Origin: an uncultured Clostridia bacterium
Lineage (GTDB): Bacteria > Bacillota > Clostridia > Christensenellales > CAG-917
Length of the DNA stretch: 64,000 nucleotides
Assembly (NCBI GenBank): GCA_934277615.1
Contig: CAKQUV010000002.1
Location: forward strand, 98,855-162,854
Direction: 5' to 3'
In this document: piece after piece, positions 1-64,000 of the stretch
Position numbering within the stretch: the stretch's first letter is position 1
Layout of the letters: each line of letters starts with the position of its first letter
The notes under the pieces: model-generated
What the model saw: the letters and a program-made list of their open reading frames with translations, nothing else
Told to the model about the DNA's origin: nothing
Databases searched by the model: none
Program-made: the position numbers and the translations under genes

Positions 1-155
1 ACTGTAGATAAGCGAAAGCACCCGCCAAAATCTATTCTGCGGGTGCATATAATAGAAATTGTTTTCCACCGATTTGACGGACGGAACGCTGCCCAGTATA
101 AGAGTGGTGCAATTGTCGTCTATGACGGGCGGAAACGGGTGTTTTACGTGTCTTA

Positions 156-1781
156 TCATTTTACGATATACACTTTGGTTTGGTGCTTTTCAAGTGCGAT
201 TTTCACCGTGCCGTCGCTCTCAATCGTTTCGTCAATCCATTGATTGCGCAAGGTGTAATGCGAGGCTTGTTTCATCGACACGTATTCGTCCTTGCAAAGC
301 GAGTTGAGGTTGAATTTGACGCTTGCGCCGTGCGAGGATTTGTTGAAGAAACAAAGGGCGGTAGAGCCGTCCGCAAGCGGCTTTGCAAGCACGTCCACGG
401 TGCCTTTTTTGACGCGTTTAGCCTGTTTTGCAAGCGAGTCTTGGTTGATTGCAATGAGGTTTTTATTGGTTACGATTTCCTTCACCTTGTCGCTCATATT
501 TCTCAAATCGTTGCCGAGAATGAGCGGCGAATTCATCATACACCAAAGCGAAAAGTGCGACACGTTCTGATTGTACGTCAACTTGCCGTTGCCCACTTCG
601 AGCATATCGGGATCGTTGTAGTGCCCTTTGCTCGAGTATTTGTAAAGTTTTACGGTATGCTCGTATATGAGCTTGATCCACCACCACCAAGGACGGATAT
701 CGGGAGTAGTACGCCACAAATTGCCTGCTTTTGCGCCCCAGTTGTACGGCTTACCCCAGCCCCATTCGCATATGGAGAAAACAATCGGTTTTTCCTTCTG
801 TTTGCGCTCTTTTGCAACTCTTGCGGTTGCGGCTTTGAGCGCGTTTCCCATACGCAGATATTGATACATTTCGCTGTCCGCATTTGATGTTACGGGATTG
901 AAAAGTTTGATTGTGTTCTTGCCTGCTTTGAGCGTTACGAGCACTTGGAAGCGCGCCGTAACGTTGAAACGCTTTTGCGGAGGGAAGAGAAGTTCGTATT
1001 GCTTGTCGTCGTTGATTTTGGCAATGAGGTATTTCTCGTAACTTCCGTGTTTTTTAATATTGACGGTAAGCACGTATTCGCCGTCCTCGTCCACTTCGAT
1101 GTTGTTGTAGGTGATAGAGCCGAGGTTTGCGTCAAGTCCGGACACGTAACTGCCGCTGGGAAGTTTGGTATCCGTCATGAATCTTGCAAGACCACCCAAA
1201 ACAGCGTTGTGAACGGAATATTCGATGGGATGTCCGTCAAATTGCGAAATGCTTATAGAATACACAAGCGGCGCATATTTGGACACGGGAATATGATGAC
1301 AATAGTCGTACTTAAAGTACTCGACGCCCCATTTTGCAAGCGTGTAAGCGTCGTATTGCTCTCTGCCGAGGCTTGCGGGCAAATCTTCGCAAGTGAGCGT
1401 GCCGTTTGAAGTGTATGCGCCAAGTTTCAAGCCCATTGCGTTGACTTTTTTGGCAAGGCTTTCGATGCCGCTTGGGAAAGTTTCGTAATCTCCGACAAGT
1501 TCGCCGTTTTCGTCGCGCAAAGAGGATTGCCAGCAATCGTCGAGATTGATATATTTGTATCCTGCCTCGATAAGACCATTGTCCTTCATCGCCTGCGCTG
1601 TTTCGAGAATTAGTTTCTCGTTTATGCGGTTGCGAAAGGTATTCCAACTCGACCAACCCATAGGGGGAGTGAGCGCAACGCCGTTGGAGTAGTCCTCCAA
1701 ATCGGGATTGACGCTTGTCGGTTTCTTCTTGATGAAGAGGGAGCGGATGTAGCAAAACGGACACATATTATTGCGTTTCAT
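156..1781 (-). CDS. alpha-galactosidase, glycoside hydrolase family 27-like
   Basis: 541-aa ORF with MGWSSWN and NLDDCWQ motifs typical of GH27 catalytic domains. AGGTGA Shine-Dalgarno (SD) lies before the ATG at 1781. Confidence 0.85.
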   Translation of the reverse strand: MKRNNMCPFCYIRSLFIKKKPTSVNPDLEDYSNGVALTPPMGWSSWNTFRNRINEKLILETAQAMKDNGLIEAGYKYINLDDCWQSSLRDENGELVGDYETFPSGIESLAKKVNAMGLKLGAYTSNGTLTCEDLPASLGREQYDAYTLAKWGVEYFKYDYCHHIPVSKYAPLVYSISISQFDGHPIEYSVHNAVLGGLARFMTDTKLPSGSYVSGLDANLGSITYNNIEVDEDGEYVLTVNIKKHGSYEKYLIAKINDDKQYELLFPPQKRFNVTARFQVLVTLKAGKNTIKLFNPVTSNADSEMYQYLRMGNALKAATARVAKERKQKEKPIVFSICEWGWGKPYNWGAKAGNLWRTTPDIRPWWWWIKLIYEHTVKLYKYSSKGHYNDPDMLEVGNGKLTYNQNVSHFSLWCMMNSPLILGNDLRNMSDKVKEIVTNKNLIAINQDSLAKQAKRVKKGTVDVLAKPLADGSTALCFFNKSSHGASVKFNLNSLCKDEYVSMKQASHYTLRNQWIDETIESDGTVKIALEKHQTKVYIVK

Positions 1782-1825
1782 ATTTCACCTGTTGTTGATT
1801 TTTTATAGCAAAAATTGCTTGATTT

Positions 1826-4738
1826 TTATTTGATTTTGGGTGCTTTTACGCGCATTTTTGCGTCGAGGCGTTCAAACTTGTTCTCTATGCTTTCGCCGTG
1901 TTCGAGCTTGATTTGATTCATAATCGCAACAAATCCCACGTACAAAACGGTAAGCACGGCGCATATCGCAAGCATGGCTTTGCCCATTTCCCACGTTACG
2001 TGATTATCGAGCTTGAAGAAAGTGCGCAAAAGCCCCACTACATCGATGACTTGCCCTTTGTAGTTGACGTTGATGGATATGAAGTACACGCCAACGAATA
2101 TAAACACCATAAGAAGATAGGTTACAAGGTTGAGCACGATAAGCCATTTGGACTTGTTCACCTTGTGTTTACGCTTTTTGACGGGTTCCTCGCCGTTTTT
2201 AATGCGTTCTCGCTCTTTCATAAGGTCGCTTATTCCGAAGAACGCTGACCAACTTGCAAGCCTTGTAGGCAAGGATACCTTGAAAAGGAGCAAGAAGCCC
2301 ACAAAAGTGATAACCCATATGAACACCGTCTTGGATTGCATATCCGTAAGGTCGGTGAGGAAGAATCGATTGCACAGTATTACGGCAATTGCGCCGAACA
2401 GCACCGTAATTCCGCCGGGTATAGCGTTTGACAGCACTTTTGGCAAGAATCTGCCCGTAACTCTGTCCGCATTGGGCTCGAGAGCAAGCACGACGGAGGG
2501 AATTCCGATTGTTACCGCGCCCATAATGGTGAGGTTTTGCGGAGTGAAGGGGAGTGGATCCACCACAATCATAAACAACAGCGCAAGCAGCGTGTTGTAA
2601 ATGGTTTTCATAATGTACAAGGCGGCGGAACGTTCAAGGTTGTTGATAGAACGTCTGCCCTCTGCCACAACTCTCGGCATAGAGGAAAAATTGCTGTCCA
2701 AAAGCACGAGCGAGCTTACGTTTTTCGCAGCGTCCGAGCCTGACGCCATAGCCACAGAGCAGTCCGCCTCTTTGAGCGCAAGCACGTCGTTTACGCCGTC
2801 GCCTGTCATCGCAACGGTATGTCCTGCCTTTTTGAGCGCCTTTACAAGCATAAGTTTTTGGTCGGGCAAAACTCTGCCGAAAATAGTGTATTTGGTTGCC
2901 GCCTCATACACTTCCTCTTCCGTTGTGAGGGTGGACATATCTATGATGTTGTCGCAATCTTCCAAGCCTGCGCGCATAGCAACGGCACGCACTGTTTGCG
3001 GGTTGTCGCCCGATATGACTTTGACCGTAACGCCCTCTTGTTTGAAGAATCTGAGCGTATCGGGAGCCTCGTCTCTTATCTTGTCGGTGATGTATACAAA
3101 ACTTTCTAATTTAAGCGATTTGGGCAATTCGTTGTCGCCGAATTTGTTTTTCGACGAGGCGATTACCATAACGCGATAGCCCTTTTGAGCCATCTCGTCC
3201 GTGGTATGCTCGAGAGCTTTGGTCTTTTTTCTGAACACAAATTCGGGTGCGCCTATGACATAGGATACGCCGTCTATTCTTGCGCCCGACCACTTGCGTT
3301 GAGAGGAGAACGGCACTATTTGCTCAACTTCTCCGCTTGACTCTACGTCTTGCACGTACGCGCGCAAAGCGTTTACGGTGGCGTTGTCGTCGCTAAGTGC
3401 GCTTGTAACGTTTTTGATAATCTGCTTAATCTGTTCTTCGTCGCGATTTTTGCTCGGCTCTATACCGTTTACGTCCATAGTGCCTTCCGTAATCGTACCG
3501 GTTTTGTCGAGGCAAAGCACGTCCACACGCGCCAAAGTTTCTACGCAATAGAGGTCTTGAGCAAGCGTTTTATGGCGTGAAAGACGTATAACGCTCACGC
3601 AAAATACCGTTGAAGAGAGCGCAACTAGTCCCGACGGAATCATGCCTATGACCGTCGCTATCGTGCCGAGCACGGTTGAAGAGAGGTGCTTGCTGATTTT
3701 GTAGCCGAGAAGGGTGGTGATGATTTTGTCCGCCTCCTCGGGGTTTTTCTGCAAGAAGAATTTGATGCAGAACAGCATAATTCCCAGCGGAACGATAATG
3801 GATGCCATCACCTTGACGATAAGCATAAGCGAGCGCCAAATCTCGCTGTTGGGCTTTTTGAAATATTTTGCGCCTGCGCTGATTTTGGATACGAAATTGT
3901 CCATACCGACGTGTTCAACCTGCGCTTTTGCGTTGCCGGAAACAACAAAACTTCCCGACATAATCTCGTCGCCAACGTTTTTGAGTATGGAATCCGGCTC
4001 GCCGGTAATAAGGCTTTCGTTGACCTCGATAGAGCCTTCCGTTACCACTGCGTCCGCGCAAATCTGGCTTCCGCTTGCAAGCAGCGTTATATCGTCCAGA
4101 ACAATGTCTTTTATGGCGATTTCCTTTTCCTCGCCGTCGCGGAGTACGGTTGCTTTGGGGGCGGATAGCAAGGAAAGTTTGTCAATCGTGCGCTTTGCAC
4201 GCAATTCTTGGAGAATACCCACCAAAGCGTTGAAAATAATGAGCAACATAAAGCTGAAATTGCCCAAAACCGTCAGAGGACTCTCGCCGGCGTCGACAAA
4301 GAAGAATATAAGAACCGCAAGAAGTATGAATACAAAATTGAAAAACGTAACGATGTTTTCACGCAAAATTTGCGCCACGCTCTTTGTTTTTACGTTTTGG
4401 TCGCCGTTGACCTTGCCTTGCGCAATGCGCTCGTCCACTTGCGATTGCGAAAGCCCTTTTTCGACGTCTGTTACAAAGCGCGACTCTTGCGCTTGTTCGA
4501 CGGCTTGAGTATCGGTATTTTCGGCGAAGTTCGCCTCGCCGTTTTCCTCATTCGAGGATATGACAAAATCGGGCGATTTTATATCGTCCTCGATTTGCTC
4601 GGCGTGCGCATTATTGCAATTTACCGAGGGGTTATCTTCTATGACTTCGCTCTCGACGTATTCGATGTCGGGCGCAGTTTTTTTGCGTTTTTTAGAGGGG
4701 GTTGGCATTCTCCGTCGTCCCTTTGCGATGGTTCGCAC
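1826..4738 (-). CDS. cation-transporting P-type ATPase (Ca2+/Mg2+-type, HAD superfamily)
   Basis: DKTGTITEG phosphorylation motif, ITGEPD actuator motif, MTGDGVNDVLALKEAD hinge and multiple TM segments. Start is ambiguous (GTG 4738 or ATG 4708). The N-terminal ~100 aa are acidic and disordered. Confidence 0.9.
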   Translation of the reverse strand: MRTIAKGRRRMPTPSKKRKKTAPDIEYVESEVIEDNPSVNCNNAHAEQIEDDIKSPDFVISSNEENGEANFAENTDTQAVEQAQESRFVTDVEKGLSQSQVDERIAQGKVNGDQNVKTKSVAQILRENIVTFFNFVFILLAVLIFFFVDAGESPLTVLGNFSFMLLIIFNALVGILQELRAKRTIDKLSLLSAPKATVLRDGEEKEIAIKDIVLDDITLLASGSQICADAVVTEGSIEVNESLITGEPDSILKNVGDEIMSGSFVVSGNAKAQVEHVGMDNFVSKISAGAKYFKKPNSEIWRSLMLIVKVMASIIVPLGIMLFCIKFFLQKNPEEADKIITTLLGYKISKHLSSTVLGTIATVIGMIPSGLVALSSTVFCVSVIRLSRHKTLAQDLYCVETLARVDVLCLDKTGTITEGTMDVNGIEPSKNRDEEQIKQIIKNVTSALSDDNATVNALRAYVQDVESSGEVEQIVPFSSQRKWSGARIDGVSYVIGAPEFVFRKKTKALEHTTDEMAQKGYRVMVIASSKNKFGDNELPKSLKLESFVYITDKIRDEAPDTLRFFKQEGVTVKVISGDNPQTVRAVAMRAGLEDCDNIIDMSTLTTEEEVYEAATKYTIFGRVLPDQKLMLVKALKKAGHTVAMTGDGVNDVLALKEADCSVAMASGSDAAKNVSSLVLLDSNFSSMPRVVAEGRRSINNLERSAALYIMKTIYNTLLALLFMIVVDPLPFTPQNLTIMGAVTIGIPSVVLALEPNADRVTGRFLPKVLSNAIPGGITVLFGAIAVILCNRFFLTDLTDMQSKTVFIWVITFVGFLLLFKVSLPTRLASWSAFFGISDLMKERERIKNGEEPVKKRKHKVNKSKWLIVLNLVTYLLMVFIFVGVYFISINVNYKGQVIDVVGLLRTFFKLDNHVTWEMGKAMLAICAVLTVLYVGFVAIMNQIKLEHGESIENKFERLDAKMRVKAPKIK

Positions 4739-4861
4739 ACATTTAATATTATAAATTATTATAACATAACTATAAAATATTACAATACAAAATATCCGCT
4801 TTTAGCGGCTTTTGTGCGTGTTTTTTGAATAATAGCTATTTTTTGAGCATATATTTTGCGT

Positions 4862-5527
4862 ATGAAAAGAAAAATTGTATTGATTTCGGTTGCAATACTC
4901 GTTTTGATATGCGCGCTCGCATGCTTTGTTGCTTGCAACAAAAACAAAAAACAAGAACAGTCCGACAACGTTTCGAGACTCACCGAGGCGTACTATGCGG
5001 GCGAGAGCGATACCTTCGCCGTATCCGTTGAAAAGGGCAGAAGAGAAAAGAATTTTATCGCAGACGGCACTGCAACGGATGTGGCGGATTTTTGCGAGAT
5101 AAATATCCAACCTCTCAAAACCAACGAATACGAAAAAATCACCTATGTTTTGAGCGGACAAGACAGCACGCTTTCGGGTGAGTTGACAGGCGGTACTTTC
5201 GGCGAATTTACGGCATCTATCGCGTTGGATTTTGTTCCCGACAAGATTACGGTGTCGGCAGGCAAGGAGCAAAGCGAGATTGATTTATGCTCTGTTTTAG
5301 ACGGTGCGCTCACCTCGCAAGACGTCATAAATATTGCCAAAAAAGAGTTCAAAGAAAAGATTGACGCAGAGTATTCCGAGGGCAAAGCCGACCGTGAAAT
5401 TTACGTCAAACTCATCACCGCCGACCGCACCAATTATTACTATTACGTGTCTTTCATCGGCGACGGCACGGACTACTGGGCAATGCTTGTAGACATCAAG
5501 ACGGGCGCAATCGTGTCGAAGAAATAA
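4862..5527 (+). CDS. putative lipoprotein, unknown function
   Basis: MKRKIVLISVAILVLICALACFVAC signal peptide with lipobox Cys. The track start at 4856 is TTG; the ATG at 4862 is preferred. No clear SD. Confidence 0.6.
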   Translation: MKRKIVLISVAILVLICALACFVACNKNKKQEQSDNVSRLTEAYYAGESDTFAVSVEKGRREKNFIADGTATDVADFCEINIQPLKTNEYEKITYVLSGQDSTLSGELTGGTFGEFTASIALDFVPDKITVSAGKEQSEIDLCSVLDGALTSQDVINIAKKEFKEKIDAEYSEGKADREIYVKLITADRTNYYYYVSFIGDGTDYWAMLVDIKTGAIVSKK

Positions 5528-5547
5528 AAGGATAGGCAAAGCCGACC

Positions 5548-6240
5548 TTAATTAATAATTAATAATTACGGAAGGCATAGCCTTATCTGAACGCACACTC
5601 ATTCGTAGTCTACTTATAAATGGTATATGCTTATTCGAAGTTGGAGGCGCAAGGCGCCGACCGCACCGAGCGTCGAGCTTGCGTCACACACAAGGCTTTT
5701 AGCCACAATTGTCACTCGTGCCAATTGCTTGCTTTTTGCCTTGGTGCTCCTTCTTTCCTTCACACAAAAGACTGCGCTTTCATCTTATATATTGCGCTTT
5801 CGTTCGCTTGTCTTTTGTGTGTGGAAGCCTTGTGGGTGCAGTACAAGCGACTGCGCAGTGTTGTTGCGTAGCCGGCGCACAAAGCGAAGTGGCATAATGA
5901 GAGGAATGTCCCTATCTATGCGCGTGCCGTAAGGAGCGAAGCGACGGAATAGCGATTGCTACGAAGTCAATCGCGTCGTGTGTCCCCCTGCGGAGCAGTT
6001 CCGTGGGTTCCCTCAAACGAAGTGCGGAGGGGGAACGGAATATGGGCGCGACGCGTTAAGCAACACATCCGGTGAATGTGTTGTAGCCAAAGCGAACGAG
6101 GCGGATTGCGGTGCGCAAACGCCGAAGTCCAAACACCGTGAGGAAGGGGGGGGAAAAAAAGTTGCATTTAATAGTATTTTTAGAAATACCGGCGTGTCCG
6201 GAAAGATGGGGTTATTGCATTTAAGGAGTTACGACGCACT
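5548..6240 (+). repeat. mosaic hairpin-rich intergenic element, copy 1 of 3 (~0.7 kb)
   Basis: Starts with a TTAATTAATAATTAATAATT leader 20 nt after the upstream stop. Long blocks are near-identical to 56936-57535 (same strand) and 33361-33887 (reverse complement). Examples: GCTTATTCGAAGTTGGAGGCGCAAGGCGCC, GCGCGACGCGTTAAGCAACACAT...GAATGTGTTGTAGCCAAAGCGAACGAGGCGGATTGCGGTGCGCAAACGCCGAAGT, CCGGCGTGTCCGGAAAG. Confidence 0.75.
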
Positions 6241-6282
6241 TTATTTTACTGTTTTCTTACGCACTAAACGACTTTTGCTCAT

Positions 6283-6312
6283 AAAAAAAACGCTCCAGAA
6301 AGAGCGTTTTTT
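6283..6312. terminator. bidirectional intrinsic terminator (upstream lipoprotein unit / hup)
   Basis: A8 - CGCTC cagaaa GAGCG - T6 hairpin between convergent genes. Confidence 0.7.
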
Positions 6313-6330
6313 ATTGTTGTATCAAAGTAA

Positions 6331-6603
6331 TTAGTTGAACAAATCTTTGAAAGCTTTGCCGAATTTGACGACCGGTGCTTTGCTTGCTGCGATCGTGATG
6401 GGTTGCTTGGTGAGAGGATTGAAGCCTTGTCTTTCCGCTTTTTCTTTTACTTCGTAGGAACCGAAGTTTGCGATTGCGACCTTGTCGCCTGCCTTCAATG
6501 CTTCTGCGATGACTGCGGTATATGCGTCAACTGCTGCTGTTGCGTCCTTGATGGAAAGATCGGCTTTTGCTGCCACTGCTTTGATAAATTCTGTTTTGTT
6601 CAT
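6331..6603 (-). CDS. hup: HU family DNA-binding protein
   Basis: 90-aa product MNKTEFIKAVA...GFNPLTKQPITIAASKAPVVKFGKAFKD is a typical HU. AAGGAGG SD precedes the ATG at 6603, so the longer track ORF (to 6681) is rejected. Confidence 0.92.
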   Translation of the reverse strand: MNKTEFIKAVAAKADLSIKDATAAVDAYTAVIAEALKAGDKVAIANFGSYEVKEKAERQGFNPLTKQPITIAASKAPVVKFGKAFKDLFN

Positions 6604-6953
6604 ATTAGACCTCCTTGGGGTTATGCTGACATTATAGAGGAAAACCGCACGCTTTGCAATACCTTTTTTCATTTTTGCCACTGAATAGTGGAATTATAAG
6701 CAAATTTTAAGAATTGCCGCCGAGTATTTATACAAATGTATCGATATTTTGGCACTGATTTGTCAAAAATATAGACAGGAAAGGGAAAATGCAAATCCGA
6801 GCGGCGCAATAACACCGTGAGAACGTATCGAAACCTGCGGCAAAACAGTCAAAACGGCAGGGAAGAGCTTAAAAAGCGCGTTTCAAAATCGCAAACTTGT
6901 CTTGTATTTGACAATATAGGATATTTGTATAGTTTACTCACTAACTTTTGGTA

Positions 6954-6982
6954 TTTACAACGCACGCGAGGTTTGATATAAT
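6954..6982 (+). promoter_or_regulatory. sigma-70-type promoter for the aminotransferase gene
   Basis: TTTACA (6954-6959), 17-nt spacer, extended -10 TGaTATAAT (6974-6982). Confidence 0.5.
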
Positions 6983-7017
6983 TTTAGTAATAAAAAACAT
7001 CTTTTCGGAGGTAAATT

Positions 7018-8640
7018 ATGGCAAACGGCTACGGCATTTCCAAATGGGAAGACGCAAAGCAAATCAATAAAGAATTGAAGAATTTGACAGACCAACCGAT
7101 TTATTGTGTGTCTGAGGAAAATCTCAAACAAATTTTGGAACATTTCAACACCAAATGTGCAAAATCCAAAGAGATTACCACTGAGGCGAAGAAGTATATC
7201 CCGGGCGGCGTTCAACACAACCTCGCTTTCAACTTCCCCTTCCCGATGTGTATGGAAAAAGCCGAAGGCGCATATTTGTACGACCGTGACGGCAATCAAT
7301 ACATTGACTTCCTTCAAGCAGGCGGCCCGACGATTTTGGGCAGCAATTTCCCTGCGGTAAAAGAAAAAGTGTTTGAACTTCTCAACACTTGCGGTCCTGT
7401 AACAGGTCTTTTCCATGAAGGCGAACTTCTCCTTGCAAAGAAGATTAGCGAATTGATGCCCGCTTGCGAAATGTTCCGTATGCTCGGCTCCGGTACAGAG
7501 TCCGTTATGGCGGCAATCCGTGTGGCACGTTGCGCAACCAAGAAAAAACGCATCATCAAAGTCGGCGGCGCATATCACGGCTGGTCGGATCAAATGGTTT
7601 ACGGTCTTAAGATTCCCGGAAGCAGACAATTCCTCGAATCTCACGGCATCCCCGGCTCCTACAAGACCACGGACGAAGTCAGACCAAACGACCTCGGCAT
7701 GCTCGAAGCAATGCTCAAACGCAACGTCGCAAAGGGCGGCACGGCAGCTGTTATCGTAGAACCTGTCGGTCCCGAATCCGGTACTCGTCCAATCGATTTC
7801 GATTACAACGAGAAAGCAAGAATTCTTGCCAAGAAATACGGCGCATTGTTCATCTTCGACGAAGTTGTTACAGGCTTCAGAGTCGGCGTACACGGCGCGG
7901 CAGGCTACTTCTTCGGCGACAAATACAAAGTTGACGATACTCCCGTATTTATCGACGGCAAGCCGTGGATCATCCAAGACAAGAAACTCGTTGACGGCAA
8001 AGTCGTCAAATTCAAACGCCAAGGCACGGGCAGAGATATGTATCCCGACCTCACGGTATTCGGCAAGATCGTTGCAGGCGGCTATCCGGCAGCAGGCGGC
8101 GTAGGCGGCAAGAGGGAATACGTCAGCCTTATGGCGGCAGGTCTTGCAGGTATGGGCAAGAAAGCATACGTCGGCGGAACGCTCGCTGCAAACCCGCTCA
8201 GCTCTTATGCAGGATACGTTGCGATTTGCGAAATCGAGAAGAACAACGCTTGCGAAATCGCAGGTCGTGCAGGCGATCGCCTCGCAGCAGGTCTTAAACA
8301 ACTCATCAAGAAGTACAATCTCCCGTACGTCGTTTACAACCAAGGCTCCATCGTTCACCTCGAGTGCACGGGCGCAATGAGTTATGACTTCAGCAATATG
8401 TGCTTGCTCGGATCCGTCATCCCGATGCTCAAGAAGAAACCCGAAATGCTCCGCAGAAAGGTTGCTATGGAACAAATGGGCGCGGCATATATGGCAAACG
8501 GTATCGTTACGCTCGCAGGCAGCCGCCTTTACACCTCAATGGCAGACACTGACGAAATCATCGACGAGGCACTCCGCCGCTTCGACAACGTGTTCAAGAA
8601 CGTTGTAAAATGCGAGGACGCATCCAGATTTGAAAAATAA
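7018..8640 (+). CDS. class-III PLP-dependent aminotransferase / glutamate-1-semialdehyde aminomutase-like
   Basis: GGAYHGW, FIFDEVVTGFR and a Schiff-base lysine context PDLTVFGKIVAGGYP. GGAGG SD. Carries a ~45-aa insertion (KYKVDDTPVFIDGKPWIIQDKKLVDGKVVKFKRQGTGRDMY) before the lysine motif. Confidence 0.85.
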   Translation: MANGYGISKWEDAKQINKELKNLTDQPIYCVSEENLKQILEHFNTKCAKSKEITTEAKKYIPGGVQHNLAFNFPFPMCMEKAEGAYLYDRDGNQYIDFLQAGGPTILGSNFPAVKEKVFELLNTCGPVTGLFHEGELLLAKKISELMPACEMFRMLGSGTESVMAAIRVARCATKKKRIIKVGGAYHGWSDQMVYGLKIPGSRQFLESHGIPGSYKTTDEVRPNDLGMLEAMLKRNVAKGGTAAVIVEPVGPESGTRPIDFDYNEKARILAKKYGALFIFDEVVTGFRVGVHGAAGYFFGDKYKVDDTPVFIDGKPWIIQDKKLVDGKVVKFKRQGTGRDMYPDLTVFGKIVAGGYPAAGGVGGKREYVSLMAAGLAGMGKKAYVGGTLAANPLSSYAGYVAICEIEKNNACEIAGRAGDRLAAGLKQLIKKYNLPYVVYNQGSIVHLECTGAMSYDFSNMCLLGSVIPMLKKKPEMLRRKVAMEQMGAAYMANGIVTLAGSRLYTSMADTDEIIDEALRRFDNVFKNVVKCEDASRFEK

Positions 8641-8650
8641 TCGATAAAGC

Positions 8651-8681
8651 GTTGGCGCACGATTGTGCGCCAACAATTTTA
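8651..8681 (+). terminator. weak hairpin / possible attenuating terminator
   Basis: GTTGGCGCAC gatt GTGCGCCAAC followed by AATTTTAT. Confidence 0.4.
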
Positions 8682-8764
8682 TGTTTGCTTTTTTTGCAAT
8701 GTTTGGTATAATATTGCAAAAGGCAATAATATATCATTGCAATAAGCAGTTTTAGGAGAATAGT

Positions 8765-10015
8765 ATGAACGAATTGATTGTTTCCAACATCAACAAATAC
8801 GCCCGTATGCTTGCGGAAAAGAAGTATTTGCAAAGCGGTTTCATAGCGGTCAAGGAAGACGACGGCATCGTCATCACAAAGCCGAGAATAGATTATTCCG
8901 ACGTCAAAGAAGACGACGTCGTGTTTGTCAACGACAAGAATATCGAAAGCTTGGAAGGCAACTTCCGCGCTGCAGCGGTGATTTTGTTCTGCGCAATCCG
9001 CCAAGACAAAAAGGCAGGAGCGGCGGCAATCGTCGATAGCGACAGCACTGTTGAGTTTTCAAAGAAGAGAAAGACCATTATGCCTATCCTCGACGATTTG
9101 GCGCAAGTTTGCGGCATATCTATCAAATGCGCAGGCAAGAACGTAGCATCCGACGTCGTAGCGGCACTCAGCGGACAACGCAACGTATGCTTGCTTCCCG
9201 AGGCAGGCGCAGTCGTTACGGGGCGCACGCTTGACGAAGTGTTTACGGCAACTCTCGTTCTCGACAAGGCTTGCAACATCGAGCTTTTGACGGAAAGCAA
9301 GGGCGGCACTCAACACATGGGCGCGCTTGACGCTTTGCTCGAGCATGTCGTGTTCAAACTCAAATATTCCAAGACCAACCAAAAACAACAAAAAGCGGCA
9401 GAGAGCGGTGAGGCTGCGCAAGCAGAGGAAAAACAATCCGCAGTCGTCAGCGACGAGGACAAGAAGATAGCGCAAGACATCAAGGACGCAGGCGAGAGAT
9501 TGCTTGACGAAAACCTTGTTCAAGGCACTTGGGGCAACATCGCAGTCCGCATTGACGACCAATATATGTTCGCAACTCCGTCCGGCATCGATTACGTCAT
9601 GCTCCAACCCGAGCAAATGGCAAAGGTCAATATGGAAACCCTTGAGTGGACAGGCACCAACAAAGCCACCAGCGAAAAGGGCATCCATGCGATTTTGATG
9701 AAGAACGACAAGAACATCAACGCAACAATTCACACTCATCCGTTCTACGGCTGCGCGCTTGCGGCAATGTGCAAATCCTTGCCCGTTCCCGAAAAATATC
9801 AAGACGTTCTCGGCAAAGAGATTCCTTGCGCCAAAGCAGCGCTTCCCGGCACAGGCTCACTCGTTAAAAACGTTGCGGCGGCAATCGGCGACGCGCCCGC
9901 ATGCTTTATGGGACATCACGGCGTAATCGTAAGAGGCAAAGACCTTGACGACGCATTTGCAATCTGCAGAGCTCTCGAGGACGCTTGCCGCGATTACCTC
10001 ACGGAAGAGAACTAA
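8765..10015 (+). CDS. tandem class II aldolase/adducin-domain protein (degenerate N-domain plus catalytic C-domain)
   Basis: The C-terminal half has SEKGIH, HTHPFYG and GHHGVIVRG, i.e. the Zn-binding His set of FucA/AraD/MtnB-type enzymes. The N-terminal half has the same fold pattern but lacks the His triad. An acidic/Q-rich linker joins them. AGGAGA SD. Confidence 0.75.
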   Translation: MNELIVSNINKYARMLAEKKYLQSGFIAVKEDDGIVITKPRIDYSDVKEDDVVFVNDKNIESLEGNFRAAAVILFCAIRQDKKAGAAAIVDSDSTVEFSKKRKTIMPILDDLAQVCGISIKCAGKNVASDVVAALSGQRNVCLLPEAGAVVTGRTLDEVFTATLVLDKACNIELLTESKGGTQHMGALDALLEHVVFKLKYSKTNQKQQKAAESGEAAQAEEKQSAVVSDEDKKIAQDIKDAGERLLDENLVQGTWGNIAVRIDDQYMFATPSGIDYVMLQPEQMAKVNMETLEWTGTNKATSEKGIHAILMKNDKNINATIHTHPFYGCALAAMCKSLPVPEKYQDVLGKEIPCAKAALPGTGSLVKNVAAAIGDAPACFMGHHGVIVRGKDLDDAFAICRALEDACRDYLTEEN

Positions 10016-10031
10016 TTGTAAAACAGTTAAT

Positions 10032-10060
10032 AAAAAAAGCACACTTCGGTGTGCTTTTTT
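10032..10060. terminator. bidirectional intrinsic terminator
   Basis: A7 - GCACAC ttcg GTGTGC - T6. Confidence 0.8.
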
Positions 10061-10064
10061 ATTA

Positions 10065-10170
10065 GTGATATCGTGCTTCGCACGGTGATATTTGCGCAAA
10101 GCGCAAGTGATATTTTTTGCTTACGCAAAAAGTGATATTGCACCTGCGGTGCAGTTATGGAATATTCCAT
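10065..10170 (-). repeat. hairpin/ATATCAC array A (4 units plus GGAATATTCC palindrome)
   Basis: On the minus strand: ATGGAATATTCCAT, then TGCACCgcaGGTGCA-ATATCAC, TTTTTGCgtaaGCAAAAA-ATATCAC, TTGCGCtttGCGCAA-ATATCAC, CGTGCgaaGCACG-ATATCAC, then the terminator. Same architecture as 20599-20707 and 23741-23863. Confidence 0.8.
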
Positions 10171-10411
10171 TAGTGCACGCAGTGCGCCTAACGTTGCTCG
10201 TAGGCAGGCGGAGCCGTAGTTTATAACTCCACGAAGAATAATTGTGGGCATCAACTGTCTATCCGAGCAACCGCCGAGCCGCCTCAAGGTTGCGAGACCT
10301 TACGCAAAAAGCAAGGCTCCGCTTGCTTTTTTGTAGGACGTTTGCGCCTAAATATGTGTCAAGTTATCTCGTAGAGATAAGTGACACGTGTTTAGCATTC
10401 GGCGCAAGCTG

Positions 10412-11302
10412 TTATTCAACGCTTTGATTGTCTTCAACTATTTCTTCAACAGTTTCCTTGATTTCTTCTTCAACGTTTTCTTCTGCTTGAGTTTCCTCTT
10501 GAGTGTTTTCTGTGTTTTCTTCTTTCACGTCGCTGTCTTGATTGATTTCAACGTCGGAATTTGCAATTTCTTCAAGGTGCGCGGTTTCTTCTTGAGCTTT
10601 TTGTTTTTTCTTCTCACGTCTTATCTGGAGCACTGCAAACAAAGCACAAAGTGCGATACCTACAAACAAATATCCCGATGCGATATTGAATGACGGCATT
10701 GCAAAGCCGAGAATGACTGAAAGTACAACGATAATAGCAATCGGGAATACCGCGAGTTTGATGTTCTTCACAACGTATTTTCCGCCGAGCGAGCCGAAGA
10801 GCGCGTAAACGACGCAAGTAAATGCCGGGGTAATCCAAGGTGTATTGCGTATTGCCGTTTCAACGTTGCTAAGTGCAAGAATAAGGACAAATACTGCAAT
10901 GATAACCGTTGTTACAAGCGTGCTTGTCGCAACGGAGAGGGTGGAGACCACTTCGTTTTCTTCCGTGCCGAGTTTCGTACCGCAAATCTCTTGCGCTTTT
11001 ACAACGCAGGGAATTTTGAGATTGGACAGGTTGCCCGTGATAAAGGCAAGATATGCGCTGTTTACGCCAAGCATTGGCGAATAAATCACAGGTTCAACCA
11101 CACCGGAAAGGAAGTTGATTATAAACGGAATCAAAACCGCACTCGATCCCATAACCGTCATATCGGGTTTCACGTCGTAATAAAGACAAATTGTCGTTGG
11201 TACGGCGAAGAAGATTGCAAGTGCAAAAAACATCCAAATTTTGCCTATGATGTGCGATTTGAGGTTATAATCCATAGAAACTTTAACTCTTTCTTTTGCC
11301 AT
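10412..11302 (-). CDS. polytopic membrane protein, unknown function, acidic C-terminal tail
   Basis: About 6-7 predicted TM helices. GAGGTG SD. Starts 11 nt after the upstream membrane gene. The last ~65 aa are E/D/Q/N-rich. Confidence 0.7.
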   Translation of the reverse strand: MAKERVKVSMDYNLKSHIIGKIWMFFALAIFFAVPTTICLYYDVKPDMTVMGSSAVLIPFIINFLSGVVEPVIYSPMLGVNSAYLAFITGNLSNLKIPCVVKAQEICGTKLGTEENEVVSTLSVATSTLVTTVIIAVFVLILALSNVETAIRNTPWITPAFTCVVYALFGSLGGKYVVKNIKLAVFPIAIIVVLSVILGFAMPSFNIASGYLFVGIALCALFAVLQIRREKKKQKAQEETAHLEEIANSDVEINQDSDVKEENTENTQEETQAEENVEEEIKETVEEIVEDNQSVE

Positions 11303-11313
11303 AATTCACCTCG

Positions 11314-12159
11314 TCAAGCGGACAATGCCCAGCCGTATTTGTTCGCGCAGTAACTGATTACGCCCACTACGAACATAGCGATAAGCATAGATACGGGAGT
11401 GGAGAAACTGTCAAGCCACTTCCATTTTGCTTTGTTGATAAGTACGTCGCAAACGTACATACAAAGCATAGCGATAATGACGGCGATGAAGTTGTAGTAC
11501 CCGTCAACAAAAGCGATTTTGTGAGTTATCGTTTCGACGCTCATAGCAAGGTATCCGATAACCATACCGATAAATGACACTTGGAATACGAGATCGCCTA
11601 TATTTATATTGCTCTTTTTGTTTCCGCCCGAAGTATTTGCGAGGAGTTTGCCGATTTTGGGTTGGTACAAGCGGTAGAAGAAAAGAACTTCCACGCCACC
11701 GCTCATAATTGCAATCGTCATAATCATAGCCATCGTCGCAAAGTCTTGCGCGGTCATACCGCGTGCCAAAAGCAATTCCATAGAACCTTTTTGTATGATT
11801 TTGCCGTTTTCGACTATTTCGGTAAGACCTATCGCAACGCCGTCAGCCATTTGCGTTTCGTATTGAAGAGAACCGACAACGGAAAGTCTTATTGCGGGGA
11901 ATGCGATTCCGAGCGTGCCGATAAGCGTAACCACGCCCAGCGCGATGCCGAGACCTGGGAGTATAGAAAATGTTGCCGAAGTCGTTATGACCTTTTTGAT
12001 TTTGTTGGATTCGATGCCCAATTGTTTTGCTCTTTTAAGCGCAGACAACATGTAGTAAAGCGACAAAGCAAGGATAAACGCAAGCACCACGCCGTACAAT
12101 ATGTAAACGATTGGGTCGTTTAGAGAAAATTCCCTCGCTCCTATTGCGTTTGCAAACAT
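11314..12159 (-). CDS. polytopic membrane protein, unknown function
   Basis: 281 aa with multiple TM helices and an AAGGAGA SD. Forms a two-gene unit with 10412-11302, divergent from the folate operon. Confidence 0.7.
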   Translation of the reverse strand: MFANAIGAREFSLNDPIVYILYGVVLAFILALSLYYMLSALKRAKQLGIESNKIKKVITTSATFSILPGLGIALGVVTLIGTLGIAFPAIRLSVVGSLQYETQMADGVAIGLTEIVENGKIIQKGSMELLLARGMTAQDFATMAMIMTIAIMSGGVEVLFFYRLYQPKIGKLLANTSGGNKKSNINIGDLVFQVSFIGMVIGYLAMSVETITHKIAFVDGYYNFIAVIIAMLCMYVCDVLINKAKWKWLDSFSTPVSMLIAMFVVGVISYCANKYGWALSA

Positions 12160-12285
12160 AAGCAGTCTCCTTTAATGTTATTTTAATAATATAGAACAAG
12201 TATAAACCACATATTGACATTTGTCGATTGTTTTTTTCTTGCAAAGAGAAATATAACGTCCGAGCGTAATCATTGTACAATTTTG

Positions 12286-12314
12286 TTGATTTGCAAAAGG
12301 AATGGTGATAGAAT
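12286..12314 (+). promoter_or_regulatory. promoter of the folate operon
   Basis: TTGATT (12286-12291), 17-nt spacer, TGaTAGAAT extended -10 (12306-12314). Confidence 0.5.
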
Positions 12315-12326
12315 AAATATATCAAT

Positions 12327-12417
12327 CGGAAGTAGTAGGGTATTGCGCGTTAAGTGCCGTGCGAACGTGGAGTGTCGGCGGACGAAGGGTTTTCCCGCGG
12401 TGCAATGCTCACTCCAG
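12327..12417 (+). promoter_or_regulatory. THF (tetrahydrofolate) riboswitch, THF-I / folT-motif class
   Basis: GGAAGUAGUAGGGUAUUGCGCGUUAAGUGCCGUGCGAACGUGGAGUGUCGGCGGACGAAGGGUUUUCCCGCGGUGCAAUGCUCACUCC. It shares the recalled hallmark blocks GUAG, GCGUUAAGUG, GUGUCG, ACGAAG, GCGGUG.AAU and a closing CUCC/GGA P1. It sits directly upstream of folC. Confidence 0.75.
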
Positions 12418-12470
12418 ACTTCACATATTACCGAAAGGTTTTTTGCGAGTACTTCCCGAGGAGGTGCTTT

Positions 12471-13790
12471 TTGTTTTATCAAGAGGCGATTGACTACATC
12501 AAGAATATAGAAAGAGCGGGCTCCGATTACGGCTTGGAGCGTATGCGAGAGCTTTTGGCGTTGCTGGGCAATCCCGACGACAAACTCAAATTCGTGCACG
12601 TTGCAGGCACCAACGGCAAAGGCTCCGTTACGGCGTATCTCACAAGTGCGCTAAAAGAGGCAGGTTATAGGGTGGGCACTTACAATTCTCCATCCGTTTT
12701 CCGATACAACGAAAGATGGCTCATAGACGGCAATCCCCTGTGCGACGAGGACGTGGCGCGCTATATGACGATTGTAAGAGAGTGCATAGAGAGCGAAAAA
12801 CAGCTGCGCTCTGCGTTCGGCATTGGCGATTTCAATCCCACCGCATTCGAGATAGAAACAGCGGTTGCAATGCTTGCCTTTTTCGATAAGGAATGCGATA
12901 TATGCGTTCTCGAAGTCGGACTTGGCGGAAGATGGGACGCGACAAATGCAATTTCTCAAAAGGAACTTGCCGTTATAACTCCAATAGGTCTTGACCATTG
13001 CGCGATTTTGGGCGATACGCTCGGCAAAATTGCAAGCGAAAAAGCGGCGATAATCAAGAAAGACTGCGTAACCGCAGAGCAGTGCGACGAGGTGATGAAA
13101 GAGATCTATCACCCATACGTATTTGACGAAAACTGCAAGAGAATCGACATAAATTCCAACGTAATTTTGTGCAAAAAAGCAAAACTTATCGAGCAGAATA
13201 TAGACGGGCAAACGTTTGAATACGACGGCAAAACATACCATATTTCAATGCTAGGCGCACACCAACTAGTCAACGCGTCTATAGCGATTTGCGCCCTTCA
13301 AACGCTTGGCAAAAAGCATTGGAATATCCCCGATGAGGCTATCAAGAAAGGGCTTGCCGATACCGTTTGGCACGCACGCTTCGAAGTGGTTAAAAACGCA
13401 AAAGAGAGGTTTAATATATCAATTCCGCAAGATAAAACGCTTGTTTTTGACGGCGCGCACAATCCGCACGGCGCAGCAACGCTTGCCAACGCAATCAAAG
13501 ATTTGTTTCCTGACAGACGCGTACATTTGGTTGTGGGCATGCTCAAAGACAAGGACGTGGACGGCGTATGCGCGATTGTCTGTCCGCTCGCAAAAAAGGT
13601 GAGCGTCGTTACTCCCACATCCCCAAGAGCAATGGACAAAAGCAACCTTATCAAAATCGCGAGCAAGTATTGCGAAAATTGCGACGAGCAAGACAGTGTA
13701 AAGGTCGGAGTGAAAAACGCGCTTGACGGAGATTGCGACGTCGTGATACTTTGCGGTTCGCTCACGCTTTTTGCCGATATGAAAAAGTAA
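12471..13790 (+). CDS. folC: bifunctional folylpolyglutamate synthase / dihydrofolate synthase
   Basis: VAGTNGKGS P-loop and Mur-ligase-like layout. The preferred start is TTG 12471, 6 nt after GGAGG (12460-12464). The track start 12354 lies inside the riboswitch. Confidence 0.85.
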   Translation: MFYQEAIDYIKNIERAGSDYGLERMRELLALLGNPDDKLKFVHVAGTNGKGSVTAYLTSALKEAGYRVGTYNSPSVFRYNERWLIDGNPLCDEDVARYMTIVRECIESEKQLRSAFGIGDFNPTAFEIETAVAMLAFFDKECDICVLEVGLGGRWDATNAISQKELAVITPIGLDHCAILGDTLGKIASEKAAIIKKDCVTAEQCDEVMKEIYHPYVFDENCKRIDINSNVILCKKAKLIEQNIDGQTFEYDGKTYHISMLGAHQLVNASIAICALQTLGKKHWNIPDEAIKKGLADTVWHARFEVVKNAKERFNISIPQDKTLVFDGAHNPHGAATLANAIKDLFPDRRVHLVVGMLKDKDVDGVCAIVCPLAKKVSVVTPTSPRAMDKSNLIKIASKYCENCDEQDSVKVGVKNALDGDCDVVILCGSLTLFADMKK

Positions 13791-13820
13791 CAAGTAAATA
13801 TAAAAACACAAATAACAAAA

Positions 13821-14060
13821 AATTAATAACAAAAAATTAATAATTAATAATTGCGGGTGGGCGTTGCCCACACCCGAGCAAAAGTCGTCGCTGTGGCAAA
13901 GATAACTCACAAGTTCATTGTCTACTGCCACGCTAGCCTTATTGCTCTGCTACCGCGCAACCGATATACGATCAGTATAGCATGGACAAGAATTCGTACC
14001 ACAGTTCCGCTATATCGCTTGCTTGGTGTATTTGTGGAGTATTCCGCAGCTAGAAAATTT
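13821..14060 (+). repeat. mosaic hairpin modules filling the folC-folE spacer
   Basis: AATTAATAAC..AATTAATAATTAATAATT leader, then GGGTGGGCGTTGCCCACACCC (same hairpin as 56970-56990) and a degenerate GTGGAGTATTCCGC palindrome. Confidence 0.5.
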
Positions 14061-14096
14061 AATAGTCAGTCTATAAAAGAGGTCAAGCATATAACT

Positions 14097-14654
14097 ATGA
14101 GCAGAGACATTGACAAAAAAAAGATACAATCGGCGGTGAGAGATATTCTCGTCGCAATAGGAGAAAATCCCGACAGAGAAGGGCTCAAAGACACGCCCGA
14201 CAGGGTAGCGCGTATGCTCGAGGAACTTACGGCAGGATACGATGAGAGCGTGTCGGGGCATTTGTCAAAGACTTTTGACGAGAGCGGAAGCGCGATTGTG
14301 GTAGAGCGAGATATCGATTTTTCGTCCACTTGCGAGCATCACCTTATGCCTTTTTTCGGCAAGGTGCATATTGCCTACGTTCCAAGCGGCAAAGTGGTCG
14401 GGCTTTCCAAACTTGCAAGAGTCGTTGACGTCTTTGCCAAGAGATTGCAACTGCAAGAGAGGCTCAACGCACAGATTGCGGACGCGATTTACCAAGAACT
14501 TGCGCCCAAGGGCGTTATCGTGGTTGTGGAGGCTCAACACACTTGCATGACCGCACGCGGAGTGAAGAAAGTCGGCTCGAACACGCTTACTTATGCCGTA
14601 AGAGGCGAAATTGACGACGCAGTCAAGGCAATGATGCTCGGAGGCGCGCAATGA
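14097..14654 (+). CDS. folE: GTP cyclohydrolase I
   Basis: 185 aa with [24 protein letters not shown] and RLQLQERL motifs. ATG 14097 is preferred over the track start 13851, which reads through the repeat region. Confidence 0.92.
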
Positions 14655-15454
14655 AAGGGGATAGAGTTTACGATTTGCACGTAAGGAACAAAGTTTTTAC
14701 GAGCGGAACGCACGTTATGGCGATTCTCAACGCAACGCCCGACAGTTTTTACGAGGGGAGCAGACATCGTTTCGATGCGGTTGAAACTGCAAAAAAGTTT
14801 ATCGAACAAGGAGCGGAGATTATCGACGTGGGCGGACAATCCACAAGACCCGGCGCTGCAAAAGTCGGCTCTTTGGAAGAGATGTCAAGGGTATTGCCCG
14901 TAATCGAGCAAATCCGCGCGCAATTTCCCGACATCCCAATAAGCGTTGATACATTTTATCCCGACGTTGCCGCAAGCGCAATCGACGCCGGCGCGGATAT
15001 GATAAACGACGTAAGTTGTCTAAAATACGACGGTATGGCGCAAGTTATTGCCGAAAAGGGCGCGTCCGTTTGCGTTATGCACGACAGGCGCGACAGCAAG
15101 ATAAAAGACTTGTTTTTGGACAAAGAAACAGGGCTTGCTTCCGCAGTGGACAAACTGTTGAAGTGTGGCGTGGCAAAAAACAAAATCTTGCTTGACGGCG
15201 GAATAGGATTCAACAAAAACAACGACGAGGACTGGCAACTTTTGAACGGCTACGACAAGCTCGTCGATATGTTTGACGAGTATCCGTTTTTGCTCGGCAC
15301 GTCGCGCAAGTCTATGTTCGGAGGTGAAGTGGGAGGTAGACTTTCGGCAACTCTCGACAGCACCGTGCTTGCTGTAAAACAAGGCGTTTTGTTCGTGCGA
15401 GTGCACGACGTCAAGGAAAACGCAATGGTCATCAAGTGCTATTCGAAGGTGTGA
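14651..15454 (+). CDS. folP: dihydropteroate synthase
   Basis: [24 protein letters not shown] and GIGFNK motifs. ATGA start/stop overlap with folE. Confidence 0.92.
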
Positions 15455-15455
15455 T

Positions 15456-16262
15456 ATGGACGTTATTGTTTTGAAAGATTTTGAAGTAACGGCATGCCAC
15501 GGAGTCAATCCCGAAGAGAAGGTAAATCCGCAAAGATTTTTGTTTACGGCAGAGATTTTTACGGATTTTTCAAAGTGCGCCAAAAACGACGATTTGACGC
15601 AAACCATAAGTTATAGCGCCGTAAAAAAGACTTTAAAGTCCTTTTGTGAAAACAACTGCTTTGATTTGATAGAAACTCTTGCCAAGAGAGGCGCGTCGCT
15701 TTTGCTAAAAACCTACCCCCTTGCAAGCGGTGTGAAACTCACCGTCAAAAAGCCCGACGCACCTATGAGCGGTGTTTTCGATTACGTCGCGGTAAGCACG
15801 GAACTTTGGTGGCATGAGGTTTATCTCGCGCTCGGATCAAATATGGGCGATCGCAACGCATACCTCGATTTTGCGATAGACAGATTGAAGGCGGACGACA
15901 ATTTCAAGGACATCGAAGAAAGCGGGAGAATGCAGTCCGCACCATATGGCAACGTCGCAACGGATACCTTTGTCAACAGCGCGGTGAAGTGCAAGACTTT
16001 GTATACTCCTCACGAGTTGCTCGATACGATTATGCAAATAGAAAAGGGCGGAGACCGCGTTCGTAAAGAGAGATGGGGCAACCGCACTCTCGATATCGAT
16101 ATCTTGTTTTACGACGATTTGATAATAGAGGACGACGATTTGTGCGTACCGCACATCGATATGCAAAATCGCGAATTTGTATTGAAACCTCTTTGTGAAT
16201 TGTGCCCCAACAAAGTGCATCCGCTTTTTAATAAACGTATCATTGAACTAAAAACGCACTAA
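15456..16262 (+). CDS. folBK: fused dihydroneopterin aldolase / 6-hydroxymethyl-dihydropterin pyrophosphokinase
   Basis: N-terminal FolB-like domain (CHGVNPEEK...ISYS). C-terminal HPPK domain (LALGSNMGDR, RWGNRTLDIDILFY). The last codons (KTH-stop) lie inside the palindromic element 16250-16375. Confidence 0.9.
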   Translation: MDVIVLKDFEVTACHGVNPEEKVNPQRFLFTAEIFTDFSKCAKNDDLTQTISYSAVKKTLKSFCENNCFDLIETLAKRGASLLLKTYPLASGVKLTVKKPDAPMSGVFDYVAVSTELWWHEVYLALGSNMGDRNAYLDFAIDRLKADDNFKDIEESGRMQSAPYGNVATDTFVNSAVKCKTLYTPHELLDTIMQIEKGGDRVRKERWGNRTLDIDILFYDDLIIEDDDLCVPHIDMQNREFVLKPLCELCPNKVHPLFNKRIIELKTH

Positions 16263-16375
16263 ATCGCGCCTAACTTCGGCAGAGCCGTCCGATTGCCAAC
16301 TCATTTACGTTTAGTAAATTAGGGTTGCCACTCGGACAGCTCTTTCTTGTTATGCATCGATTTATCGCGTTTTTT
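16250..16375 (+). repeat. ~125-bp imperfect palindrome with attC-like geometry, copy 1
   Basis: AAAACGCACTAAATCGC-GCCTAAC(16268-16274)-ttcggc-AGAGCCGTCCG...CATTTACGTTTAGTAAATTAGGG...CGGACAGCTCT-ttctt-GTTATGC(16349-16355)-ATCGATTTATCGCGTTTT. Overlaps the folBK stop codon. Confidence 0.8.
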
Positions 16376-16510
16376 ATTAACTTTTATAAACTTATCTTTT
16401 ACTATAATATGGCATTTTTGCTTCAAATCAATTGCCTATTGCACATATTATCCACATATGTTATCATATCAGTGTAATAAAACACATTGTGTTCAAAAAG
16501 AGGAGAAAAT

Positions 16511-17014
16511 ATGAGGATAATTATTAAGCAAAAGTATTTCACAATCGGTAACAAATTCAAAATCACGGACGAAAACGACGCCGTCGTGTTCTTTGCCGTG
16601 CGCCAGTTTGACAGAATTATGTCAAACGTCGTGTTGTTTGACAAAAACGATACGCCCCTTTTGCGTGTGCAAGCGGAACTCAAAAAGTTTTTTACAACCT
16701 ATTTCGAGGTCAATGACGCTTACGGCGCAAAACTCTTTGCCATTGACGAAAAATTGCCGTTTTTCTGCTTTAAGCGCGCCAAGACCGTTGGCAATATCGA
16801 CGTCAAAATCAAGTGCGGACCAATACATATGAAAGCGTATATTTCGGACGGTAAAGGTTCTTACGACAAAACGCCCGTCGTGCGTGCCCGCAAAAAGATT
16901 TTAAGCATTGCCGACACCTACGTCGTGGATATCGACGATGCGCGAATTCGTTCGGAGTACGGTGCTGTCATTGGCATCTGGTATGATTTAATCAAACATA
17001 ACAAAACGCACTAA
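16511..17014 (+). CDS. LURP-one-related / YxjI-like (tubby C-terminal-like fold) protein
   Basis: MRIIIKQKYFTIGNKFKITDENDAVVFFAV... pattern of the PF04525-type family. AGGAGA SD before ATG 16511. Ends in KTH-stop encoded by repeat copy 2. Confidence 0.6.
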   Translation: MRIIIKQKYFTIGNKFKITDENDAVVFFAVRQFDRIMSNVVLFDKNDTPLLRVQAELKKFFTTYFEVNDAYGAKLFAIDEKLPFFCFKRAKTVGNIDVKIKCGPIHMKAYISDGKGSYDKTPVVRARKKILSIADTYVVDIDDARIRSEYGAVIGIWYDLIKHNKTH

Positions 17015-17125
17015 ATTGCGCCTAACTGCGTCAAGTCAGTCCGCCCGTCAACTCATTTACGATTAGTAAATTAGGGTTGCCGTTCGGACAGCCTTTCCTT
17101 GTTATGCATCGATTTATTGTGTTTT
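17003..17125 (+). repeat. ~125-bp imperfect palindrome with attC-like geometry, copy 2
   Basis: AAAACGCACTAAATTGC-GCCTAAC(17020-17026)...CATTTACGATTAGTAAATTAGGGTTGCCGTTCGGACAGCC...GTTATGC(17101-17107)-ATCGATTTATTGTGTTTT. Same strand and same 88-nt AAC-to-GTT box span as copy 1. Confidence 0.8.
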
Positions 17126-17186
17126 GCGTAAACTAAATTCAAATTCTACACAAAACAAAAAAACGATTACAATAAATTCAAATAAA

Positions 17187-17216
17187 ATAAAAGCCCGACG
17201 TCGTCGGGCTTTTTTA
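17187..17216. terminator. bidirectional intrinsic terminator
   Basis: AAAA-AGCCCGACG/CGTCGGGCT-TTTTT. Confidence 0.8.
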
Positions 17217-17234
17217 TATGGTAATTTCAATCTA

Positions 17235-18362
17235 TTAAATACTAAAAATACTTATCGTTCCTACCGTGTTGAGAATAAGCAACGTTACGTAGGTTACGTA
17301 TCCGCAAAGAAGGAGTATTCCTTGCCAACGTTTGAACTTGCCCATAATCAAAGCGGGGATAAGCGCAAAGCCTGCAACCGCGATGCAGAAGGGGAAGTCA
17401 ATCGTAAGCGATTGTGCGTCGACGGGGAGAGGTTGTCCCGTTTTGCCGAGCGTGATAAACGTACAAAGGGGGAGTATCAATGAAAGGTCGATGATGTTTG
17501 CGCCGATGATGTTGCCCACGGACAAATCCGCTTTTTTCTTGACGATTGAGGTGATAGCGGTGACGAGTTCGGGCAAAGACGTGCCGACTGCAAGGATTGT
17601 AACGCCGATGATGCCTTCGGGCACTTTCAATTTTCTTGCGAGCGCCGCGCCGTTGTCGCACATAAGTTGCGCGCCCACGAAAATGGTTGCCGCACCGAGG
17701 ATAAAGACGAAGATATTCTTTGCGATATCCTTTCTTTCAATCACCATACCCGTCTTTTTGAGGGTGATTTTTCTTGCTTCTTTCTTCTCAAAATAATCAA
17801 ACAAAATGCCGTTGCCTTTGGGGCTGTTTTCCTCGATTGATTCTATGCCCTTGTCGTTGAGAAGCAAATCGGAGTGTTTTTTTGCGCTGATGATGTTTTC
17901 GATGAGGAAAATGACGAACATCGCAAGGATAATGATTGCGTTCCACCAGTTGAAAGAGCCGTTGGAGCTCAAGCCCCACAAAAGTGCGATGGTTGCAAGC
18001 AAAATGCAGACTTTTGCAACGTAATCTTTGCGTTTGAGGGTAGGTGCGATAAACACGAGCGAGAAAGCCATAATAAGCGCGATATTGCAATTGACGGAAC
18101 CCACAGCGTTTCCGATTGCCATGGATGCCTGACCTTGCGCCGCCGATATGCTCGACACCAAAATCTCGGGAATAGTCGTTGCAACGCTGACTATCGTCGC
18201 GCCGATAATAAACGTCGGAATACCCGACACTTCCGCAATCCAGCTTGCCGCGTCGACGAACCAATCTCCGCCTTTGACGACAAACAAAATGCCGAGCGCG
18301 AGAAGGATGATATACGTAGCCATGCCGTTGCCTTCCATCATACCCAAAAGCGAACTTGTCAT
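17235..18362 (-). CDS. Ca2+/Na+ (CaCA family, YrbG-like) antiporter
   Basis: Two alpha-repeats (GATIVSVATTIPE...GNAVGS and AVGTSLPELVTAI...GNIIGANI). AAGGAGAG SD before ATG 18362, so the track start 18404 is rejected. Confidence 0.85.
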   Translation of the reverse strand: MTSSLLGMMEGNGMATYIILLALGILFVVKGGDWFVDAASWIAEVSGIPTFIIGATIVSVATTIPEILVSSISAAQGQASMAIGNAVGSVNCNIALIMAFSLVFIAPTLKRKDYVAKVCILLATIALLWGLSSNGSFNWWNAIIILAMFVIFLIENIISAKKHSDLLLNDKGIESIEENSPKGNGILFDYFEKKEARKITLKKTGMVIERKDIAKNIFVFILGAATIFVGAQLMCDNGAALARKLKVPEGIIGVTILAVGTSLPELVTAITSIVKKKADLSVGNIIGANIIDLSLILPLCTFITLGKTGQPLPVDAQSLTIDFPFCIAVAGFALIPALIMGKFKRWQGILLLCGYVTYVTLLILNTVGTISIFSI

Positions 18363-18426
18363 ACATTCTCTCCTTGTGCGTTGCGCACCGCTTAAAACTA
18401 ACACTTTTTCTGCACAAAGTCAATAC

Positions 18427-18456
18427 AAAAAGAAAAACCGCTTATAAATAAGCGGT
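18427..18456 (-). terminator. intrinsic terminator of mscL
   Basis: Minus strand: CCGCTTA ttta TAAGCGG followed by a T-run. Confidence 0.7.
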
Positions 18457-18483
18457 AAATCTTTTTCCGTAAATCCGATAGGA

Positions 18484-19116
18484 TTATTCCTTGTCTGCTT
18501 TTTCCTCGAGAAGAGCGGTTGCTTTTTCGACTTGTTGCGCTTTGAGAAGGTCGCGGATTTCGCGGAGCAAATCGTCGGTCGATTCGGGTTTTGCAGCCTC
18601 TGCCGCCGCTGCTGCTTCTGCGTCTGCCTTTGCTTGCGCTTCGTCGCGAGCCGCTTTGATTGCTTTGAGTTCTTTTCTGGTGGGAACTTTGCCTTTGATG
18701 GTCGCTTTTTCTTCGTCGGTGAGCGATTCGAGGAACTTGGTATCTCTCTTAAGTCCTGTAAATCCGCCTTTAACCGAGTTGATAAGTTTGATGATTGCAA
18801 ACAAAACAAGGGCGGTAAGCAAGAACGTGATAATTGCGCTAATAACTGCGCCAAAGTCCATAATGACGGCTTCTTTTATGACCGTGCCTGCCTCGTCTAC
18901 GACAGGATTTCTCAATACGACTTGCAAGCTTTTGCCGTCGCCAAGAGGAATCATATTGATGAGCGGTTGGAGAATACCTTTGACAAGTGCGGTTACTATT
19001 GCGGTAAACGCACTGCCGATAATCATACCAACGGCGAGATCGAGAACACTGCCTCTGTTGATGAACGCTTTAAACTCTTTCCAAAGTTTGAATTCGGGTT
19101 TCTTCATTTTCTTCAT
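18484..19116 (-). CDS. mscL: large-conductance mechanosensitive channel with ~75-aa charged C-terminal extension
   Basis: FKAFINRGSVLDLAVGMIIGSAFTAIV signature with two TM segments. AGGAGA SD. Confidence 0.9.
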   Translation of the reverse strand: MKKMKKPEFKLWKEFKAFINRGSVLDLAVGMIIGSAFTAIVTALVKGILQPLINMIPLGDGKSLQVVLRNPVVDEAGTVIKEAVIMDFGAVISAIITFLLTALVLFAIIKLINSVKGGFTGLKRDTKFLESLTDEEKATIKGKVPTRKELKAIKAARDEAQAKADAEAAAAAEAAKPESTDDLLREIRDLLKAQQVEKATALLEEKADKE

Positions 19117-19228
19117 TGCTGTTTTCTCCTACGTTGATGTCAAAATAATAATACTTATCGTATTTTAAGTCAAGAAAATCGTCCGAATTAAGCGCAATCG
19201 CAAAATTTTCTCTTATTTTTCAAAGTGG

Positions 19229-19257
19229 TTGACAGCGGTAAGGCGCAAGTGTACAAT
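19229..19257 (+). promoter_or_regulatory. promoter of the thiT leader
   Basis: TTGACA (19229-19234), 17-nt spacer, TACAAT (19252-19257). Confidence 0.6.
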
Positions 19258-19260
19258 AAT

Positions 19261-19336
19261 GTTTGCTAGGGGTGCCGAAAGGCTGAGATGATACCCTCAA
19301 ACTTGTGAGATAATCCTCGCGTAAGGAAAGCAAACT
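19261..19336 (+). promoter_or_regulatory. TPP (THI-box) riboswitch
   Basis: GUUUGC-UAGGGGUGCCGAAAGGCUGAGAUGAUACCCUCAAACUUGUGAGAUAAUCCUCGCGUAAGGAAA-GCAAAC. Contains the CUGAGA, ACCC and AUAAU...GCGUAAGGAA hallmarks, closed by a GUUUGC/GCAAAC P1. Confidence 0.85.
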
Positions 19337-19393
19337 ATAGTAATATTGTTTTTCACTCAAGTTCCCCCAAGCAAGTTTTGGAGGACTTTTTTT

Positions 19394-20572
19394 ATGGATA
19401 TCGAGACTTTGAGCGACAAACTGCAATACGTCGCGCTCTATCTTGCCGTGGCAATCGTGGCGGCGTTTATTGTGGTCGGGCTTCTCGTTTGGTTCAAGAA
19501 ACGCGACAAATTCGCCGATTTCAAAAAATACGCCGTCGGCATCGTAACGGGCTTTGCCGTAACAATGGTGGTCGTGTTTGCTTACGTCAAGTTTCAATGC
19601 AATCTGGGCGATATGCAAGCCAAACTCTTTTACCCCATTCTCGCAACGCTCATAACTGTGGTCGCAGGCGCAATCGCAATGCTCGTAAGCTCGCTTTTCA
19701 GCAACAAAGCGACAAAGATTTCCTTTATCGTAACGGCATTAGCGGTGCTTGGATGTTTTATCGCCACAATGGTGCTTATGGCGCAATACTACGGCGATAT
19801 TGCGGAGGATTATCCGTCCGCAAACCTCGTTGGCATGATTGTATCCGCAGTCGTGTTTATGGTGATAATGGTCGTTATGTGGTTTGTAGGGGACAAGCGC
19901 AAGATGAGCGACACTCGCTCTATCGTTTATGGCGCAATCTCAATCGCACTTTCCTTCGCGCTCTCGTACGCACGCATTTTCAAACTTCCTCAAGGCGGCT
20001 CCGTAACGTTCGCAAGCCTCCTTCCGCTCATGGTGTATTGCTGCATGTTCGGCACGAGAAGAGGTCTTATCGTATGCACGATATACGGCGTTTTACAAGC
20101 GCTACAAGACCCGTACATAATTCACCCGATGCAATTCTTGCTCGATTATCCTCTTGCATTCGGTCTTATCGGCGTAAGCGGCATATTTATGGAGAAGGGC
20201 GTATTCAAGGATAAAAAAGTCGTTGCATTCCTGCTCGGCGGCGTTATCGCAGTCGTATTGAGATACGCATGCCACGTATGCTCCGGCGTCTTTGCGTTTG
20301 CCGACTATGCCGACCTCGATAAGTACAACACCGCAATCGCATACAGCATGGCGTACAACTCCTTCGCTTTTGTGGATATGCTCATCGCTCTCGTCGCAGG
20401 CAGCGTCTTGTTTGCTTCCAAATCCTTTACGGCGCTTATGCAAAAGTCAAGCGACTTGAACAAGGCGGCGGAAGTCGCACCCTTGCAAGAGGTTGAGGAT
20501 GACGAACCCGTTGACGAAATCGACCGTCAAATCATCGAAAGCCAAAAAGCAGACGATGAAAGTCAAAATTAA
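19394..20572 (+). CDS. thiT: ECF-type thiamine transporter S-component ThiT fused to an extra N-terminal multi-TM region
   Basis: The C-terminal ~200 aa match the ThiT/YuaJ pattern (ISIALSFALSYARIFKLPQGGSVTFASLLPLM...). About 190 extra N-terminal residues carry ~5 TM helices. Acidic C-tail. GGAGGA SD. TPP riboswitch lies upstream. Confidence 0.8.
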   Translation: MDIETLSDKLQYVALYLAVAIVAAFIVVGLLVWFKKRDKFADFKKYAVGIVTGFAVTMVVVFAYVKFQCNLGDMQAKLFYPILATLITVVAGAIAMLVSSLFSNKATKISFIVTALAVLGCFIATMVLMAQYYGDIAEDYPSANLVGMIVSAVVFMVIMVVMWFVGDKRKMSDTRSIVYGAISIALSFALSYARIFKLPQGGSVTFASLLPLMVYCCMFGTRRGLIVCTIYGVLQALQDPYIIHPMQFLLDYPLAFGLIGVSGIFMEKGVFKDKKVVAFLLGGVIAVVLRYACHVCSGVFAFADYADLDKYNTAIAYSMAYNSFAFVDMLIALVAGSVLFASKSFTALMQKSSDLNKAAEVAPLQEVEDDEPVDEIDRQIIESQKADDESQN

Positions 20573-20598
20573 TAGTTAATAATTATTAATTAATAATT

Positions 20599-20707
20599 GT
20601 GGAATATTCCACAACTTGCGCCTATGGCGCAAATATCACTTTTTGCGTAAGCAAAAAATATCACTTGTGCGTAGCACAAATATCACTGCACGAAGTGCAA
20701 TATCACT
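20599..20707 (+). repeat. hairpin/ATATCAC array B (4 units plus GGAATATTCC palindrome)
   Basis: GTGGAATATTCCAC, then TTGCGCCtatGGCGCAA-ATATCAC(20633), TTTTGCgtaaGCAAAA-ATATCAC(20658), TGTGCgtaGCACA-ATATCAC(20680), GCACgaaGTGC-ATATCAC(20700). Lies between the thiT stop (plus an AT-rich leader) and the terminator. Confidence 0.85.
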
Positions 20708-20730
20708 GTTCCATTTTAAATAAACAAATC

Positions 20731-20758
20731 AAAAAGCACGGGCGAGCCGTGCTTTTTT
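20731..20758. terminator. bidirectional intrinsic terminator
   Basis: AAAAA-GCACGG gcgag CCGTGC-TTTTTT. Confidence 0.8.
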
Positions 20759-20870
20759 GTTAGAAAGGTTTGAAAACGATGAATTGTTTTACGCTATATA
20801 TACAATCGCCGCTTTGTCTTTATTGGGATTTTCCAAAAAAATTCGATTTTTCCAAAACTTTTTCAAAAAA

Positions 20871-21473
20871 TCAGAATTTGATGTATCGGAATACAAAAAC
20901 GCCGCCCAATTTGACGTTGATATGTATCTTTCCGCCAAGCGATACGTTGCTCAGCCCTCTCGAATCGCAAGAAGTCAATATCAGCTCGTCAAGTGGGTAT
21001 TCGAGATTTCTAGAGTCCGTTACAAGCGCTTTTTCGCCGTAGGGCAGTATGGATATAGTTTCGCCCTTTTGAGTGGACATATCAAATTCGCCCTCGACGT
21101 AATATATATCGAGCCCGTCCTCTTCGGCTTTGACTTTCATCCCGAGATTGTGAGCAAGGCGCATAATGGCAAGGTTGCAAAGCACGTGGTCTTGTCGTCC
21201 GCCGGTAACGCCGTACAGCACGATTTCGTCCGCGCCGAGGTTTTCTTTGGCGTAATACACGGCAAGTTCTCCGTCGCTTGCGTCCTTGTGCGTGTCGTGT
21301 TTAACAATGGGAATATCGACGTCGGAAGGCATTTCGAGAGAGTCGAAGTCGCCCAAAATAACGTCGGCGTCAACGGGGCATACGCTGTATCCTCCGTCGC
21401 AACAAAGCACTTTGTCGGCTTTGATTTTTCGTTTGATTTGATGTCCGCAGTTAAGTACAATTGCAACTTTCAT
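20871..21473 (-). CDS. thiN: thiamine pyrophosphokinase
   Basis: CCDGGY, ILGDFDS, THKDASDGELA and GVTGGRQDH motifs. ATG 21473 lies 7 nt after TGcTATAAT, so the mRNA may be leaderless. Alternative ATG at 21500. Confidence 0.85.
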   Translation of the reverse strand: MKVAIVLNCGHQIKRKIKADKVLCCDGGYSVCPVDADVILGDFDSLEMPSDVDIPIVKHDTHKDASDGELAVYYAKENLGADEIVLYGVTGGRQDHVLCNLAIMRLAHNLGMKVKAEEDGLDIYYVEGEFDMSTQKGETISILPYGEKALVTDSRNLEYPLDELILTSCDSRGLSNVSLGGKIHINVKLGGVFVFRYIKF

Positions 21474-21571
21474 AAGCACATTATAGCACAAATTCCGCAT
21501 TTCGTATTGAAAAGTTATATTTTTATGTTTATAATATATTATTATCTCAATTTATATGCGAGGACAAGGCT

Positions 21572-22495
21572 ATGAAAGAGTTTAAACTCAAAAGTTTTGA
21601 CAACACCGAGATTTATTGCAGACTTTGGGATGAAGTTGACAATCCCAAGGGCGTTATCCAGCTCGTACACGGCATGAGCGAGTACGCAGGCAGATATGAC
21701 GAATTTGCCAGATACCTCAATTCGAGAGGATATATCGTGTTCGGCGACGACCACCGCGCGCACGGACTCACCGAAACGGACGAAAACAGAGGCAAACACC
21801 CCGGCAATATCTTCAAAAAAACGTTGCAAGACGAGTTGTTTTTCCGCGAGTGGCTCAAGAGCAAGTACGATTTGCCAATCTTCCTTATGGGACACAGCTA
21901 CGGCAGTTTCCTCTCGCAAGCGTTTGCAGAGCAAGGCACGGACGTCAAGGCAATCGCGCTCGTAGGCTCGGGACATATGAGAGCCTTGTTTACGTTTGGC
22001 AAAATCGCCGTTGCGCCCGTATTCCTCGTGGCACGCAATTGGCGCCCTCGCATAGTCAATTGGGTGAGCGACAATATGCAACACTACAAGGGCGACAGCG
22101 GGAAATTGCAATGGGCAAACAGCGTAAAAGAAAGACGTGAACAAGTCATGGCAGACAGACTCGCTCATCAAAATATGAGCGTCGGCTTTGACTACTATAT
22201 GATGAAAGAAACGTCCAAATTGTACGGCAAAAAAGCGCGTGCCAAACTCAATCCAGCAACCGTCATCGGTCTTTTCTCAGGCGATGCCGACCCCGTGGGC
22301 AATATGGGCAAGGGCGTCAAGAAACTCGACAAATTTTATAGAGCCAACGGCATCACTACGGAACTTCACCTCTACAAAGGCGCAAGACACGAAGTGTTTT
22401 ACGATTGGTGCGGTGCACAAATGCAAAAAGACGTTGCCGATTTCTTTGATAAATTCATCATCTATCAACAAACCAGCATAGACGATTTGGTATAA
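21572..22495 (+). CDS. alpha/beta hydrolase (lysophospholipase / monoacylglycerol lipase-like)
   Basis: HGMSEYAGRY and the nucleophile elbow GHSYGS. Confidence 0.8.
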   Translation: MKEFKLKSFDNTEIYCRLWDEVDNPKGVIQLVHGMSEYAGRYDEFARYLNSRGYIVFGDDHRAHGLTETDENRGKHPGNIFKKTLQDELFFREWLKSKYDLPIFLMGHSYGSFLSQAFAEQGTDVKAIALVGSGHMRALFTFGKIAVAPVFLVARNWRPRIVNWVSDNMQHYKGDSGKLQWANSVKERREQVMADRLAHQNMSVGFDYYMMKETSKLYGKKARAKLNPATVIGLFSGDADPVGNMGKGVKKLDKFYRANGITTELHLYKGARHEVFYDWCGAQMQKDVADFFDKFIIYQQTSIDDLV

Positions 22496-22508
22496 AAATT
22501 GGTGTGAT

Positions 22509-23444
22509 ATGGAAGTCAGGATACCTTCGGGTTTCAAAATAGGTCATTACGACGACGAATACACGGGCGTAACCGTCGTTCTTTCAGAGAGCGGCGCAAC
22601 GGGCGGCGTTGACTGTCGCGGCGGCGCCCCCGGCACGAGAGAAACCGACCTTTTGCACAATGAAAAAATGATGCAAAAAGTCAACGCAATCGTGCTTTCG
22701 GGAGGCTCGGCATACGGGCTTGCCTCCACGTGCGGAGTTATGGAATACTTGCGTCAAAAGGGCGTTGGATACAAGAGCCTCGGCAAAATCGTGCCTATCG
22801 TTTGCGGTGCGGTTTTATACGACCTCAATCAAAAGGAATATCACTATCCAACCGCAGAATACGGACTTAAAGCCTGCGAAAATGCTTCAAAAACCACCGT
22901 TTTTGGCAATATCGGCGCAGGTAAGGGCGCAACCGTCGGCAAAATCCGCGGCATCAAAAACGCATGCAAGAGCGGTATCGGCGCGGCAACGGAAAAGGTG
23001 CTGGGCGTTACCGTAACGGCAATCGTCGCAGTCAACGCAATGGGCGATATCGTCGATGATGAGGGAAAAATCATCGCAGGCGCAAAAGGCAAAAACGGAG
23101 AGTTTATCGACACCGAAAAATGCCTTGCCGAGGGCGACGTGCTCAAACTTGCGTTTGGCACCAACACCACGATAGGATGTATTCTCACCGACGCAAAACT
23201 AGACAAGGTGGACGTCAATAGGCTTGCAAGCATTTCCCACAACGGACTTGCAAGAGCAATCCGTCCCGTGCATACCATGTACGACGGCGATACAATGTTC
23301 TGCCTTGCAAGCGGCAAACGTCCTGTGGCAAATCTTGCAGTGCTTCAATCGGCAGTCGTCCGCGCCACACAGCGCGCCATTCAAAACGCCGTTGCCGCAA
23401 CAACAAATTATGATGTGATATACGATGATGACGAAGAGGAGTAA
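22509..23444 (+). CDS. P1 (S58, DmpA/BapA-like) family aminopeptidase
   Basis: GVTVVL...GGVDCRGGAPGTRETDLL, SGGSAYGL and the self-processing GTNTTIG motif. Confidence 0.8.
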   Translation: MEVRIPSGFKIGHYDDEYTGVTVVLSESGATGGVDCRGGAPGTRETDLLHNEKMMQKVNAIVLSGGSAYGLASTCGVMEYLRQKGVGYKSLGKIVPIVCGAVLYDLNQKEYHYPTAEYGLKACENASKTTVFGNIGAGKGATVGKIRGIKNACKSGIGAATEKVLGVTVTAIVAVNAMGDIVDDEGKIIAGAKGKNGEFIDTEKCLAEGDVLKLAFGTNTTIGCILTDAKLDKVDVNRLASISHNGLARAIRPVHTMYDGDTMFCLASGKRPVANLAVLQSAVVRATQRAIQNAVAATTNYDVIYDDDEEE

Positions 23445-23740
23445 AAATTAATAATTGATGGTGGAACACCCACATCCGAACGAAAATAAATATGGAATAT
23501 TCCATATGTCATTCCGCCAATGTCGAGTGAGAAAACTTGCTTGCAAGGGTTTCCGAACGACGATATTTTTGAAGTGATTGAAATTGCATTTATGCAAAAA
23601 AAGCCATAGGCTTGCGCTATTAGCGCACAATCACTGTGGGAACGAAGTGACCGTGGGAATCTAGCGTAGCGAAATGCGCCTGCGGCTAGATTGCCACGCT
23701 TGCGCTCGCAATGACGAAAGGGTGGGATACCCACACCCGA
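23445..23740 (+). repeat. mosaic hairpin modules (AT-rich leader, GTGG..CCAC hairpins, GGAATATTCC palindrome)
   Basis: AAATTAATAATT directly after the stop, then GGTGGAACACCCAC, ATATGGAATATTCCATAT (23490-23507), AAGCCataGGCTT, GCGCtattaGCGC and GGGTGGGATACCCACACCC. The same module types occur at 5548, 13821, 20569 and 56936. Confidence 0.55.
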
Positions 23741-23863
23741 ATGGAATAATCCACAACTGCGGCAACGCCGCAATATCACTTTTTGCGAAAGCAAAAAATA
23801 TCACTTGCGCAAAGCGCAAATATCACTGCGCCCACGGCGCAATATCACTCGCACGAAGTGCGA
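23741..23863 (+). repeat. hairpin/ATATCAC array C (5 hairpins, 4 linkers)
   Basis: ATGGAATAATCCAC, then TGCGGCaacGCCGCA-ATATCAC(23773), TTTTGCgaaaGCAAAA-ATATCAC(23798), TTGCGCaaaGCGCAA-ATATCAC(23820), TGCGCCcacGGCGCA-ATATCAC(23842), TCGCACgaaGTGCGA. Ends 9 nt before the ATG of the radical SAM gene. Confidence 0.85.
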
Positions 23864-23872
23864 ACATACATC

Positions 23873-24994
23873 ATGAACATCAGCATAATGCTAAAACCCG
23901 CGTCGTCAAATTGCAATTTGCGATGCAAATATTGTTTCTATCACTCGCTGTCGGAATGTCGCGAGATGCCTTCGCGCGGAATTATGAGCGAGGACACCCT
24001 GCGCGATGTTCTCAAAAAGGCGTTTGATTTTGCGGGTAACGACCACGTTATGCTGTCCTTTCAAGGCGGCGAACCTTTGCTTGCAGGCAAGGAGTTTTTT
24101 GTCAAACTTCACCAAATCGTGCGCGAACTCAACGTCCGCCGTGCGCCCGTGCATATAGGAGTGCAAACCAACGGAACGCTCATCGACGAGGAGTGGTGCG
24201 CCATATTCAAACGTGGCGGATATCTTATCGGACTTTCGCTTGACGGCGACGAAGAGGCAAACCGTCTTCGTATTGACGTAGGCGGGCAACCAACCTTTGA
24301 GCGAGTGTTGCAAAGTGCCAAATTATTGCAAAAATACGGCGTGGAATTCAATATTCTCACGGTGCTCACCAAGCAAGTGGCAAATAGGATAGACGATATA
24401 TACGCTTTTTTCAAAAAGCAAGGTTTTAAGCATTTGCAGTTTATCCCTATGCTCAAACCTCTTCGTCTTGACGAGAGCGGACAGCCTATATCCACCGAAA
24501 CGTACTCAGAGCCTTTTCCGAGCGAGAGCGAAAACTATTCGATGTCAAGCGACGATTATTTCGAGTTCTTGCAAAAGTGCTTTGCGCAGTACACCAAGGA
24601 TTTTGCAAGGGGCAGTTATACATCAATACGCCAGTTTGACAATTTCGTGCGCCTCGCGCATTTTGAAAACGCCGAGCAATGCGGTATGGAAGGGCATTGT
24701 TGCCACCAATTCGTCATCGAAGGCGACGGAGAGGTCTATCCGTGCGATTTCTATTGCATAGACTGCTACGATATGGGCAATATCAAGGGCACCGACTTTT
24801 TCGAGCTATCCAAGCACCCGATTGCCGTCAAGTTTATCAAAGAGAGTATGATAGTAGAGGACAAGTGCAAGCAATGCAGTTTCTTTGCGATGTGCAAAAA
24901 CGGTTGCAAGCGCGAGCGTATCGACATCGACAAATGCTCCGCCTACAAGAGGTTTTTCCCCCTTGCGTTGCCCTATATGAAACGCATGCGCTAA
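23873..24994 (+). CDS. radical SAM/SPASM enzyme, anaerobic sulfatase-maturating enzyme (anSME)-like
   Basis: KPASSNCNLRCKYCFY (CX3CX2C) near the N-terminus and C-terminal SPASM cysteines (CKQCSFFAMCKNGC). The track N-terminal extension (23783) reads through the repeat array and is rejected. No SD. Confidence 0.85.
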   Translation: MNISIMLKPASSNCNLRCKYCFYHSLSECREMPSRGIMSEDTLRDVLKKAFDFAGNDHVMLSFQGGEPLLAGKEFFVKLHQIVRELNVRRAPVHIGVQTNGTLIDEEWCAIFKRGGYLIGLSLDGDEEANRLRIDVGGQPTFERVLQSAKLLQKYGVEFNILTVLTKQVANRIDDIYAFFKKQGFKHLQFIPMLKPLRLDESGQPISTETYSEPFPSESENYSMSSDDYFEFLQKCFAQYTKDFARGSYTSIRQFDNFVRLAHFENAEQCGMEGHCCHQFVIEGDGEVYPCDFYCIDCYDMGNIKGTDFFELSKHPIAVKFIKESMIVEDKCKQCSFFAMCKNGCKRERIDIDKCSAYKRFFPLALPYMKRMR

Positions 24995-25047
24995 TAATTT
25001 GCGCCGAATGGAATAATACGTATAGAAGAACAAGGGAGAGGGGAGAT

Positions 25048-25582
25048 ATGCCAGACTTTTTTCCGAAAAATATTTTGAAAAAATGCAAATTGCTCTTTTC
25101 AATATTGAAGTGCGATAGTTTGGACAACGAGCAGTGCACGGTGTGGTGCGTCGACGGTGAGGACGTGTCGATACCGTACCGAGTGAAGTGCAAAGTGTTG
25201 TCCGATTTTGGATACAAGTTGCTTTCCAAAACGCAAAAAAATCGCATATTTGTGCGTGTTGACGAGAAATCACGACGGAAAAGTGAGAGGAAGAGCGGTC
25301 AAACAACTGCTTTCCGACTTTGACGAATATCCCGTTTGGGTATATCCGTATATTCTCAAATTGTGCGACGAGTACGTCGAGAATATTCTAAAATGCATTT
25401 ACGACGCACTGCCAAAACTCGATAACAAGCATTTTAGGCGCATTGTAATCGAAAATATGTCCAATATCAAGCTCGGCTATGAGCGTATGGTGAGTTATTG
25501 GAACGCGTACTATCGTGCCGATTATTGCAATATCGACGATTACGTCGGCAAAAAGATATACGACGCATTGCTCAATCCGTAA
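25048..25582 (+). pseudogene. HEAT-like-repeat hypothetical protein interrupted by a frameshift at an A7 run
   Basis: ATG 25048 has a GGGAGAGGGGAG SD. The frame switches at A7 (25235-25241), and removing one A gives a continuous 177-aa ORF. The downstream frame has no ATG/SD of its own (track start 25208 is TTG). Confidence 0.5.
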
Positions 25583-25632
25583 AGCGCGCCTTGCAAACTT
25601 ACCAAACTCGCAAATAAGAAAACTCCACATGT

Positions 25633-25671
25633 AAAAAGAAACGGCGGATAAAATATCCGTCGTTCCTTTTT
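25633..25671. terminator. bidirectional intrinsic terminator
   Basis: AAAAAgaa-ACGGCGGATA aaa TATCCGTCGT-tcc-TTTTT between convergent genes. Confidence 0.6.
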
Positions 25672-25698
25672 ATAGAAAAGGGGAGAATTGGTTATCTT

Positions 25699-28287
25699 TT
25701 ATTTTTTGGACGATACCACGATTTCGCCGTTTACAGCGTCCACCACAATGGTGTCGCCCTCGTCCATATTGCCTTGCAAGATTGCTCTTGCCACCTTTGT
25801 TTCCACGTTGCTTTCGATATAACGCTTCAATGGCCTTGCGCCGAAGGTTACGTCGTATCCGCCGTCAACGATGAGGTCTTTTGCGGATTGCGTGACTTCC
25901 AATTTGAGATTTTGCTTTTCAAGACGGTCGGAGAGTTTCTTAAGCAAGATGTCGATGATCTTGTACACGTTTTCTCTCGTGAGCGGAGTGAAGAGTACCG
26001 TATCGTCAAGTCTGTTGAGGAACTCGGGGCGGAAGGTTTGTTTGAGCAGTTTGTCGATTTGCTCTTTCGCCTCTTCTTTGATGTTGCCGTCCTTGTCGAT
26101 GTTGTCCAAAATTACGTTGCTACCGAGGTTGGACGTCAAGATGATGATTGTGTTCTTGAAGTTTACCGTTCTGCCTTGGCTGTCCGTAATTCTGCCGTCG
26201 TCAAGCACTTGGAGCAAGATGTTGAATACGTCGGGATGCGCCTTTTCGATTTCGTCGAATAGCACCACTGAGTAGGGCTTTCTTCTCACAGCCTCGGTGA
26301 GTTGACCGCCCTCGTCGTAACCTACGTATCCCGGAGGCGCACCTATAAGACGCGATACGCTGAATTTTTCCATATACTCCGTCATATCGATACGCACGAT
26401 GTTGCGCTCGTCGTCAAAGAGATAGGATGCCAGCGTTTTTGCAAGTTCCGTCTTGCCGACGCCCGTCGGACCGAGGAAGAGGAAGGAACCGATAGGACGA
26501 TTCTCATCCGAAATGCCCGCACGCGAACGGATAACCGCCTCGCTCACCGCCTTGACCGCCTCGTCCTGACCGATAACTCTCTTGTGAAGTTCGTCGGAGA
26601 GGTGGAGCAGTTTCTCTTTTTCGCTTTCCATAAGTTTGGTTACGGGGATACCCGTCCACTTTGCCACGATTTTTGCGATTTCGTCCGCGGTAACCTCGTC
26701 ACGGAGAAGTGTAGTGCCGTTTGCGGATTTCTTTTCCGCCTCTTCCAATTTCTTGGTGAGGGCAGGCAGTTCGCCGTATTGCAATTGCGCCGCTTTGCCG
26801 TAGTCGCTGCGACGTTTCGCTTCTTCGATTTGAAGATTTACACGGTCGATTTCGGCTTTGGTGTCTTGCACGCTATTGATTTCTTTCTTTTCGTTTTCCC
26901 ATTGCGCTTTCATTTCGTTGAACTTGTCGTGAAGTTCCGAAAGTTCTTTCTTTATGCTCTCTCTGCGATCGACGGACAATTTATCCGTTTCTTTTTCAAG
27001 CGCCATTTCCTCGATTTCGAGTTGCATAATCTTACGGCTGATAACGTCCATTTCGGTGGGCATGCTATCGATTTCCGTACGAATCATTGCGCACGCCTCG
27101 TCCACAAGGTCTATAGCCTTATCGGGGAGGAATCTGTCCGTGATGTATCTGTCGGAAAGCGTAGCCGCCGCAACAAGCGCTTGGTCGTGAATGCGCACGC
27201 CGTGGAAGATTTCGTATCTTTCTTTCAAACCACGCAGTATTGCAATAGTGTCCTCAACCGTCGGTTCGTTGACCATAACGGGTTGGAAACGCCTTTCGAG
27301 CGCAGGATCTTTTTCAATATATTTGCGGTATTCGTCAAGCGTTGTCGCGCCGATGCAGTGGAGTTCGCCCCTTGCAAGCATAGGTTTCAAGAGGTTGCCT
27401 GCGTCCATGCTGCCTTCCGTCTTGCCTGCGCCGACAATGGTGTGAAGCTCGTCGATGAAGAGCAGCATTCTGCCGTTTTGCTTCTTGATTTCGGTAAGAA
27501 CGGCTTTGAGTCTTTCTTCAAATTCGCCTCTGTATTTTGCGCCTGCGATAAGCGCGCCCATATCGAGAGCAAAGATGTGCTTGTCTTTAAGGCCTTCGGG
27601 AACGTCGCCTCTTACGATACGTTGCGCAAGCCCTTCCGCAATAGCGGTTTTGCCGACGCCAGCCTCACCGATAAGCACGGGGTTGTTCTTGGTCTTTCTC
27701 GAAAGAATACGTATAACGTTTCTTATTTCGTCATCACGACCTATGACGGGATCGAGCTTGCCTCTTGCCGCTCTTTCCACCATATCGTGTCCGTATTTGT
27801 TAAGCACGTCGTATGTGTCCTCGGGGCTATCGTTTGTTACTTTTGAGGTTTTAACTTGCGAAAGTGCGTCCATAAAGTCCTTTTTTGTAACTTTGCACTT
27901 TGCAAACGCATTTTTAAGAGCGGTTGTGGGATTGTCGAGAATAGCCTCGAATATATGTTCAACGCTCACGTAATCGTCGCCGTTCTTGCTTGCGATTTTT
28001 TCCGCTTGAGAGAGCATAAGCGACGCATCTTGGCTGAGATACACTTCGCCTGCGCCGTCGCCCGTAACAGACGAGAACGAGGATATAATCTTTTCGATTT
28101 CGCGCAAAAGCGCAGGTGCGTCGCCGCCGCATTTGGTTACGAGTTTGGGGATGAGCCCCTCATCGTCGTCCAAAAGCGCATAAGCGATGTGCTCCTTTGT
28201 CAGTTGTTGGTTGTGCCTTTCCAGGGCTATATTTTGCGCTCTGTTGATTGCGTCGAGCGCCTTCTTTGTAAATTTGTTGGTGTCCAT
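25699..28287 (-). CDS. clpB: ATP-dependent chaperone/disaggregase ClpB
   Basis: 862 aa with two AAA+ modules (GEAGVGKT and GPTGVGKT), a long middle coiled coil and an N-terminal Clp repeat domain. AAGGAGG SD. Confidence 0.95.
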
Positions 28288-28354
28288 ATCAAAAACCTCC
28301 TTTTCAATATGTTATACTTGATATCAGGTGCTTGGCAATCTTTTTCTTTGACTG

Positions 28355-28381
28355 TTAGCACTCTTTATCTTCGATTGCTAA
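28355..28381. promoter_or_regulatory. CIRCE operator (HrcA binding site)
   Basis: TTAGCACTC-N9-GATTGCTAA against the consensus TTAGCACTC-N9-GAGTGCTAA (1 mismatch). It abuts the -10 of the clpB promoter. Confidence 0.7.
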
Positions 28382-28408
28382 TTATAGCACGCATTTTTCA
28401 TTTGTCAA
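28381..28408 (-). promoter_or_regulatory. clpB promoter
   Basis: Minus strand: TTGACA (28403-28408), 16-nt spacer, TGcTATAAT (-10 at 28381-28386). Confidence 0.6.
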
Positions 28409-28430
28409 TAGATTTTTGACTATTTTTTGC

Positions 28431-28470
28431 AAAAAAAATCAAGCCTTGCGATATAGCGACGCAAGGCTTG
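28431..28470 (-). terminator. intrinsic terminator of the TetR gene
   Basis: Minus strand: CAAGCCTTGCG...CGCAAGGCTTG followed by T8. Confidence 0.7.
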
Positions 28471-28497
28471 AAAAGTTATAGATATTTTGATGGCTAT

Positions 28498-29079
28498 TTA
28501 TTGTTTTTTCACAAAATAATGAGCGGCGATAGGGCAGGATGCGTATGAGATAAACTCTTCCTTTGAGTATTTTTCCGGGTTGTCTATGCACCAAAGCGCA
28601 GTGCTGAGCATGCCGCCGGCAATGAAGTTTGCGATGAACTGCAGAGGCACTTTTATCTCATACGTGTCCTTGTATTTGGACAACTGATACTTGACGGAGT
28701 GCGCGATTGAGTCCTGAATGGTGCTCACCACTTTGCCGCCACGATTGTTCTTTATGATGTTTGCGATGTGATTGTGTTGGTCGAAGAAGAAATCCACCGC
28801 CATAATCATCAACGAGTTGATAGTTTCATTGGGTGTTGTGAGTTTTGTGTCCTTGGTAAACTTGGCGTAAAGGTCGTCCTTAAGTTCCTCTAGCGCAAAC
28901 GAGAGAAGGTGATATTTGTCCTCGAAGTGCGCATAGAACGTCGCGCGATTGACCATTGCCTTGTTGCAAAGGTCTATGACGCTGATTTTTTCGATGGACT
29001 CTTCTTCCATCATATCGAGCAGCGTGTTGGACAGGAGTTTCCTCGTACGGATAATCCTCAAATCTTCCTTGGTCGTCAT
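28498..29079 (-). CDS. TetR/AcrR family transcriptional regulator
   Basis: N-terminal HTH (ISVIDLCNKAMVNRATFYAHFEDKYHLL). 193 aa. Divergent from the ABC exporter pair. Confidence 0.85.
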   Translation of the reverse strand: MTTKEDLRIIRTRKLLSNTLLDMMEEESIEKISVIDLCNKAMVNRATFYAHFEDKYHLLSFALEELKDDLYAKFTKDTKLTTPNETINSLMIMAVDFFFDQHNHIANIIKNNRGGKVVSTIQDSIAHSVKYQLSKYKDTYEIKVPLQFIANFIAGGMLSTALWCIDNPEKYSKEEFISYASCPIAAHYFVKKQ

Positions 29080-29309
29080 ATTTGTGTCCCCTTATTTGTA
29101 TTGACGTATGTATTATTACACAAAAACGCGATTTTGTCAAGATATCTCACACGTGTGCCGATACAAGACAATTCATTCGAATATACATGCGATATTCCAT
29201 GCAAGCGCGCCAAGGCGCAAAACAACTTTTATTTTTGTCGAATTTTAGGAGCACGACATATGGAATATTAAAATAAAAATTAATATGTACATTATTTTTT
29301 TATAATTGG

Positions 29310-29338
29310 TTGACAATTGTTTTCAATAATTGTAAATA
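29310..29338 (+). promoter_or_regulatory. candidate promoter with overlapping imperfect palindrome (possible TetR operator)
   Basis: TTGACA (29310-29315), 17-nt spacer, TAAATA (29333-29338). The palindrome ACAATTGTTTTCAATAATTGT spans the spacer. Confidence 0.4.
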
Positions 29339-29393
29339 GAATAGTGAGAACAGAATTATAGACAGTATCGCATTTCGCGATTTTCAGGTGATT

Positions 29394-31247
29394 ATGGCAC
29401 AAGAAAGAATTAAAACTCCAAAATCCAAAGGCGGATGGAAGAAGATGGCAGGGTGCATCGGCGAATACAAGGTGCCCACGATTTTCACATCCGTTTTGGT
29501 GGCGTGCGAGGTGTTGTTCGAGGTCTTTATACCGCTCATAATGGCGCAAATCGTCAACGTCGGCATGGACACAACGATAGACTCGTTCACCTTTACGATT
29601 GAACTTGGCAAAATCAAATGGATTTGGTTTACGCTTGCGGACAGAAAGATGTTCATCCTGGCGTGCGGCGGACTTATGATTGCAATGGCGCTCATATCTC
29701 TTTTGTTCGGCGTAACGTCGGGCAGACTTGCCGCAAAAGCGTCCACGGGTTTTGCAAAGAACTTGCGCAAAAAGCTCTTTTACAAAATTGAGAATTTCTC
29801 CTTTGCAAACCTTGACCGTTTCAACACCGCAAGCCTCGTTACAAGACTTACGACGGACGTAACCAACATACAGATGTCCTATCAGGTTGTATTCCGTATG
29901 CTCGTTCGCTCTCCGGTTATGCTCATACTCGCCATCTGCATGGCGGTATCCATAAGCCCGGATTTGTCCGTAATATTCGCAGTCGCTTTGCCGATACTTC
30001 TTATCGGTATCATCATCGGCGTAAAAGTCGTTTTCCCGAGATTTGAGAAAATGCTTCACAAGTACGACGATATGAACGAGTCCACGCAAGAAAACCTTAT
30101 CGGTATCCGCGCGGTCAAAGCGTTCGTAAGAGAGGACAACGAGATTGCCAAATTCAAAAAAGTCAGTTCCACCGTTCAAAAATTGCAGTTGTCGGCAGAG
30201 CGCATTATCGTCATCATGTTCCCGTTTATGCAACTTCTCGTCTACGGATGCTTGATTTGCGTGGCGTGGTTCGGCGGCAACGATATCATTATCGGCAAAA
30301 TGCATCTTGGCGATTTCACGGCGTTTTTGAGCTACATAATGCAGATTCTGATGTCGCTTATGATGGTCGCAATGGGCTTTATGACCATCGTTATGTCGCG
30401 CGCTTCGCTTGACCGTATCGTCGAAGTTTTGGACGAAAAGATCGACATCGAGGACGGCGAGAACGCTCAGGACATCCAAGTCGCAGACGGCAGTATAGAC
30501 TTTGACAACGTGGATTTCTCTTATTCCAAATCGCCGGACGTTCTCAATCTCGAGAATATCGACCTTCACATAAAGAGCGGCGAAACGATAGGAATCATTG
30601 GCGGCACGGGTTCGGCAAAAACCACGCTCGTGCAACTTATACCTCGTCTTTACGACACGCTTGACGGCGAAGTAAAGGTTGGCGGAGTCAACGTCAAGGA
30701 TTACAAACTTGACAATTTGCGCTCGGCAATCGGCATGGTGTTGCAAAAGAACGTGCTTTTCAGCGGCACAATCAAGCAAAACTTGCTTTGGGGCAACCCG
30801 AACGCAACGGATGAGGAAGTTGAGCACGCAGCCAAAGCGGCGCAAGCGCACGATTTTATCATGTCTTTCCCCGACGGCTATCAGACGGAACTCGGACAGG
30901 GCGGCGTCAACGTATCAGGCGGACAAAAGCAACGTCTTTGTATTGCGCGCGCGCTTTTGAAACATCCCAAAATTATGATTTTGGACGACTCTACTTCAGC
31001 AGTCGATACCGCAACCGACGCAAAGATAAGAAGCGGTCTTAAGAGCGAATTCGGCGATACCACCGTTATTATAATCGCGCAGCGTATATCTTCCGTTGAG
31101 AACGCGGACAGAATTATTGTCATGAACGACGGCAAGATTGACGCAATCGGCACGCATGAAGAACTTATCGCAACCAACAATATCTATCAAGACGTATATA
31201 ATTCCCAAAAGAAGGGATCGGACGAGGAGGTGAGCGTTAATGCCTAA
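29394..31247 (+). CDS. ABC exporter, fused permease/ATPase (type I exporter half-transporter A)
   Basis: Six-TM domain plus an NBD with GGTGSAKTT Walker A, SGGQKQR signature and ILDDSTSAVD Walker B. Alternative GTG start at 29388. Confidence 0.9.
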   Translation: MAQERIKTPKSKGGWKKMAGCIGEYKVPTIFTSVLVACEVLFEVFIPLIMAQIVNVGMDTTIDSFTFTIELGKIKWIWFTLADRKMFILACGGLMIAMALISLLFGVTSGRLAAKASTGFAKNLRKKLFYKIENFSFANLDRFNTASLVTRLTTDVTNIQMSYQVVFRMLVRSPVMLILAICMAVSISPDLSVIFAVALPILLIGIIIGVKVVFPRFEKMLHKYDDMNESTQENLIGIRAVKAFVREDNEIAKFKKVSSTVQKLQLSAERIIVIMFPFMQLLVYGCLICVAWFGGNDIIIGKMHLGDFTAFLSYIMQILMSLMMVAMGFMTIVMSRASLDRIVEVLDEKIDIEDGENAQDIQVADGSIDFDNVDFSYSKSPDVLNLENIDLHIKSGETIGIIGGTGSAKTTLVQLIPRLYDTLDGEVKVGGVNVKDYKLDNLRSAIGMVLQKNVLFSGTIKQNLLWGNPNATDEEVEHAAKAAQAHDFIMSFPDGYQTELGQGGVNVSGGQKQRLCIARALLKHPKIMILDDSTSAVDTATDAKIRSGLKSEFGDTTVIIIAQRISSVENADRIIVMNDGKIDAIGTHEELIATNNIYQDVYNSQKKGSDEEVSVNA

Positions 31248-33210
31248 AACAAAGAAAAACACGGCAAATCCCGCAATGCACGGCAAGAATTTCCGCGCCC
31301 AAAGCCCGTCCAAGACTTTCAAGCGAATACTAACTTATCTCAAGCCCTACACGGGTATGTTGATCGGCGCGTTGATTTGCATGATCGCAAACGTCGTCTG
31401 CAACATCGCAGGCACGTTTATGCTCGGCTCCGTCATTGTCAACAACTACATTCTTCCGCTTGCGTATAAGTTTAATAACTTGGTGACAACCGACCCCGAC
31501 ATCATTGCAAGGTCTGCGGAAATCACCATTCAGAACTTCGGCGGCATAGTCGGCGTTATGGCGGCAATGTACGTCGCCGGCGCAAGCTTGCACTATGTAT
31601 ATAACTACATCATTGTAAAAGTTACTACTCAAGTGCTTCAAAACGTCCGCGACGAGATGTTTGAAAAGATGGAAAAATTGCCCATTCGCTACTTCGACAC
31701 TCACACGCACGGCGACATAATGAGCCTTTACACCAACGACACGGACACTTTGCGCGAGTTGCTCTCCAACGGCATCCCCAACCTCATATCCAACGTTATG
31801 ACGATAGTGGGTATGTTCATCGCAATGATGGCAACGTCGTGGGTGCTTGCGCTTTGCTCAGTCGCAATGATAGTCGTTATGCTGTTTATAATGAAGTACA
31901 TCGGCGGCAAGAGCGGCAAGTATTTTGTCGGACAACAACGCCAGACGGGCGCAATCAACGGCTTTATAGAAGAACATATCGACGGTATGAAGGTTGTCAA
32001 AGTGTTCTGCCACGAGGACGCGGAAAAAGAAGATTTCGACGGTTTCAACGAACGTCTTTTCCACGATTCCGACAAAGCGCACAAATACGCAAATATCTTG
32101 TTCCCGATTATGGGCAACTTGTCCTACGTATCTTATGCAATCACCGCAATCGTCGGCACGATTTTGGCAATAAGCGGTACGGGCGCGGTGGCGCTTTCCT
32201 GGGGCGGTTTGGTATCCTTCATGCAGTTCTCTCGTCAATTCAGCAATCCGCTTGCGCAAATCGCTCAACAAATGAACGGCGTTCTCATGGCGCTTGCAGG
32301 AGCGGAACGTATCTTCGAGCTTATCGACCAAGAACCCGAAAAAGACGAAGGCTACGTTACTTTGGTCAACGCAAAAGAGGACGAGAACGGCAACATTGTC
32401 GAAACTCCCGAATATACGGGTATGTGGGCTTGGAAACACTTCCACAAAGCGGAAGGCACAACCACCTACGTCAAGTGGCAAGGTAAAGTGCAGTTTGATG
32501 ACGTAACGTTTGGATACGTGCCTGAAAAGACCGTGCTCAAACACGTTACCATGTACGCATTGCCCGGACAAAAAGTCGCGCTTGTCGGCTCAACAGGCGC
32601 AGGCAAAACAACCATAACCAACCTTATCAACCGCTTCTACGACGTGGAGGACGGCAAGATAAGATACGACGATATCAACATCACCAAAATCAACAAGAAC
32701 GATTTGCGCCGCTCCATGGCAATGGTTTTGCAGGATACGCACCTTTTCACGGGTACCGTTGCGGACAATATCCGCTTTGGCAAACTTGACGCAACTGACG
32801 AGGAAGTTGAAAACGCCGCAAAACTCGCCAATGCCGACTATTTCATCCGCCACTTGCCCGAGGGCTATAACACAATGCTCACAGGCGACGGCGAGAATTT
32901 GTCGCAAGGTCAACGTCAGCTCCTCGCAATCGCGCGCGCGGCAATTGCCAATCCGCCCGTGCTTATTTTGGACGAGGCAACCAGCTCCATCGACACTCGC
33001 ACCGAGAAACTCATCGAGCAAGGCATGGACAAACTCATGCAAGGTCGCACCGTCTTTGTCATCGCCCATAGACTTTCCACCGTCCGCAACGCCGACGTTA
33101 TCTGCGTTCTCGAACACGGTGAAATCATCGAACGCGGCAATCACGAGCAGTTAATCGCTAAACGCGGTAAGTACTATCAACTCTACACCGGCGCTTTCGA
33201 ACTTGAATAA
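31240..33210 (+). CDS. ABC exporter, fused permease/ATPase (half-transporter B)
   Basis: GSTGAGKTT, SQGQRQL and ILDEATSSID motifs. 8-nt overlap with the upstream half-transporter gene suggests a heterodimer. The stop codon lies inside palindromic element copy 3. Confidence 0.9.
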   Translation: MPKTKKNTANPAMHGKNFRAQSPSKTFKRILTYLKPYTGMLIGALICMIANVVCNIAGTFMLGSVIVNNYILPLAYKFNNLVTTDPDIIARSAEITIQNFGGIVGVMAAMYVAGASLHYVYNYIIVKVTTQVLQNVRDEMFEKMEKLPIRYFDTHTHGDIMSLYTNDTDTLRELLSNGIPNLISNVMTIVGMFIAMMATSWVLALCSVAMIVVMLFIMKYIGGKSGKYFVGQQRQTGAINGFIEEHIDGMKVVKVFCHEDAEKEDFDGFNERLFHDSDKAHKYANILFPIMGNLSYVSYAITAIVGTILAISGTGAVALSWGGLVSFMQFSRQFSNPLAQIAQQMNGVLMALAGAERIFELIDQEPEKDEGYVTLVNAKEDENGNIVETPEYTGMWAWKHFHKAEGTTTYVKWQGKVQFDDVTFGYVPEKTVLKHVTMYALPGQKVALVGSTGAGKTTITNLINRFYDVEDGKIRYDDINITKINKNDLRRSMAMVLQDTHLFTGTVADNIRFGKLDATDEEVENAAKLANADYFIRHLPEGYNTMLTGDGENLSQGQRQLLAIARAAIANPPVLILDEATSSIDTRTEKLIEQGMDKLMQGRTVFVIAHRLSTVRNADVICVLEHGEIIERGNHEQLIAKRGKYYQLYTGAFELE

Positions 33211-33331
33211 GCCCCACAACGGCAAATAACTGCGTCAGAGCCGTCCGCCCGTCAACTCATTTACGCTTAGTAAATTAGGGTTGCCGTTCGGACGGCTTTT
33301 CCGCGCTCTTCATCTCAATATTGGCTTATTC
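33205..33331 (+). repeat. ~125-bp imperfect palindrome with attC-like geometry, copy 3 (right box decayed)
   Basis: GAATAAGCC...AAATAAC(33224-33230)-tgcgtc-AGAGCCGTCCGCCCGTCAACTCATTTACGCTTAGTAAATTAGGGTTGCCGTTCGGACGGCT...GCTCTTC(33305-33311)...GGCTTATTC. The outer arms GAATAAGCC/GGCTTATTC pair. Confidence 0.75.
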
Positions 33332-33360
33332 GCGCTCGAAAGATAAAGTATTGTCATAAC

Positions 33361-33887
33361 TCCTCAAAATACAATAACCCCCTCTCTCCGGACACGCCGG
33401 CATTTCTCGAAACAACTATTAAATGCAATTTTCCCTTTCCTCAAGGTGTTTGGACTTCGGCGTTTGCGCACCGCAATCCGCCTCGTTCGCTTTGGCTACG
33501 ACACATTCACCGAATGTGTCGCTTAACGCGTCGCGCCCATATTCCGTTCCCCCTCTGCGCTTTGCTTGAGGGAACCCACGACGACCGCGCAGCGGGGGAC
33601 AACTCGACGCGATTGACTTCGTAACAATCGCTATTCCGTCGCTACGCTCCTTACGGTACTCGCATAGAAAAGTATCGTTCTCTTGTTATGCCACTTCGCC
33701 TGCGTGGCGGCTGCGCAACAAAATGCCACGCATTCTCGTACTATTCATCAAGCTCGACGCTCGGTGCGGTCGGCGCCTTGCGCCTCCAACTTCGAATAAG
33801 CACATTCCGTTAATAAGTACTCTCCGAATGAGTGTGCGTTTGGATAAGGCTACACCTTCCACAATTATTAATTATTAATTATTAATT
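33361..33887 (-). repeat. mosaic hairpin-rich intergenic element, copy 2 of 3 (inverted, lacks the ~180-nt internal module)
   Basis: The reverse complement aligns with 5548-6240 and 56936-57535, including the AT-rich leader (33863-33887). The module GCGTCACACACAAGGC...GTACAAGCGACTGCGC is missing. Confidence 0.75.
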
Positions 33888-33908
33888 CAAATATAACCTA
33901 ATCCTATC

Positions 33909-33937
33909 TTGAAAACACATTACACCTATGCTACAAT
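33909..33937 (+). promoter_or_regulatory. promoter of a probably leaderless mRNA
   Basis: TTGAAA (33909-33914), 17-nt spacer, TACAAT (33932-33937). The ATG at 33944 is only 6 nt downstream and has no SD. Confidence 0.5.
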
Positions 33938-33943
33938 ACTTTT

Positions 33944-34396
33944 ATGAAAGTTCGCATTTACATGACAAAACTTCATCAACAATGGACGTATGGCGAGAGG
34001 GTAGATCTTGTGCCTTATCTTGACGGTGAGGATGATGAAATTTTTGAATATGCCGTGCCTGATAGCGGCTTTGCAATCATTCTCAAAAACGGATATACTT
34101 ACGACGTTGTGGACACCGAGCAAGACGCGATTGACAAGATAGGCTACATCTATCGCAATTACGAAGTTGCGCAAAACAGCTGCGACAAGTGTTACATCTC
34201 CCGAGATAACACAAAAAAACGCTACAAAACCCCTGCAGAGGCGCAAACAGATGGCGAGTACGATTATGTCTACGTTCCGCAAGGGATGTATTTCCTCACC
34301 AAATTCGGGAAAATCCTTGCAATCGGCAAAACCGAGGATGAAATGACGGAAAAGATGTACGAGCATTACCGTGCCAAATACACTTATTTGTGTTAA
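33944..34396 (+). CDS. hypothetical protein (150 aa)
   Basis: Clean ORF with acidic/aromatic-rich composition and no recognisable motif. Confidence 0.5.
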   Translation: MKVRIYMTKLHQQWTYGERVDLVPYLDGEDDEIFEYAVPDSGFAIILKNGYTYDVVDTEQDAIDKIGYIYRNYEVAQNSCDKCYISRDNTKKRYKTPAEAQTDGEYDYVYVPQGMYFLTKFGKILAIGKTEDEMTEKMYEHYRAKYTYLC

Positions 34397-34455
34397 GATG
34401 GCAAGAGTCGGCAATAATTTATTAAAAATATCAAATAATTGAATTTAGAGCGAAT

Positions 34456-34788
34456 ATGATTACAAGAATGAAGAACATATCCAAAGCGGAAGTCTTGACT
34501 CTCAAAGAGCAGGTGTCATATCAGGAAGGGCAGGTTGTCAGCAAGACGCTTGCGCAAAACAGCGCGGTCAGCGTAACCTTGTTTTCTTTTGACAAAGGAG
34601 AGGAGATAAGCGCGCACAAGTCCGGCGGCGACGCATTTGTAACCTGTCTTGACGGGGTGGGAAAAATCACCATCGACGGCAAAGAATACATCTTGCACGA
34701 GGGCGAAAGCATTGTTATGTCGGCAGGTCATCCGCATGCGGTTTTTGGCGAAGAGCGTTTCAAAATGCTCCTTGTCGTCGTATTCTGA
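34456..34788 (+). CDS. cupin domain protein
   Basis: 110 aa with a G(X)5H..E...G and H-containing second motif pattern (EEISAHKSGGDAFVTCLDG...SAGHPHAV). Confidence 0.7.
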   Translation: MITRMKNISKAEVLTLKEQVSYQEGQVVSKTLAQNSAVSVTLFSFDKGEEISAHKSGGDAFVTCLDGVGKITIDGKEYILHEGESIVMSAGHPHAVFGEERFKMLLVVVF

Positions 34789-34820
34789 CACAATCATCTC
34801 AATGTTCCGCAAATTCACAA

Positions 34821-34851
34821 TAAAAGCGCACTCGTTTGAGTGCGCTTTTAA
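34821..34851. terminator. bidirectional intrinsic terminator
   Basis: AAAA-GCGCACTC gttt GAGTGCGC-TTTT. Confidence 0.75.
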
Positions 34852-34870
34852 AATTGTTGACTACTACAAA

Positions 34871-35800
34871 TTAGGAAAGCTTTGCGCCGTCTTGTTTAAG
34901 TTCATATACCATTTCATAAACCGTGTCGTCGATTTTGAAGGGCTCTTCGATTTTGACAAGAACGTTTTTGAGATTCCAGCCGTGGTAGGATACGTTGTTC
35001 ACCGCATAGTAGAGAGTTTGCGACATTCCGGCAACTTCGGTGGCTCTTGAAATCACCGTCTTGTAGCATTCGATGCCGTTGTCTGCATATTCGGGATTGT
35101 TGGCGGTGAAGTCGTTTTTGACTTTCACGGTTTCGGAAATGCTTGCAGTGAGGTTGACGCTTTGAGCCTCGTTTGCGGATACTAGCGGCATTGCAAACGA
35201 GAAAGACATGGAGTTGCTAAACGTCGAGAGCGTGCGCAAAGATTGATGAAATTCGTTATTGTCGAAATAGCAAGTGGCTTTGAACGTAACTGTGCCGGTG
35301 CTTTTTTCACCCTCAATCCAACGCTCGTAATTGAAGTTTTTCCCGTCCGAATAATTGGCTTGAAGTCTGAATTTTTCAACGTTGCCCACCGTTTGCACGC
35401 GGTATGAAGCGTGGGGAACCATATAGCCGGAACCGTCGATGAGGTTGAAGTAGCAGCCTGTCTTATAAACCGTTTGGTTTTCGCCTTCGCCGACTGTCAA
35501 AACACCGCTGACAAGCACGCCGCGGCTGACGTTTTGAAGTTCGCCGTTGCCAAAATCATTTACGGTGCTGCCTGCGTCGTATGCGTCGAGCTTGACAACG
35601 TAAGTGCCGTTGTACTCGTCGAGACGCGCGCCGGTTGCCTTGTTTTTGGCGTATACGACGTAACTGAATTCCTCATGATTGTGGTCGTTGAGGAGATTTA
35701 CCAACTGTCCTTGCGGAGTGGCGTTGTTGCAAGCGACAAGAGATATTGCCGATATTGCCACGATTGCGATGACGATTAAACTGAGAAATACTTTTTTCAT
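34871..35800 (-). CDS. putative lipoprotein, unknown function
   Basis: MKKVFLSLIVIAIVAISAISLVAC signal/lipobox at ATG 35800. The track N-terminal extension to 35932 is rejected. Confidence 0.7.
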   Translation of the reverse strand: MKKVFLSLIVIAIVAISAISLVACNNATPQGQLVNLLNDHNHEEFSYVVYAKNKATGARLDEYNGTYVVKLDAYDAGSTVNDFGNGELQNVSRGVLVSGVLTVGEGENQTVYKTGCYFNLIDGSGYMVPHASYRVQTVGNVEKFRLQANYSDGKNFNYERWIEGEKSTGTVTFKATCYFDNNEFHQSLRTLSTFSNSMSFSFAMPLVSANEAQSVNLTASISETVKVKNDFTANNPEYADNGIECYKTVISRATEVAGMSQTLYYAVNNVSYHGWNLKNVLVKIEEPFKIDDTVYEMVYELKQDGAKLS

Positions 35801-35972
35801 AATGCAATTATTATAACATAAAAATAAGTTACCGCAACTGTTCGGGCATCGAAAATGCGCCGAATTTGCGAAATTTGCAAAAAATTTTGCAAAAAACAAA
35901 TAAAAATTGTTAATTTTTATTTGTTTAACCAATGGGATTGAAATGGTACATAAAGGGTGATATACTTAAATT

Positions 35973-38900
35973 ATGAAAATAATTATGTCCAATACGTCGG
36001 AGGGAGCATACCTCGGCGTGCTCAATCAGCTCAAATCAAATCTTGACGGGAAAAGCCAAAACGTCGTCATTGCGCCCGACAGATTCACCGCATCGGTAGA
36101 GAGGGGGCTTATATCCTCTTTGGGCGTGGAAAGCACGTTCGGAATAGAGGTTATGTCCTTTACTCGTCTTGCCAACAAACTTATCGGCAACGACATCAAA
36201 AAGTGTCTTACCCCCGAAGGCTCGGTTATGCTTATAGGCAAGGTGATATCCGACCTTCGCGACGAGCTTGTCTATTACAAAAAAGTGGCGATGACGGAAG
36301 GCTTTGCGAGCGAACTTTACGCCGCTTTGACCGCAATCCGCAACAGCGGCGTTTCATCCGAGGACTTGCTCAAAGCCTCGCAAAAATCGAGCGCGTCGCT
36401 CAAGGCAAAAGCAAGAGATATCGCACATGTATACGAGGGCTATCTCAAAGCGCTCGAGGGCAAGCACAGCGATTCGTCAACAAGGCTTTACGCGCTTGCC
36501 GAGTACATAAAAAATCATCCTGATTGCGTTGCAACAACCAACTTTTATTGCACGGATATTTATGATTTTTCCGCACCCGAACTGGAAATAATCAAAGGGC
36601 TATGCGAGAGCGCGCTCTCGCTCACGATAGGCATTACGTCGGGGTATGACAATCCCAACAAGCGAATTTATCCCGACAACGTGCGCAAAAAGCTTGAAAA
36701 TCTGTGCAGCGGAAGAGTGCAAACGGAAAGGTACGATATCGCCTTGCCGCCTCAAACGGACGCAATATCCAAAAAATTGTTTGCCTATATTTCCACAAGC
36801 GCGGAAGAGAAAGTCGACAACGACGGCAAAGTGATTTTGCGCTCGGCAAAGGACAGGCGCGATGAAGTAACTGCGCTTGTCTGCGACGTCGTGGCAGCGG
36901 TAAGAGAGGGCGCGAGATACAGAGATTTCGAAGTGTACGTAAGCGATATGGACGCTTATGAGGCGGAGCTTAAATCCGCATTCGAAAGATATGATATTCC
37001 GTACTTTCTTGACAAAAAAGAACTGCTTTCCGAGCAGACGAAAACCAGATATATCCTTGACGCAATCGCTTGCGTAAGGAGCAATTTCCGCCGCAGAGAA
37101 GTTGTGGATTTTGCAAAGAATCCGGTGTTTTACGCAAGGCTGGAAGGCGGTCTGGACGAAGTTTTTGTGTTTGAAAACTACTGCCTGCAATTCAATATAG
37201 AGTATATCCCTTTGGGCTCGGAAAACAGATTCGAGCGCACGAGCGAAAACAAGTATTTTGCAAGAAACAAGCAAAATGCAAGCTTTATCTATGCAAAATG
37301 CGACGATAAAGACGTTATTTTGGATAATAGTGTAGAAAACGTCATACCCGAGAGAGTGCGAAAAGCGGTCGTTGAGTGCCTAAAAGAGTACGACTTCAAA
37401 AGTAAGACCAACAATATCCGCGCTTTCGTAAAAGCAACTCGCGAGATGTCCGAGAAGGCGGACGTATATTACAAAAAGCATATAGACAAACTTGCCGCGT
37501 CCGGCGAATACTTCAAAAAGGTTGCAGAGCAAGTGGACGACAAGATAAACGCCGTGCTTGACGAGATAGAAAACGTGCTGGATTACGAAACCGACATTAC
37601 GGGATTCGAGAGCGTGTTTAAGTCTATGCTCAAAACTCTCAAAATCGCGCTTGTGCCGACATATCTCGATTGCGTGTTTGTCGGCGACGCTGACAGTAGA
37701 TTTAGCGGAAAAGGAAACATTTACGTGCTTGGAGCCAACAACGGAAAATTGCCGCGCACGAGCGGAGGCGGCGTTGTCATCACGCCAAAGGATGAGCAAA
37801 CTCTTTGCGCTCTGGGCGTTGACATATATCCGAGCGAAAGGCAAAAAGTGCTCACCGAAATGTATTCCGTTTGCGACCTTATGAAAAAGCCCAAAAGACA
37901 ACTTGTGGTGAGCTATGCCGAAAGCGGCGACGGCGGTGCGCTGCGCCCTTCGACGATTATATTCGAACTGCAAAATATGCTTTGCCAAAACGGCAAGCCG
38001 CTGGAAATCGAGAGGGCGGACTTCGAGCATTATCGCACGCTCGAGGGCTTTGACGACAAAAAGATTTCGTCGGTGTTTGCAACGAATAAAGGCTGTTCGG
38101 ACGAGGTTATGCGCAATCTTTTCGCAGACAGAACGGACTCAAACAACGGATGTGTTTTTGCATCCGCAAACGAGTTTGTAAGCGACGTCGACAAGGCGAG
38201 AATGAAAAAGGCGCTGACCGTTCCCGAGCGCATATCCGTTGACGGCGACGCATACTTCGAGGGCAGCACGAGCGTTAGCAGGTTGGAAACATTTTACGGT
38301 TGTCCGTACGCGCATTATTTCAACTATATATTGTCGCTTAGACGTCGCAAGGACGGCAAATTCGAAGGCACGGAAAACGGCACGATTCTGCACTACGTTC
38401 TCGAGCGGTTTTTCAAGGACGTACGAGATGGCAAAATCGACGATAATTCCGACTTGAGAAAGCTTGCATACGCATATTTTGACGGAGCGATAAAGGAAAA
38501 CGGATTCGAGGTGCTCTTGGAGAAGGCGGACACGGGAAGATTGTTGTCGCGTGTGCGCGACGAGGGCGCAAAACTCATAACCGACCTGTATGAAATCCAG
38601 AAGCGGTCCTTGTTCCGTCCGTATTTGCTAGAGGCAAAGATAGGAGAGGGCGAAATATTGCCTATGTCGCTTGACCTCGGAGATAAAAAGGTTAAACTAA
38701 AAGGCACGATAGACAGAGTCGACGTATTGGACGATAAGTTTATAATCATCGATTACAAGACATACAAGAGCGCGGATTTGCCGCTCAAGGAACTGTATTG
38801 CGGGCAAAAGATACAATTGTACGTGTACATGCGCGCGGTGGAAAAGAGCACGGGCGGAAAACCGAGCGGAGTGTTTTATTTTCCCATATTCTCGAGTTTC

Positions 38901-39287
38901 ACGGACGAGGACGGCACGAGATACAAATACAAAGGTCAAGCCTCGGACAGCATGGAAACGCTCGGGCAGATAGACAACATTGCGGATACGGATCCGCAAA
39001 AGTCAATCGTGCCTTGCAAAAAAGACAAGAAAGGCGCGCTTGCAACGGGCGGCGTGCATTTGTCCGTCGCGCAATTCGATTTGCTGGGAGATTACGCTGT
39101 CGAAATCGCAACCAAAGGCGCAAGCGAGATTGCAAACGGGTATATCAAACCCTCGCCTATCGCCAAGGAAAAGTGCAAGAGATGCGATTTTGCAAGCATA
39201 TGCGCTTACAAGGAAAAATTTGAGAGAAAAGCGCCCAAAGTGAAAGGCATAGAAAGTTTTGAAAAGGAGGGAGAGGAAAATGAGTGA
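35973..39287 (+). CDS. addB: helicase-nuclease AddAB, subunit B
   Basis: 1104 aa. C-terminal RecB-type nuclease with Fe-S cysteines (CPYAHYF ... CKRCDFASIC). Immediately precedes and overlaps addA. Confidence 0.9.
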   Translation: MKIIMSNTSEGAYLGVLNQLKSNLDGKSQNVVIAPDRFTASVERGLISSLGVESTFGIEVMSFTRLANKLIGNDIKKCLTPEGSVMLIGKVISDLRDELVYYKKVAMTEGFASELYAALTAIRNSGVSSEDLLKASQKSSASLKAKARDIAHVYEGYLKALEGKHSDSSTRLYALAEYIKNHPDCVATTNFYCTDIYDFSAPELEIIKGLCESALSLTIGITSGYDNPNKRIYPDNVRKKLENLCSGRVQTERYDIALPPQTDAISKKLFAYISTSAEEKVDNDGKVILRSAKDRRDEVTALVCDVVAAVREGARYRDFEVYVSDMDAYEAELKSAFERYDIPYFLDKKELLSEQTKTRYILDAIACVRSNFRRREVVDFAKNPVFYARLEGGLDEVFVFENYCLQFNIEYIPLGSENRFERTSENKYFARNKQNASFIYAKCDDKDVILDNSVENVIPERVRKAVVECLKEYDFKSKTNNIRAFVKATREMSEKADVYYKKHIDKLAASGEYFKKVAEQVDDKINAVLDEIENVLDYETDITGFESVFKSMLKTLKIALVPTYLDCVFVGDADSRFSGKGNIYVLGANNGKLPRTSGGGVVITPKDEQTLCALGVDIYPSERQKVLTEMYSVCDLMKKPKRQLVVSYAESGDGGALRPSTIIFELQNMLCQNGKPLEIERADFEHYRTLEGFDDKKISSVFATNKGCSDEVMRNLFADRTDSNNGCVFASANEFVSDVDKARMKKALTVPERISVDGDAYFEGSTSVSRLETFYGCPYAHYFNYILSLRRRKDGKFEGTENGTILHYVLERFFKDVRDGKIDDNSDLRKLAYAYFDGAIKENGFEVLLEKADTGRLLSRVRDEGAKLITDLYEIQKRSLFRPYLLEAKIGEGEILPMSLDLGDKKVKLKGTIDRVDVLDDKFIIIDYKTYKSADLPLKELYCGQKIQLYVYMRAVEKSTGGKPSGVFYFPIFSSFTDEDGTRYKYKGQASDSMETLGQIDNIADTDPQKSIVPCKKDKKGALATGGVHLSVAQFDLLGDYAVEIATKGASEIANGYIKPSPIAKEKCKRCDFASICAYKEKFERKAPKVKGIESFEKEGEENE

Positions 39288-42200
39288 TACTATCGTTACA
39301 AGCATAAATCAGGCAAGCGAAAAACGCCTCGAAGTGTTGAAAGACGACAGCGGCAAACTTCTTCTCACGTCTGACCAAAAGAAAGCCGTGCTGGAAAGAG
39401 GACGTATTCTTGTATCCGCTTCGGCAGGCTCGGGCAAGACCTCGACGATGGTCAAGCGCATAATTCTGATGATATCCGAGGGCGCGTCCTTAAAAAATAT
39501 GCTTATTTTGGTGTATAACAACGCCGCCGCGGACGAACTCAAAGAAAAACTACACCAGGAACTTTTTCGCGTGGCGTGCGCGTCGAGCGGCGAGCAGAGG
39601 GAGAGATTCAGACAAGAAATAGACGATATGGCATTTTGCCATATTTGCACCATTCACGCGTTTTGTCAATCGCTCATAAGAGAAAATTTTGACAAGCTCG
39701 GTTTGTCGCCCACTTTCGAGGTGCTGGACGAGAGCGCGCACGCAACGTATATGAACAAGGCTCTCGACAACGTGATTGCCGCATATACGGCGGAAGGGGA
39801 CGAAACTTTTTGCAAACTTGTGGACGTGTTTTCCCAATCGAGGAAAGAGGACAATCTCAAAAGCAATATTATAAGGCTTTATAACCTTGTGGAAATACAG
39901 CCCGATTCCGATGACTTCAAAAAATGCGTTGCGGAGTGCTACGACGACTTTGAAAACAGTAAATTCTTTTTGATTCTGAAGGATTATTATACCAAATTCT
40001 TTGCAAAAGCCAAAGCCGCTTTCGAGAACGCAAGGGAGAGACTTGTCGCAATGGACATAGCGTCGGTGAAGTATATCGACAGCGTTACGAACGCCGTTTA
40101 TACATGCGATGCAATCCTCAAAGCAAAGGACGTGAAGAGCATGTGCAGCATTGCTTACGCATACGAAAAACCGCGCGCCACGCTCAGCACAAAAGCCTCC
40201 GACGAAGAAAGGGAACTTATTGGTTACGTCAAGGAGTATTACAAACAATTCGACGACGTTGTAGAGGAGCTTGCGTCGCTTTACTCAAAGTATGATTTGC
40301 TCAAAGAATATCACAAACAAAACGGCGAGTTTGTCGGCAAACTGGTAGAAGCGGTGTTCAAATTTTCCGACGAGCTTGCCATGCTTAAAGCGCAGGATAA
40401 CGTGCTGTCTTTTGAGGACTTGCAGCACAAGGCTATGCAACTTTTGAGCGAGGACGACACGCTCAAAAACGCTTTCGACGCCGTGTTTGTCGATGAGTAT
40501 CAGGACGTCAATCCAACGCAAGAGGCGATTATATCCAAACTTGTCAAGGACGAGTGCTTTATGGTGGGCGACGTCAAGCAGAGCATATACGGCTTCCGTC
40601 TTGCAGATCCGTCCATATTCATTTCTAGGCAGAAGAGGTATGCGGATTTCGGCGCAAGCGAGGGACAAAACATCTTTTTCAACCATAATTTCCGCAGCGC
40701 ATACGGAATACTGTCCTTTGTCAACGGCGTTTTCGACTCGGTTATGACGGAGGAAAATGCGGACATCGATTACAAAACTGACGCAAGATTCGAGCTTAAA
40801 GACATACCGCCCGTAAACATCGAGGACGTGTCGCCCGAGGGATACGTGCAGGTGCATCTTTTTGCAAAAAACAAGGCGGAAAGCGAAGTTGCAAGCGGAC
40901 TTTACGACATAGTAAACGCTGAGAGCGACGATGACGACGAGGGCGTATGCCCTGAGGGCGAATTTATCGCAAACGAGATAAAGACGCTTGTCGGCAGGAT
41001 GAAAGGTACAAACGCCGACGGCAGCGGAAAGTATATAGGATACGGCGACATTGCCGTGCTTTTCCGCTCTCGTTCCAACGGTGCAAAGCGTATTGTGGAA
41101 ACGCTCAAAAAAGAGGGTATTCCCGTCAACGAAGGGGCGTTCGGTCAATCTGCGTCTTTGCCCGAAAGAGAGCTTGTCAGCTTTTTGAGGGTGCTTGACA
41201 ATCCTCGTCAAGACGTGGCTTTTGCAGGGTATTTGCTGTCATTCTTTGGCGGATACAGCGAGGAAGAAGTGGCGAAAATCGCGCTTGAAGAGGGCGGCTG
41301 TTTTTATGACAAATTTCTCAAATACGCACTTAAAGACGACGTTTTGGCGCAAAAAGTGCGAGATACGGCAAAAACGATTGATAAATACAGACTCAAAGGG
41401 AGCTACCGCAACTTGACGGAACTTATGAACGGAATCGTGTGCGACTATCGCTATGACGCATACCTTATGCGTAGCGGAGAGGGCGACGTAAGCGGACTTA
41501 AGAGTTTTATTTCGGGCGCAGGCGTAAAAGACGGAATCACGCTCGGAAAATTCCTCGAGGACTATTGCGAGGGAGCGTCGGAGGGTGCGAGCGCAAGCGG
41601 CGGCGACAGGGTGGCAATATCCACATTCCACGGATACAAGGGGCTGGAAAATCCCGTTGTGTTTGTGGCGGATACGGCGTTCGGCTTCAATTACGAGTCG
41701 AGCACGGGCGATATGATTTCCACGGGCAAAGGGCTGACGTCCGCAAAAAATTCCAACGATAAAGGGCTTGTGGGAATGAACGCTTTTAATTTCGACGACA
41801 AGACCAAGAGCGCCGTTACGCTGTCTAAAATCGCAGTGGGCAAGTGCATAAAAGACAACCAACTCAAAGAGGAAATCAGACTGTTTTACGTGGCGTTGAC
41901 AAGAGCCAAACAGCTTATGTACGTAACCGCCACGGCAAGCGAGAAAAAGTGTGCGAGTTTCGGCGTTGCTCCGAGGCTGTTCGGCGCAGGGTGCGACCTC
42001 GATTTCCTGTCGGGCGCGATATTTGAAGGAAGCGTAAAAGCCACTGTATTCAAGCATAACGTCGAGGATGAAAAAGCGCAGGACTCAGAGGCGGAAAACG
42101 TCGTGTACGTTCCCGACGAGCATGTTGTGGCGACAATAAAAAAGTCGCAGAAATTCGTTTATCCGTACAAAGAGGCGACGACGCTTGCAATGAAGTACAG

Positions 42201-42759
42201 CGTGTCTGCGCTCGACAGCAAGGACGAGGACGCAGTTTGTTTGTTCAAAGACGCGGCAAAGAAGGGCAGCGCATACCACAAGGTTATGCAATATATCGAT
42301 TACTTTGCCGACGGTAAAGAGGCTGTCGAAGCGGAAATGGATAGAATGGTGCGAGAAAAACTTATAGACGAGGAAGAACGTGCGCTTGTCGAGTCTGCGG
42401 ACATTGCAAAGTGCCTTTGTAGCGAGATTATGCAAAAGGCAAAGAAGGCGTTGCTTTCGGGCAACGGTAAGTGCATGCGAGAGCAGGCGTTTATGATGTA
42501 CAAGCCCGCAAACGAGGTTAGCGACGATTTTTCCTCAAACGACAGGGTGCTTGTACAAGGCGTGGCAGACCTCTTTATCAATGACGAAGAGAAAATCATA
42601 CTCGACTTCAAAAACTCCGCTCTAAAAGACGAAGAATCGCTTGAAAAGTACAAAAAGCAACTTTATCTATACAAATCGGCAATTGAAAGCGCGATTGGTG
42701 CAAAAATAGATAAACTTGCTCTATATTCCTTCAAAACCGGCAAAACGTTGTATTTGTGA
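39280..42759 (+). CDS. addA: helicase-nuclease AddAB, subunit A (UvrD/Rep-type helicase plus nuclease)
   Basis: ASAGSGKTS Walker A, VDEYQDVNP, UvrD-like motifs and a C-terminal PD-(D/E)XK nuclease (GVADLF..ILDFK). GGAGGGAGAGG SD. 8-nt overlap with addB. Confidence 0.92.
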   Translation: MSDTIVTSINQASEKRLEVLKDDSGKLLLTSDQKKAVLERGRILVSASAGSGKTSTMVKRIILMISEGASLKNMLILVYNNAAADELKEKLHQELFRVACASSGEQRERFRQEIDDMAFCHICTIHAFCQSLIRENFDKLGLSPTFEVLDESAHATYMNKALDNVIAAYTAEGDETFCKLVDVFSQSRKEDNLKSNIIRLYNLVEIQPDSDDFKKCVAECYDDFENSKFFLILKDYYTKFFAKAKAAFENARERLVAMDIASVKYIDSVTNAVYTCDAILKAKDVKSMCSIAYAYEKPRATLSTKASDEERELIGYVKEYYKQFDDVVEELASLYSKYDLLKEYHKQNGEFVGKLVEAVFKFSDELAMLKAQDNVLSFEDLQHKAMQLLSEDDTLKNAFDAVFVDEYQDVNPTQEAIISKLVKDECFMVGDVKQSIYGFRLADPSIFISRQKRYADFGASEGQNIFFNHNFRSAYGILSFVNGVFDSVMTEENADIDYKTDARFELKDIPPVNIEDVSPEGYVQVHLFAKNKAESEVASGLYDIVNAESDDDDEGVCPEGEFIANEIKTLVGRMKGTNADGSGKYIGYGDIAVLFRSRSNGAKRIVETLKKEGIPVNEGAFGQSASLPERELVSFLRVLDNPRQDVAFAGYLLSFFGGYSEEEVAKIALEEGGCFYDKFLKYALKDDVLAQKVRDTAKTIDKYRLKGSYRNLTELMNGIVCDYRYDAYLMRSGEGDVSGLKSFISGAGVKDGITLGKFLEDYCEGASEGASASGGDRVAISTFHGYKGLENPVVFVADTAFGFNYESSTGDMISTGKGLTSAKNSNDKGLVGMNAFNFDDKTKSAVTLSKIAVGKCIKDNQLKEEIRLFYVALTRAKQLMYVTATASEKKCASFGVAPRLFGAGCDLDFLSGAIFEGSVKATVFKHNVEDEKAQDSEAENVVYVPDEHVVATIKKSQKFVYPYKEATTLAMKYSVSALDSKDEDAVCLFKDAAKKGSAYHKVMQYIDYFADGKEAVEAEMDRMVREKLIDEEERALVESADIAKCLCSEIMQKAKKALLSGNGKCMREQAFMMYKPANEVSDDFSSNDRVLVQGVADLFINDEEKIILDFKNSALKDEESLEKYKKQLYLYKSAIESAIGAKIDKLALYSFKTGKTLYL

Positions 42760-42778
42760 GAATTCACCGTATATTTAT

Positions 42779-42810
42779 GCGCCGTCGCAACCTTTGCGGC
42801 GGCGTTTTTA
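42779..42810 (+). terminator. intrinsic terminator after addA
   Basis: GCGCCGTCGCAA cctt TGCGGCGGCG followed by TTTTTA. Confidence 0.6.
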
Positions 42811-42952
42811 TGTTGCTGCAAAACGTATTGTATTCGTTGCAAAAACGCGCTTTTTGTCGCTCAATCGGCGGTTTATCGTGCAAAGACGATGCGTTATCCG
42901 TCGATGTGTTTGGAAATATTAAAAAAAGTTTTGCAATGTTTGGGATATTGTC

Positions 42953-42981
42953 TTGATTTTTTCTTATAAACTATGTATAAT
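42953..42981 (+). promoter_or_regulatory. promoter of the acidic-protein genes
   Basis: TTGATT (42953-42958), 17-nt spacer, TATAAT (42976-42981). The ATG of the track ORF (42973) overlaps the -10 box. Confidence 0.5.
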
Positions 42982-43011
42982 CTATTAGATACTAAATCGC
43001 GGAGGAATATT

Positions 43012-44679
43012 GTGGAATTTTTTGAAAAGGCATTCGCTTGGCTTGCAGACGTATCGTCCAAATTGCCTAAAATAGATTTTCAAATATTTTTCATCGTCGT
43101 AGCGGCGGTGCTTTTCGGGTTGGGTATCGTATTTGCGTTTACGTATCTCGGCTCAAAGAGTTTCAAACTTATCAAGGCTAGCAAGAAAATTCAAAAATAC
43201 CTCGAAGGCGTCGACGCCGTCGATGACGACAACGTGAGCGATTTTACAGCGCATTGTTTCTCTGCAAAAGCGCCTCAAGCGTTGCGCGACAGTTGGGTGC
43301 AATACCTCGGCGTGCGCTTTGGATATCCCAGCGATATCGTCAGCGACAAGAACGTCTATGACAAGACGGTCAAAAAGAACAAGGACTATCGCGCGGGCAT
43401 CTACATTTGCGTATCGCTTATTTTGCTTGCGGTGTTTGCGTTTTGGGGATACGGCACTCTCGATAAGACAGCCATCGGCGCAGTGCATTTCGTGAGTCTT
43501 GTGATTATCGGATTGATGTATCTTTTCCTCATCCTCATCAATCGTGCTCAGAACAAGCGTTGCCTCGAAGCTTTTGACGCAATGCAAGAAGACCTTGACG
43601 CAAAGGTGAATTTGCAAGTCGAGAAAAACTATGCCACGGATTCCTCTCCGCTTTCCGAACTTGCGGGTATGGTGGAAGAGATTATCGCACGCAACACGTC
43701 CAAGGCAATCGACATCGACGAAGAGCCCGAAGAGGTGGCGGAGCCCACTCCCATCGAGGCTTTGATAGAACAAGAAGAGAAAGGCGAGAGCGTTGAGGAA
43801 GAAACTTCTGTCGACGAGGCAGACGAGCCGGTTTCCGAGGATAAGGAAGAAGAGTCTGTGGATGAAGAAGCGGAACCCACGGAAGAAACTTCCGTAGAAG
43901 AAGCCGAAGAGGTTGAAGAAACCCCCGTTGACGCTGTCGAAGAGAATACGGAAGAGGTTGCGGACGAGGAAACGGACGAAGTTGTCGAAACCGAGCCTGT
44001 CGAAGAAGCCGTAAAAGAAACCTCGGAGGAAACCGAAGAAGAAAAGGCTGACGACGAAAACGTTGAAGAAACCATAGAGGAAAGCACCGAAGAGGAAGGA
44101 CTCCAAGAAGCGCAAGAAGACGCTGCGGAAGAGAACGCCGAAGAACAACCTCTCAAAGAAGAACAAGAGGATACTCTTGACGAGGCAGAGGCTCAAGAGG
44201 AAGTTGAAGCCGAGGAAATCGAGGAAGAAGTCCGAGAGGATGAAAACTCGGTCGAAACGAAAGAAGAGCCTATTGAAGAAATCGCAGACGATGACGTTCA
44301 GGAGGACGTAACAGACGAGTCCGAAGAGGTTGAAGAACAATCCGAAGAAGAAGTAGCCGACGAAGGCGACGCAGAAGCCGAAGAAGTCGAGGACGATTCA
44401 CAAGAGGACAACTCAGAAGAGAAAGCCGAAGAGGAGCCCGAGGTCGTTTACGTCGTAGACGGCGAGGATGAGGACGAAGAAGTTGTCAAACCTGCAAAAC
44501 TTGTCAAACTTCCCAATCTCGTTGATTATATGCTGACAAAGAATATGCCGAAGGCTATGAAGATTCAAATCGCAGGAATGCTCATCGGCACGTACAAGAA
44601 GTTTGAAAACAGCAAGGAAGACCGCAAAATCGTTGTGCAATGTCTGACGAAAGTTATGCGCGACTTGCAAGCAAACTGA
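43012..44679 (+). CDS. membrane-anchored, extremely acidic protein with conserved C-terminal domain (paralog 1)
   Basis: GTG 43012 lies 5 nt after GGAGGA. Three N-terminal TM helices, ~260 aa of E/D-rich low complexity, then a ~75-aa C-terminal domain shared with 44759-45511. Confidence 0.65.
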   Translation: MEFFEKAFAWLADVSSKLPKIDFQIFFIVVAAVLFGLGIVFAFTYLGSKSFKLIKASKKIQKYLEGVDAVDDDNVSDFTAHCFSAKAPQALRDSWVQYLGVRFGYPSDIVSDKNVYDKTVKKNKDYRAGIYICVSLILLAVFAFWGYGTLDKTAIGAVHFVSLVIIGLMYLFLILINRAQNKRCLEAFDAMQEDLDAKVNLQVEKNYATDSSPLSELAGMVEEIIARNTSKAIDIDEEPEEVAEPTPIEALIEQEEKGESVEEETSVDEADEPVSEDKEEESVDEEAEPTEETSVEEAEEVEETPVDAVEENTEEVADEETDEVVETEPVEEAVKETSEETEEEKADDENVEETIEESTEEEGLQEAQEDAAEENAEEQPLKEEQEDTLDEAEAQEEVEAEEIEEEVREDENSVETKEEPIEEIADDDVQEDVTDESEEVEEQSEEEVADEGDAEAEEVEDDSQEDNSEEKAEEEPEVVYVVDGEDEDEEVVKPAKLVKLPNLVDYMLTKNMPKAMKIQIAGMLIGTYKKFENSKEDRKIVVQCLTKVMRDLQAN

Positions 44680-44758
44680 TTTAAATATGTAAAAAAAAGT
44701 TCAGTCGGGGGACTTTACGAGCCGACGTTTCAATAAAATATAAGGTGAGGATTGAAAG

Positions 44759-45511
44759 ATGTTTGGAAAGAAGAAAAAACAGGCAAAACTTGAACAAGAG
44801 CAACGCGAAAAAGAACAACGCGAGTTGGAACTTGCTCAACAACAAGCGGCGCAAAGAGCGGCAGAGGCTGCAAAAGAGGAAGAAAACAACGGCAAGATTT
44901 ATCTTGAAAGCGAAATCATCGACGACGATGAGGACGACAATTCTCTTCCCAAAGAGTATGAGTCTATCGCTTATATTTTGAAACAAGAAACGGGCGAAGA
45001 TTTGCTTGCGCAACCCGTTGACGACGACGTGGAAGAAACTCCGCTCCAAGAAGTCAAAGAAGAAGTTGCGCCTGTCGAAGAAAAGGCTGAAGAGAAGGTT
45101 GAAGAACCCGTAGCGCAAGAGCCTGTAAAAGAAGAGGCGCCGACCGAAGAGACAGCCGAAGAAGATGTTGAAGAGACCGAAGAAGAGGCAGAAGAAGAAG
45201 TCGAGGAAGAGGCTGACAAAGAGGAAGCTCAAGAAAAGACCGAAATCGCGCCGCAAGAACAAAAAGAAGAAGTGGTGTATATCGTGGACGGTCCGAGCGA
45301 GGACGACGACGAGATTGTTAAACCTGCAAAACTTGTCAAACTCCCCAATCTTGTGGACTACATGCTCTCTCAAAACATGTCCAAACAAATGAAGATAAAC
45401 ATTGCGACGTTGCTCCTTTCCACGTACAACAAGTACAAGGATATCCCTGCGGAAAAGAAGATTATCATCCAATGTATGGCAAAGGTTATGAGATCTCTCA
45501 TTCAAGGCTGA
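44759..45511 (+). CDS. soluble acidic protein with the same conserved C-terminal domain (paralog 2)
   Basis: GGTGAGGA SD. K/E/Q-rich N-terminus, acidic middle, and a C-terminus VVYIVDG..DDDEIVKPAKLVKLPNLVDYMLSQNM.K.MKI.IA..L..TY.K......KKIIIQC..KVMR.L. Confidence 0.65.
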   Translation: MFGKKKKQAKLEQEQREKEQRELELAQQQAAQRAAEAAKEEENNGKIYLESEIIDDDEDDNSLPKEYESIAYILKQETGEDLLAQPVDDDVEETPLQEVKEEVAPVEEKAEEKVEEPVAQEPVKEEAPTEETAEEDVEETEEEAEEEVEEEADKEEAQEKTEIAPQEQKEEVVYIVDGPSEDDDEIVKPAKLVKLPNLVDYMLSQNMSKQMKINIATLLLSTYNKYKDIPAEKKIIIQCMAKVMRSLIQG

Positions 45512-45566
45512 TAGAATATCGATTTGACAAGATAGTACATTGGTTTTCAACAAATTTTAGCAATGG

Positions 45567-45597
45567 AAAAGCCCGAATATGCGTTCGGGCTTTTTTG
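45567..45597. terminator. bidirectional intrinsic terminator
   Basis: AAAA-GCCCGAA tatgcg TTCGGGC-TTTTTT. Confidence 0.8.
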
Positions 45598-45647
45598 ATT
45601 GCGTTTTTGCGATTTTTGCGGTATCTAACCGACTTGATTTGCGCAAG

Positions 45648-46601
45648 TCATTTGAGCATTTTCTTTTTGGCAAAAATGACGATAAGCGCGATGCAGATGG
45701 CAATGTTTATGCCGACGACAACCCAGAATCCCCACAGTTTGCCCTCGAAAGGAACGCCCGTATTCATGCCCCAAAGAGCCGCTATCATTGCAGGGGTATC
45801 GATGAGCAGAGTAAGCACTGTGAGCGTTTTCATGACAACGTTGAGGTTGTTGGAAATGATAGACGCATAGGTGTCCATGGTGCCGTTGAGAATGTCGCGG
45901 TAGATGTTGGACATCTCGATTGCCTGACGGTTTTCAATAAGCACGTCGTCCCACAAATCCTCGTCCTCTTCAAAGAATTTTATCATGCGAGGAAATTTGT
46001 CCAAAACGGCTGTGTTTGCACGCAGGGAAGTCGAGAAATAGACGAGTGATTTTTCAAGCGAAAGCATTTCCACAAGACCTTCGTTTTTCATCGCCTTTTC
46101 AAGCTCTGTCTGGACGCGTTGGCTTGCGCGGTCTATCTGTTTGAGGTATTGCAAATACTTCTTTGCGATGACGTATTGAAGTTGCAGTAAAAAGCGAGTG
46201 CGCTTGTGGATGTTGAAATCCTTGACGTATCTGCCTGCCATAAGGTCGTTGATGACGGACGTTTCGTTGAGGCACACGGTTACGATTGTGCTGTCCGTGG
46301 TTACGCAGCCGAAAGGCAGGGTGGCGTAGGTGTATTTATCGTCGTCCTCTTCCGTGATAGGAATGTCGGTAACGACCATCATAACGCCGTCGTCCTTTTC
46401 GCAGTGAGCGCGCTCTTCCGAGTCCAACGCGGCTTTGATATATTCTTCGGGTATTTTTGTACGCGAAGATACCAACTCGATTTCCTTGTCGGTCGGGTTG
46501 GACATATGCACCCATTGGTCGGTGAAGTCGTACTCCTCGGTGATTTCTTGCGGATCGACTTCGATAACGGATTTGTTGATTTTCTTGTAAACTTGGATCA
46601 T
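45648..46601 (-). CDS. corA: CorA family magnesium/cobalt transporter
   Basis: GMN signature (ALWGMNTGVPFEG) followed by the last TM helix. ATG 46601 is preferred over the track start 46625. Confidence 0.88.
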   Translation of the reverse strand: MIQVYKKINKSVIEVDPQEITEEYDFTDQWVHMSNPTDKEIELVSSRTKIPEEYIKAALDSEERAHCEKDDGVMMVVTDIPITEEDDDKYTYATLPFGCVTTDSTIVTVCLNETSVINDLMAGRYVKDFNIHKRTRFLLQLQYVIAKKYLQYLKQIDRASQRVQTELEKAMKNEGLVEMLSLEKSLVYFSTSLRANTAVLDKFPRMIKFFEEDEDLWDDVLIENRQAIEMSNIYRDILNGTMDTYASIISNNLNVVMKTLTVLTLLIDTPAMIAALWGMNTGVPFEGKLWGFWVVVGINIAICIALIVIFAKKKMLK

Positions 46602-46946
46602 AATCGGTTCTCCCGAGCATAGCAAAAGGCATTGCGTCGAGAGAACTCAAACGCGATGCTTATTGGTGGATTTGTTGACTACTTCCAGGGTCAGCGTCCA
46701 TAATTTTTGCACCTCTAAAACGTGTTTTGATACATTAAGTTTAACAAAAAAATCTTGCAGGCGCAACAAAAATGCGAAAATAAAAAATTTTTGTGTCGAC
46801 CGTGTTATTTTGTCGAAAATTTGCGCACTTTTTAGGAAATTTGTATAACAGTTTTTATATTATGTATTATTTTTTCTTGCAAAAAGGCGCACGTTTTGTT
46901 ATCATTATTGCAGTATAACAAAGAAATCTTTTAGGAGGAATTCTAA

Positions 46947-49592
46947 ATGGGCAAAAAATACGTTTATCAGTTTGCCGAAGGCAATGCAAAAATGCGTGAA
47001 CTTCTCGGCGGTAAAGGCGCAAACCTCGCAGAAATGACCAACATCGGTCTTCCTGTTCCTTACGGTTTCACGATTACGACGGAAGCTTGCACTCAATATT
47101 ATGAGGACGGCAAACAAATCAACGACGATATCAAAGCGGAAATCATGGAAAATATCGCCAAACTCGAAGAAAAAGCGGGTATGAAATTCGGCGATAAAGA
47201 GAATCCGCTTCTCGTCTCCGTTCGTTCGGGCGCAAGAGCGTCCATGCCCGGTATGATGGACACCATCCTCAACCTCGGTCTCAACGACGACGTGGTTGAA
47301 GTTTTGGCAAAGAAATCCGGCAACGCAAGATGGGCTTGGGACTGCTACAGACGTTTCATCCAAATGTTCTCCGACGTTGTTATGGAAGTCGGCAAAAAAT
47401 ACTTTGAGGCTCTTATCGACGAGCTCAAAGAGAGAAAGGGCGTTACTTACGACGTAGAACTTACCGCAGACGACCTCAAAGAGCTCGCAGGCAAGTTCAA
47501 AGCAGAGTATCAAGAGAAGATCGGCAAACCCTTCCCGTCCGATCCGAAGGAACAACTCTTCGAAGCTATCAAAGCAGTTTTCCGTTCTTGGGACAATCCG
47601 CGCGCAAACATCTATCGTATGGACCACGACATCCCGTACAGCTGGGGTACCGCAGTCAACGTACAAATGATGGCATTCGGCAACATGGGCGACGATTGCG
47701 GCACAGGCGTTGCATTCACACGTAACCCCGCAACCGGCGAACCCGGTCTTATGGGCGAGTTCCTTATGAACGCACAAGGCGAGGACGTCGTCGCAGGTGT
47801 TCGTACCCCGATGCCCATCTCCAAGATGGCTGAGGTTCTTCCGGAAGTCTATGTACAATTCCAAGACGTGTGCAAGATTTTGGAAAACCACTACAGAGAT
47901 ATGCAAGATATGGAGTTCACAATCCAACAAAAGAAACTCTATATGTTGCAAACAAGAAACGGCAAACGTACCGCAGCTGCTGCAATCCGTATCGCATGCG
48001 ACCTCATCGACGAGGGTATGATTACAGAGAAAGAGGCACTTTTGCAAATCGACGCAAAGACTCTCGACATGTTGCTCCACCCGCAATTTGACGCAAAAGC
48101 GCTCAAAGAAGCAGACAAGGCAAACGTGGTCGGCAAAGGTATCGCGGCATCTCCGGGCGCTGCGGCTGGTACAATCGTGTTCACCGCTGAAGACGCAGTC
48201 AAAGAAGGCAAGGCAGGCAAGAAAGTCGTCCTCGTCAGACTCGAAACTTCTCCGGAAGACATCGAAGGCATGAAATATGCACAAGGCATCCTCACCGTTC
48301 GCGGCGGTCAAACCTCTCACGCGGCGGTTGTTGCTCGCGGAATGGGAACCTGCTGCGTTTCCGGTTGCGGCGATATCAAGATGCATGAAGAAGAAAAATA
48401 TTTCGAGCTCGCAGGTAAGACCTTCCACGAGGGCGACGCACTCTCCTTGGACGGCTCCACGGGCAACATCTACGATATCATGATCAAGACTGTTCCGGCA
48501 GACCCCAACAGCGGTTATTTCGGAAGAATCATGAAACTCGCAGACAAATACAAAGCGCTCGGCGTTCGCACAAACGCAGATACGCCTGCTGACGCACAAA
48601 GAGCAGCTGAACTCGGCGCACAAGGCATCGGTCTTGTCCGTACAGAGCATATGTTCTTCGGTCCGGGCAGAATCGACAAGTTCCGTGAGATGATTTGCTC
48701 CGAAACCGTTGAAGAGCGCGTCAAAGCACTCGACGCAATCGAGCCGATGCAACAAGCAGACTTCGAAGGTTTGATGGAAGCTCTCAAGGGCATGCCTGTT
48801 ACCATTCGTTTCTTGGATCCGCCGCTCCACGAGTTCGTCCCCACGGAAGAGAAGGATATCGAGGCTCTCGCAAAAGCAAAAGGCAAATCCGTATCCGAAA
48901 TCAAGATTCTTTGCGACAGCTTGCATGAGTTCAACCCGATGATGGGCCACAGAGGATGCCGTTTGGCAGTTACGTATCCCGAAATCGCGGTTATGCAAAC
49001 CAAAGCGGTTATCAAGGCTGCTATCAACGTCCAAAGACGTCATCCCGATTGGAAAGTCGAGCCTGAAATCATGATTCCGCTCGTCGGCGAAGTCAAAGAA
49101 TTGAAGTATTGCAAGAAGACGGTTGTCGAAACCGCAGACGCAGTCATCAAAGAAAGCGGCGTTGACCTCAAATACGAAGTCGGCACGATGATCGAAATCC
49201 CCAGAGCGGCTCTCACCGCTGACGAAATCGCAAAAGAAGCCGATTTCTTCTGCTTCGGTACAAACGACCTTACCCAAATGACGTTCGGCTTCAGCCGCGA
49301 CGACGCAGGTAAGTTCTTGCCCAGCTACTATCAAGCAAAGATTTACGAATCCGATCCGTTTGCACGTCTTGACACAGTCGGCGTCGGCAAGCTCATGAAG
49401 ATGGCAGTTACGCTCGGCAAGGGCGCAAACAGCAAGTTGCACTGCGGTATCTGCGGTGAACACGGCGGTGATCCTTCTTCCATCGAATTCTGCCACGAAA
49501 TCGGTCTCGATTACGTATCTTGCTCACCGTTCAGAGTACCTATCGCAAGATTGGCAGCTGCACAAGCAAACATCAAGAACCCGAGAAACTAA
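46947..49592 (+). CDS. ppdK: pyruvate, phosphate dikinase
   Basis: 881 aa with GGKGANLAEM, the phospho-His loop GGQTSHAAVVARGMG and a C-terminal PEP-utilizer TIM barrel. AGGAGG SD. Confidence 0.95.
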   Translation: MGKKYVYQFAEGNAKMRELLGGKGANLAEMTNIGLPVPYGFTITTEACTQYYEDGKQINDDIKAEIMENIAKLEEKAGMKFGDKENPLLVSVRSGARASMPGMMDTILNLGLNDDVVEVLAKKSGNARWAWDCYRRFIQMFSDVVMEVGKKYFEALIDELKERKGVTYDVELTADDLKELAGKFKAEYQEKIGKPFPSDPKEQLFEAIKAVFRSWDNPRANIYRMDHDIPYSWGTAVNVQMMAFGNMGDDCGTGVAFTRNPATGEPGLMGEFLMNAQGEDVVAGVRTPMPISKMAEVLPEVYVQFQDVCKILENHYRDMQDMEFTIQQKKLYMLQTRNGKRTAAAAIRIACDLIDEGMITEKEALLQIDAKTLDMLLHPQFDAKALKEADKANVVGKGIAASPGAAAGTIVFTAEDAVKEGKAGKKVVLVRLETSPEDIEGMKYAQGILTVRGGQTSHAAVVARGMGTCCVSGCGDIKMHEEEKYFELAGKTFHEGDALSLDGSTGNIYDIMIKTVPADPNSGYFGRIMKLADKYKALGVRTNADTPADAQRAAELGAQGIGLVRTEHMFFGPGRIDKFREMICSETVEERVKALDAIEPMQQADFEGLMEALKGMPVTIRFLDPPLHEFVPTEEKDIEALAKAKGKSVSEIKILCDSLHEFNPMMGHRGCRLAVTYPEIAVMQTKAVIKAAINVQRRHPDWKVEPEIMIPLVGEVKELKYCKKTVVETADAVIKESGVDLKYEVGTMIEIPRAALTADEIAKEADFFCFGTNDLTQMTFGFSRDDAGKFLPSYYQAKIYESDPFARLDTVGVGKLMKMAVTLGKGANSKLHCGICGEHGGDPSSIEFCHEIGLDYVSCSPFRVPIARLAAAQANIKNPRN

Positions 49593-49610
49593 TCGAATTA
49601 TCGACTTTGA

Positions 49611-49638
49611 AAACAGCCGTTGCAAAACGGCTGTTTTC
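49611..49638 (+). terminator. intrinsic terminator of ppdK
   Basis: AAACAGCCGT tgcaaa ACGGCTGTTT-TC. Confidence 0.8.
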
Positions 49639-49697
49639 ATACCCGAAAGGCGTTGATTGAATGATTGCTACGGCTATTAACGCCGAATTTTGCAAAA

Positions 49698-50471
49698 ATG
49701 GAAAACGAAAATAAATACATTTTTATCTCGCACTCGCACGCCGATTTGGCAAAAGTGAGGCTGGTGCGCAATACGTTTGAGAATAGGGGATATGAGCCGA
49801 TTTTGTTTTATCTCCATTCTTTATCTGACGAAAACGAAATAACGGATTTGATAAAGCGTGAAATCGACGCGCGTCTTTGGTTTTGTCTGTGCGATTCGCA
49901 GAACGCAAGAAAAAGCCGTTGGGTGCAAAGCGAATTGAATTACGTGAAAGAACAGGGCAAAAGAACGCTTGCGACAATAGATCTTGACAAGATTGGTGCG
50001 CTTGGGGTTGCCGAACAATGCAGAATAGTAAATCTGACAGTCGACAGCTTTTCTCGTGCGAATACCGTGTTTTTGTCGTATATGAAAAACTCGGCGGTTG
50101 AGGCTAAAAAGATAGGAATGACTTTGGAAGAATTTGGATTTGACGTGCCGCTGTTGCATATGCATAATCAGCTATTTCAATGTTTTGAAGATAACGTAAT
50201 TGAAAGCAATATTGAGAAATGCGACTACTTTTTTATTGTGATAGGGCAAAATTGCGCAATCAACCATTGGGTTCTTAACGAGTGGTATTTGGCAAGGCAA
50301 TTAGGAAAAATTATCATTCCGATTTTTCTTGACAAAGAAGCACTTTTAAACACGCCCGGAGAGTTGTTGGAGTGGTCATATGTATTGTGGAATTTTGACA
50401 ATCCGATCGAATCGGTAAAAGCGTTGATAAACGTAATACCGATCGGCGATACGCGCCCCGTAAACGATTAA
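49698..50471 (+). CDS. tandem TIR-domain protein (two TIR_2-like domains, no other domain)
   Basis: Domain 1: YIFISHSHADL...WFCLCDSQNARKSRWVQSELNYV. Domain 2: VFLSYMKNS...YFFIVIGQNCAINHWVLNEWYLARQLGKIIIPIFLD. Both keep the (F/L)(I/L)S(H/Y) strand and the W-x-x-x-E motif. First ATG is 49698 (track start 49665 is TTG). No SD. AT-richer than its neighbours. Confidence 0.75.
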   Translation: MENENKYIFISHSHADLAKVRLVRNTFENRGYEPILFYLHSLSDENEITDLIKREIDARLWFCLCDSQNARKSRWVQSELNYVKEQGKRTLATIDLDKIGALGVAEQCRIVNLTVDSFSRANTVFLSYMKNSAVEAKKIGMTLEEFGFDVPLLHMHNQLFQCFEDNVIESNIEKCDYFFIVIGQNCAINHWVLNEWYLARQLGKIIIPIFLDKEALLNTPGELLEWSYVLWNFDNPIESVKALINVIPIGDTRPVND

Positions 50472-50667
50472 TCGTTGACGGCATGGAAAGCGTCGGAATT
50501 GTGTCATAATATCAGGGCATTTGACCTTAAAAGTTACCAAATATTAATCCATAGAGTTGTTATTAATATATATCATCAAATTTAACGCTAAAATAATGCA
50601 CGCGCATACGCACGCACGCATTTATATATTCGGATTGCGCGCCGCGTCTTTCGTTTTTCGGTTGCTC

Positions 50668-50819
50668 GGGGTATTTGCGCTGCCTGAGCGGAAGACAGAC
50701 GAGCGATAAATCCCCAAGACTGAAGAAGAGGAACGATAGGACGCAATAGAGAAATTTTTATCGGTTTATAAAAGACAAAATGTGCGTTATATCGACGGTT
50801 TTCGGGGCGCAAAATACCC
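50668..50819. other. long-range inverted repeat enclosing ~125 nt in an otherwise unexplained 400-nt non-coding region
   Basis: GGGGTATTTGCGC (50668-50680) pairs with GCGCAAAATACCC (50807-50819) with one bulge. An inner pair is CGATAAA (50703-50709) with TTTATCG (50756-50762). No convincing ORF. Confidence 0.35.
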
Positions 50820-50875
50820 ATCGTGTATTTGGTAAAAATTTTTTATTAAAAAAGTAAAATAGGGGCGATTTTCGT

Positions 50876-50905
50876 TTGACAGAGGCAGTTTTTTTTGGAT
50901 ATAAT
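50876..50905 (+). promoter_or_regulatory. xpt promoter
   Basis: TTGACA (50876-50881), 18-nt spacer, TATAAT (50900-50905). Confidence 0.55.
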
Positions 50906-51001
50906 GCCCATATCATTCAAGAGCAAACCAAATCGCAACGCACAACCGACGGGGGAAAAATTACCGTAACGCCACTAAATATTGTGGTAAAGGAGCGCGC
51001 T

Positions 51002-51574
51002 ATGAAGATTTTGGAGGAGCGCATCTTGAGGGACGGAAAAGTCCAGGCGGGCAACGTCCTCAAAGTTGGCGGATTTCTGAATCATCTTATCGACTATCAA
51101 TTGTTGGACGAGATCGGAAAGGAAATTTCTGCGCTCTTTTGCGGGCAAAAAATCACCAAAATTCTGACAATCGAAGCATCGGGTATAGCCATAGCTTGTG
51201 CAGCCGCACACTATGTCTGCGCACCGGTGCTTTTTGCTAAGAAAAGCAAGACCATAAACATATCCTCGGACTGCTACTGCGCCGAGGTTTATTCTTTTAC
51301 GCACCAAGTTTCCAAAATGATTATGGTGGAAAAAAGTTTTCTCACCAAAGACGACAAGGTGCTTATCGTCGATGACTTTTTGGCAAACGGCGCCGCTATA
51401 AACGGGCTTATGAGCCTTGTCGAGCAAGCCGGCGCGGAACTTGTGGGATGTGCAGTCGCAATCGAAAAAGGTTTTCAAGGCGGTGGCGACGAATTGAGAG
51501 CAAAGGGTATAAACGTCCAAAGCCTCGCGCTTATCGATTCTATGGACGACGGAAAAATCACGTTTAGAAACTAA
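51002..51574 (+). CDS. xpt: xanthine phosphoribosyltransferase
   Basis: MKILEERILRDGKV..GNVLKVGGFLNH and the PRPP-binding loop VLIVDDFLANGAA. AAGGAG SD. The track N-terminal extension starts at the -35 box and is rejected. Confidence 0.9.
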   Translation: MKILEERILRDGKVQAGNVLKVGGFLNHLIDYQLLDEIGKEISALFCGQKITKILTIEASGIAIACAAAHYVCAPVLFAKKSKTINISSDCYCAEVYSFTHQVSKMIMVEKSFLTKDDKVLIVDDFLANGAAINGLMSLVEQAGAELVGCAVAIEKGFQGGGDELRAKGINVQSLALIDSMDDGKITFRN

Positions 51575-51642
51575 CGCAATTTACGCCAAAGTGGCGTGAA
51601 TATAGAAAAATGCCGAAAAGGCAAAATTTTAAGGAGACACAC

Positions 51643-52905
51643 ATGAAAAAGAAAGTATTTGCAATGATTCTTTGCTTGGCTCTCGTAACCGCTTTGGTTA
51701 TCGGTTTGGTTGCTTGCAACAACGACGAAGACGCGAAAGAAATCGAATTGCCCGCTTATGACGGAATCGTCAATCCCGATTATTCCGGCGTAACGATCAA
51801 GAGCGATTTCAAGATTGGCGTCATCTGCTTGCACGACGATTCTTCAACTTATGACAAGAACTTTATCGACGCTGCAAAAAAAGCAATCTCCGAGCTCGGT
51901 CTCACCAGCGATAACATCATCTTCAAAACCAACATTGCGGAATCAAACAAGTGCAAAGACGCAGCAGTTGACCTCGTAGATGCAGGTTGCGACGTTATTT
52001 TTGCAGACTCTTTCGGCCATGAATCTTTCATTAAAGAAGTTGCGGCTGCCAATCCCGGTGTTCAATTCTGCCACGCAACAGGCGTTATGGCTGCTTCCAG
52101 CGGACTTGACAACTTCCACAATGCGTTTGCTTCCATCTACGAAGGTAGATACCTTGCAGGCGTTGCGGCAGGTCTCAAACTCAACGAAATGATTGCAAAC
52201 GGCACTATCAAAGAAAACGAAGCAAAAATGGGTTACGTCGGCGCATTCACATACGCAGAAGTTATCTCCGGTTACACCGCATTCTACCTCGGTGCAAAAT
52301 CCGTTTGCCCCAGCGTAACGATGGACGTTAAGTTCACGGGTTCTTGGTATGACCTCACCGCAGAAAAAACCACTGCAGAAGCTCTCATTGAGGGTGGTTG
52401 CAAACTCATCAGCCAACACGCAGACTCTATGGGCGCACCGTCCGCATGCGAGCAAGCAGGCGTTCCCAACGTGTCCTACAACGGTAGCACGTTCGTTGCT
52501 TGCCCCGACACTTTCATCGTTTCTTCCAGAATCGATTGGACGCCTTACTTCAAATACATCATCACTCAAACCGCACAAAACTTGGCAATCGACGACGATT
52601 GGACGGGCACTTTGGCAACGGGTAGCGTAGTTCTCACCAACCTCGGCGGAAAAGCCGCTGCGGCAGGCACGGTTGGCAAAATCGTCGAAGTGAGAAAACA
52701 ACTCGCAGAAGGCACTCTCCAAGTTTTCGACACAAGCAAATTCACGGTTAACAACGAAAAGGTTACGAGCTTCAAAGTTGACGGACAAGAAGTTATCGAA
52801 AACGGTATTTTCAAAGAATCCTTTGTCCGTTCCGCACCGTACTTCGAATACAAGATTGACGGAATTAATCTCCTCAACGTCGAATACGGCAAAAGCAACG
52901 ACTGA
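51643..52905 (+). CDS. BMP-family (PnrA/Med-like) nucleoside-binding lipoprotein of an ABC importer
   Basis: MKKKVFAMILCLALVTALVIGLVAC lipobox and BMP-type periplasmic binding fold pattern. AAGGAG SD at ATG 51643. Confidence 0.85.
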   Translation: MKKKVFAMILCLALVTALVIGLVACNNDEDAKEIELPAYDGIVNPDYSGVTIKSDFKIGVICLHDDSSTYDKNFIDAAKKAISELGLTSDNIIFKTNIAESNKCKDAAVDLVDAGCDVIFADSFGHESFIKEVAAANPGVQFCHATGVMAASSGLDNFHNAFASIYEGRYLAGVAAGLKLNEMIANGTIKENEAKMGYVGAFTYAEVISGYTAFYLGAKSVCPSVTMDVKFTGSWYDLTAEKTTAEALIEGGCKLISQHADSMGAPSACEQAGVPNVSYNGSTFVACPDTFIVSSRIDWTPYFKYIITQTAQNLAIDDDWTGTLATGSVVLTNLGGKAAAAGTVGKIVEVRKQLAEGTLQVFDTSKFTVNNEKVTSFKVDGQEVIENGIFKESFVRSAPYFEYKIDGINLLNVEYGKSND

Positions 52906-53003
52906 TTAAGAGTATATCTCGAGCATAGCGGAGCAAAAACTCCGCTATGCCGATTTATAGGCAAAAGCGCGTAAGGCGCATATTTTTATTTTTTGGAGAT
53001 AGC

Positions 53004-54770
53004 ATGGAAAATACTTATGCTGTACAAATGAAGGGGATTGCCAAGCGTTTTGGCAAGGTCGTGGCAAATAGCAACGTCGATCTTGACTTGCGCAAGGGTG
53101 AAATCTTGTCTTTGCTCGGTGAAAACGGCAGTGGTAAGACTACGCTTATGAATATGCTTGCCGGCATTTATTATCCCGATGAAGGTGAGATTTTCGTAGA
53201 CGGTAAAGAAGTGGTTATCCGCTCGCCCAAAGACGCTTTTGACAATCATATCGGAATGGTGCATCAGCATTTCAAACTTGTGGACGTTTTTTCTGCCGCC
53301 GACAATATTATTCTCGGTGAAAAAGAAGCCAAATTGTCCTTCAAAGACGAAAAACAAAAGGTCGTTGATGACACTATTGCCAACAACGCAGAGTGCGACG
53401 AGTACGAAAAGGAAGAGCACCCCGGCGTTCTTTCATATCTCACCGCACCAAAAAGAATTACCGATAAAGAACTCAAAAAGCGTATTTCGCTCCTGCCTTG
53501 GACGAGATTTGCAAGAAGCGTAAAGTTCAATTGGCTCAGAAAGAACCGCGCAAACGATTTGCAAGGCATTGCCGACAAATACGGGTTCGATATCGACTTA
53601 AAGAAGAAAATATACGATATGTCTGTCAGTGAAAAGCAGACTGTCGAAATCATAAAAGTTTTGTATAGAAAGGCGGATATTCTCATTCTTGACGAGCCTA
53701 CCGCCGTTCTCACTCCGCAGGAAATCACGAAACTGTTTTCCGTTATGCGCAAAATGAAAGAGGACGGAAAGTCCATTATAATCATCACGCACAAACTTAA
53801 CGAAGTTATGGAAATCAGCGACAGAGTGGCGGTGCTACGCAAGGGCGAGCATATCGCGACCGTCGAAACCAAAGAAACGAGCGAAAAGCAACTCACCGAA
53901 ATGATGGTCGGCAAAAAGGTTGATCTCAACATCGAAAGAGCCACTCCGCACGACGTTGAAGACAGACTTGTCGTAGAACATCTCACCGCACTTAATCACG
54001 ATGGCGTAAAGGTGCTTGACGACGTTTCTTTCACGGCGCGCTCGGGCGAAATCCTCGGTATTGCGGGTATCGCGGGCAGTGGTCAAAAGGAACTTTTGGA
54101 ATCCATTGCGGGACTTCAAAAACTCAATACGGGCGACATCATCTATTATGACCCCGCAAAAAACAACGAGAAAGTGGATTTGCGCTCCAAGACTCCCGTG
54201 CAAATAAGAGAACTCGGCGTAAGACTTTCCTTCGTTCCCGAGGACAGACTGGGCATGGGACTTGTCGGCAATATGGACATCACGGACAACATGATGCTCC
54301 GCTCCTACAGAAAGGGCATTCCGTTCTTCCTTGACAGAAAGAATCCCAAAAAACTTGCGGAAAAGATTGTCGATGAACTTCATGTCGCAACTCCGAGCAC
54401 ACAAACTCCCGTCCGTCGTCTTTCGGGCGGCAACGTGCAAAAAATTCTCGTCGGACGCGAAATCGCGGCTGCTCCGACCGTGTTTATGGCGGCGTATCCA
54501 GTACGCGGACTGGACATCAATTCGTCTTACACCATATATCATCTTCTCAACGAACAGAAAGAAAAGGGCGTTGCGGTCATCTTCGTCGGCGAAGATCTTG
54601 ACGTGCTTATCGATCTTTGCGACAGAATTATGGTTATATGCGGCGGCAGAATCACGGGCATAATCGACGGCAGACGCGCGATAAAGGAGCAAATCGGCTC
54701 GTTGATGCTCGGCAGAGAATCCGCAACGGAAAATATCGACAAGGAGGCAGCGCAAGATGAAACAAAATAA
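53004..54770 (+). CDS. ABC transporter ATP-binding protein with two NBDs (nucleoside/sugar importer type)
   Basis: GENGSGKTT Walker A, a second NBD (GIAGSGQKE, LSGGNVQK). NBD1 carries a ~60-75-aa insertion before its signature (MSVSEKQ). Confidence 0.9.
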   Translation: MENTYAVQMKGIAKRFGKVVANSNVDLDLRKGEILSLLGENGSGKTTLMNMLAGIYYPDEGEIFVDGKEVVIRSPKDAFDNHIGMVHQHFKLVDVFSAADNIILGEKEAKLSFKDEKQKVVDDTIANNAECDEYEKEEHPGVLSYLTAPKRITDKELKKRISLLPWTRFARSVKFNWLRKNRANDLQGIADKYGFDIDLKKKIYDMSVSEKQTVEIIKVLYRKADILILDEPTAVLTPQEITKLFSVMRKMKEDGKSIIIITHKLNEVMEISDRVAVLRKGEHIATVETKETSEKQLTEMMVGKKVDLNIERATPHDVEDRLVVEHLTALNHDGVKVLDDVSFTARSGEILGIAGIAGSGQKELLESIAGLQKLNTGDIIYYDPAKNNEKVDLRSKTPVQIRELGVRLSFVPEDRLGMGLVGNMDITDNMMLRSYRKGIPFFLDRKNPKKLAEKIVDELHVATPSTQTPVRRLSGGNVQKILVGREIAAAPTVFMAAYPVRGLDINSSYTIYHLLNEQKEKGVAVIFVGEDLDVLIDLCDRIMVICGGRITGIIDGRRAIKEQIGSLMLGRESATENIDKEAAQDETK

Positions 54771-55980
54771 AGAACCGTTGGTGCATCTTGTAAAAAGAGA
54801 TAATATCGAGCCTTGGAAACCTTGGGTAATCAGGGCGGCAACCATAATCGGCGGCTTGATTTTCATCTGCTTGCTCTGCTTTGCGGAATTGAAAGTTTCG
54901 CCCTTCAAAGTCATCAAATATATGTTTGTCGGCGCATTCGGCAGCGAACACAACATTCTCGTTATGTTTAGACAAATGTCGCTGTTGCTCATAATTGCGC
55001 TGGCGATAACTCCCGCTTTTAAAATGCGATTTTGGAACATCGGCGCGGAAGGTCAAGTGCTTATCGGTGCGTTCGGCGCGTGCGCATGTATGTTCTATTG
55101 CGGAGGCAAAATGTCCAATGCGGGACTTATCGTGCTTATGTTCGTGGTATCTATCGTGGCAGGCGTTATATGGGCGGTTATTCCCGCGCTTTTCAAAGCG
55201 AAATGGAACACCAACGAGACGCTTTTCACGCTTATGATGAACTATATCGCACTTCAAGTCGTGCTTTATTTCATCAAGGTTTGGGTGCCGGGCGGATCGG
55301 GTTCGCTTAATCCCATCAAATACGGCAATCTTCCGCAGATTGCGGGCGGTGATTATTATTTCAGTATGATTTTTGCCGCGGTCATCACCGTTGCGATGTT
55401 TTGCTATTTGCGTTTCAGCAAGCACGGCTATGAAATCACTGTCGTGGGCGAGAGCGTGAACACGGCAAAATATATCGGTATCAACGTCAAAAAAGTAATT
55501 ATAAGAACACTCATTCTGTCGGGTGCGATTTGCGGTATAGCGGGCTTCCTCATCGTTGCGGGCATAGACCACACGATAAGCAAAGACACCGTCGGCGGTC
55601 AAGGATTTACGGCGGTTTTGGTAAGTTGGCTTGCGCAATTCAACCCTATTGCAATGGTTTTCACGTCATTCCTCGTTGCATTTCTCACTCGCGGAACGCA
55701 AGAAGTTATGACGAGCAGCGGTATAACCAACAACTTCTTTGCACAAGTCGTTACGGGTATAATGTTTATCATTATACTTGCAAGCGAGTTCTTGATAAGG
55801 TATCAAATCGTGTTCAGAAAGAAGCATAAAGACTCAATCGACAGTGCAGAGCCCGCGCAAGATACGAATGTGGCAGCCGATACGGAAAACGCGTCGAACG
55901 AGCCTATCGCCCAAAGCGCACAAGAGGAAGAGATTATTGCCGATAGCGTCGAAAACTCGACCGAGAAGGGGGTAAACTGA
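54757..55980 (+). CDS. ABC transporter permease (BMP-type importer), acidic C-terminal tail
   Basis: Multi-TM protein. AAGGAGG SD. Overlaps the ATPase gene stop. The last ~55 aa are acidic. Confidence 0.85.
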   Translation: MKQNKEPLVHLVKRDNIEPWKPWVIRAATIIGGLIFICLLCFAELKVSPFKVIKYMFVGAFGSEHNILVMFRQMSLLLIIALAITPAFKMRFWNIGAEGQVLIGAFGACACMFYCGGKMSNAGLIVLMFVVSIVAGVIWAVIPALFKAKWNTNETLFTLMMNYIALQVVLYFIKVWVPGGSGSLNPIKYGNLPQIAGGDYYFSMIFAAVITVAMFCYLRFSKHGYEITVVGESVNTAKYIGINVKKVIIRTLILSGAICGIAGFLIVAGIDHTISKDTVGGQGFTAVLVSWLAQFNPIAMVFTSFLVAFLTRGTQEVMTSSGITNNFFAQVVTGIMFIIILASEFLIRYQIVFRKKHKDSIDSAEPAQDTNVAADTENASNEPIAQSAQEEEIIADSVENSTEKGVN

Positions 55981-55981
55981 T

Positions 55982-56935
55982 ATGTTCGTAAAATTTTTGT
56001 CAAGTGCAATCAGATTGAGCGCGGTGTTCCTTTATGGTTCTACGGGAGAAATCATCGTGGAAAAGGGCGGACATCTCAACCTCGGTATTCCCGGCATTAT
56101 GAGCGTCAGTGCGGCGGTAAGCGTGCTTGCGGAATATTCTCTCATCAAGACCATGGGGACAAGTGCTCCCGCGCTTTTGGTGCTTATACCGATAATAGTT
56201 GCGTTTTTAGTCGGCGCGATTATGGGCTTCCTTTACAGTTTTCTCACCGTTACGCTTCATTGCAATCAAAACGTTGTTGGTCTTGCAATGACCACTCTCG
56301 GCGTAGGCCTTGCGGGCTACTATATGACGGGTGCGGGCGCAAAGATAATGATCGTCGCAAGAGCGAGCAAGTATTTTATCAAATTGTTCGACGTTCAGGG
56401 CGGCGGTGCGTTCTCGCAAATATTCCTCTCACACGGTGCGTTGGTGTATCTTGCAATTATAATCGCAGTCGTTGCTCAAATCGTACTTAGCAAGACGAGA
56501 ACGGGACTCAACCTCCGTGCCGTGGGTGAAAATCCCGCAACGGCGGACGCGGCGGGCATCGACGTCACCAAATACAAATACGTGTCATCTTGCGTAGGTT
56601 GCGGTATTTCGGGCTTGGGCGGTCTCTTCTGTGTTATGGACTATATGGGCGGAAACTGGGAATATGTCCTTGAAGGCTTTGGATGGCTCTCTATCGCACT
56701 CGTTATCTTCACGCTTTGGAAACCCGCATTGTCCATACTCGGATCAATAATTTTTGCGGGTTTGTACATCGCATCGTCGTACATAAAAGGCATTTCGTTT
56801 GCGCAAATCGAGCTTATCAAGCTTTTGCCGTACGTCGTCACAATCCTCGTGCTCGTCATCACGAGTATGATAAACAAGAGAGAAGCACAACCGCCGGCGG
56901 CACTCGGCATGTCTTACTTCCGAGAAGAGAGATAA
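55982..56935 (+). CDS. ABC transporter permease (BMP-type importer)
   Basis: Multi-TM protein that starts 1 nt after the upstream stop. Confidence 0.85.
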   Translation: MFVKFLSSAIRLSAVFLYGSTGEIIVEKGGHLNLGIPGIMSVSAAVSVLAEYSLIKTMGTSAPALLVLIPIIVAFLVGAIMGFLYSFLTVTLHCNQNVVGLAMTTLGVGLAGYYMTGAGAKIMIVARASKYFIKLFDVQGGGAFSQIFLSHGALVYLAIIIAVVAQIVLSKTRTGLNLRAVGENPATADAAGIDVTKYKYVSSCVGCGISGLGGLFCVMDYMGGNWEYVLEGFGWLSIALVIFTLWKPALSILGSIIFAGLYIASSYIKGISFAQIELIKLLPYVVTILVLVITSMINKREAQPPAALGMSYFREER

Positions 56936-57535
56936 AAATTAATAATTAATAATTAATAATTAATAATTGCAAGTGGGCGTTGCCCACACCTAAATGAAGC
57001 TTATTCGAGGCGTTCTTATTAACGGAATGTGCTTATTCGAAGTTCGAGTCGCAAGGCGCCGAGCGAATAAGCGCCGAGCTTGCGTCACACACAAGGCTTT
57101 TAGCCACAATTGTCACTTGTGCCAATTGCTTGCTTTTTGCCTTGGTGCTCCTTCTTTCCTTCACACAAAAGACTGCGCTTTCATCTTATATAACCCACTA
57201 TCGTTCGCTTGTCTTTTGTATGTGGAAGCCTTGTGGGTGCAGTACAAGCGACTGCGCCGTGTTGTTGCCTAGCTGGCGCACAAAGCGCAGTGGCATAACA
57301 AGGGGGCGATACCTATTTATGCGAGTGCCGTTGTCTCCCCCGCGAGCGACGAATAATATTGTAGAGAATTATCCCTAACCGAGTGGTCGGGCGCGACGCG
57401 TTAAGCAACACATTCGGTGAATGTGTTGTAGCCAAAGCGAACGAGGCGGATTGCGGTGCGCAAACGCCGAAGTGGACATGCCGGCGTGTCCGGAAAGAGG
57501 GGGCACATTGCATTAAAGAAGTTACGATGCACCCG
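56936..57535 (+). repeat. mosaic hairpin-rich intergenic element, copy 3 of 3 (~0.6 kb)
   Basis: (AATTAATAATT)n leader right after the stop, then GTGGGCGTTGCCCAC, followed by modules ~95% identical to 5628-5897 and 6046-6130. Confidence 0.75.
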
Positions 57536-57544
57536 AATTACAAA

Positions 57545-57576
57545 CAAAAAAAGCCCGTTAGATACGGGCTTTTTTG
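57545..57576. terminator. bidirectional intrinsic terminator
   Basis: A7-AGCCCGT taga TACGGGCT-TTTTT. Confidence 0.8.
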
Positions 57577-57599
57577 ATATTCTAATCAAACAATTTCAT

Positions 57600-59012
57600 T
57601 TATTTCAACTTGCCGAGACCGATGGAATAACCTTGCGCTTTGCCGAGTTGTTTTGCGGTCTTGGTGTCGAGAATCTCAACGCAACGGATAAACGTACCGA
57701 TTTGTTCGCACATAAGGTCGAGGTTGAATTTGTCCATATGGTGATTGTCCGCAATCGAGCAGAGATAGTCGGGAGCGGTTACAAGCGCGATTTCGGGAAT
57801 ACGCTTATTGAAGAGCGGTTGACCTTCGCCGAAATGGAGCATATTGTGTCCGCGCAAAGTGAGCGTGCGCACGTTGTCGCGCTCTTTGATTGCCTCGTAA
57901 TAGATATCGTCCATAGTCTTGTTGCCGGTGTACACGAGTTCCACGTCAATGGGATTGGTCATCTTATACACGCCGTCAACGTCCTTCCATTCCGTGCAAC
58001 CGAGGTGTTCCACTGCGCAACCCGCAACGGCTTTCAGACCGCCTTTTTTGCCTTTCCACACTTGCTTGTTGTCGGCAAGGAATTTGGAAGTGGCTTGGTC
58101 CGTACCCGTACGGAAAGAGGGAAGACGGAAATGCCCCGTTACAAACGCGAAAACAAGGTTTCTATCCGTGGGATTTTGTTTAAAATACTTCATCATCGGC
58201 AGTATTCCGATCGCGCCGTTTTCCTCGCAGAAATTGCATCCGTCGGTGTGCGTGTTGACAATGATTGCCTCGTTTGTATCCTTCTTGCCTTTGAGCACGG
58301 CATAGAATGATTCCGTGTGCGCTTTTTCATATTTTCCGACAAGTTTCAAAGTGGCGGTTTTGTGTGCTTTTGCGGCGTCTAACACGGTTTTCCCGTCTGT
58401 TTGATTCACCCACACCATAGGCACTTTGAGATAGTGCAAAATGAAATTGAGCACCTGTCCTTCCACCATTTGATCGGACATATCTTCCCAAATGCAAATC
58501 ATGCCTTTCATACCCGAGAGTTGCGCCGCCCAGAAGGTGAGCAACGTCTTTACGAAGGATGTGCTGACGGGACCTCTGTAACTCTTTTCGATTTCAAGGT
58601 CGGCAGGGTAAGATTTGCGTTTATCGAAAGCGATTTTACTGCTGATTTTGGACAAATTTTTGATGTGGCAAACGGCAATTTTGCCTCTTGCTCTGGCAAA
58701 GCCGAGAGGGTGATTGCCCACTTCCACAAGTTTGCCGCAAACGCCGTCTTTATCTGTAAGTCCGCTGTAGGGGAAGGGCGAGGAAACGTGCACTTCTTTG
58801 CCGTCGACGGTCAATGCGCACTCGTCGCAAGTCCAACGCTGAAACTCGTACGGCGTTGTGTGAATTTCATATCCCATTTCCGTTATCTGAGTCTTTATCC
58901 ACTTGCAGAACTCGTTTTGAGCGTCCGTGCCTGTGAGTCGAACGCCAAAAGCGTTCATAGTGTCCATATCTTGCGCGATTTTTTGCGCGTTGCAATATTT
59001 TTGAATATCCAT
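57600..59012 (-). CDS. M28-like / PA-domain metallopeptidase-family protein (function uncertain)
   Basis: 470 aa with an AGGGGG SD. Weak M28-type metal-ligand patterns (NTHTDG, CEENG, TGH). Assignment rests on motif resemblance only. Confidence 0.45.
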   Translation of the reverse strand: MDIQKYCNAQKIAQDMDTMNAFGVRLTGTDAQNEFCKWIKTQITEMGYEIHTTPYEFQRWTCDECALTVDGKEVHVSSPFPYSGLTDKDGVCGKLVEVGNHPLGFARARGKIAVCHIKNLSKISSKIAFDKRKSYPADLEIEKSYRGPVSTSFVKTLLTFWAAQLSGMKGMICIWEDMSDQMVEGQVLNFILHYLKVPMVWVNQTDGKTVLDAAKAHKTATLKLVGKYEKAHTESFYAVLKGKKDTNEAIIVNTHTDGCNFCEENGAIGILPMMKYFKQNPTDRNLVFAFVTGHFRLPSFRTGTDQATSKFLADNKQVWKGKKGGLKAVAGCAVEHLGCTEWKDVDGVYKMTNPIDVELVYTGNKTMDDIYYEAIKERDNVRTLTLRGHNMLHFGEGQPLFNKRIPEIALVTAPDYLCSIADNHHMDKFNLDLMCEQIGTFIRCVEILDTKTAKQLGKAQGYSIGLGKLK

Positions 59013-59191
59013 AAAATACCCCCTGATACTTATAATTTCATTTTAATGCCAAAACCTGAGTGTGTCAACCCCGATTGTATACAAACGTATGATATCGTGC
59101 CATAACTTATAAAATGCATAGAAAAGGGACATTTTATCGAAAATACGTTGCGTTTTGACAGTTTTATCCTGCGAAATTCGATACAAAGGTA

Positions 59192-59220
59192 TTGAAAACC
59201 AAAAAACAAAGTGTTATAAT
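59192..59220 (+). promoter_or_regulatory. promoter of the hyp-like operon
   Basis: TTGAAA (59192-59197), 17-nt spacer, TGtTATAAT extended -10 (59212-59220). Confidence 0.6.
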
Positions 59221-59241
59221 ATATATCTAAAATAGGTAATT

Positions 59242-59916
59242 ATGGACTTAATTCGAACAATCGAACTGAAAAGGACTATCCTCGAAGACAACGACGCCGA
59301 CGCAAACAAACTGCGCTCGGAGCTTGACGACGCGCGCGTTTATTATATAAACGTTATGTCCGCTCCGGGCAGCGGCAAAACGTCTTTGCTTGTCAAACTT
59401 ATCGGCAAGCTCAAAGACAAATGCGCTGTGGGAGTTATGGAGGCAGATATAGACGGCGACGTTGACGCGTACACCGTACGCGAGGCAGGAGCGCAGTCAA
59501 TCCAGCTTCACACGGGCGGAATGTGCCACCTCGACGCGGATATGTCGCGTCAAGGGTTCAAAGAGTTCGGTACCAAAGAAGATATAGTGTTTTTGGAGAA
59601 TATCGGCAATCTCGTATGTCCTGCCGAGTTCGACACGGGCGCGCACCTCAAAATGGCGTTGCTCGCAATCCCCGAGGGCGACGACAAACCCCTCAAATAC
59701 ACGTTGATGTTTTCAAGTTGCGACGTGCTGGTTATCACCAAGATAGATACGGCAAAATACTTTGATTTCGACGTGGAAAGTTGCAAAGAACATCTTGCAA
59801 AAATCAATCCGAACGCAAAAGTTTTCGTCGTATCGTCCAAGACGGGCGAGGGCGTTGACGCGCTTGCGGATTGGATTTACGGCAAATACAGCGAATGGAA
59901 TGAGGCGTTGAAATGA
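59242..59916 (+). CDS. hypB: HypB-type G3E-family nickel metallochaperone GTPase, copy 1
   Basis: APGSGKTSLL P-loop, GGMCHLDA (CH motif), ENIGNLVCPAEFD and ITKID. Lacks a His-rich or CXXCGC N-terminus. Confidence 0.85.
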   Translation: MDLIRTIELKRTILEDNDADANKLRSELDDARVYYINVMSAPGSGKTSLLVKLIGKLKDKCAVGVMEADIDGDVDAYTVREAGAQSIQLHTGGMCHLDADMSRQGFKEFGTKEDIVFLENIGNLVCPAEFDTGAHLKMALLAIPEGDDKPLKYTLMFSSCDVLVITKIDTAKYFDFDVESCKEHLAKINPNAKVFVVSSKTGEGVDALADWIYGKYSEWNEALK

Positions 59917-60593
59917 GAGTTATATCCGTAAAAGAAAGCGTATTTTCAAACAATGACAAGGTTGCGGATTCCCTCAGAGCGTCGCTCAAGGCGCAAGGCA
60001 CGTTTATGCTCAACGTGATGTCTTCTCCCGGCAGCGGCAAAACAACGCTCCTTACGAGGCTCATTCGCGACATGAAACAGACGCTCAAAATAGTGGCGAT
60101 GGACGTTGATATCGAAACGGACGTAGACGCAAGGCGCATTGCCGAGAACGCAGGCGTGGAAAGCGTGCAAATTCACAACGGCGGGCTTTGCCACATAGAC
60201 GCGCAGATGGTTGCGGACGCACTGGCTCAGGCGGATTTTCCCAAATCCGACCTCATCGTGCTTGAAAACATCGGCAATCTTGTATGTCCTGCCGAGTTCG
60301 ATACCGGCGCGCACCTCAATATGATGCTTTTGTCCGTGCCGGAGGGCGACGACAAACCTTTGAAATATCCGCTCATGTTTGAGAAGTGCGACGTCGTGGT
60401 GGTAACCAAAATCGACGCGCTCGAAGCATTCGACTTCGATATGCAAGCGTTTGAGAAACACATTAAGAATCTAAACAAGAACGCACAGATTTTCCCCGTC
60501 AGCGCAAAGACGGGCGAGGGCGTCGACTTGTTGGAGAATACATTGTACAAAAAAATAAAGTTTTTCGGTAAAGGAGAAAACATCAATGGCTGA
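59913..60593 (+). CDS. hypB: HypB-type G3E-family nickel metallochaperone GTPase, copy 2
   Basis: SPGSGKTTLL, GGLCHIDA, ENIGNLVCPAEFD and VTKID. ATGA overlap with copy 1. Confidence 0.85.
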   Translation: MRVISVKESVFSNNDKVADSLRASLKAQGTFMLNVMSSPGSGKTTLLTRLIRDMKQTLKIVAMDVDIETDVDARRIAENAGVESVQIHNGGLCHIDAQMVADALAQADFPKSDLIVLENIGNLVCPAEFDTGAHLNMMLLSVPEGDDKPLKYPLMFEKCDVVVVTKIDALEAFDFDMQAFEKHIKNLNKNAQIFPVSAKTGEGVDLLENTLYKKIKFFGKGENING

Positions 60594-63447
60594 GATGAGC
60601 AAAGCATTTGTGCCCAAGTATATGGGAGAAGCAAATCCGAGTGAGAAAATCCTCAAATTGGCAAGAAAAATCACGGACTGCATCGATCACAAGATCAAAG
60701 GCGTGACAGCAAACGATCCCGAGTATTGGGGACTTCGTTGCCTCGTAACCGACGAAATGGCAGACGTCGCACTCACGATGAAAGTGCGCCATCACTACAC
60801 GTTCGAGCAAATGTTGAAGCTCAATCCGCAATACAAAGCGGAAGATCTTCAAAAACTTCTCGACGAGATGAGCCACGTAGGGCTTTTGGAATACGATTAT
60901 GGCGACAATTACGACAAGAACGGTCCCATCAAGGGCGCAAAACGCGTGCGTCGTTATTGCCTTCCCATGTTCGTTCCGGGTTCTGCGGAATTTACTAACA
61001 TGATCAAAAAGCAACTCGACGATCACCCCGAGCTTGCAATGTTCTTTGAAAGAATGACATATTTGCCTTTGACCATGGTTACGCCTATGGTTCCGGCAGG
61101 CGGCGCAGGTATCGGTATGCACGTTATCCCCGTTGAAAAGGCAATCGAGATGGAAAACGGCACTATGGACATCGAGCACATTTCTTACTGGCTCAAAAAG
61201 TATGAAGGACACCTTGGCGTAGGTATCTGCTCTTGCCGTTACGGCCGTGCAAAACTCGGCGAAGGCTGCGGCGACAGCTGCGAAGAGTGGTGTATCGGTA
61301 TCGGCGATATGGCTGATTACTGCCGCGAAACCGGCAAAGGCCGCAATATCACATACGATGAGGCAATGCAAATTCTCCGCAACGCAGAGAAGAACGGCTT
61401 TGTTCACCAAATCACCAACATCGACGGCGAAAACAAGATTTTCGCAATCTGCAACTGCAACGTCAACATCTGCAACGCATTGCGTACGTCGCAACTTTTC
61501 AATACGCCAAATATGTCCAGAAGCGCATACGTGGCGAAAGTCGAGAAAGACAAATGCGTGGCTTGCGGCAAGTGCGTAGAGTATTGCCCTGCAGGCGCTG
61601 TCAAACTCGGTCAAAAACTTTGCACCAAGCAAGGCGAAATCAAATATCCCAAACACGAACTTCCCGACAACCTCAGCTGGGGTCCGGACAAATGGGATGA
61701 GGATTACAGAGATAAAAACCGCATCAACTGCTATGAAACAGGTACGTCGCCCTGTAAGGTCGCTTGCCCTGCGCACATTGCAGTCCAAGGTTATATCCGC
61801 AAAGCAAAAGAAGGCAAATATCAGGAAGCGCTTGCTCTCATCAAGAAGGACAACCCGTTCCCGGCAATCTGCGGCCGCGTCTGCAACAAGCGTTGTGAGG
61901 CTGCTTGCACGAGAGGAACCATTGACGAGGCAGTCGCAATCGACGATATCAAGAAATTCATCGCAGAGCAAGATTTGCATGCGGAAACCAGATACATACC
62001 CGAAGTGGTCATTCCGTCCAACGTTGACAAACAATGGTCGCAAAAGATCGCAATCATCGGCGCAGGTCCTGCAGGTCTTTCTTGCGCATACTATCTTGCA
62101 ACCAAGGGTTACAAACCCACCGTCTTTGAAAAGAACGAGAAACTCGGCGGTATGCTCACTTACGGTATTCCGTCCTACAAGCTCGAAAAAGACGTTATCG
62201 AGGCAGAAATCGACGTTTTGCGTGAACTTGGCGTCGAATTCAAGACCGGCGTAGACGTCGGCAAAGACGTAACGATTCCCCAGCTTCGCGAACAAGGTTA
62301 CAAAGCGTTCTACGTTGCAATCGGTTGCCAAGGCGGCAGATTGCCCGGAGTTCCTGGCGAGGACGCAATCGGCACGGATATGGCGGTTTCCTTCTTGCAC
62401 AAAGCAACTGAGAACCATGACAGAAAGATGAACGGCGCAACCGTCGTCATCGGCGGCGGCAACGTTGCAGTTGACTGCGCACGTACGGCTGTTCGTTTCG
62501 GCAGCGACGTTGTCGGTATGTATTGCCTCGAATCTCGCGACACAATGCCTGCAAGCAAGAAAGAAGTTGAAGAAACTCTTGCGGACGGCATCACCGTCAA
62601 CAACGGTTGGGGCCCCAAGGAAATCCTCAAGAACGAGGACGGCACCGTCAAAGCGGTCGTATTCAAGAAATGCCTCAGCGTTATCGATCCTGTTACAAAG
62701 AGATTCAATCCTCAATATGACGAAAACGACACCATCACCGTCGAGGCTCAAAACGTCATCTTTGCAATCGGTCAAACGGTTGTTTGGGGCGACTTGCTCA
62801 AAGGCACCAAGGTTGAGTTCCATCACGGCAATTATCCTGTCGCAGACTCTCTCACTTATCAAACGGCAGAGCCCGACATCTTCGTCGGCGGCGACGTGTA
62901 CAGCGGACCGAAGTTTGCAATCGACGCAATCGAGGCAGGTAAGAACGCGGCTGTATCTCTCCACAGATTCGTACAACCGGGCACGAGTATGACCATCGGT
63001 CGCAATCGTCGCGACTTCATCGAGCTTGACAAGAACAACATTGTCATCGACAGCTACGACACGGCAGGCAGACAAGAAGCAAAAGAACTCGACGGCGACA
63101 AACACTCCTTCAGAGATTTGCACGGCACTCTCACTGCAGAGCAAGTGCACACAGAGGCGTCTCGTTGCCTCGGCTGCGGCGCAAGCGTCGTAGACGAGAA
63201 CAAGTGCATCGGTTGTGGCGTTTGCACCACCAAGTGCGAATTTGACGCAATCCACCTCCACAGAGAACATCCCGAATGCTCGACGATGGTACGCAGTGAA
63301 GACAAGTTCAAGAAGATCTTGCCGTACGCTATCAAACGTGGATTCAGAATCGTCTTTGGCAAAAAGACCGCCGAAGAAAAAGCGTCTCAAAAGAAACACA
63401 AAGAGTACGTAAAAGCAACCAAAAAAGCCAAAAAAGCAAACAAATAA
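60586..63447 (+). CDS. 953-aa multidomain Fe-S flavoprotein (Cys-rich N-domain, 4Fe-4S ferredoxin, GltD-like FAD/NAD(P) oxidoreductase, C-terminal 2x[4Fe-4S])
   Basis: CSCRYGRAKLGEGCGDSCEEWC and CNCNVNIC clusters. CVACGKCVEYCP, then a GltD-type CPAH...CGRVCNKRCEAACTR and IAIIGAGPAGLSCA dinucleotide fold. C-terminal CLGCG...CIGCGVCTTKC. The start overlaps the hypB copy 2 stop. Confidence 0.8.
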   Translation: MAEMSKAFVPKYMGEANPSEKILKLARKITDCIDHKIKGVTANDPEYWGLRCLVTDEMADVALTMKVRHHYTFEQMLKLNPQYKAEDLQKLLDEMSHVGLLEYDYGDNYDKNGPIKGAKRVRRYCLPMFVPGSAEFTNMIKKQLDDHPELAMFFERMTYLPLTMVTPMVPAGGAGIGMHVIPVEKAIEMENGTMDIEHISYWLKKYEGHLGVGICSCRYGRAKLGEGCGDSCEEWCIGIGDMADYCRETGKGRNITYDEAMQILRNAEKNGFVHQITNIDGENKIFAICNCNVNICNALRTSQLFNTPNMSRSAYVAKVEKDKCVACGKCVEYCPAGAVKLGQKLCTKQGEIKYPKHELPDNLSWGPDKWDEDYRDKNRINCYETGTSPCKVACPAHIAVQGYIRKAKEGKYQEALALIKKDNPFPAICGRVCNKRCEAACTRGTIDEAVAIDDIKKFIAEQDLHAETRYIPEVVIPSNVDKQWSQKIAIIGAGPAGLSCAYYLATKGYKPTVFEKNEKLGGMLTYGIPSYKLEKDVIEAEIDVLRELGVEFKTGVDVGKDVTIPQLREQGYKAFYVAIGCQGGRLPGVPGEDAIGTDMAVSFLHKATENHDRKMNGATVVIGGGNVAVDCARTAVRFGSDVVGMYCLESRDTMPASKKEVEETLADGITVNNGWGPKEILKNEDGTVKAVVFKKCLSVIDPVTKRFNPQYDENDTITVEAQNVIFAIGQTVVWGDLLKGTKVEFHHGNYPVADSLTYQTAEPDIFVGGDVYSGPKFAIDAIEAGKNAAVSLHRFVQPGTSMTIGRNRRDFIELDKNNIVIDSYDTAGRQEAKELDGDKHSFRDLHGTLTAEQVHTEASRCLGCGASVVDENKCIGCGVCTTKCEFDAIHLHREHPECSTMVRSEDKFKKILPYAIKRGFRIVFGKKTAEEKASQKKHKEYVKATKKAKKANK

Positions 63448-63456
63448 GAGGTAATT

Positions 63457-63801
63457 ATGCACGAGTTAGGAGTGGTTTTTCACATTGCGGACATAGTGAG
63501 CGACGTCGCTCGCAAGAACAACGCGTCCAAAATTGCAAAGGTCGTCATGCAAATCGGCGAGGTTTCCACCGTCGTCAACGACCAACTCATCGATTGCTGG
63601 AATTGGAACGCCAACCGCACCGTCCTTCTCAAAGGTTGTAAAATAGAAGTGGAAACCATTCCTGCCGTCACCTATTGCGAGGATTGCAAAAAAGAGTATC
63701 CCACCGTTCAATACGGCAAAATTTGCCCCTACTGTGGCAGTGAGCATACTTATCTTTTGCGAGGGAACGAAGTCCAAATCAAAGAAATCCTCGTGGAATA
63801 A
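63457..63801 (+). CDS. hypA: HypA-type nickel insertion / zinc-finger metallochaperone
   Basis: MHELGV N-terminus (MHE nickel site) and a CEDC...CPYC zinc site. 114 aa. The stop lies inside palindromic element copy 4. Confidence 0.85.
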   Translation: MHELGVVFHIADIVSDVARKNNASKIAKVVMQIGEVSTVVNDQLIDCWNWNANRTVLLKGCKIEVETIPAVTYCEDCKKEYPTVQYGKICPYCGSEHTYLLRGNEVQIKEILVE

Positions 63802-63923
63802 GGGCTCAAATAGCGAATAACTTCGGCAGAGCCGTCCGCCCGTCAACTCATTTACGCTTAGTAAATTAGGGTTGCCGTTCGGACGGCTCTTTCTTGTTCT
63901 TCATCTATTTGAGCTCTTATTCT
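63797..63923 (+). repeat. ~125-bp imperfect palindrome with attC-like geometry, copy 4
   Basis: GAATAAGGGCTCAAATAGC-GAATAAC(63815-63821)-ttcggc-AGAGCCGTCCGCCCGTCAACTCATTTACGCTTAGTAAATTAGGGTTGCCGTTCGGACGGCTCT-ttctt-GTTCTTC(63896-63902)-ATCTATTTGAGCTCTTATTC. Confidence 0.8.
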
Positions 63924-64000
63924 ATTGCGCATTAGTCAAAGCTTCTTGTGCATCAACTCACGTACGTACTAGTACGTTAGGGTTGCTGCCCAAGGGGCTT

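Follow-up and report, generated by a model that had tools for sequence, protein, structure and literature searches.

An undescribed family of modular non-coding hairpin repeats in a human-gut Christensenellales bacterium, with a nested 85-nt structured element that also occurs on its own

BOX elements of Streptococcus pneumoniae have the layout boxA-boxB(n)-boxC, and they are compared by description here. The REP sequences and BIMEs of enterobacteria, which are mobilised by RAYT transposases, and the REPINs are further systems of short interspersed repeats (PMC2817692, PMC3116915). Here, we analysed 64,000 nt (the window) of contig CAKQUV010000002.1 (positions 98,855 to 162,854; assembly GCA_934277615.1) from an uncultured Clostridia bacterium of the order Christensenellales, in which a preliminary description had reported three copies of a modular element at 5548–6240 (+), 33361–33887 (−) and 56936–57535 (+), hereafter c1, c2 and c3. 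All three were present and share blocks of 82–99% identity, and they are true members of an undescribed non-coding, modular hairpin-repeat family of a human-gut Christensenellales bacterium. Our main reading, to which we assign a probability of roughly 55%, is that they are non-autonomous interspersed mosaic repeats like BIME and BOX elements, each with a nested, site-specific structured mini-element (module F).

Like BIMEs and REP sequences, the window elements are interspersed, extragenic and non-coding, typically occupy the gap from a stop codon to a terminator, have no protein of their own and are mosaics of hairpin motifs that vary between strains. Unlike REP units, which alternate, all their modules share one strand and follow a fixed order; the modules are also longer, the core is a multi-helix motif whose unpaired strands are long and invariant, and a RAYT gene was found neither in the window nor near 231 loci that match the core. 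BOX and ERIC/Correia-type elements, again by description, are likewise modular, collinear and non-coding, with optional or variable internal modules, transcription together with neighbouring genes and a stable predicted RNA structure; however, they have no sequence relationship to the window elements, which are without terminal inverted repeats and whose module F is an insertion element with a distribution of its own.

Each copy is a collinear chain that starts with a leader of TTAATAA repeats, a run with stop codons in every frame, and continues through modules A to H. Pairwise blocks and three-way alignment gave c1 the full architecture (leader 5548–5570, A 5571–5612, B 5613–5681, C 5682–5857, D 5858–5930, E 5931–6043, F 6044–6128, G 6129–6189 and H 6190–6240), while blocks, alignment and a covariance model resolved c2 as leader-A-B-D-E-F-G-H, with module C missing and F at 33454–33538, and c3 as leader-A-B-C-D-e-F-H, with F at 57389–57473. 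The blocks common to c1 and c2 were 6002–6149 with 33433–33580 (148 nt, 94%), 5549–5681 with 33749–33881 (133 nt, 90%) and 5884–5999 with 33584–33699 (116 nt, 82%), and those common to c1 and c3 were 5669–5930 with 57070–57331 (262 nt, 92%) and module F itself (85 nt, 99%), which is 98% identical between c2 and c3. The covariance model of the core matched exactly c1–c3 in the window, at 72–75 bits (72.1 bits for c1), with everything else at or below 10 bits. A fourth copy, c4, lies about 50 nt past the window end, after hypA (L002:18070–18551), which brings the count to four copies in ~67 kb.

Three-way alignment reproduced each of the mosaic details that had been read from the three copies, namely a module of ~180 nt, a differing segment and differing tails: a block of ~176 nt (5682–5857) is found in c1 and c3 and is missing from c2, the stretch between GTGGCATAA and GGGCGCGACGCG in c3 is unlike that of c1 and c2, and a tail block running from CCAAACACC to AGAAAT is missing from c3. 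When the modules of c1 were mapped on all fetched loci, the order A-B-C-D-E/e-F-G-H was constant in ~70 related copies; the optional members were C, D, E/e and G, and F as well, and in some copies F, or a portion of E, was missing at precise boundaries. Since the order is always the same, the element is a collinear chain with optional members, and its modules are not freely shuffled. A leader with only an A-type hairpin follows a stop codon at 13818–13874 (+) and is 91% identical to the start of c3, and (TTAATAA)n runs with a short hairpin also follow stop codons at 20565–20599 and 23442–23482; at these three places the run leads into different repeats. The window holds a second intergenic repeat family as well, consisting of arrays of 4–5 short hairpins, each followed by AATATCAC, at 10064–10171 (−), 20632–20707 (+) and 23740–23831 (+).

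The hairpins of modules B, D and F have kept their pairing via compensatory changes. In module D the paired arms occur as GCGCC/GGCGC, GTGGC/GCCAC and GTGAT/ATCAC, and one pair in module B occurs as G-C, U-A and C-G variants. G·U pairs occur on the written strand only, where they are dominant or invariant; as positions that are mostly G·U there show, the written strand is the one that folds, and the strand originally assigned to the element is correct. The fold of the whole element was ordinary on both strands (z-scores of −1.4 and −1.9). The element is non-coding, modular and dense in hairpins, as first described. Terminal inverted repeats were absent (alignment of the first 70 nt with the reverse-complemented last 70 nt scored 7–9, cf. 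shuffle means of 6.4–8.0), as were target-site duplications (the longest word common to the flanks of c1–c3 was 4–5 nt), and the element is therefore not a classical MITE.

The preliminary description had also proposed CTTATTCG/CGAATAAG as a word marking module borders and a possible recombination site. CTTATTCG occurs six times in the window against 2.9 expected, with six or more occurrences in 12 of 100 shuffles, and all six lie inside repeat copies. The word is not enriched and sits inside conserved module B instead of at the borders, and its role as a recombination site was dropped for want of enrichment. A family of imperfect, REPIN-like palindromes of ~110–130 nt (D1) is found at 16251–16382, 17003–17134, 33207–33338 and 63798–63929; the third of these adjoins the 3' end of c2, another D1 copy abuts c4, and two D1 palindromes bracket a small LOR-domain gene.

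The flanks of the copies are as had been claimed. c1 lies between a stop codon at 5527 and a bidirectional intrinsic terminator at 6285–6312 that it has in common with the convergent HU gene (6331–6603, −), c3 lies between a stop codon at 56935 and a bidirectional intrinsic terminator at 57547–57575, and c2 is inverted, on the minus strand between plus-strand genes at 31240–33210 and 33944–34396. No sigma-70-type promoter was found upstream of c1, c2 or c3. The description of c1 and c3 as very long structured 3' UTRs agrees with their position and is plausible, transcription being predicted here from the gene layout. Across related copies, a terminator lay within 150 nt downstream in 11 of 46, cf. 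4 of 46 controls, a weaker adjacency than was first apparent.

The genes of the window are ordinary housekeeping genes, among them ClpB, AddAB, PPDK, ABC transporters and a folate operon preceded by a THF riboswitch. Clusters at ≥90% identity that contain window proteins bear the names Christensenellales bacterium and Christensenella sp., and one of these proteins is also encoded on the 1.65-Mb chromosome of a relative (CP091723.1). A spirochaete (Treponema) host, which the Bmp-type transporter and the Hadza gut source had suggested, was discarded in view of these clusters. The riboswitch (12329–12422, +, 62 bits) lies upstream of genes for a Mur-ligase-like FolC, GTP cyclohydrolase I, DHPS and FolB-HPPK. 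A lone TIR-domain (ThsB-like) gene at 49665–50471 (+) lies between the PPDK gene and a phosphoribosyltransferase gene, and the gene at 42973–44679 (+) encodes a 568-aa protein with no Pfam match and long Glu-rich repeats of the GAAGAA type.

Comparison between strains and species demonstrated insertion polymorphism of the element. At the orthologous site of c1 in a sister species with identical gene order, 10 of 10 places had a 98–108-nt gap with the bidirectional terminator only. Eight contigs with an identical permease flanking the c3 site carried the element forward (three), inverted together with its leader (one) or not at all (four); the gap in same-permease contigs ranged from 255 to 885 nt, and sister strains had 0–2 copies of the D1 palindrome (~110 nt) at this site. 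c2 and c4 lie exactly where the gene order shared by two strains breaks, strain L244 parts from the window inside the 3' tail of c2, and short-read contigs (L004, L005) terminate at the element. In principle, loss instead of gain could also explain why one species has the element and another lacks it. A lack of further copies had been named as a point against mobility; further copies exist, and the element behaves as movable.

The 85-nt block at 6044–6128 (+) of c1, module F, is an independent small structured element, widespread in gut Clostridia and absent from Rfam, which the preliminary description had missed. In c1 it reads GGGCGCGACGCGUUAAGC, hairpin, GUAGCCAAAGCG, hairpin, as assigned from the covariance model and covariation, and nearly all real matches have the layout GGGCGCGACGCGUUAAGC, hairpin, G(U/C)AGCCAAAGCG, second hairpin. 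F was sought by its opening 18 bases in species-representative genomes and in contigs of public metagenomes, an exact 18-mer anchor that hides variation in that strand. Among the matches listed, F occurred as a free-standing unit in many metagenome contigs and Clostridia genomes; the genomes were mostly metagenome-assembled and labelled Christensenellales, Oscillospiraceae, Ruminococcaceae or plain Clostridia, and one assembly, CAVANK01, had at least nine copies among the matches listed. The CAVANK01 contigs (L138, L141, L165, L171, L172, L176, L180 and L181) carry window-type modules alongside those nine or more F matches, under the label Butyrivibrio crossotus, which looks doubtful. In 32 diverse copies, pairing in the F core was kept in 98.9% of cells, cf. 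~36% in slid controls, and 11 of 23 pairs changed on both sides, a level reached in none of 500 shuffles. In variant copies, one pair joining the 18-nt strand to the 11-nt strand has changed from G-C to A-U, a further compensatory change. The two hairpins, P2 and P3, are unlike in sequence and length.

The junction of F is GGG. This word directly precedes F in host elements of the E type and the e type, as judged against F-minus alleles, and in four tRNA T-loops. Host elements that carry F and those that lack it are identical but for the insert. In one pair of alleles the difference is plain, the F-minus allele reading ...AATAGGGG followed at once by AAACAC and the F-plus allele reading ...AATATGGG, then the insert CGCGACGCG...GAAGUCC, then AAACAC; in a second pair, ...GAGTGGTGGG followed at once by AGAAAT stands against ...GAGTGGTCGGG, insert and GGACAT. 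Alleles resembling precise excision of F exist alongside occupied ones. At tRNA-Ser, tRNA-Arg, tRNA-Lys and tRNA-Ala, the 16 bases before the core are the reverse complement of the tRNA 3' end and end in GGG, with the core in place of the T-loop AGTC or ATTC. In locus L103 the tRNA sequence continues after the insert, the core interrupting a duplicated tRNA 3' half within the T-loop, and at tRNA-Asn the F unit is followed by a 29-nt copy of that tRNA's 3' end. Overall, repeats of tRNA 3' ends beside F units measured 13–29 nt at tRNA-Ser, Arg, Lys, Ala and Asn, and the inserts, free of any integrase, measured ~170–300 nt. Rickettsia palindromic elements are, by description, similar in being hairpin inserts of ~100 nt without terminal inverted repeats or target duplication that may land within RNA genes and other repeats; they belong to another phylum and have no sequence relationship to module F, which differs in its strict GGG junction and conserved two-hairpin core.

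In free F units a closing helix, P1, of 10–14 bp adjoins the core, and its sequence is wholly different between copies. A self-versus-cross test of P1 gave a modest overall difference (8.9 vs 8.0 bp), with single cases of 12–14 bp that are striking. The genes next to F loci were unrelated and lay in either orientation. In a subgroup at tRNA-Ser, F units are in tandem, and a TTGACT-17-TTTAAT promoter reads into each; this is a good promoter and would fit a small RNA gene in that subgroup of free units.

Several individual loci showed further features. The free F unit at L017:4168–4361 (−) has a copy of a 17-nt direct repeat, CTTCCTTACAGGCTCCC, on either side; the left copy is paired with the unit's 3' end, and after it all comes an intact CUCCCCUGAAAGGGGAG hairpin. 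Locus L102:2380–3080 (−) holds four tandem tRNA-Ser 3'-end fragments, TGGCGGAGAGTTAGGG, with inserts of ~170–200 nt between them, one of which is an F unit preceded by a TGGCGGAGAGTTAGGG copy. Tandem units of ~180 nt divergent from tRNA-Ser were seen at L231:7379–7740 and in L052, L091, L144 and L183; in each such unit a promoter-like box is joined to a hairpin resembling an anticodon arm, then to the F core and to 25 nt of antisense sequence copied from the 5' end of the tRNA. A group II intron (D1–D4 models, 128 bits) at L099:5980–6306 (+) lies ~5.7 kb from a free F unit, with no link seen between the two.

Searches for known families and enzymes bore out two further points of the preliminary description, that the element matches no known RNA family and that no transposase, reverse transcriptase or intron lies among the window genes. 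At the gathering threshold, Rfam 15 found only the THF riboswitch in the window, and at E ≤ 10 it returned only terminator-like noise on c1 and nothing on the F unit of L017; on 20 free-F loci the motif was unmatched. The OLE, ROOL, GOLLD, HEARO and self-cleaving ribozyme models of Rfam 15 gave no match to the element at or near the gathering score. The window genes included no transposase, integrase or reverse transcriptase and none of the Y1/HUH (RAYT) type, and no protein family, Y1/HUH or TnpA/TnpB genes included, recurred near F matches in the 231 loci (within 3 kb). When 928 ORFs near the matches were clustered, the sole groups were ABC ATPases and spurious ORFs that overlie the element; no protein is encoded alongside it. 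A 145-aa 'gene' of a public assembly, at L001:18089–18526 (−), lies wholly inside the fourth element copy and falls in a cluster of such spurious ORFs translated from the repeat. A phage or plasmid origin was considered and rejected, as BLAST gave no matches and a viral collection gave only two contigs, one of them identical to metagenome locus L036. Sequence-string and keyword searches of the literature found no description of the element.

A true large structured ncRNA gene family, with F as its conserved core, variable peripheral domains as in OLE, ROOL and GOLLD, and several gene copies, would account for the fixed module order, for the covariation of several helices with strand-specific G·U pairs, for the strong conservation of the core across Clostridia and for the promoter-like boxes at some free F units. 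The element also resembles OLE, ROOL, GOLLD and HEARO RNAs in its size (0.5–0.7 kb), its conserved core with optional domains and its covariation, but differs in having no Rfam match, a dispensable core and a presence and orientation that vary between strains. We consider this reading unlikely, because F, the most conserved block, is missing from some otherwise intact copies and because the c3 site is forward, inverted or empty among contigs with an identical permease; moreover, the c1 site is empty in a sister species, the three window copies have no upstream sigma-70-type promoter and the whole-element fold is not unusual. It is also rather improbable, in our judgement, that the element is a repeat at the DNA level only, in which the hairpins matter solely because a tyrosine transposase (REP-associated or of the IS200/IS605 type) acts on them as single-stranded DNA, and in which the RNA has no role. 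F adjoins a fixed short word without target duplication and has excision-like alleles, one-strand hairpins also tolerate G·T in single-stranded DNA, and long REPIN-like palindromes occupy the same gaps, all of which would fit such a repeat; in these respects F is comparable to the IS200/IS605-derived PATEs, which likewise lie directly 3' of a fixed short word without target duplication and have hairpins near their ends and alleles resembling precise excision. F differs from PATEs in that its left and right hairpins are unrelated to each other, no TnpA or TnpB gene was found nearby, and HEARO and the other Rfam models are unmatched. Against the DNA-only reading stand the unlike core hairpins and the finding that no Y1/HUH gene is present in the window or recurrent near the 231 loci; in addition, module orientation does not alternate as it does for the REP units of BIMEs, and the promoter in one subgroup of free units suggests that transcription is relevant.

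Two other explanations fared worse. Integron-like non-coding cassettes with attC-type palindromes, or remnants of tRNA-targeting integrase elements, would be in keeping with the long imperfect palindromes that adjoin c2 and c4 and with the 13–29-nt tRNA 3'-end copies that flank several free F units, but are very improbable: no integrase gene was found in the window or recurrently near the loci, the tRNA-linked inserts are only ~170–300 nt long, and the position of the core of L103 within the T-loop of a duplicated tRNA 3' half is unusual for integration sites. The palindromes, which had been likened to attC sites, end in CGCTATTGAGCG...CTCAATATCGCG without paired RYYYAAC/GTTRRRY ends, and with no integrase in the window that likeness does not hold. 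A cis-regulatory RNA (riboswitch or attenuator) acting on adjacent genes is the least credible explanation that we weighed; although a structured, RNA-like motif does occur in untranslated regions, the neighbouring genes are unrelated, in either orientation and with no consistent downstream family, and the window copies lie downstream, not upstream, of genes. Some loci have a close gene start on the opposite strand, which made a riboswitch worth considering, but those genes too are unrelated, and the folded strand, as judged by the G·U pairs, is the opposite one.

Under the mosaic-repeat reading that we favour, copies are fixed-order chains of strand-specific hairpin modules beginning with the TTAATAA run, and they occupy harmless gaps, typically from stop codon to terminator, where they would be co-transcribed with the upstream gene. 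Each copy carries one F unit (~85–110 nt) that lands directly after GGG without duplicating its target, and gain, loss, inversion and remodelling between strains would be brought about by machinery supplied in trans together with recombination between copies. The leading guess for the putative mobilising enzyme is a hairpin-recognising, single-strand HUH transposase of the RAYT or IS200 type; it would agree with the fixed junction, with the unduplicated target and with the strand specificity, but not with the two unlike hairpins. The invariant unpaired strands, the multi-helix layout and the conservation across Clostridia lineages exceed what is seen in simple REP-like repeats and point to an RNA function or a specific partner, and the units with a promoter likewise point to an RNA function; judged from sequence, an RNA function of F is possible but unproven, and an RNA role of the element of its own would likewise be conjectural. 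Tentatively, and with less confidence than in the mosaic-repeat reading, F may form a class of its own in gut Clostridia, as a new kind of small structured mobile element or of small RNA, of ~85–150 nt, with a near-invariant pair of 18-nt and 11-nt strands and two covarying hairpins; it would be protein-free and insert GGG-specifically into tRNA T-loops and other repeats, perhaps working via an undescribed RNA-level or single-strand mechanism, in which case the window elements would be repeats colonised by F.

Among gut bacteria, Christensenellales and Oscillospirales are prominent and have been little studied. A repeat family that occupies the space from stop codon to terminator, marks gene-order breaks between strains and interrupts short-read assemblies affects both genome reconstruction and strain comparison, and it also yields spurious gene calls, such as the 145-aa one at L001:18089–18526. 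The conserved core, which covaries strongly and has neither an Rfam family nor a partner protein, is a concrete candidate for a new structured RNA or a new protein-free insertion mechanism, and the F-plus and F-minus alleles make its nature directly testable.

Follow-up and report, generated by a model that had tools for sequence, protein, structure and literature searches.

The imperfect palindromes found behind genes in the window, the whole stretch of 64,000 nucleotides analyzed here, belong to a family of dispersed repeats. We consider them, with a rough probability of 0.55, to be lineage-restricted repeats of the ERIC/Correia type that are old, are retained at or targeted to gene ends, and provide the transcript with a 3' hairpin. 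The rule followed by the family is unusually strict: the sense direction is always kept, and the last base pairs of the hairpin are the stop codon of the gene. The window contains four full copies and a fifth one cut by the window end, all of approximately 128 nt and all on the + strand (Table 1).

The 28-nt core CATTTACGNTTAGTAAATTAGGGTTGCC was found exactly at positions 16302, 17054, 33258 and 63849, always on the + strand, and the number expected from shuffled sequences is 0. Repeat detection joined the four copies in a single 132-nt family, and their alignment shows a mean column identity of 77%; both results agree with the places of the four palindromes in the first-pass annotation, in which the fifth copy, which has a variant apex and starts at approximately 63923, had been overlooked. 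Folding of the + strand as single-stranded DNA gave -20 to -36 kcal/mol for the four copies (z = -3.0 to -9.9), and nhmmer scored copy 1 with 114 bits in the sense strand vs 13 bits in the antisense strand. The open reading frames upstream of copies 1-4 end at 16262, 17014, 33210 and 63801, each within the left arm, and according to Pfam these genes encode FolB+HPPK, LOR (weak match), an ABC exporter and HypA; the overlap with stop codons 3' of + strand genes had therefore been correctly described. The left arms of copies 1 and 2 are nearly alike and both yield a protein ending in KTH*. In copy 3, the stop codon TAA (33208-33210) pairs with TTA (33326-33328), and a weaker pairing reaches into the coding sequence, from approximately 33194 to 33342. 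The outermost pairs of copy 4 are formed by the stop codon TAA (63799-63801) with TTA (63917-63919). The outer arm previously assigned to copies 3 and 4 in common, GCTCAAATAG/CTATTTGAGC, is found in copy 4 only, and copy 3 shares just GAATAAGCC/GGCTTATTC with it. Copy 5 shows the variant apex CAACTCACGTACGTACTAGTACGTTAGGGTTG (CACGTAC..GTACG) and a decayed left arm. It is complete in the related locus L119 (1976-2077), where the end of hypA (CTATTTGAGCCCTTATTCCAACGAG) is mirrored better by the right arm of copy 5 than by that of copy 4.

Table 1. Positions of the palindromic copies, of the parts of copy 1 and of the overlapped stop codons in the window.
Feature	Position	Strand	Remarks
Copy 1	16249-16376	+	3' of folB-folK; outer arms TAAAAACGCACTAAATCG / CGATTTATCGCGTTTTTTA
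folB-folK stop codon	16260-16262	+	Inside the left arm of copy 1; second-frame TAA of the element
Copy 1, left box	16268-16274	+	GCCTAAC
Copy 1, 5' internal loop	16275-16280	+	TTCGGC
Copy 1, inner stem	16281-16291 with 16333-16343	+	
Copy 1, apex	16297-16327	+	
Copy 1, 3' internal loop	16344-16348	+	TTCTT
Copy 1, right box	16349-16355	+	GTTATGC
Copy 2	17002-17126	+	3' of the LURP-one-related (LOR) gene; left arm AAAACGCACTAAATTGCGCCTAAC
LOR gene stop codon	17012-17014	+	Inside the left arm of copy 2
Copy 3	33205-33331	+	3' of the ABC exporter gene; ortholog in L066
Copy 4	63796-63922	+	3' of hypA
Copy 5	63923-64000	+	Tandem 3' of copy 4; truncated by the window end; profile match 63932-63999

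A profile search recovered 165 non-redundant copies in approximately 0.8 Mb of sampled loci, which covered about 2% of each related genome; 125 of them are full length and 118 were included in the structural alignment. Among contigs representing one genome per species, an exact 26-mer was present in at least 112 stretches from 16 assemblies. The hosts are 16 uncultured species known as human gut MAGs and labeled Christensenella sp. or Clostridiales. The copies are arranged in 98 single, 32 double, four triple and two quadruple arrays, in a tally that still includes opposite-strand duplicate matches. No near-identical pairs inside one genome were present among the sampled copies, and L003 contains a derivative copy with the apex deleted. 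No match to the family was found in 2.9 million viral contigs, no Rfam family reached the gathering threshold at the copies (the best match near copies 1 and 2 had 19.6 bits vs a threshold of 80), and a sequence search of the literature retrieved no paper with the core sequence. As judged from Rfam, the viral contigs and the searchable literature, the repeat family is apparently previously undescribed. The only Rfam match in the window is a THF riboswitch at 12329-12422.

The first copy 3' of a gene always points in the sense direction of this gene. The left arm contains the end of a sense open frame of at least 100 codons in 94 of 125 copies, and the right arm that of an antisense one in one of 125 (p = 5e-27); crude gene calls gave an orientation count of 88 sense vs 0. 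Copies without a long open frame ending in the left arm are mostly downstream members of arrays. It is the terminal stop (TAA) of the element that ends the reading frame in 70 of 87 copies, where one third was expected (p = 2e-19), and TAA represents 81% of the stops adjoining elements vs 54% elsewhere. Complementarity between the arms is 0.86-0.95 at the three bases of the stop codon, 0.73 one base outside and 0.31-0.47 farther out, and the outermost base pairs of the hairpin are the stop codon of the gene, mostly TAA. The ends of the element are inverted (TAA..TTA), with a further inverted base in 47 of 64 copies, and vary in sequence. Since the left arm contains stop codons in all three frames, a gene reading into the element ends within approximately 25 nt.

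A DNA transposase is blind to the reading frame, and therefore in-frame, sense-only placement would have to come from targeting or selection. Replication-strand bias was rejected as the cause of the orientation, as no leading-strand gene bias comes near the 94:1 ratio and, where two genes converge, the copy adjoins the one that shares its orientation. An inverted target duplication was rejected as the general rule because complementarity is at background two bases beyond the stop codon; pairing that extends farther outward was seen in about 20% of the arrays (24% vs 4% in controls), and a test of pairing into the coding sequence based on minimum free energy did not discriminate. Insertion of TA into a native stop codon is not supported either, given that the commonest ends are ATAA..TTAT and the base following the right end is in most cases not the third base of a stop codon.

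Each unit is one long interrupted hairpin that consists of a variable outer stem, the box, an invariant 6x5 internal loop, a variable inner stem and the apex. Conservation is highest in the apex, a segment of 31-35 nt with CAACTCATTTACGNTTAGTAAATTAGGGTTG or its covarying variants, and lowest in the outermost 10-12 bp. The box-to-box span of 88 nt and the internal loop of 6 and 5 nt had been read correctly, and the 6x5 loop was seen in every one of the 118 aligned copies. As to asymmetric extrahelical bases, which had been reported as lacking, there are asymmetries in the hairpin: a 1x2 bulge that surrounds an almost invariant CAT, a bulge in the apex, and a T.G pair (U.G in the sense-strand RNA) that is invariant in 116 of 118 copies. 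None of them is of the attC type. A promoter in the apex was discarded owing to the poor fit to -35 and -10 hexamers and to a variant apex that has no -10-like element. On the antisense strand, a small ORF of 12 codons (ATG..TAA) runs from the conserved CAT to TTAGGG, with no Shine-Dalgarno sequence before its start.

The arms differ between copies yet stay complementary, a claim of the first-pass annotation that is borne out by covariation in comparison with shuffles. Compensatory changes were found in 39 of the 47 consensus pairs. Paired cells amount to 93.7% vs 72.9% in shuffles, double-sided changes to 1144 vs 358 in shuffles, with one-sided changes comparatively rare, and the covariation score is 0.531 vs 0.164 in shuffled alignments and 0.05-0.11 in slid controls. 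There is no excess of G.U pairs (106) over A.C mismatches (117), and the numbers among orthologues are 53 vs 52. Orthologous pairs of copies have a bimodal distribution, one group with 0-8 changes that are mostly one-sided and the other with 10-25 pairs changed, in most cases with compensation. At orthologous sites, complete sets of stems have been exchanged; for instance, L024 and L014 have flanks that are 99% identical and differ in 16 of 47 pairs, 13 of these 16 being compensated. Because double-sided changes greatly exceed one-sided ones, G.U pairs are not in excess and different variants occupy sites whose flanks are 99% identical, the pattern suggests replacement of whole hairpins at the DNA level. 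The arms would be kept complementary mainly by replacement of whole hairpins or apex-centred tracts from other copies, probably with some templated correction between arms, and stepwise compensation of the RNA type would not be the main route. Covariation as strong as that of these stems is thus a caution for covariation-based RNA discovery.

Many copies are located at orthologous positions in several species, with housekeeping genes upstream, and the copies are old. Array size differs between orthologous sites, and both filled and empty sites were found at the ends of folBK and of the LOR gene, although their footprints are not clean. Copy 1 is absent in L125 and L126, and copy 2 in L117 and L126. 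The LOR gene has no copy in L117 and L128-131, has only the downstream copy in L125, and is absent together with the copies in L113-116. The protein of folB-folK ends in ..IELKTH* with the element vs ..ELYHSLKRS* in element-free relatives, and LOR proteins of relatives that do not have the KTH* ending finish in ..AQH* or ..NQH*. Compared with the empty allele, the allele with copy 1 has not only the element but also 55 extra nt and 14 diverged codons, which looks like import of an allele by recombination. None of the sampled loci revealed a recent transposition with a clean footprint.

Integron attC-like sites, the headline of the first-pass annotation, are contradicted by the R' box, the outer stem, the apex, the intI search and the dispersal of the copies. 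In this explanation, the palindromes would be attC sites or an integrase-less attC cluster, IntI would recombine the folded bottom strands, and the LOR gene would be a cassette. The repeats of Vibrio, which are integron attC sites, are 123-126 bp long, and the palindromes share with attC sites the length, the placement in one orientation behind ORFs and a structure that is kept while the stems vary. Furthermore, one small gene lies between two direct copies, and the size of approximately 125 bp and the order of box, unpaired spacer, stem, spacer and box resemble the layout in PMC4889954. The left box GCCTAAC fits the RYYYAAC sequence of the R'' box, which is found at the box position in 36 of 118 copies (GCCTAAC, GTCTAAC); however, the commonest box, GAATAAC, does not fit it. 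The sequence GTTRRRY of the R' box, which holds the crossover point, is present in 0 of 118 copies, where the boxes found are GTTCTTC, GTTATGC and GCTCTTC. Outside the boxes there are 22 more consensus pairs, and the stem goes on for approximately 25 bp out to the stop codon. The apex, in the position of the would-be variable terminal structure, is conserved, and the inner stem has symmetric interruptions only, with no single-base extrahelical bulges at the L-box position.

The search for intI proposed in the first-pass annotation was carried out by tblastn with an IntI1 query that is 100% identical to the annotated intI1, and gave no IntI-like gene in the window and the fetched loci (1.26 Mb, approximately 2% of each relative; best E = 0.012). 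No cassette arrays were found in them, the copies being dispersed behind housekeeping genes. In the comparison of relatives, also proposed there, the copies are often at orthologous sites and the LOR gene occurs without copies. A cassette formed by copy 1, the LOR gene and copy 2 was rejected, as relatives carry the LOR gene copy-free, carry it with one copy, or lack all three. Complete integrons are absent from Firmicutes (Cury et al. 2016, PMC4889954), which agrees with the statement of the first-pass annotation. We regard attC sites as extremely improbable, and a tempting false lead, that of integron sites in a Firmicutes-type genome, is thus removed.

The fallback of the same annotation, a self-contained palindrome of the MITE/REPIN type, is supported as far as the analysis reaches. 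The family has a length of 128 nt, is non-coding and multi-copy, has its ends paired in one long stem-loop, and shows presence/absence polymorphism between relatives, all of them MITE-like traits. Bacterial MITE-like repeats share their size, long stem-loop transcripts, TA termini and stop codons in all frames (Delihas, PMC2229807). Unlike classic MITEs, the palindromes do not have conserved terminal inverted repeats, their outermost part being the least conserved. No transposase or recombinase recurs near the copies among 593 ORFs, and the recurrent families are orthologous housekeeping genes. No direct target duplication was detected, as direct repeats of 2-4 nt at the flanks are no more frequent than by chance; a TA duplication is indistinguishable from the inverted repeat of the element. 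In the past, the family may have been a spreading non-autonomous element whose inverted ends contained TA, and the surviving copies would be those that are tolerated or useful.

ERIC/IRU, of 127 bp, comes close to the family in size and is likewise an imperfect palindrome folding into a single long stem-loop. It is found in transcribed intergenic regions, is co-transcribed with its neighbors and has TA termini, and its orientation affects the stability of the upstream mRNA (PMC2229807). However, ERIC is present in both orientations, is not phased on the stop codon and has no sequence similarity to the Clostridia family, in which the stems are hypervariable and the apex is fixed and whose host is a Gram-positive-type clade of gut Clostridia. 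The Correia/NEMIS elements of Neisseria and the RUP elements of Streptococcus pneumoniae are likewise non-autonomous, with 100-155 bp, TA ends and long hairpin transcripts, and both RUP and the 155-bp Correia form have stop codons in all frames, as here (PMC2229807). Correia and RUP elements differ in having conserved terminal inverted repeats, TA target duplication and many near-identical copies, and RUP has a candidate transposase; in the Clostridia family, conservation is lowest at the termini, and neither a duplication nor young copies were found.

The palindromes could instead be single-stranded DNA hairpins of the REP/REPIN or IS200/IS605 type, moved or maintained by a genome-encoded HUH transposase (RAYT-type), which we find improbable. 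The hairpin does have conserved asymmetric features on one strand, the copies are numerous and genome-wide, at gene 3' ends and with no transposase nearby, as in REP, BIME and REPIN sequences, and the stems act as DNA palindromes without wobble bias. REPs near a stop codon have been reported to affect translation. REPs are 20-40 nt long with a GTAG or CGTC tag, and a REPIN consists of two REPs in inverted orientation with a variable spacer between them; in contrast, the family consists of a single 128-nt hairpin with a conserved center and strict orientation to the gene, and the foot of the hairpin has no GTAG or CGTC tag (compare PMC3733652). Stabilization of mRNA and termination of transcription have been proposed as roles of REPs (PMC3733652). 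In addition, a strand bias tied to replication would give approximately 80:20, not 94:1 relative to genes.

As ERIC/Correia-like repeats, the elements would be co-transcribed with the upstream gene and would give a very stable 3' hairpin starting at the stop codon. This hairpin would block 3' exonucleases and, in some copies, could act as a terminator; the loops of the sense strand might be bound by a factor. A different explanation, that the family is primarily a structured cis-acting 3' UTR RNA instead of mobile DNA, with translation termination coupled to the fate of the mRNA through ribosome stalling or rescue, decay or processing, and with a protein reading the apex and the 6x5 loop, seems unlikely to us. 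The strict sense orientation and the stop-codon phasing are consistent with it, as are loops and apex conserved in sequence with stems conserved only in pairing, the U.G pair of the sense strand, and apical loops with G first and A last, some of them GAAA and GNRA-like. Some copies also have an extra optional hairpin inserted in an internal loop, as in the variable arms of RNA families. Against an RNA stand the rarity of one-sided changes relative to double ones, the lack of G.U excess, and an antisense fold at least as stable as the sense one (mean energies of the RNA hairpin of -59.4 kcal/mol in antisense vs -57.7 kcal/mol in sense). Moreover, a family with more than 100 copies next to unrelated genes, with tandem arrays and with partial deletions has the typical features of repeats.

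A domesticated 3' element coupled to translation termination is a speculative possibility that we find unlikely. In it, a sense-only hairpin would have been selected to start at the stop codon, the terminating ribosome would have to melt the outer stem, a candidate factor would read the 6x5 loop and the apex, and the renewal of the arms, by a copy-and-replace process anchored at the apex, would look like RNA covariation. If this were true, the decay of the mRNA, the rescue of ribosomes or the protein yield of about one gene in 15 in the whole clade would be set by a termination-coupled element.

Plain intrinsic terminators, possibly bidirectional, that share sequence by chance are a quite improbable explanation. 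The copies sit at gene ends, and the consensus ends TAAAA..GCGC and GCGC..TTTTA have a T run after the GC-rich foot of a stem, but a 3' run of at least four T is present in only 41 of 118 copies (at least three T in 62 of 118). Tandem arrays are common, and a 35-nt apex and an invariant loop common to more than 100 genes of 16 species are not expected of terminators. A simple terminator scan did not flag the copies and flagged a separate terminator at 17189-17213, the canonical terminator that the LOR gene keeps approximately 65 nt 3' of copy 2 and also has in relatives without the element. Insertion of the elements into existing terminator hairpins was rejected on the same grounds, as this terminator is intact.

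The mycobacterial MIRUs are comparable to the ERIC/Correia-like repeats proposed here in that they are placed with codon precision relative to genes. MIRUs insert at start codons with expression preserved (PMC12548453); however, they are short direct repeats with a small ORF, located at start codons inside operons, and lack the palindromic pairing across a stop codon. If the stop-codon phasing is functional, the family would offer a natural system for the effects of a stop-codon hairpin on termination and on the fate of the mRNA. Annotation of gut MAGs is also affected, as the element rewrites the C-termini of proteins, such as the KTH* ending of two unrelated proteins of the window.

The four palindromes noted in the first-pass annotation are genuine copies of one repeat: a 28-nt core has four exact matches, all on the + strand, with none in 100 shuffles, and a repeat search of the window groups them as a single 132-nt family of four members, whose alignment shows a mean column identity of 77%. 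As had been annotated, the upstream ORFs terminate within the left arms, and Pfam agrees with the names given to FolB+HPPK, the ABC exporter and HypA, and weakly with that of the LURP-one-related (LOR) gene between copies 1 and 2. A fifth copy, in tandem with copy 4, is whole in the related locus L119 (1976-2077), on a contig with an identical hypA gene. Single-strand folding gave z-scores of -3.0 to -9.9 against shuffles for the + strand of the window copies, and of about -9.3 for the - strand of copies 1 and 4. The folB-folK gene (folBK), after which copy 1 comes next, is the last gene of a folate operon with a THF riboswitch upstream (window 12329-12422; 62 bits, gathering score 36).

Repeats and motifs in the window and in related loci (L numbers, fetched from related genomes)
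Feature	Position	Strand	Remarks
Palindrome copy 1	16249-16376	+	limits by reading sequence; upstream ORF (FolB+HPPK, Pfam) stops at 16262
Palindrome copy 2	17002-17126	+	limits by reading sequence; upstream ORF (LOR, weak Pfam) stops at 17014
Palindrome copy 3	33205-33331	+	limits by reading sequence; upstream ORF (ABC exporter, Pfam) stops at 33210
Palindrome copy 4	63796-63922	+	limits by reading sequence; upstream ORF (HypA, Pfam) stops at 63801
Palindrome copy 5, variant	63932-63999, runs past window end	+	profile built from related copies
Larger repeat	5541-6235	+	starts directly after stop codon of co-oriented gene
Larger repeat	33353-33881	-	starts directly after stop codon of co-oriented gene; adjoins palindrome copy 3
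Larger repeat	56950-57527	+	starts directly after stop codon of co-oriented gene
Larger repeat	L119 about 2100-2500, just beyond window end		adjoins copy 4/5 array
52-nt module, left internal loop of palindrome	L006, L010, L048, L053, L102, L110, L003, L073
52-nt module, right internal loop of palindrome	L060
52-nt module, inside larger repeat	5948	-
52-nt module, inside larger repeat	33609	+
Third gene-end motif	13819-13874, 20565-20604, 23442-23482, 56921-56990		at or adjoining stop codons of + strand genes
AATATCACTTTTTGCGnAAGCAAAAAATATCACTTG blocks	10064-10171	-
AATATCACTTTTTGCGnAAGCAAAAAATATCACTTG blocks	20632-20707, 23740-23831

A one-genome-per-species collection scanned with a 26-nt core gave at least 112 stretches; the matches listed belong to 16 assemblies. 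All of these are human-gut MAGs, which bear the names Christensenella sp. UBA7571/6880/767/7588 or uncultured Clostridiales UMGS1170/1366/1331/1042, or are bins with an obviously wrong label. On the listed loci and the window nhmmer found 182 hits, which leave 165 copies without weak opposite-strand hits, 125 of them full length. Sense and antisense profile scores lie about 100 bits apart, therefore the family has a clear polarity despite being palindromic. The palindromes are apparently an undescribed repeat family; Rfam shows no match at gathering thresholds, and for the surroundings of copies 1 and 2 none with E up to 10 either, 2.9 million viral contigs gave no match to the family, and the core sequence was not found in a literature search.

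The consensus is TAAAAnnGCGCTAAATAGCG-AATAAC-[TTTGTC]-AGAGCCnCnCG-nn-CG-T-CAACTC-ATTTAC-GATTA-GTAAAT-TA-GGGTTG-CC-GTT-CGnGnGGCTCT-[TTCTT]-GTTCTT-CAT-CTATTTAnCGCnnTTTTA. RNAalifold analysis of 118 copies shows three helices with 47 pairs, 39 of which have compensatory double changes, in agreement with the early observation that the outer arms differ between subfamilies yet stay complementary; the unpaired 6-nt and 5-nt spacers described at that stage form a 6x5 internal loop in 118/118 copies. With the structure fixed, paired cells reach 93.7% (72.9% in column shuffles), double-sided changes 1144 (358) and the covariation score 0.531 (0.164), with slid controls at 0.05-0.11. There is no excess of G.U pairs over A.C mismatches (106 vs 117 in the 118-copy structure tally, 53 vs 52 in orthologues), and when folded with RNA parameters the antisense hairpin has, on average, a slight advantage in stability over the sense one. 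The apex hairpin covaries across subfamilies (ATTTAC/GTAAAT, CGTAC/GTACG and others), CAACTCA and TTAGGGTTG remain unchanged, and a T.G pair is retained in 116 of the 118 copies. In some copies one of the internal loops, left or right, contains an extra 52-nt hairpin module, GACGCGATTGAC..GTAGCAATCGCTATTCCGTCACTTCGTTCCTTA, which represents either a nested mini-element or a shared structural module. The antisense strand of every copy shows a 12-codon ATG..TAA frame of constant length (e.g., window 16357-16319, - strand; peptide M-K/H-N-K/A-K-E/A-....-Q-P), set by the near-invariant right-arm CAT and the TTA within TTAGGG; since it lacks a preceding Shine-Dalgarno sequence, the frame is probably a side effect of loop conservation.

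The most unusual property of the family is its placement on stop codons. When open frames of 100 codons or more are counted independently of gene calls, 94 of the 125 full copies have one that terminates in the sense-strand left arm, and 1/125 has one that terminates in the antisense-strand right arm (p = 5e-27); crude gene calls gave 88 vs 0 for the same orientation count. The other copies are mostly second or third members of tandem arrays (98 singles, 32 doubles, 4 triples and 2 quadruples, a tally preceding the removal of duplicate hits). In the sampled loci, no family copy lies within a gene or follows a stop codon at a distance of 5-70 nt. Complementarity of the arms reaches 0.86, 0.92, and 0.95 at the bases of the stop codon, falls to 0.73 at the next base upstream and to 0.31-0.47 beyond it, which makes the stop codon the literal end of the palindrome. 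This terminal stop is in frame in 70 of 87 copies, against one third expected (p = 2e-19), and the remaining copies rely on left-arm stops of the other two frames, as do window copies 1 and 2, where unrelated proteins both end KTH*. TAA represents 81% of the stops adjoining elements and 54% elsewhere. The ends are inverted (ATAA..TTAT in 22 copies, TTAA..TTAA in 8, CTAA..TTAG in 8 and GTAA..TTAC in 3), and no direct target duplication was seen at the copies.

The first-pass annotation had proposed integron attC-like sites, which are defined by R and L boxes, unpaired central spacers, extrahelical bases and a variable terminal structure (Cury et al. 2016, PMC4889954); on these defining features the proposal is rejected. 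At the box positions, the left RYYYAAC is found in 36/118 copies and the right GTTRRRY in 0/118. Furthermore, 22 consensus pairs extend outside the boxes, the apex is conserved where attC sites are variable, and attC-type asymmetric extrahelical bases are absent, as already remarked. An IntI1 query, 100% identical to annotated intI1, gave nothing significant against the window and all fetched loci (1.26 Mb, ~2% of each related genome; best E = 0.012), and no recurrent recombinase or transposase was found among 593 ORFs around copies, whose recurrent families are orthologous housekeeping genes. Complete integrons were not found in Firmicutes (Cury et al. 2016, PMC4889954). Copy 1, LOR and copy 2 as a gene cassette also fail on comparison with relatives: in L113-116 (FolBK 94% identical) folBK is followed by 26 nt and a convergent Na/Ca exchanger gene, and LOR and palindrome copies are both absent; L117, L128-131, L133, L138, and L145 have LOR and no copy; L125 has LOR with the downstream copy only; and in L126 LOR precedes a left-box fragment fused to another repeat.

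The results support, in kind, the alternative offered at the time, a self-contained MITE/REPIN-like palindrome. According to its size, single long stem-loop, TA-containing inverted ends, all-frame stops, multi-copy intergenic distribution and presence/absence differences, the family most likely belongs to the small bacterial palindromic repeats such as ERIC, Correia and RUP (Delihas review, PMC2229807). It differs from them in its variable termini without visible duplication, in having no young copies and, above all, in its sense-only placement phased on the stop codon. A DNA enzyme is unable to read the frame and the two orientations of the palindrome differ in loops only, therefore the stop-codon rule implies selection on what the sense strand exposes, most simply within the mRNA 3' end, or a targeting mechanism; an old repeat family filtered by selection is favoured. 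The element would be co-transcribed as a very stable hairpin starting at the stop codon (~-58 kcal/mol under RNA parameters), which may block 3' exonucleases and may aid termination where a T run follows (41/118 copies); its apex and 6x5 loop may be recognised by a putative factor. A plain terminator is unlikely as the common function, since most copies have no T run and LOR keeps a canonical terminator (17189-17213) beyond copy 2. The family is unusual in both its strict polarity and its phasing on stop codons.

No near-identical copy pairs were found within one genome, the best pairs differing throughout their stems, which argues against recent transposition bursts. Orthologous copies (at least 80% identity over the 150-nt left flank; 54 pairs) show two classes, one with 0-8 changed pairs, mainly one-sided (56 single vs 13 compensated), and the other with 10-25, mainly compensated; L024 and L014, with 99% identical flanks, differ at 16 of 47 pairs, with compensation at 13 of the 16. 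From these classes we infer that other family members have replaced whole hairpins, or tracts centred on the shared apex, and that much of the covariation arose in this way. Window copies 1 and 2 have a common left arm, AAAACGCACTAAAT(C/T)GCGCCTAAC, and in copy 2 this arm replaces the final three codons of the native LOR ending (..AQH* to ..KTH*) with unchanged length, consistent with conversion between adjacent copies. Window 16215-16433 (the last 14 folB-folK codons, copy 1 and the next 55 nt) is far more diverged than its flanks against the closest relatives, L125 (2290-2345) and L126, at ~94% overall protein identity. Compared to these empty alleles, the copy-1 allele differs by the element, 55 further nt and 14 diverged codons, which disfavours a clean insertion and suggests recombination import of a different allele from another lineage. 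Decay is seen in L003, which retains only AGAGCCGTCCG-ATTT-TCGGACGGCTCT at a site occupied by a full copy in L022. Pairing extends into unique coding sequence in about a fifth of the arrays. Within arrays, the gene end is mirrored best by the right arm of the last copy.

The window also contains a second, larger repeat (~500-700 nt), which has GC-rich helices and lacks any long conserved ORF; blastn gave 79 matching pieces in 50 fetched loci, and no Rfam match rose above noise. In appearance it resembles a structured non-coding RNA or another non-autonomous element. A third gene-end motif consists of TAATAATTAATAATT runs, in which several frames contain stop codons, with a short GC hairpin behind them (e.g., GGGTGGGCGTTGCCCACACC). 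Repeated AATATCACTTTTTGCGnAAGCAAAAAATATCACTTG.. blocks, short hairpins with AATATCAC between them, look like operator arrays or another small repeat. Finally, window 42973-45553 contains gene(s) for long acidic Glu-rich repeats, of GAAGAA type with a 30-40-nt period.

Follow-up and report, generated by a model that had tools for sequence, protein, structure and literature searches.

A stop-codon-associated hairpin repeat of gut Clostridia and its two copies around a LURP-one-like gene of the folate operon

A gene similar to LOR/LURP-one (the LURP-like gene) that lies between two palindromes at the end of a folate operon is, judged by its conserved position in relatives, a resident member of that operon and not a mobile cassette, and the palindromes are two copies of an apparently undescribed family of ~135-nt hairpin repeats. 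We lean towards a joint account in which this repeat is dispersed and strand-specific, the LURP-like gene is resident, the copies would arise by copying at the DNA level and the hairpin would have a role in 3' untranslated regions. The repeat was analysed in a window of 64 kb (the whole stretch of DNA under study) and in loci fetched from other genomes.

Results

The folate operon and the copies of the repeat in the window

The genes of the folate operon in Table 1 were assigned by Pfam, the HPPK domain of the folB-folK (folBK) product stopping at residue 251 and the last ORF giving a weak match to LOR/LURP-one. This ORF is preceded by a Shine-Dalgarno sequence, AAGAGGAGAAAATATG, as an earlier note on this DNA had stated; the same note saw no obvious promoter, which does not hold, hexamers resembling a promoter being found upstream at 16422-16451 and 16440-16467.

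Table 1. Positions of the repeat copies and of neighbouring features in the window
Feature	Position	Strand	Remarks
THF riboswitch	12329..12422	+	Head of operon folC-folE-folP-folBK-LOR; Rfam RF01831, 62.1 bits
folB-folK fusion gene (dihydroneopterin aldolase + HPPK)	15456..16262	+	268 aa; Pfam FolB and HPPK
Hairpin repeat copy 1	16245..16385	+	Covariance model 141.4 bits; on folB-folK end
Stretch absent from L113 and L114	16250..16417	+	Repeat and ~45 nt AT-rich; three-way alignment
Copy 1 tip	16297..16327	+	CAACTC-A-TTTAC-GTTTA-GTAAA-TTA-GGGTTG
LOR/LURP-one-like gene	16511..17014	+	167 aa; last gene in folate operon
Hairpin repeat copy 2	16997..17137	+	Covariance model 136.9 bits; operon-end site
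Intrinsic terminator, two-way, ordinary	17189..17213		Common to convergent Na/Ca-exchanger gene; downstream of copy 2
Hairpin repeat copy 3	33201..33341	+	109.8 bits; stop codon of ABC exporter 31240-33210
Hairpin repeat copy 4	63792..63932	+	147.3 bits; stop codon of hypA (63457-63801)
Fifth copy, tandem, cut by window end	63939..64000	+	46.3 bits, model positions 38-98

Five copies of the repeat, which is an imperfect palindrome, are present in the window, every one on the + strand and four of them full, at a density of roughly one copy per 13-16 kb. By direct comparison the four full copies span 16251-16382, 17003-17134, 33207-33338 and 63798-63929; the covariance model adds the fifth and gives the + strand 110-147 bits against 35-57 bits for the - strand. 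The 28-nt core CATTTACGNTTAGTAAATTAGGGTTGCC occurs four times in the window, as against none in 100 shuffles. Part of the fifth copy can be read (CAACTCACGTACGT, ending at about 63967), and a variant tip, ...CAACTCACGTACG..., is suggested. The LURP-like gene does lie between two palindromes on the same strand, as had been reported. The starts of these copies, 1 and 2, are 752 nt apart, the other window copies being separated by 16 and 30 kb, and the two are only 83-85% identical, the inner stem of copy 1 being nearer to copies from other genomes than to that of copy 2.

The left arm of copy 1 forms the last three codons and the stop codon of folB-folK, the ORF extending to a TAA within the repeat (16260-16262) because the TAA at the usual boundary (16249-16251) is out of frame. 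In copy 2 it is likewise the outer arm that encodes the last three codons and the stop codon of the LURP-like gene. The earlier observation that both proteins end in K-T-H-stop read from the left arm was borne out: both reading frames terminate AAA ACG CAC TAA, because copy 1 has the outer-arm variant of copy 2 (AAAACGCAC, then TAA). On the sense strand the tip of copy 1 has a T.G wobble and unequal bulges, and a run of six T closes its right arm. Since the terminator listed in Table 1 is downstream of copy 2, that copy would lie within the 3' untranslated region.

According to the earlier note, the final codons of the upstream gene, together with its stop codon, are supplied or overwritten by the repeat in four of four cases. 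The ABC exporter and HypA do both end in E-stop, their coding ends reading GAA TAA G; however, the claim stands for copies 1 and 2, and not for HypA or, probably, the ABC exporter. The Pfam profile of HypA reaches the C-terminus and four other species terminate ...KEIAVE-stop; by this comparison the HypA end is native. The ABC exporter end is probably native also, the right arm of copy 3 mirroring a gene-specific coding end (its right flank mirrors ~14 nt at the end of the coding sequence). When copy 3 is compared with its orthologue at locus L066, its right module is seen to have been replaced as a block.

Copy 1 as an insertion beside a resident gene

The LURP-like gene was found directly after folBK in 20 of 20 related folate loci (FolBK identity 72-94%), with a gap of 69-250 nt between the two genes. 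The earlier note had asked whether relatives would have a single repeat copy in place of the gene; the gene was present in every one, and the element that differs among genomes at this locus is copy 1. Copy 1 is a lineage-specific insertion, since in the two closest relatives, L113 (94%) and L114 (91%), folBK is followed by the LURP-like gene and no repeat separates the two. It can be seen from the three-way alignment that the inserted stretch, comprising the repeat and the AT-rich extra nucleotides (about 16383-16427), replaces ~24 nt that make up the native last seven codons and the stop codon of folK. The 45 extra nt matched neither the flank of copy 2 nor any other part of the window or of the fetched loci.

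The C-termini of relatives agree with this, and folBK was indeed found to end differently where the repeat is lacking, which was another point that the earlier note had raised. Repeat-free FolBK proteins terminate ...ELYHSLKRS-stop as against ...ELKTH-stop in the window. LURP-like proteins of relatives terminate ...AQH-stop as against ...KTH-stop (the C-termini found were KHDAQH, KHNAQH, EHGSQH, NHRGH or CHPSH), and compared with L113 the window gene resembles a ~10-nt deletion. The repeat has thus rewritten the C-termini of two proteins, with seven codons lost from FolK and three changed in the LURP-like protein. Copy 1 is present in all ten contigs that carry an identical LURP-like protein, each with a 268-aa FolBK and a 248-nt gap, and among these ten there was no strain-level empty site for copy 1. 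Many relatives carry a repeat at the operon-end site of copy 2, where the subtypes differ and are often in tandem. At the level of sequence, these comparisons show copy 1 to be a recent secondary insertion into the last seven codons of folK, and copy 2 to occupy an old site at the end of the operon, where re-use or conversion has happened repeatedly.

The conserved position of the LURP-like gene refutes, by the earlier note's own test, the proposal that 16350-17101 is a single-gene cassette. The related reading, that the palindromes are attC-type sites and that this unit was captured at G/TT of the GTT boxes, we consider extremely improbable. Copies 1 and 2 are co-oriented and their spacing formally fits that of an attC cluster, a CALIN being defined by two or more same-strand attC sites separated by less than 4 kb (PMC4889954). 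Both copies have the boxes GCCTAAC (RYYYAAC) on the left and GTTATGC on the right, with one departure, and between the boxes, which are ~90 nt apart, there is an unpaired spacer and a variable stem. Like attC sites, above all the uniform ones of chromosomal integrons such as the Vibrio cholerae repeats, the repeat is a structure-defined hairpin with RYYYAAC...GTTRRRY-like boxes, and it shares with them strand asymmetry and a position 3' of an ORF in the same orientation, often overlapping the ORF end (PMC4889954). However, the gene follows folBK in relatives with or without repeats, the tip of the repeat is conserved where that of attC is variable, and its AAC/GTT triplets are not invariant, being AGC/GCT in 12 of 89 copies, with other forms occurring. 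The stems extend 15-30 bp past the boxes, with 15 further pairs outside the box, where pairing in attC sites ends. Left and right box types are matched in about 90% of copies, so that G/TT exchange is not the main process. The repeat is scattered after housekeeping genes in 16 assemblies and not arrayed, and the genes that it flanks are conserved core genes. Pfam found no tyrosine recombinase or integrase among the 40 large ORFs of the window, and no recombinase-like ORF recurred across the 112 loci and the window. The IntegronFinder survey found no complete integrons in Firmicutes (PMC4889954).

Anatomy and covariation of the repeat

Each copy is one long hairpin with ~46 consensus pairs. A near-invariant asymmetric tip is followed by a variable, covarying inner stem, and then by a conserved unpaired internal loop, with TTYGKCAG opposite CTTTCKY. 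Outside this loop there are a few module types containing a TAAC/GTTA-like box, and beyond these the locus-specific outer arms, which begin at or just after the stop codon of the co-oriented gene and whose complement pairs on the far side. For the copies listed, folded by RNAfold together with 110 nt on each side, the energies were about -57 to -119 kcal/mol; the 141-nt element by itself averaged about -55 kcal/mol. Of the cells, 94.9% were paired (shuffles, 75.2%; slid controls, 33-44%). Compensatory changes were present in 32 of the 46 pairs, and the covariation score was 0.507 against 0.156.

The tip was invariant in 89 of 89 aligned copies, an invariance that partly reflects the collection of these copies by an exact search with this very pattern. 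Tip variants with covarying stems (TTTAC/GTAAA, CGTAC/GTACG and TGTAC/GTACA) keep the U.G wobble and the unequal bulges, and in one variant the wobble is changed to C-G. In the arms, G.T pairs (68) and A.C pairs (72) are equally frequent, and this lack of wobble bias argues against RNA-level selection on the arms. As a test of strand, folding energy was ambiguous, with the sense strand favoured by the tip and slightly better antisense folding of the arms in 93 of 122 copies. An antisense mini-ORF (ATG...CCCTAA, ~12 codons) was considered and rejected, as single-base length changes in the inner stem break its frame.

The copies are mosaic and fall into discrete subfamilies. Locus L035 is a perfect palindrome in which even the loop sequences are copied in the right arm; L003 and L031 are decayed copies that have lost the tip or one arm; and two different subtypes carry a nested mini-hairpin of ~50 nt, inserted at the same fixed position in the left loop. 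CGTC occurs in part of the copies, TGCGTCAG being found in some and TTCGGCAG or TTTGTCAG in others.

The columns at the ends of the repeat are the most variable and those at the centre are invariant, which is one reason why we find it very improbable that the repeat is a MITE. It is palindromic and of MITE-like length and copy number, and many copies start TAAAAC... and finish ...GTTTTA, but the terminal inverted repeats are not conserved, TAA...TTA is an inverted and not a direct duplication of the stop codon, and copy 1 both replaced native nucleotides and brought extra ones. A TA target duplication was rejected after inspection of the right flanks, as no stop-codon pattern is seen at the base that follows the right-hand TA. 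The Correia elements of Neisseria, 100-155-bp inverted-repeat elements present in hundreds of copies, have conserved terminal repeats and a TA target duplication, occur in both orientations and are co-transcribed with neighbour genes as hairpins that affect mRNA processing. The present repeat differs from them in having variable ends, no direct target duplication and one orientation to the gene.

Dispersal and placement at stop codons

The core pattern was found at no fewer than 112 loci in 16 species-level gut MAGs; the hosts are a clade of common, though uncultured, human-gut Clostridia, namely the MAGs 'Christensenella sp. UBA7571/6880/767/7588', UMGS1170 and others. There were no matches to the core pattern in viral contigs. 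At the gathering threshold, the sole Rfam match in the window was the THF riboswitch; with E up to 10, the best match in 16200-17200 had E = 0.28 and no family was found for the repeat, nor did an Rfam search find a family for the 570-nt repeat.

In 49 copies a stop codon lies at -49 to -43 from the tip, whereas genes on the opposite strand occupy the mirrored place in two. A co-oriented ORF of 100 codons or more abuts 62 of the 91 testable copies, and a shorter one abuts 9; a further 13 come after another copy in tandem arrays and 4 sit 56-130 nt from an ORF end. Stop-codon, near-stop or tandem placement thus fits 88, and 3 fit none of these. The stop codon at the junction is TAA in 29 of 33 non-orthologous genes (background 56%) and is fully paired in the hairpin at 31 of 40 loci. 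Among the genes that bear copies are housekeeping genes such as gyrA/gyrB-linked genes, leuS-linked genes, hypA and ABC exporters. Locus L022 has both orientations within 8 kb, each copy following its own gene, and replication direction was on this ground rejected as the cause of orientation.

Only ~15% of loci show a mirror copy of the coding end (12 or more of 18 bases; controls, 3%), and this minority feature was discarded as a general rule. Insertion into the loop of an existing hairpin or terminator was also rejected: when L079 and L004 were compared with L022, and L113 and L114 with the window, no hairpin was present at the empty orthologous sites, which are unlike the outer arms.

The repeat resembles an intrinsic terminator in being a hairpin right after a gene, and a T run is found at the end of copy 1 and of roughly one copy in four (at least five T in a 10-nt window at the 3' base of the hairpin in 30 of 118 copies). 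However, its stem is about five times longer, most copies have no T run and copy 2 has a separate canonical terminator downstream. Separate canonical terminators were found within 200 nt of 21 of the 91 testable copies and nowhere near the other 70. As both T runs and nearby canonical terminators are the minority, a simple terminator role is not general.

These placements could also be explained if the repeat were a cis-acting 3'-UTR RNA motif, kept by selection gene by gene and essentially immobile, whose copies are alike through common function and occasional gene conversion. The sense orientation is strict, the U.G wobble of the tip is conserved, most copies have no other terminator nearby, and the same gene ends bear a copy across species (hypA in at least five, a 304-aa hydrolase in nine). 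We nevertheless regard this explanation as improbable: copy 1 was inserted de novo and damaged a coding end, some copies stand in tandem arrays or are truncated, one is a perfect palindrome, and orthologous sites hold different subtypes with unrelated inner stems. In addition, wobble pairs are not favoured in the arms, and an identity of 83-95% over the ~135 nt between unrelated loci is repeat-like.

Discussion

The account that we favour would treat the repeat as a non-autonomous DNA element, whose copying and homogenisation would result from processes that work on the hairpin at the level of DNA, such as template switching or fold-back copying, with patchy gene conversion among copies. From its position, it would be co-transcribed as part of the 3' untranslated region, and the tip and loops of the sense strand would probably serve in the formation or stabilisation of mRNA 3' ends or as a protein-binding site. 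Signs of copying at the level of DNA are the equal numbers of G.T and A.C pairs, the palindrome of L035, the mosaic and decayed copies and the replaced module of copy 3, and the sense strand is marked by the wobble and bulges of the tip and by the two orientations at L022. Template switching alone leaves the exact start at co-oriented stop codons unexplained.

A different proposal is that the hairpin is moved by an enzyme encoded elsewhere (a tyrosine recombinase, an HUH/RAYT-type transposase or a reverse transcriptase), which would recognise the folded sense strand through its asymmetric tip and loops and insert copies at the ends of genes, for example where DNA becomes single-stranded as transcription terminates. 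We hold this to be possible and rather doubtful. Conservation of the tip and of the non-complementary loops while the stems vary follows the logic by which structure is recognised in attC sites and REPs, orientation is strict and the subfamilies are discrete, new insertions are found at sites with no prior hairpin, and the nested mini-hairpins have entered at a fixed left-loop point in two subtypes. However, the search for mobility genes, which covered about 1.3 Mb around known copies, yielded no autonomous partner element, either by arm spacing or by ORF clustering: left and right arms lay 0.4-3.5 kb apart in one case only, the window has no such gene, and there was no multi-copy or transposase-like family among 932 ORFs from the 112 loci and the window. 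Junctions vary from copy to copy, and target bases are replaced and not directly duplicated. The mosaic copies, the perfect palindrome and the equality of the G.T and A.C counts speak for errors of copying and not for clean cut-and-paste.

More tentatively, and in our estimate unlikely, the repeat may be a new kind of hairpin, either mobile or self-propagating, whose targets are the stop codons of genes in its own orientation; such homing may include an inverted copy of the target (the stop codon, sometimes with 8-20 nt of coding sequence) on the far side. To our knowledge, no described bacterial repeat family shows stop-codon homing with an inverted target copy. If the homing reading were true, propagation would be coupled to the end of transcription or translation, or there would be a new folded-strand recombinase outside the integron.

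The nearest parallels to the rewritten C-termini are the enterobacterial imperfect palindromes ERIC/IRU (RU-1, 127 bp) and YPAL (RU-2, 168 bp), which can fuse to the 3' end of an ORF, removing its stop codon and giving a new C-terminus and stop (Delihas 2007, PMC2759123). They are interspersed palindromes of ~130-170 nt, mostly gene-adjacent and co-transcribed (PMC2759123), features shared by the repeat, for which co-transcription is suggested by position. Copies 1 and 2 act as ERIC and YPAL do, in that a new C-terminus and stop codon are supplied. However, there is no sequence relation, the repeat has a fixed side on the stop codon (49 against 2), it conserves the tip and not the whole unit, and its host is a Gram-positive gut clade. 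ERIC is found in both orientations and is not known to be tied to stop codons.

REP, BIME and REPIN sequences are high-copy extragenic palindromes that lie mostly 3' of coding regions, between unidirectional or convergent genes, fall into subfamilies, occur in clusters and are believed to work as hairpins in RNA (PMC3733652, PMC3116915). High copy number, placement 3' of genes, subfamilies and clusters are shared with the present repeat. REP units are, however, 20-40 nt long with stems of 6-13 bp and a GTAG or CGTC tag, a RAYT gene being flanked by such units, and one survey recorded none from Firmicutes (PMC3733652), whereas the repeat described here is far longer and more extensively paired, and the tag-like CGTC is present in some copies only. 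No RAYT-like gene was seen in the 112 loci and the window.

We conclude that the cassette or integron lead in these Clostridia can be closed, as nothing in the window or the 112 loci suggests an integron. A separate functional lead is the LOR/LURP-one-like gene itself, which is conservedly linked to a folate operon under a THF riboswitch. The repeat lays a hairpin, of ~46 consensus bp plus locus-specific outer arms, over stop codons, and its tie to gene direction is far stricter than in the known REP, ERIC or Correia repeats; gene callers and predictors of 3' untranslated regions and terminators for this clade should take it into account. If the anchoring at stop codons reflects the mechanism of insertion, it would be a new targeting principle, and if it reflects function, the repeat would be a widespread RNA element of mRNA 3' ends.

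The LURP-like gene is resident in the folate operon

The LURP-like ORF does lie between copies 1 and 2 of the hairpin repeat, which start 752 nt apart, and from this bracketing the earlier note had drawn the idea that the gene and its 3' palindrome were a single mobile cassette appended to the folate operon. The folB-folK gene matches the Pfam families FolB and HPPK, and the LURP-like ORF has a weak Pfam match to LOR/LURP-one, an identification shared by the annotation precomputed for the identical protein. Orthologous loci were collected by a metagenome scan with FolBK, which gave 20 relatives with a readable next gene (FolBK identity 72-94%). In all 20 the LURP-like gene begins 69-250 nt past folBK; none has lost it and kept a single repeat in its place. 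In the closest relatives, L113 (94%) and L114 (91%), copy 1 is missing, and their 93-nt folBK-LURP spacer corresponds almost base for base to 16418-16510 of the window. When 21 loci were searched with a covariance model built from the repeat alignment, repeats were present only downstream of the LURP-like gene, frequently two or three in tandem with differing subtypes and tips; one lineage had no repeat, and a plain terminator in its place. As the gene is conserved after folBK and the repeats vary, it is the resident last member of the operon (THF riboswitch-folC-folE-folP-folBK-LOR), and the cassette reading is refuted. We conclude that the copy 2 site is old and has been re-used many times and that copy 1 is a lineage-specific insertion. 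Copy 1 is fixed, being present in all 10 contigs that bear the identical LURP-like protein. The two copies share only 83-85% identity, and copy 1 has an inner stem nearer to copies from other genomes than to copy 2. The supposed lack of an obvious promoter also proved wrong: promoter-like hexamers are present upstream of the ORF.

We also noted that the LOR-like gene ends the operon in all relatives that reach 72% FolBK identity (L113-L133), and that a 43%-identity FolBK group is without it and has a different gene next, suggesting that this functionally uncharacterised family has a role linked to folate. The last ~45 nt of folK ahead of copy 1 (16205-16250) are ~60% identical to L113/L114, and the rest of folK and the LOR-like gene over 95%; from these identities it looks as if recombination had brought in the segment bearing copy 1 from a more remote relative.

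Features of the window, with positions and strands
Feature	Position	Strand	Basis or remark
Repeat copy 1 (folB-folK end)	16251-16382	+	repeat search
Repeat copy 2 (after LURP-like gene)	17003-17134	+	repeat search
Repeat copy 3 (ABC exporter)	33207-33338	+	repeat search
Repeat copy 4 (hypA)	63798-63929	+	repeat search
Folate operon	12329-17014		ends in LOR-like gene
folB-folK	15456-16262
Boundary TAA	16249-16251		out of frame for folBK
LURP-like ORF	16511-17014
Canonical terminator	17189-17213		downstream of copy 2
ABC exporter	31240-33210
hypA	63457-63801
~570-nt second repeat	5553-6150; 56934-57475	+; +	long near-identical blocks
~50-nt mini-hairpin	5946-5977; 33606-33637	-; +	GACGCGATTGAC...GCAATCGCTATTCC
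AT-rich box, then short G+C hairpin	13842-13874; 56958-56990		AATTAATAATTGCnnGTGGGCGTTGCCCACACC
Related AT-rich boxes	20565-20599; 23442-23482; 33861-33909
58-nt stretch	20632-20689; 23772-23829		91% identical
568-aa ORF	42973-44679		no Pfam match
TIR-domain protein	49665-50471		TIR_2

Repeat-encoded and native C-termini

The earlier note had proposed that the repeat supplies the last codons and stop of its upstream gene in four of four cases. The shared endings are indeed there: folB-folK and the LURP-like ORF both finish AAA ACG CAC TAA within the left arm, and the ABC exporter and hypA both finish GAA TAA G. Two of the four ends are read from the repeat, and the proposal is therefore good for folBK and the LURP-like protein, does not hold for HypA and probably does not for the ABC exporter. 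FolBK relatives that are free of the repeat end other than in KTH, with ELYHSLKRS, ELYAELTEQ, ELKSDLDNRR and similar before the stop, compared with ELKTH in the window; seven native codons have been swapped for three from the repeat, beyond residue 251, where the HPPK domain stops. Since the usual boundary TAA is not in frame here, the folBK ORF continues to the next TAA, within the module. LURP-like relatives end KHDAQH or KHNAQH, and the window protein, of equal length, KHNKTH. Compared with the relatives this end looks like a ~10-nt deletion, by which the ORF would read into the outer arm, AAAACGCAC followed by TAA. In L113 the same outer arm comes directly past the native stop, as TAA followed by ACGGCAC. 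Copy 1 bears this outer-arm variant on both its sides, and K-T-H is common to both proteins for that reason.

The HypA Pfam profile extends as far as the C-terminus, and KEIAVE is the ending of orthologs from four other species; the terminal Glu and stop are native. The right flank of copy 3 mirrors the gene-specific end of the ABC exporter (CTTTCGAACTTGAATAAG), a mirror also kept in L066, and this end too is probably native, though not proven to be so. At the ABC-exporter end of the window the protein is 99.5% identical to UBA7571.

Structure and spread of the repeat

The four same-strand copies form one family; their 28-nt core CATTTACGNTTAGTAAATTAGGGTTGCC occurs four times in the window vs none in 100 shuffles. 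The covariance model found five copies, every one on the + strand, and told the strands clearly apart (110-147 bits vs 35-57 on the other). An Rfam search of the window gave no family resembling the repeat. A scan of a 25-nt core against one genome per bacterial species gave at least 112 stretches. The matches listed fell in 16 assemblies of uncultured Clostridia from the human gut, the majority labelled 'Christensenella sp. UBA7571/6880/767/7588', UMGS1042/1170/1331/1366 and CAG:238; three with unrelated names (Butyrivibrio crossotus, Phascolarctobacterium succinatutens, Anaeroplasmataceae) were taken to be putative mislabelled bins. The repeat is real and abundant.

It can be seen from an alignment of 89 copies that each is a single long hairpin. 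Its outermost layer is a pair of locus-specific outer arms that differ between loci; inside these lie a module of few types (e.g. GCTATTTAGCGAATAAC...GTTCTTCATCTAAATAGC or GCTAAATCGCGCCTAAC...GTTATGCATCGATTTAGC), a conserved, unpaired internal loop (TTYGKCAG opposite CTTTCKY), a variable and covarying inner stem of 9-12 bp and a central tip, CAACTC-A-TTTAC-GNTTA-GTAAA-TTA-GGGTTG, whose invariance in this alignment is partly built in because copies were gathered by an exact core pattern. Paired cells reached 94.9%, compared with 75.2% when shuffled and 33-44% with partners slid, the covariation score was 0.507 vs 0.156 for the control, and 32 of 46 pairs showed compensatory changes. A further 24 copies combine the same arms with other tips, e.g. 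CAAATC-A-CGTAC-loop-GTACG-TT-GGGTTTG, in which the tip stem covaries and a U.G wobble beside the closing C-G pair and unequal bulges are retained; one tip variant replaces the wobble by C-G.

Other repeats were observed in the window. Each copy of the ~570-nt repeat, which has no Rfam match, is immediately upstream of an ORF, and it also occurs in L114 past the LOR-like gene; in other genomes its first part (CTTATTCGAAG..GGA...CGCAAGGCG) recurs 3' of many copies of the hairpin repeat. The mini-hairpin behaves as a nested insertion: it is present or absent among close relatives (L127-L129 vs L124, L130 and L131), and in two subtypes of the big hairpin it enters the left internal loop at a single position (TTTG^TCA). 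One ~570-nt copy contains it too. One AT-rich box with its G+C hairpin is between folC and folE. The 58-nt stretch, upstream of two different + strand operons, has three AATATCAC boxes parted by short palindromes, resembling an operator array common to the two. The 568-aa ORF has Glu-rich imperfect repeats (GAAGAA... units). The stand-alone TIR-domain protein, weakly similar to ThsB-like TIR and encoded amid housekeeping genes, may be a candidate defence gene product.

Placement at stop codons

The tie to stop codons and gene direction is an unusual trait of the repeat. Among 91 copies with sufficient flank, 62 adjoin the stop of a co-oriented ORF with 100 codons or more, nine adjoin a shorter one, 13 follow an earlier copy in tandem arrays, four are separated by 56-130 nt from the end of an ORF and three fall in none of these classes. 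The stop is 49-43 nt ahead of the tip in 49 copies, and an opposite-strand gene stop takes the mirrored place in only two. Locus L022 holds both orientations within 8 kb, each behind its own gene, and gene direction rather than replication direction therefore sets orientation. The junction stop is TAA in 29 of 33 non-orthologous genes vs 56% of long ORFs overall, and is wholly base-paired in the predicted hairpin at 31 of 40 loci. Minor stop classes at -37, -33 and -26 arise because the left arm has stops in all three frames within ~25 nt. In ~15% of loci (e.g. L026, L029, L025 and copy 3), vs 3% of controls, the right flank mirrors at least 12 of the last 18 coding-plus-stop bases.

Comparison with known elements

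By behaviour the nearest systems are ERIC/RU-1 and YPAL/RU-2, enterobacterial imperfect palindromes of 127-168 nt that are able to join onto the 3' end of an ORF and substitute for its stop codon (PMC2759123). The design resembles that of attC sites (PMC4889954) in its box pair, unpaired spacer, variable stem and strand asymmetry. However, the repeat fails the defining attC tests: the flanked gene is conserved, the repeat is not in arrays, its AAC/GTT is not invariant, its pairing runs past the boxes, and no integrase was seen nearby, the 40 large window ORFs including no integrase, transposase or reverse transcriptase. Nor is it a REP, the units of which measure 20-40 nt, bear a GTAG or CGTC tag and are accompanied by RAYT genes (PMC3733652), or a standard MITE: its ends are variable, direct target duplication is absent and no partner element was found. 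From a limited literature check, this interspersed hairpin repeat has apparently not been described before.

Propagation and possible role

The repeat is dispersed and oriented, and new copies stand at formerly hairpin-free sites (L079 and L004 vs L022; L113 and L114 vs the window). Insertion can swap out target bases and add sequence: in copy 1, ~24 nt gave way to the repeat and a further ~45 nt for which no source was found in the window or the collected loci. Copies are mosaic, as in copy 3, whose right module is block-replaced relative to its ortholog and the remainder nearly identical, and they decay by loss of the tip or of one arm. The copy in L035 (5238-5378), among the few that adjoin an opposite-strand gene, is a perfect palindrome, its right arm the exact complement of the left even at the normally unpaired loops, and resembles a fold-back copying event captured as it happened. 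In the arms, G.T mismatches (68) are as infrequent as A.C mismatches (72), against 2741 Watson-Crick cells. Arm complementarity would be made and renewed on DNA, by fold-back or template-switch copying with patchy conversion between copies, and selection at the RNA level is probably not what maintains it.

A general role as a simple terminator was rejected, at least five T in a 10-nt window at the hairpin 3' base being found in only 30 of 118 copies; a separate terminator lies within 200 nt in 21 of 91, and copy 2 has the canonical terminator at 17189-17213 on its downstream side. The strict sense orientation, together with a tip and loops that are conserved and non-palindromic, suggests a strand-specific role: the repeat may act within the 3' untranslated region of the mRNA or, as single-stranded DNA, be bound by a protein. 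If the anchoring to stop codons reflects an insertion mechanism, the finding gains in interest.
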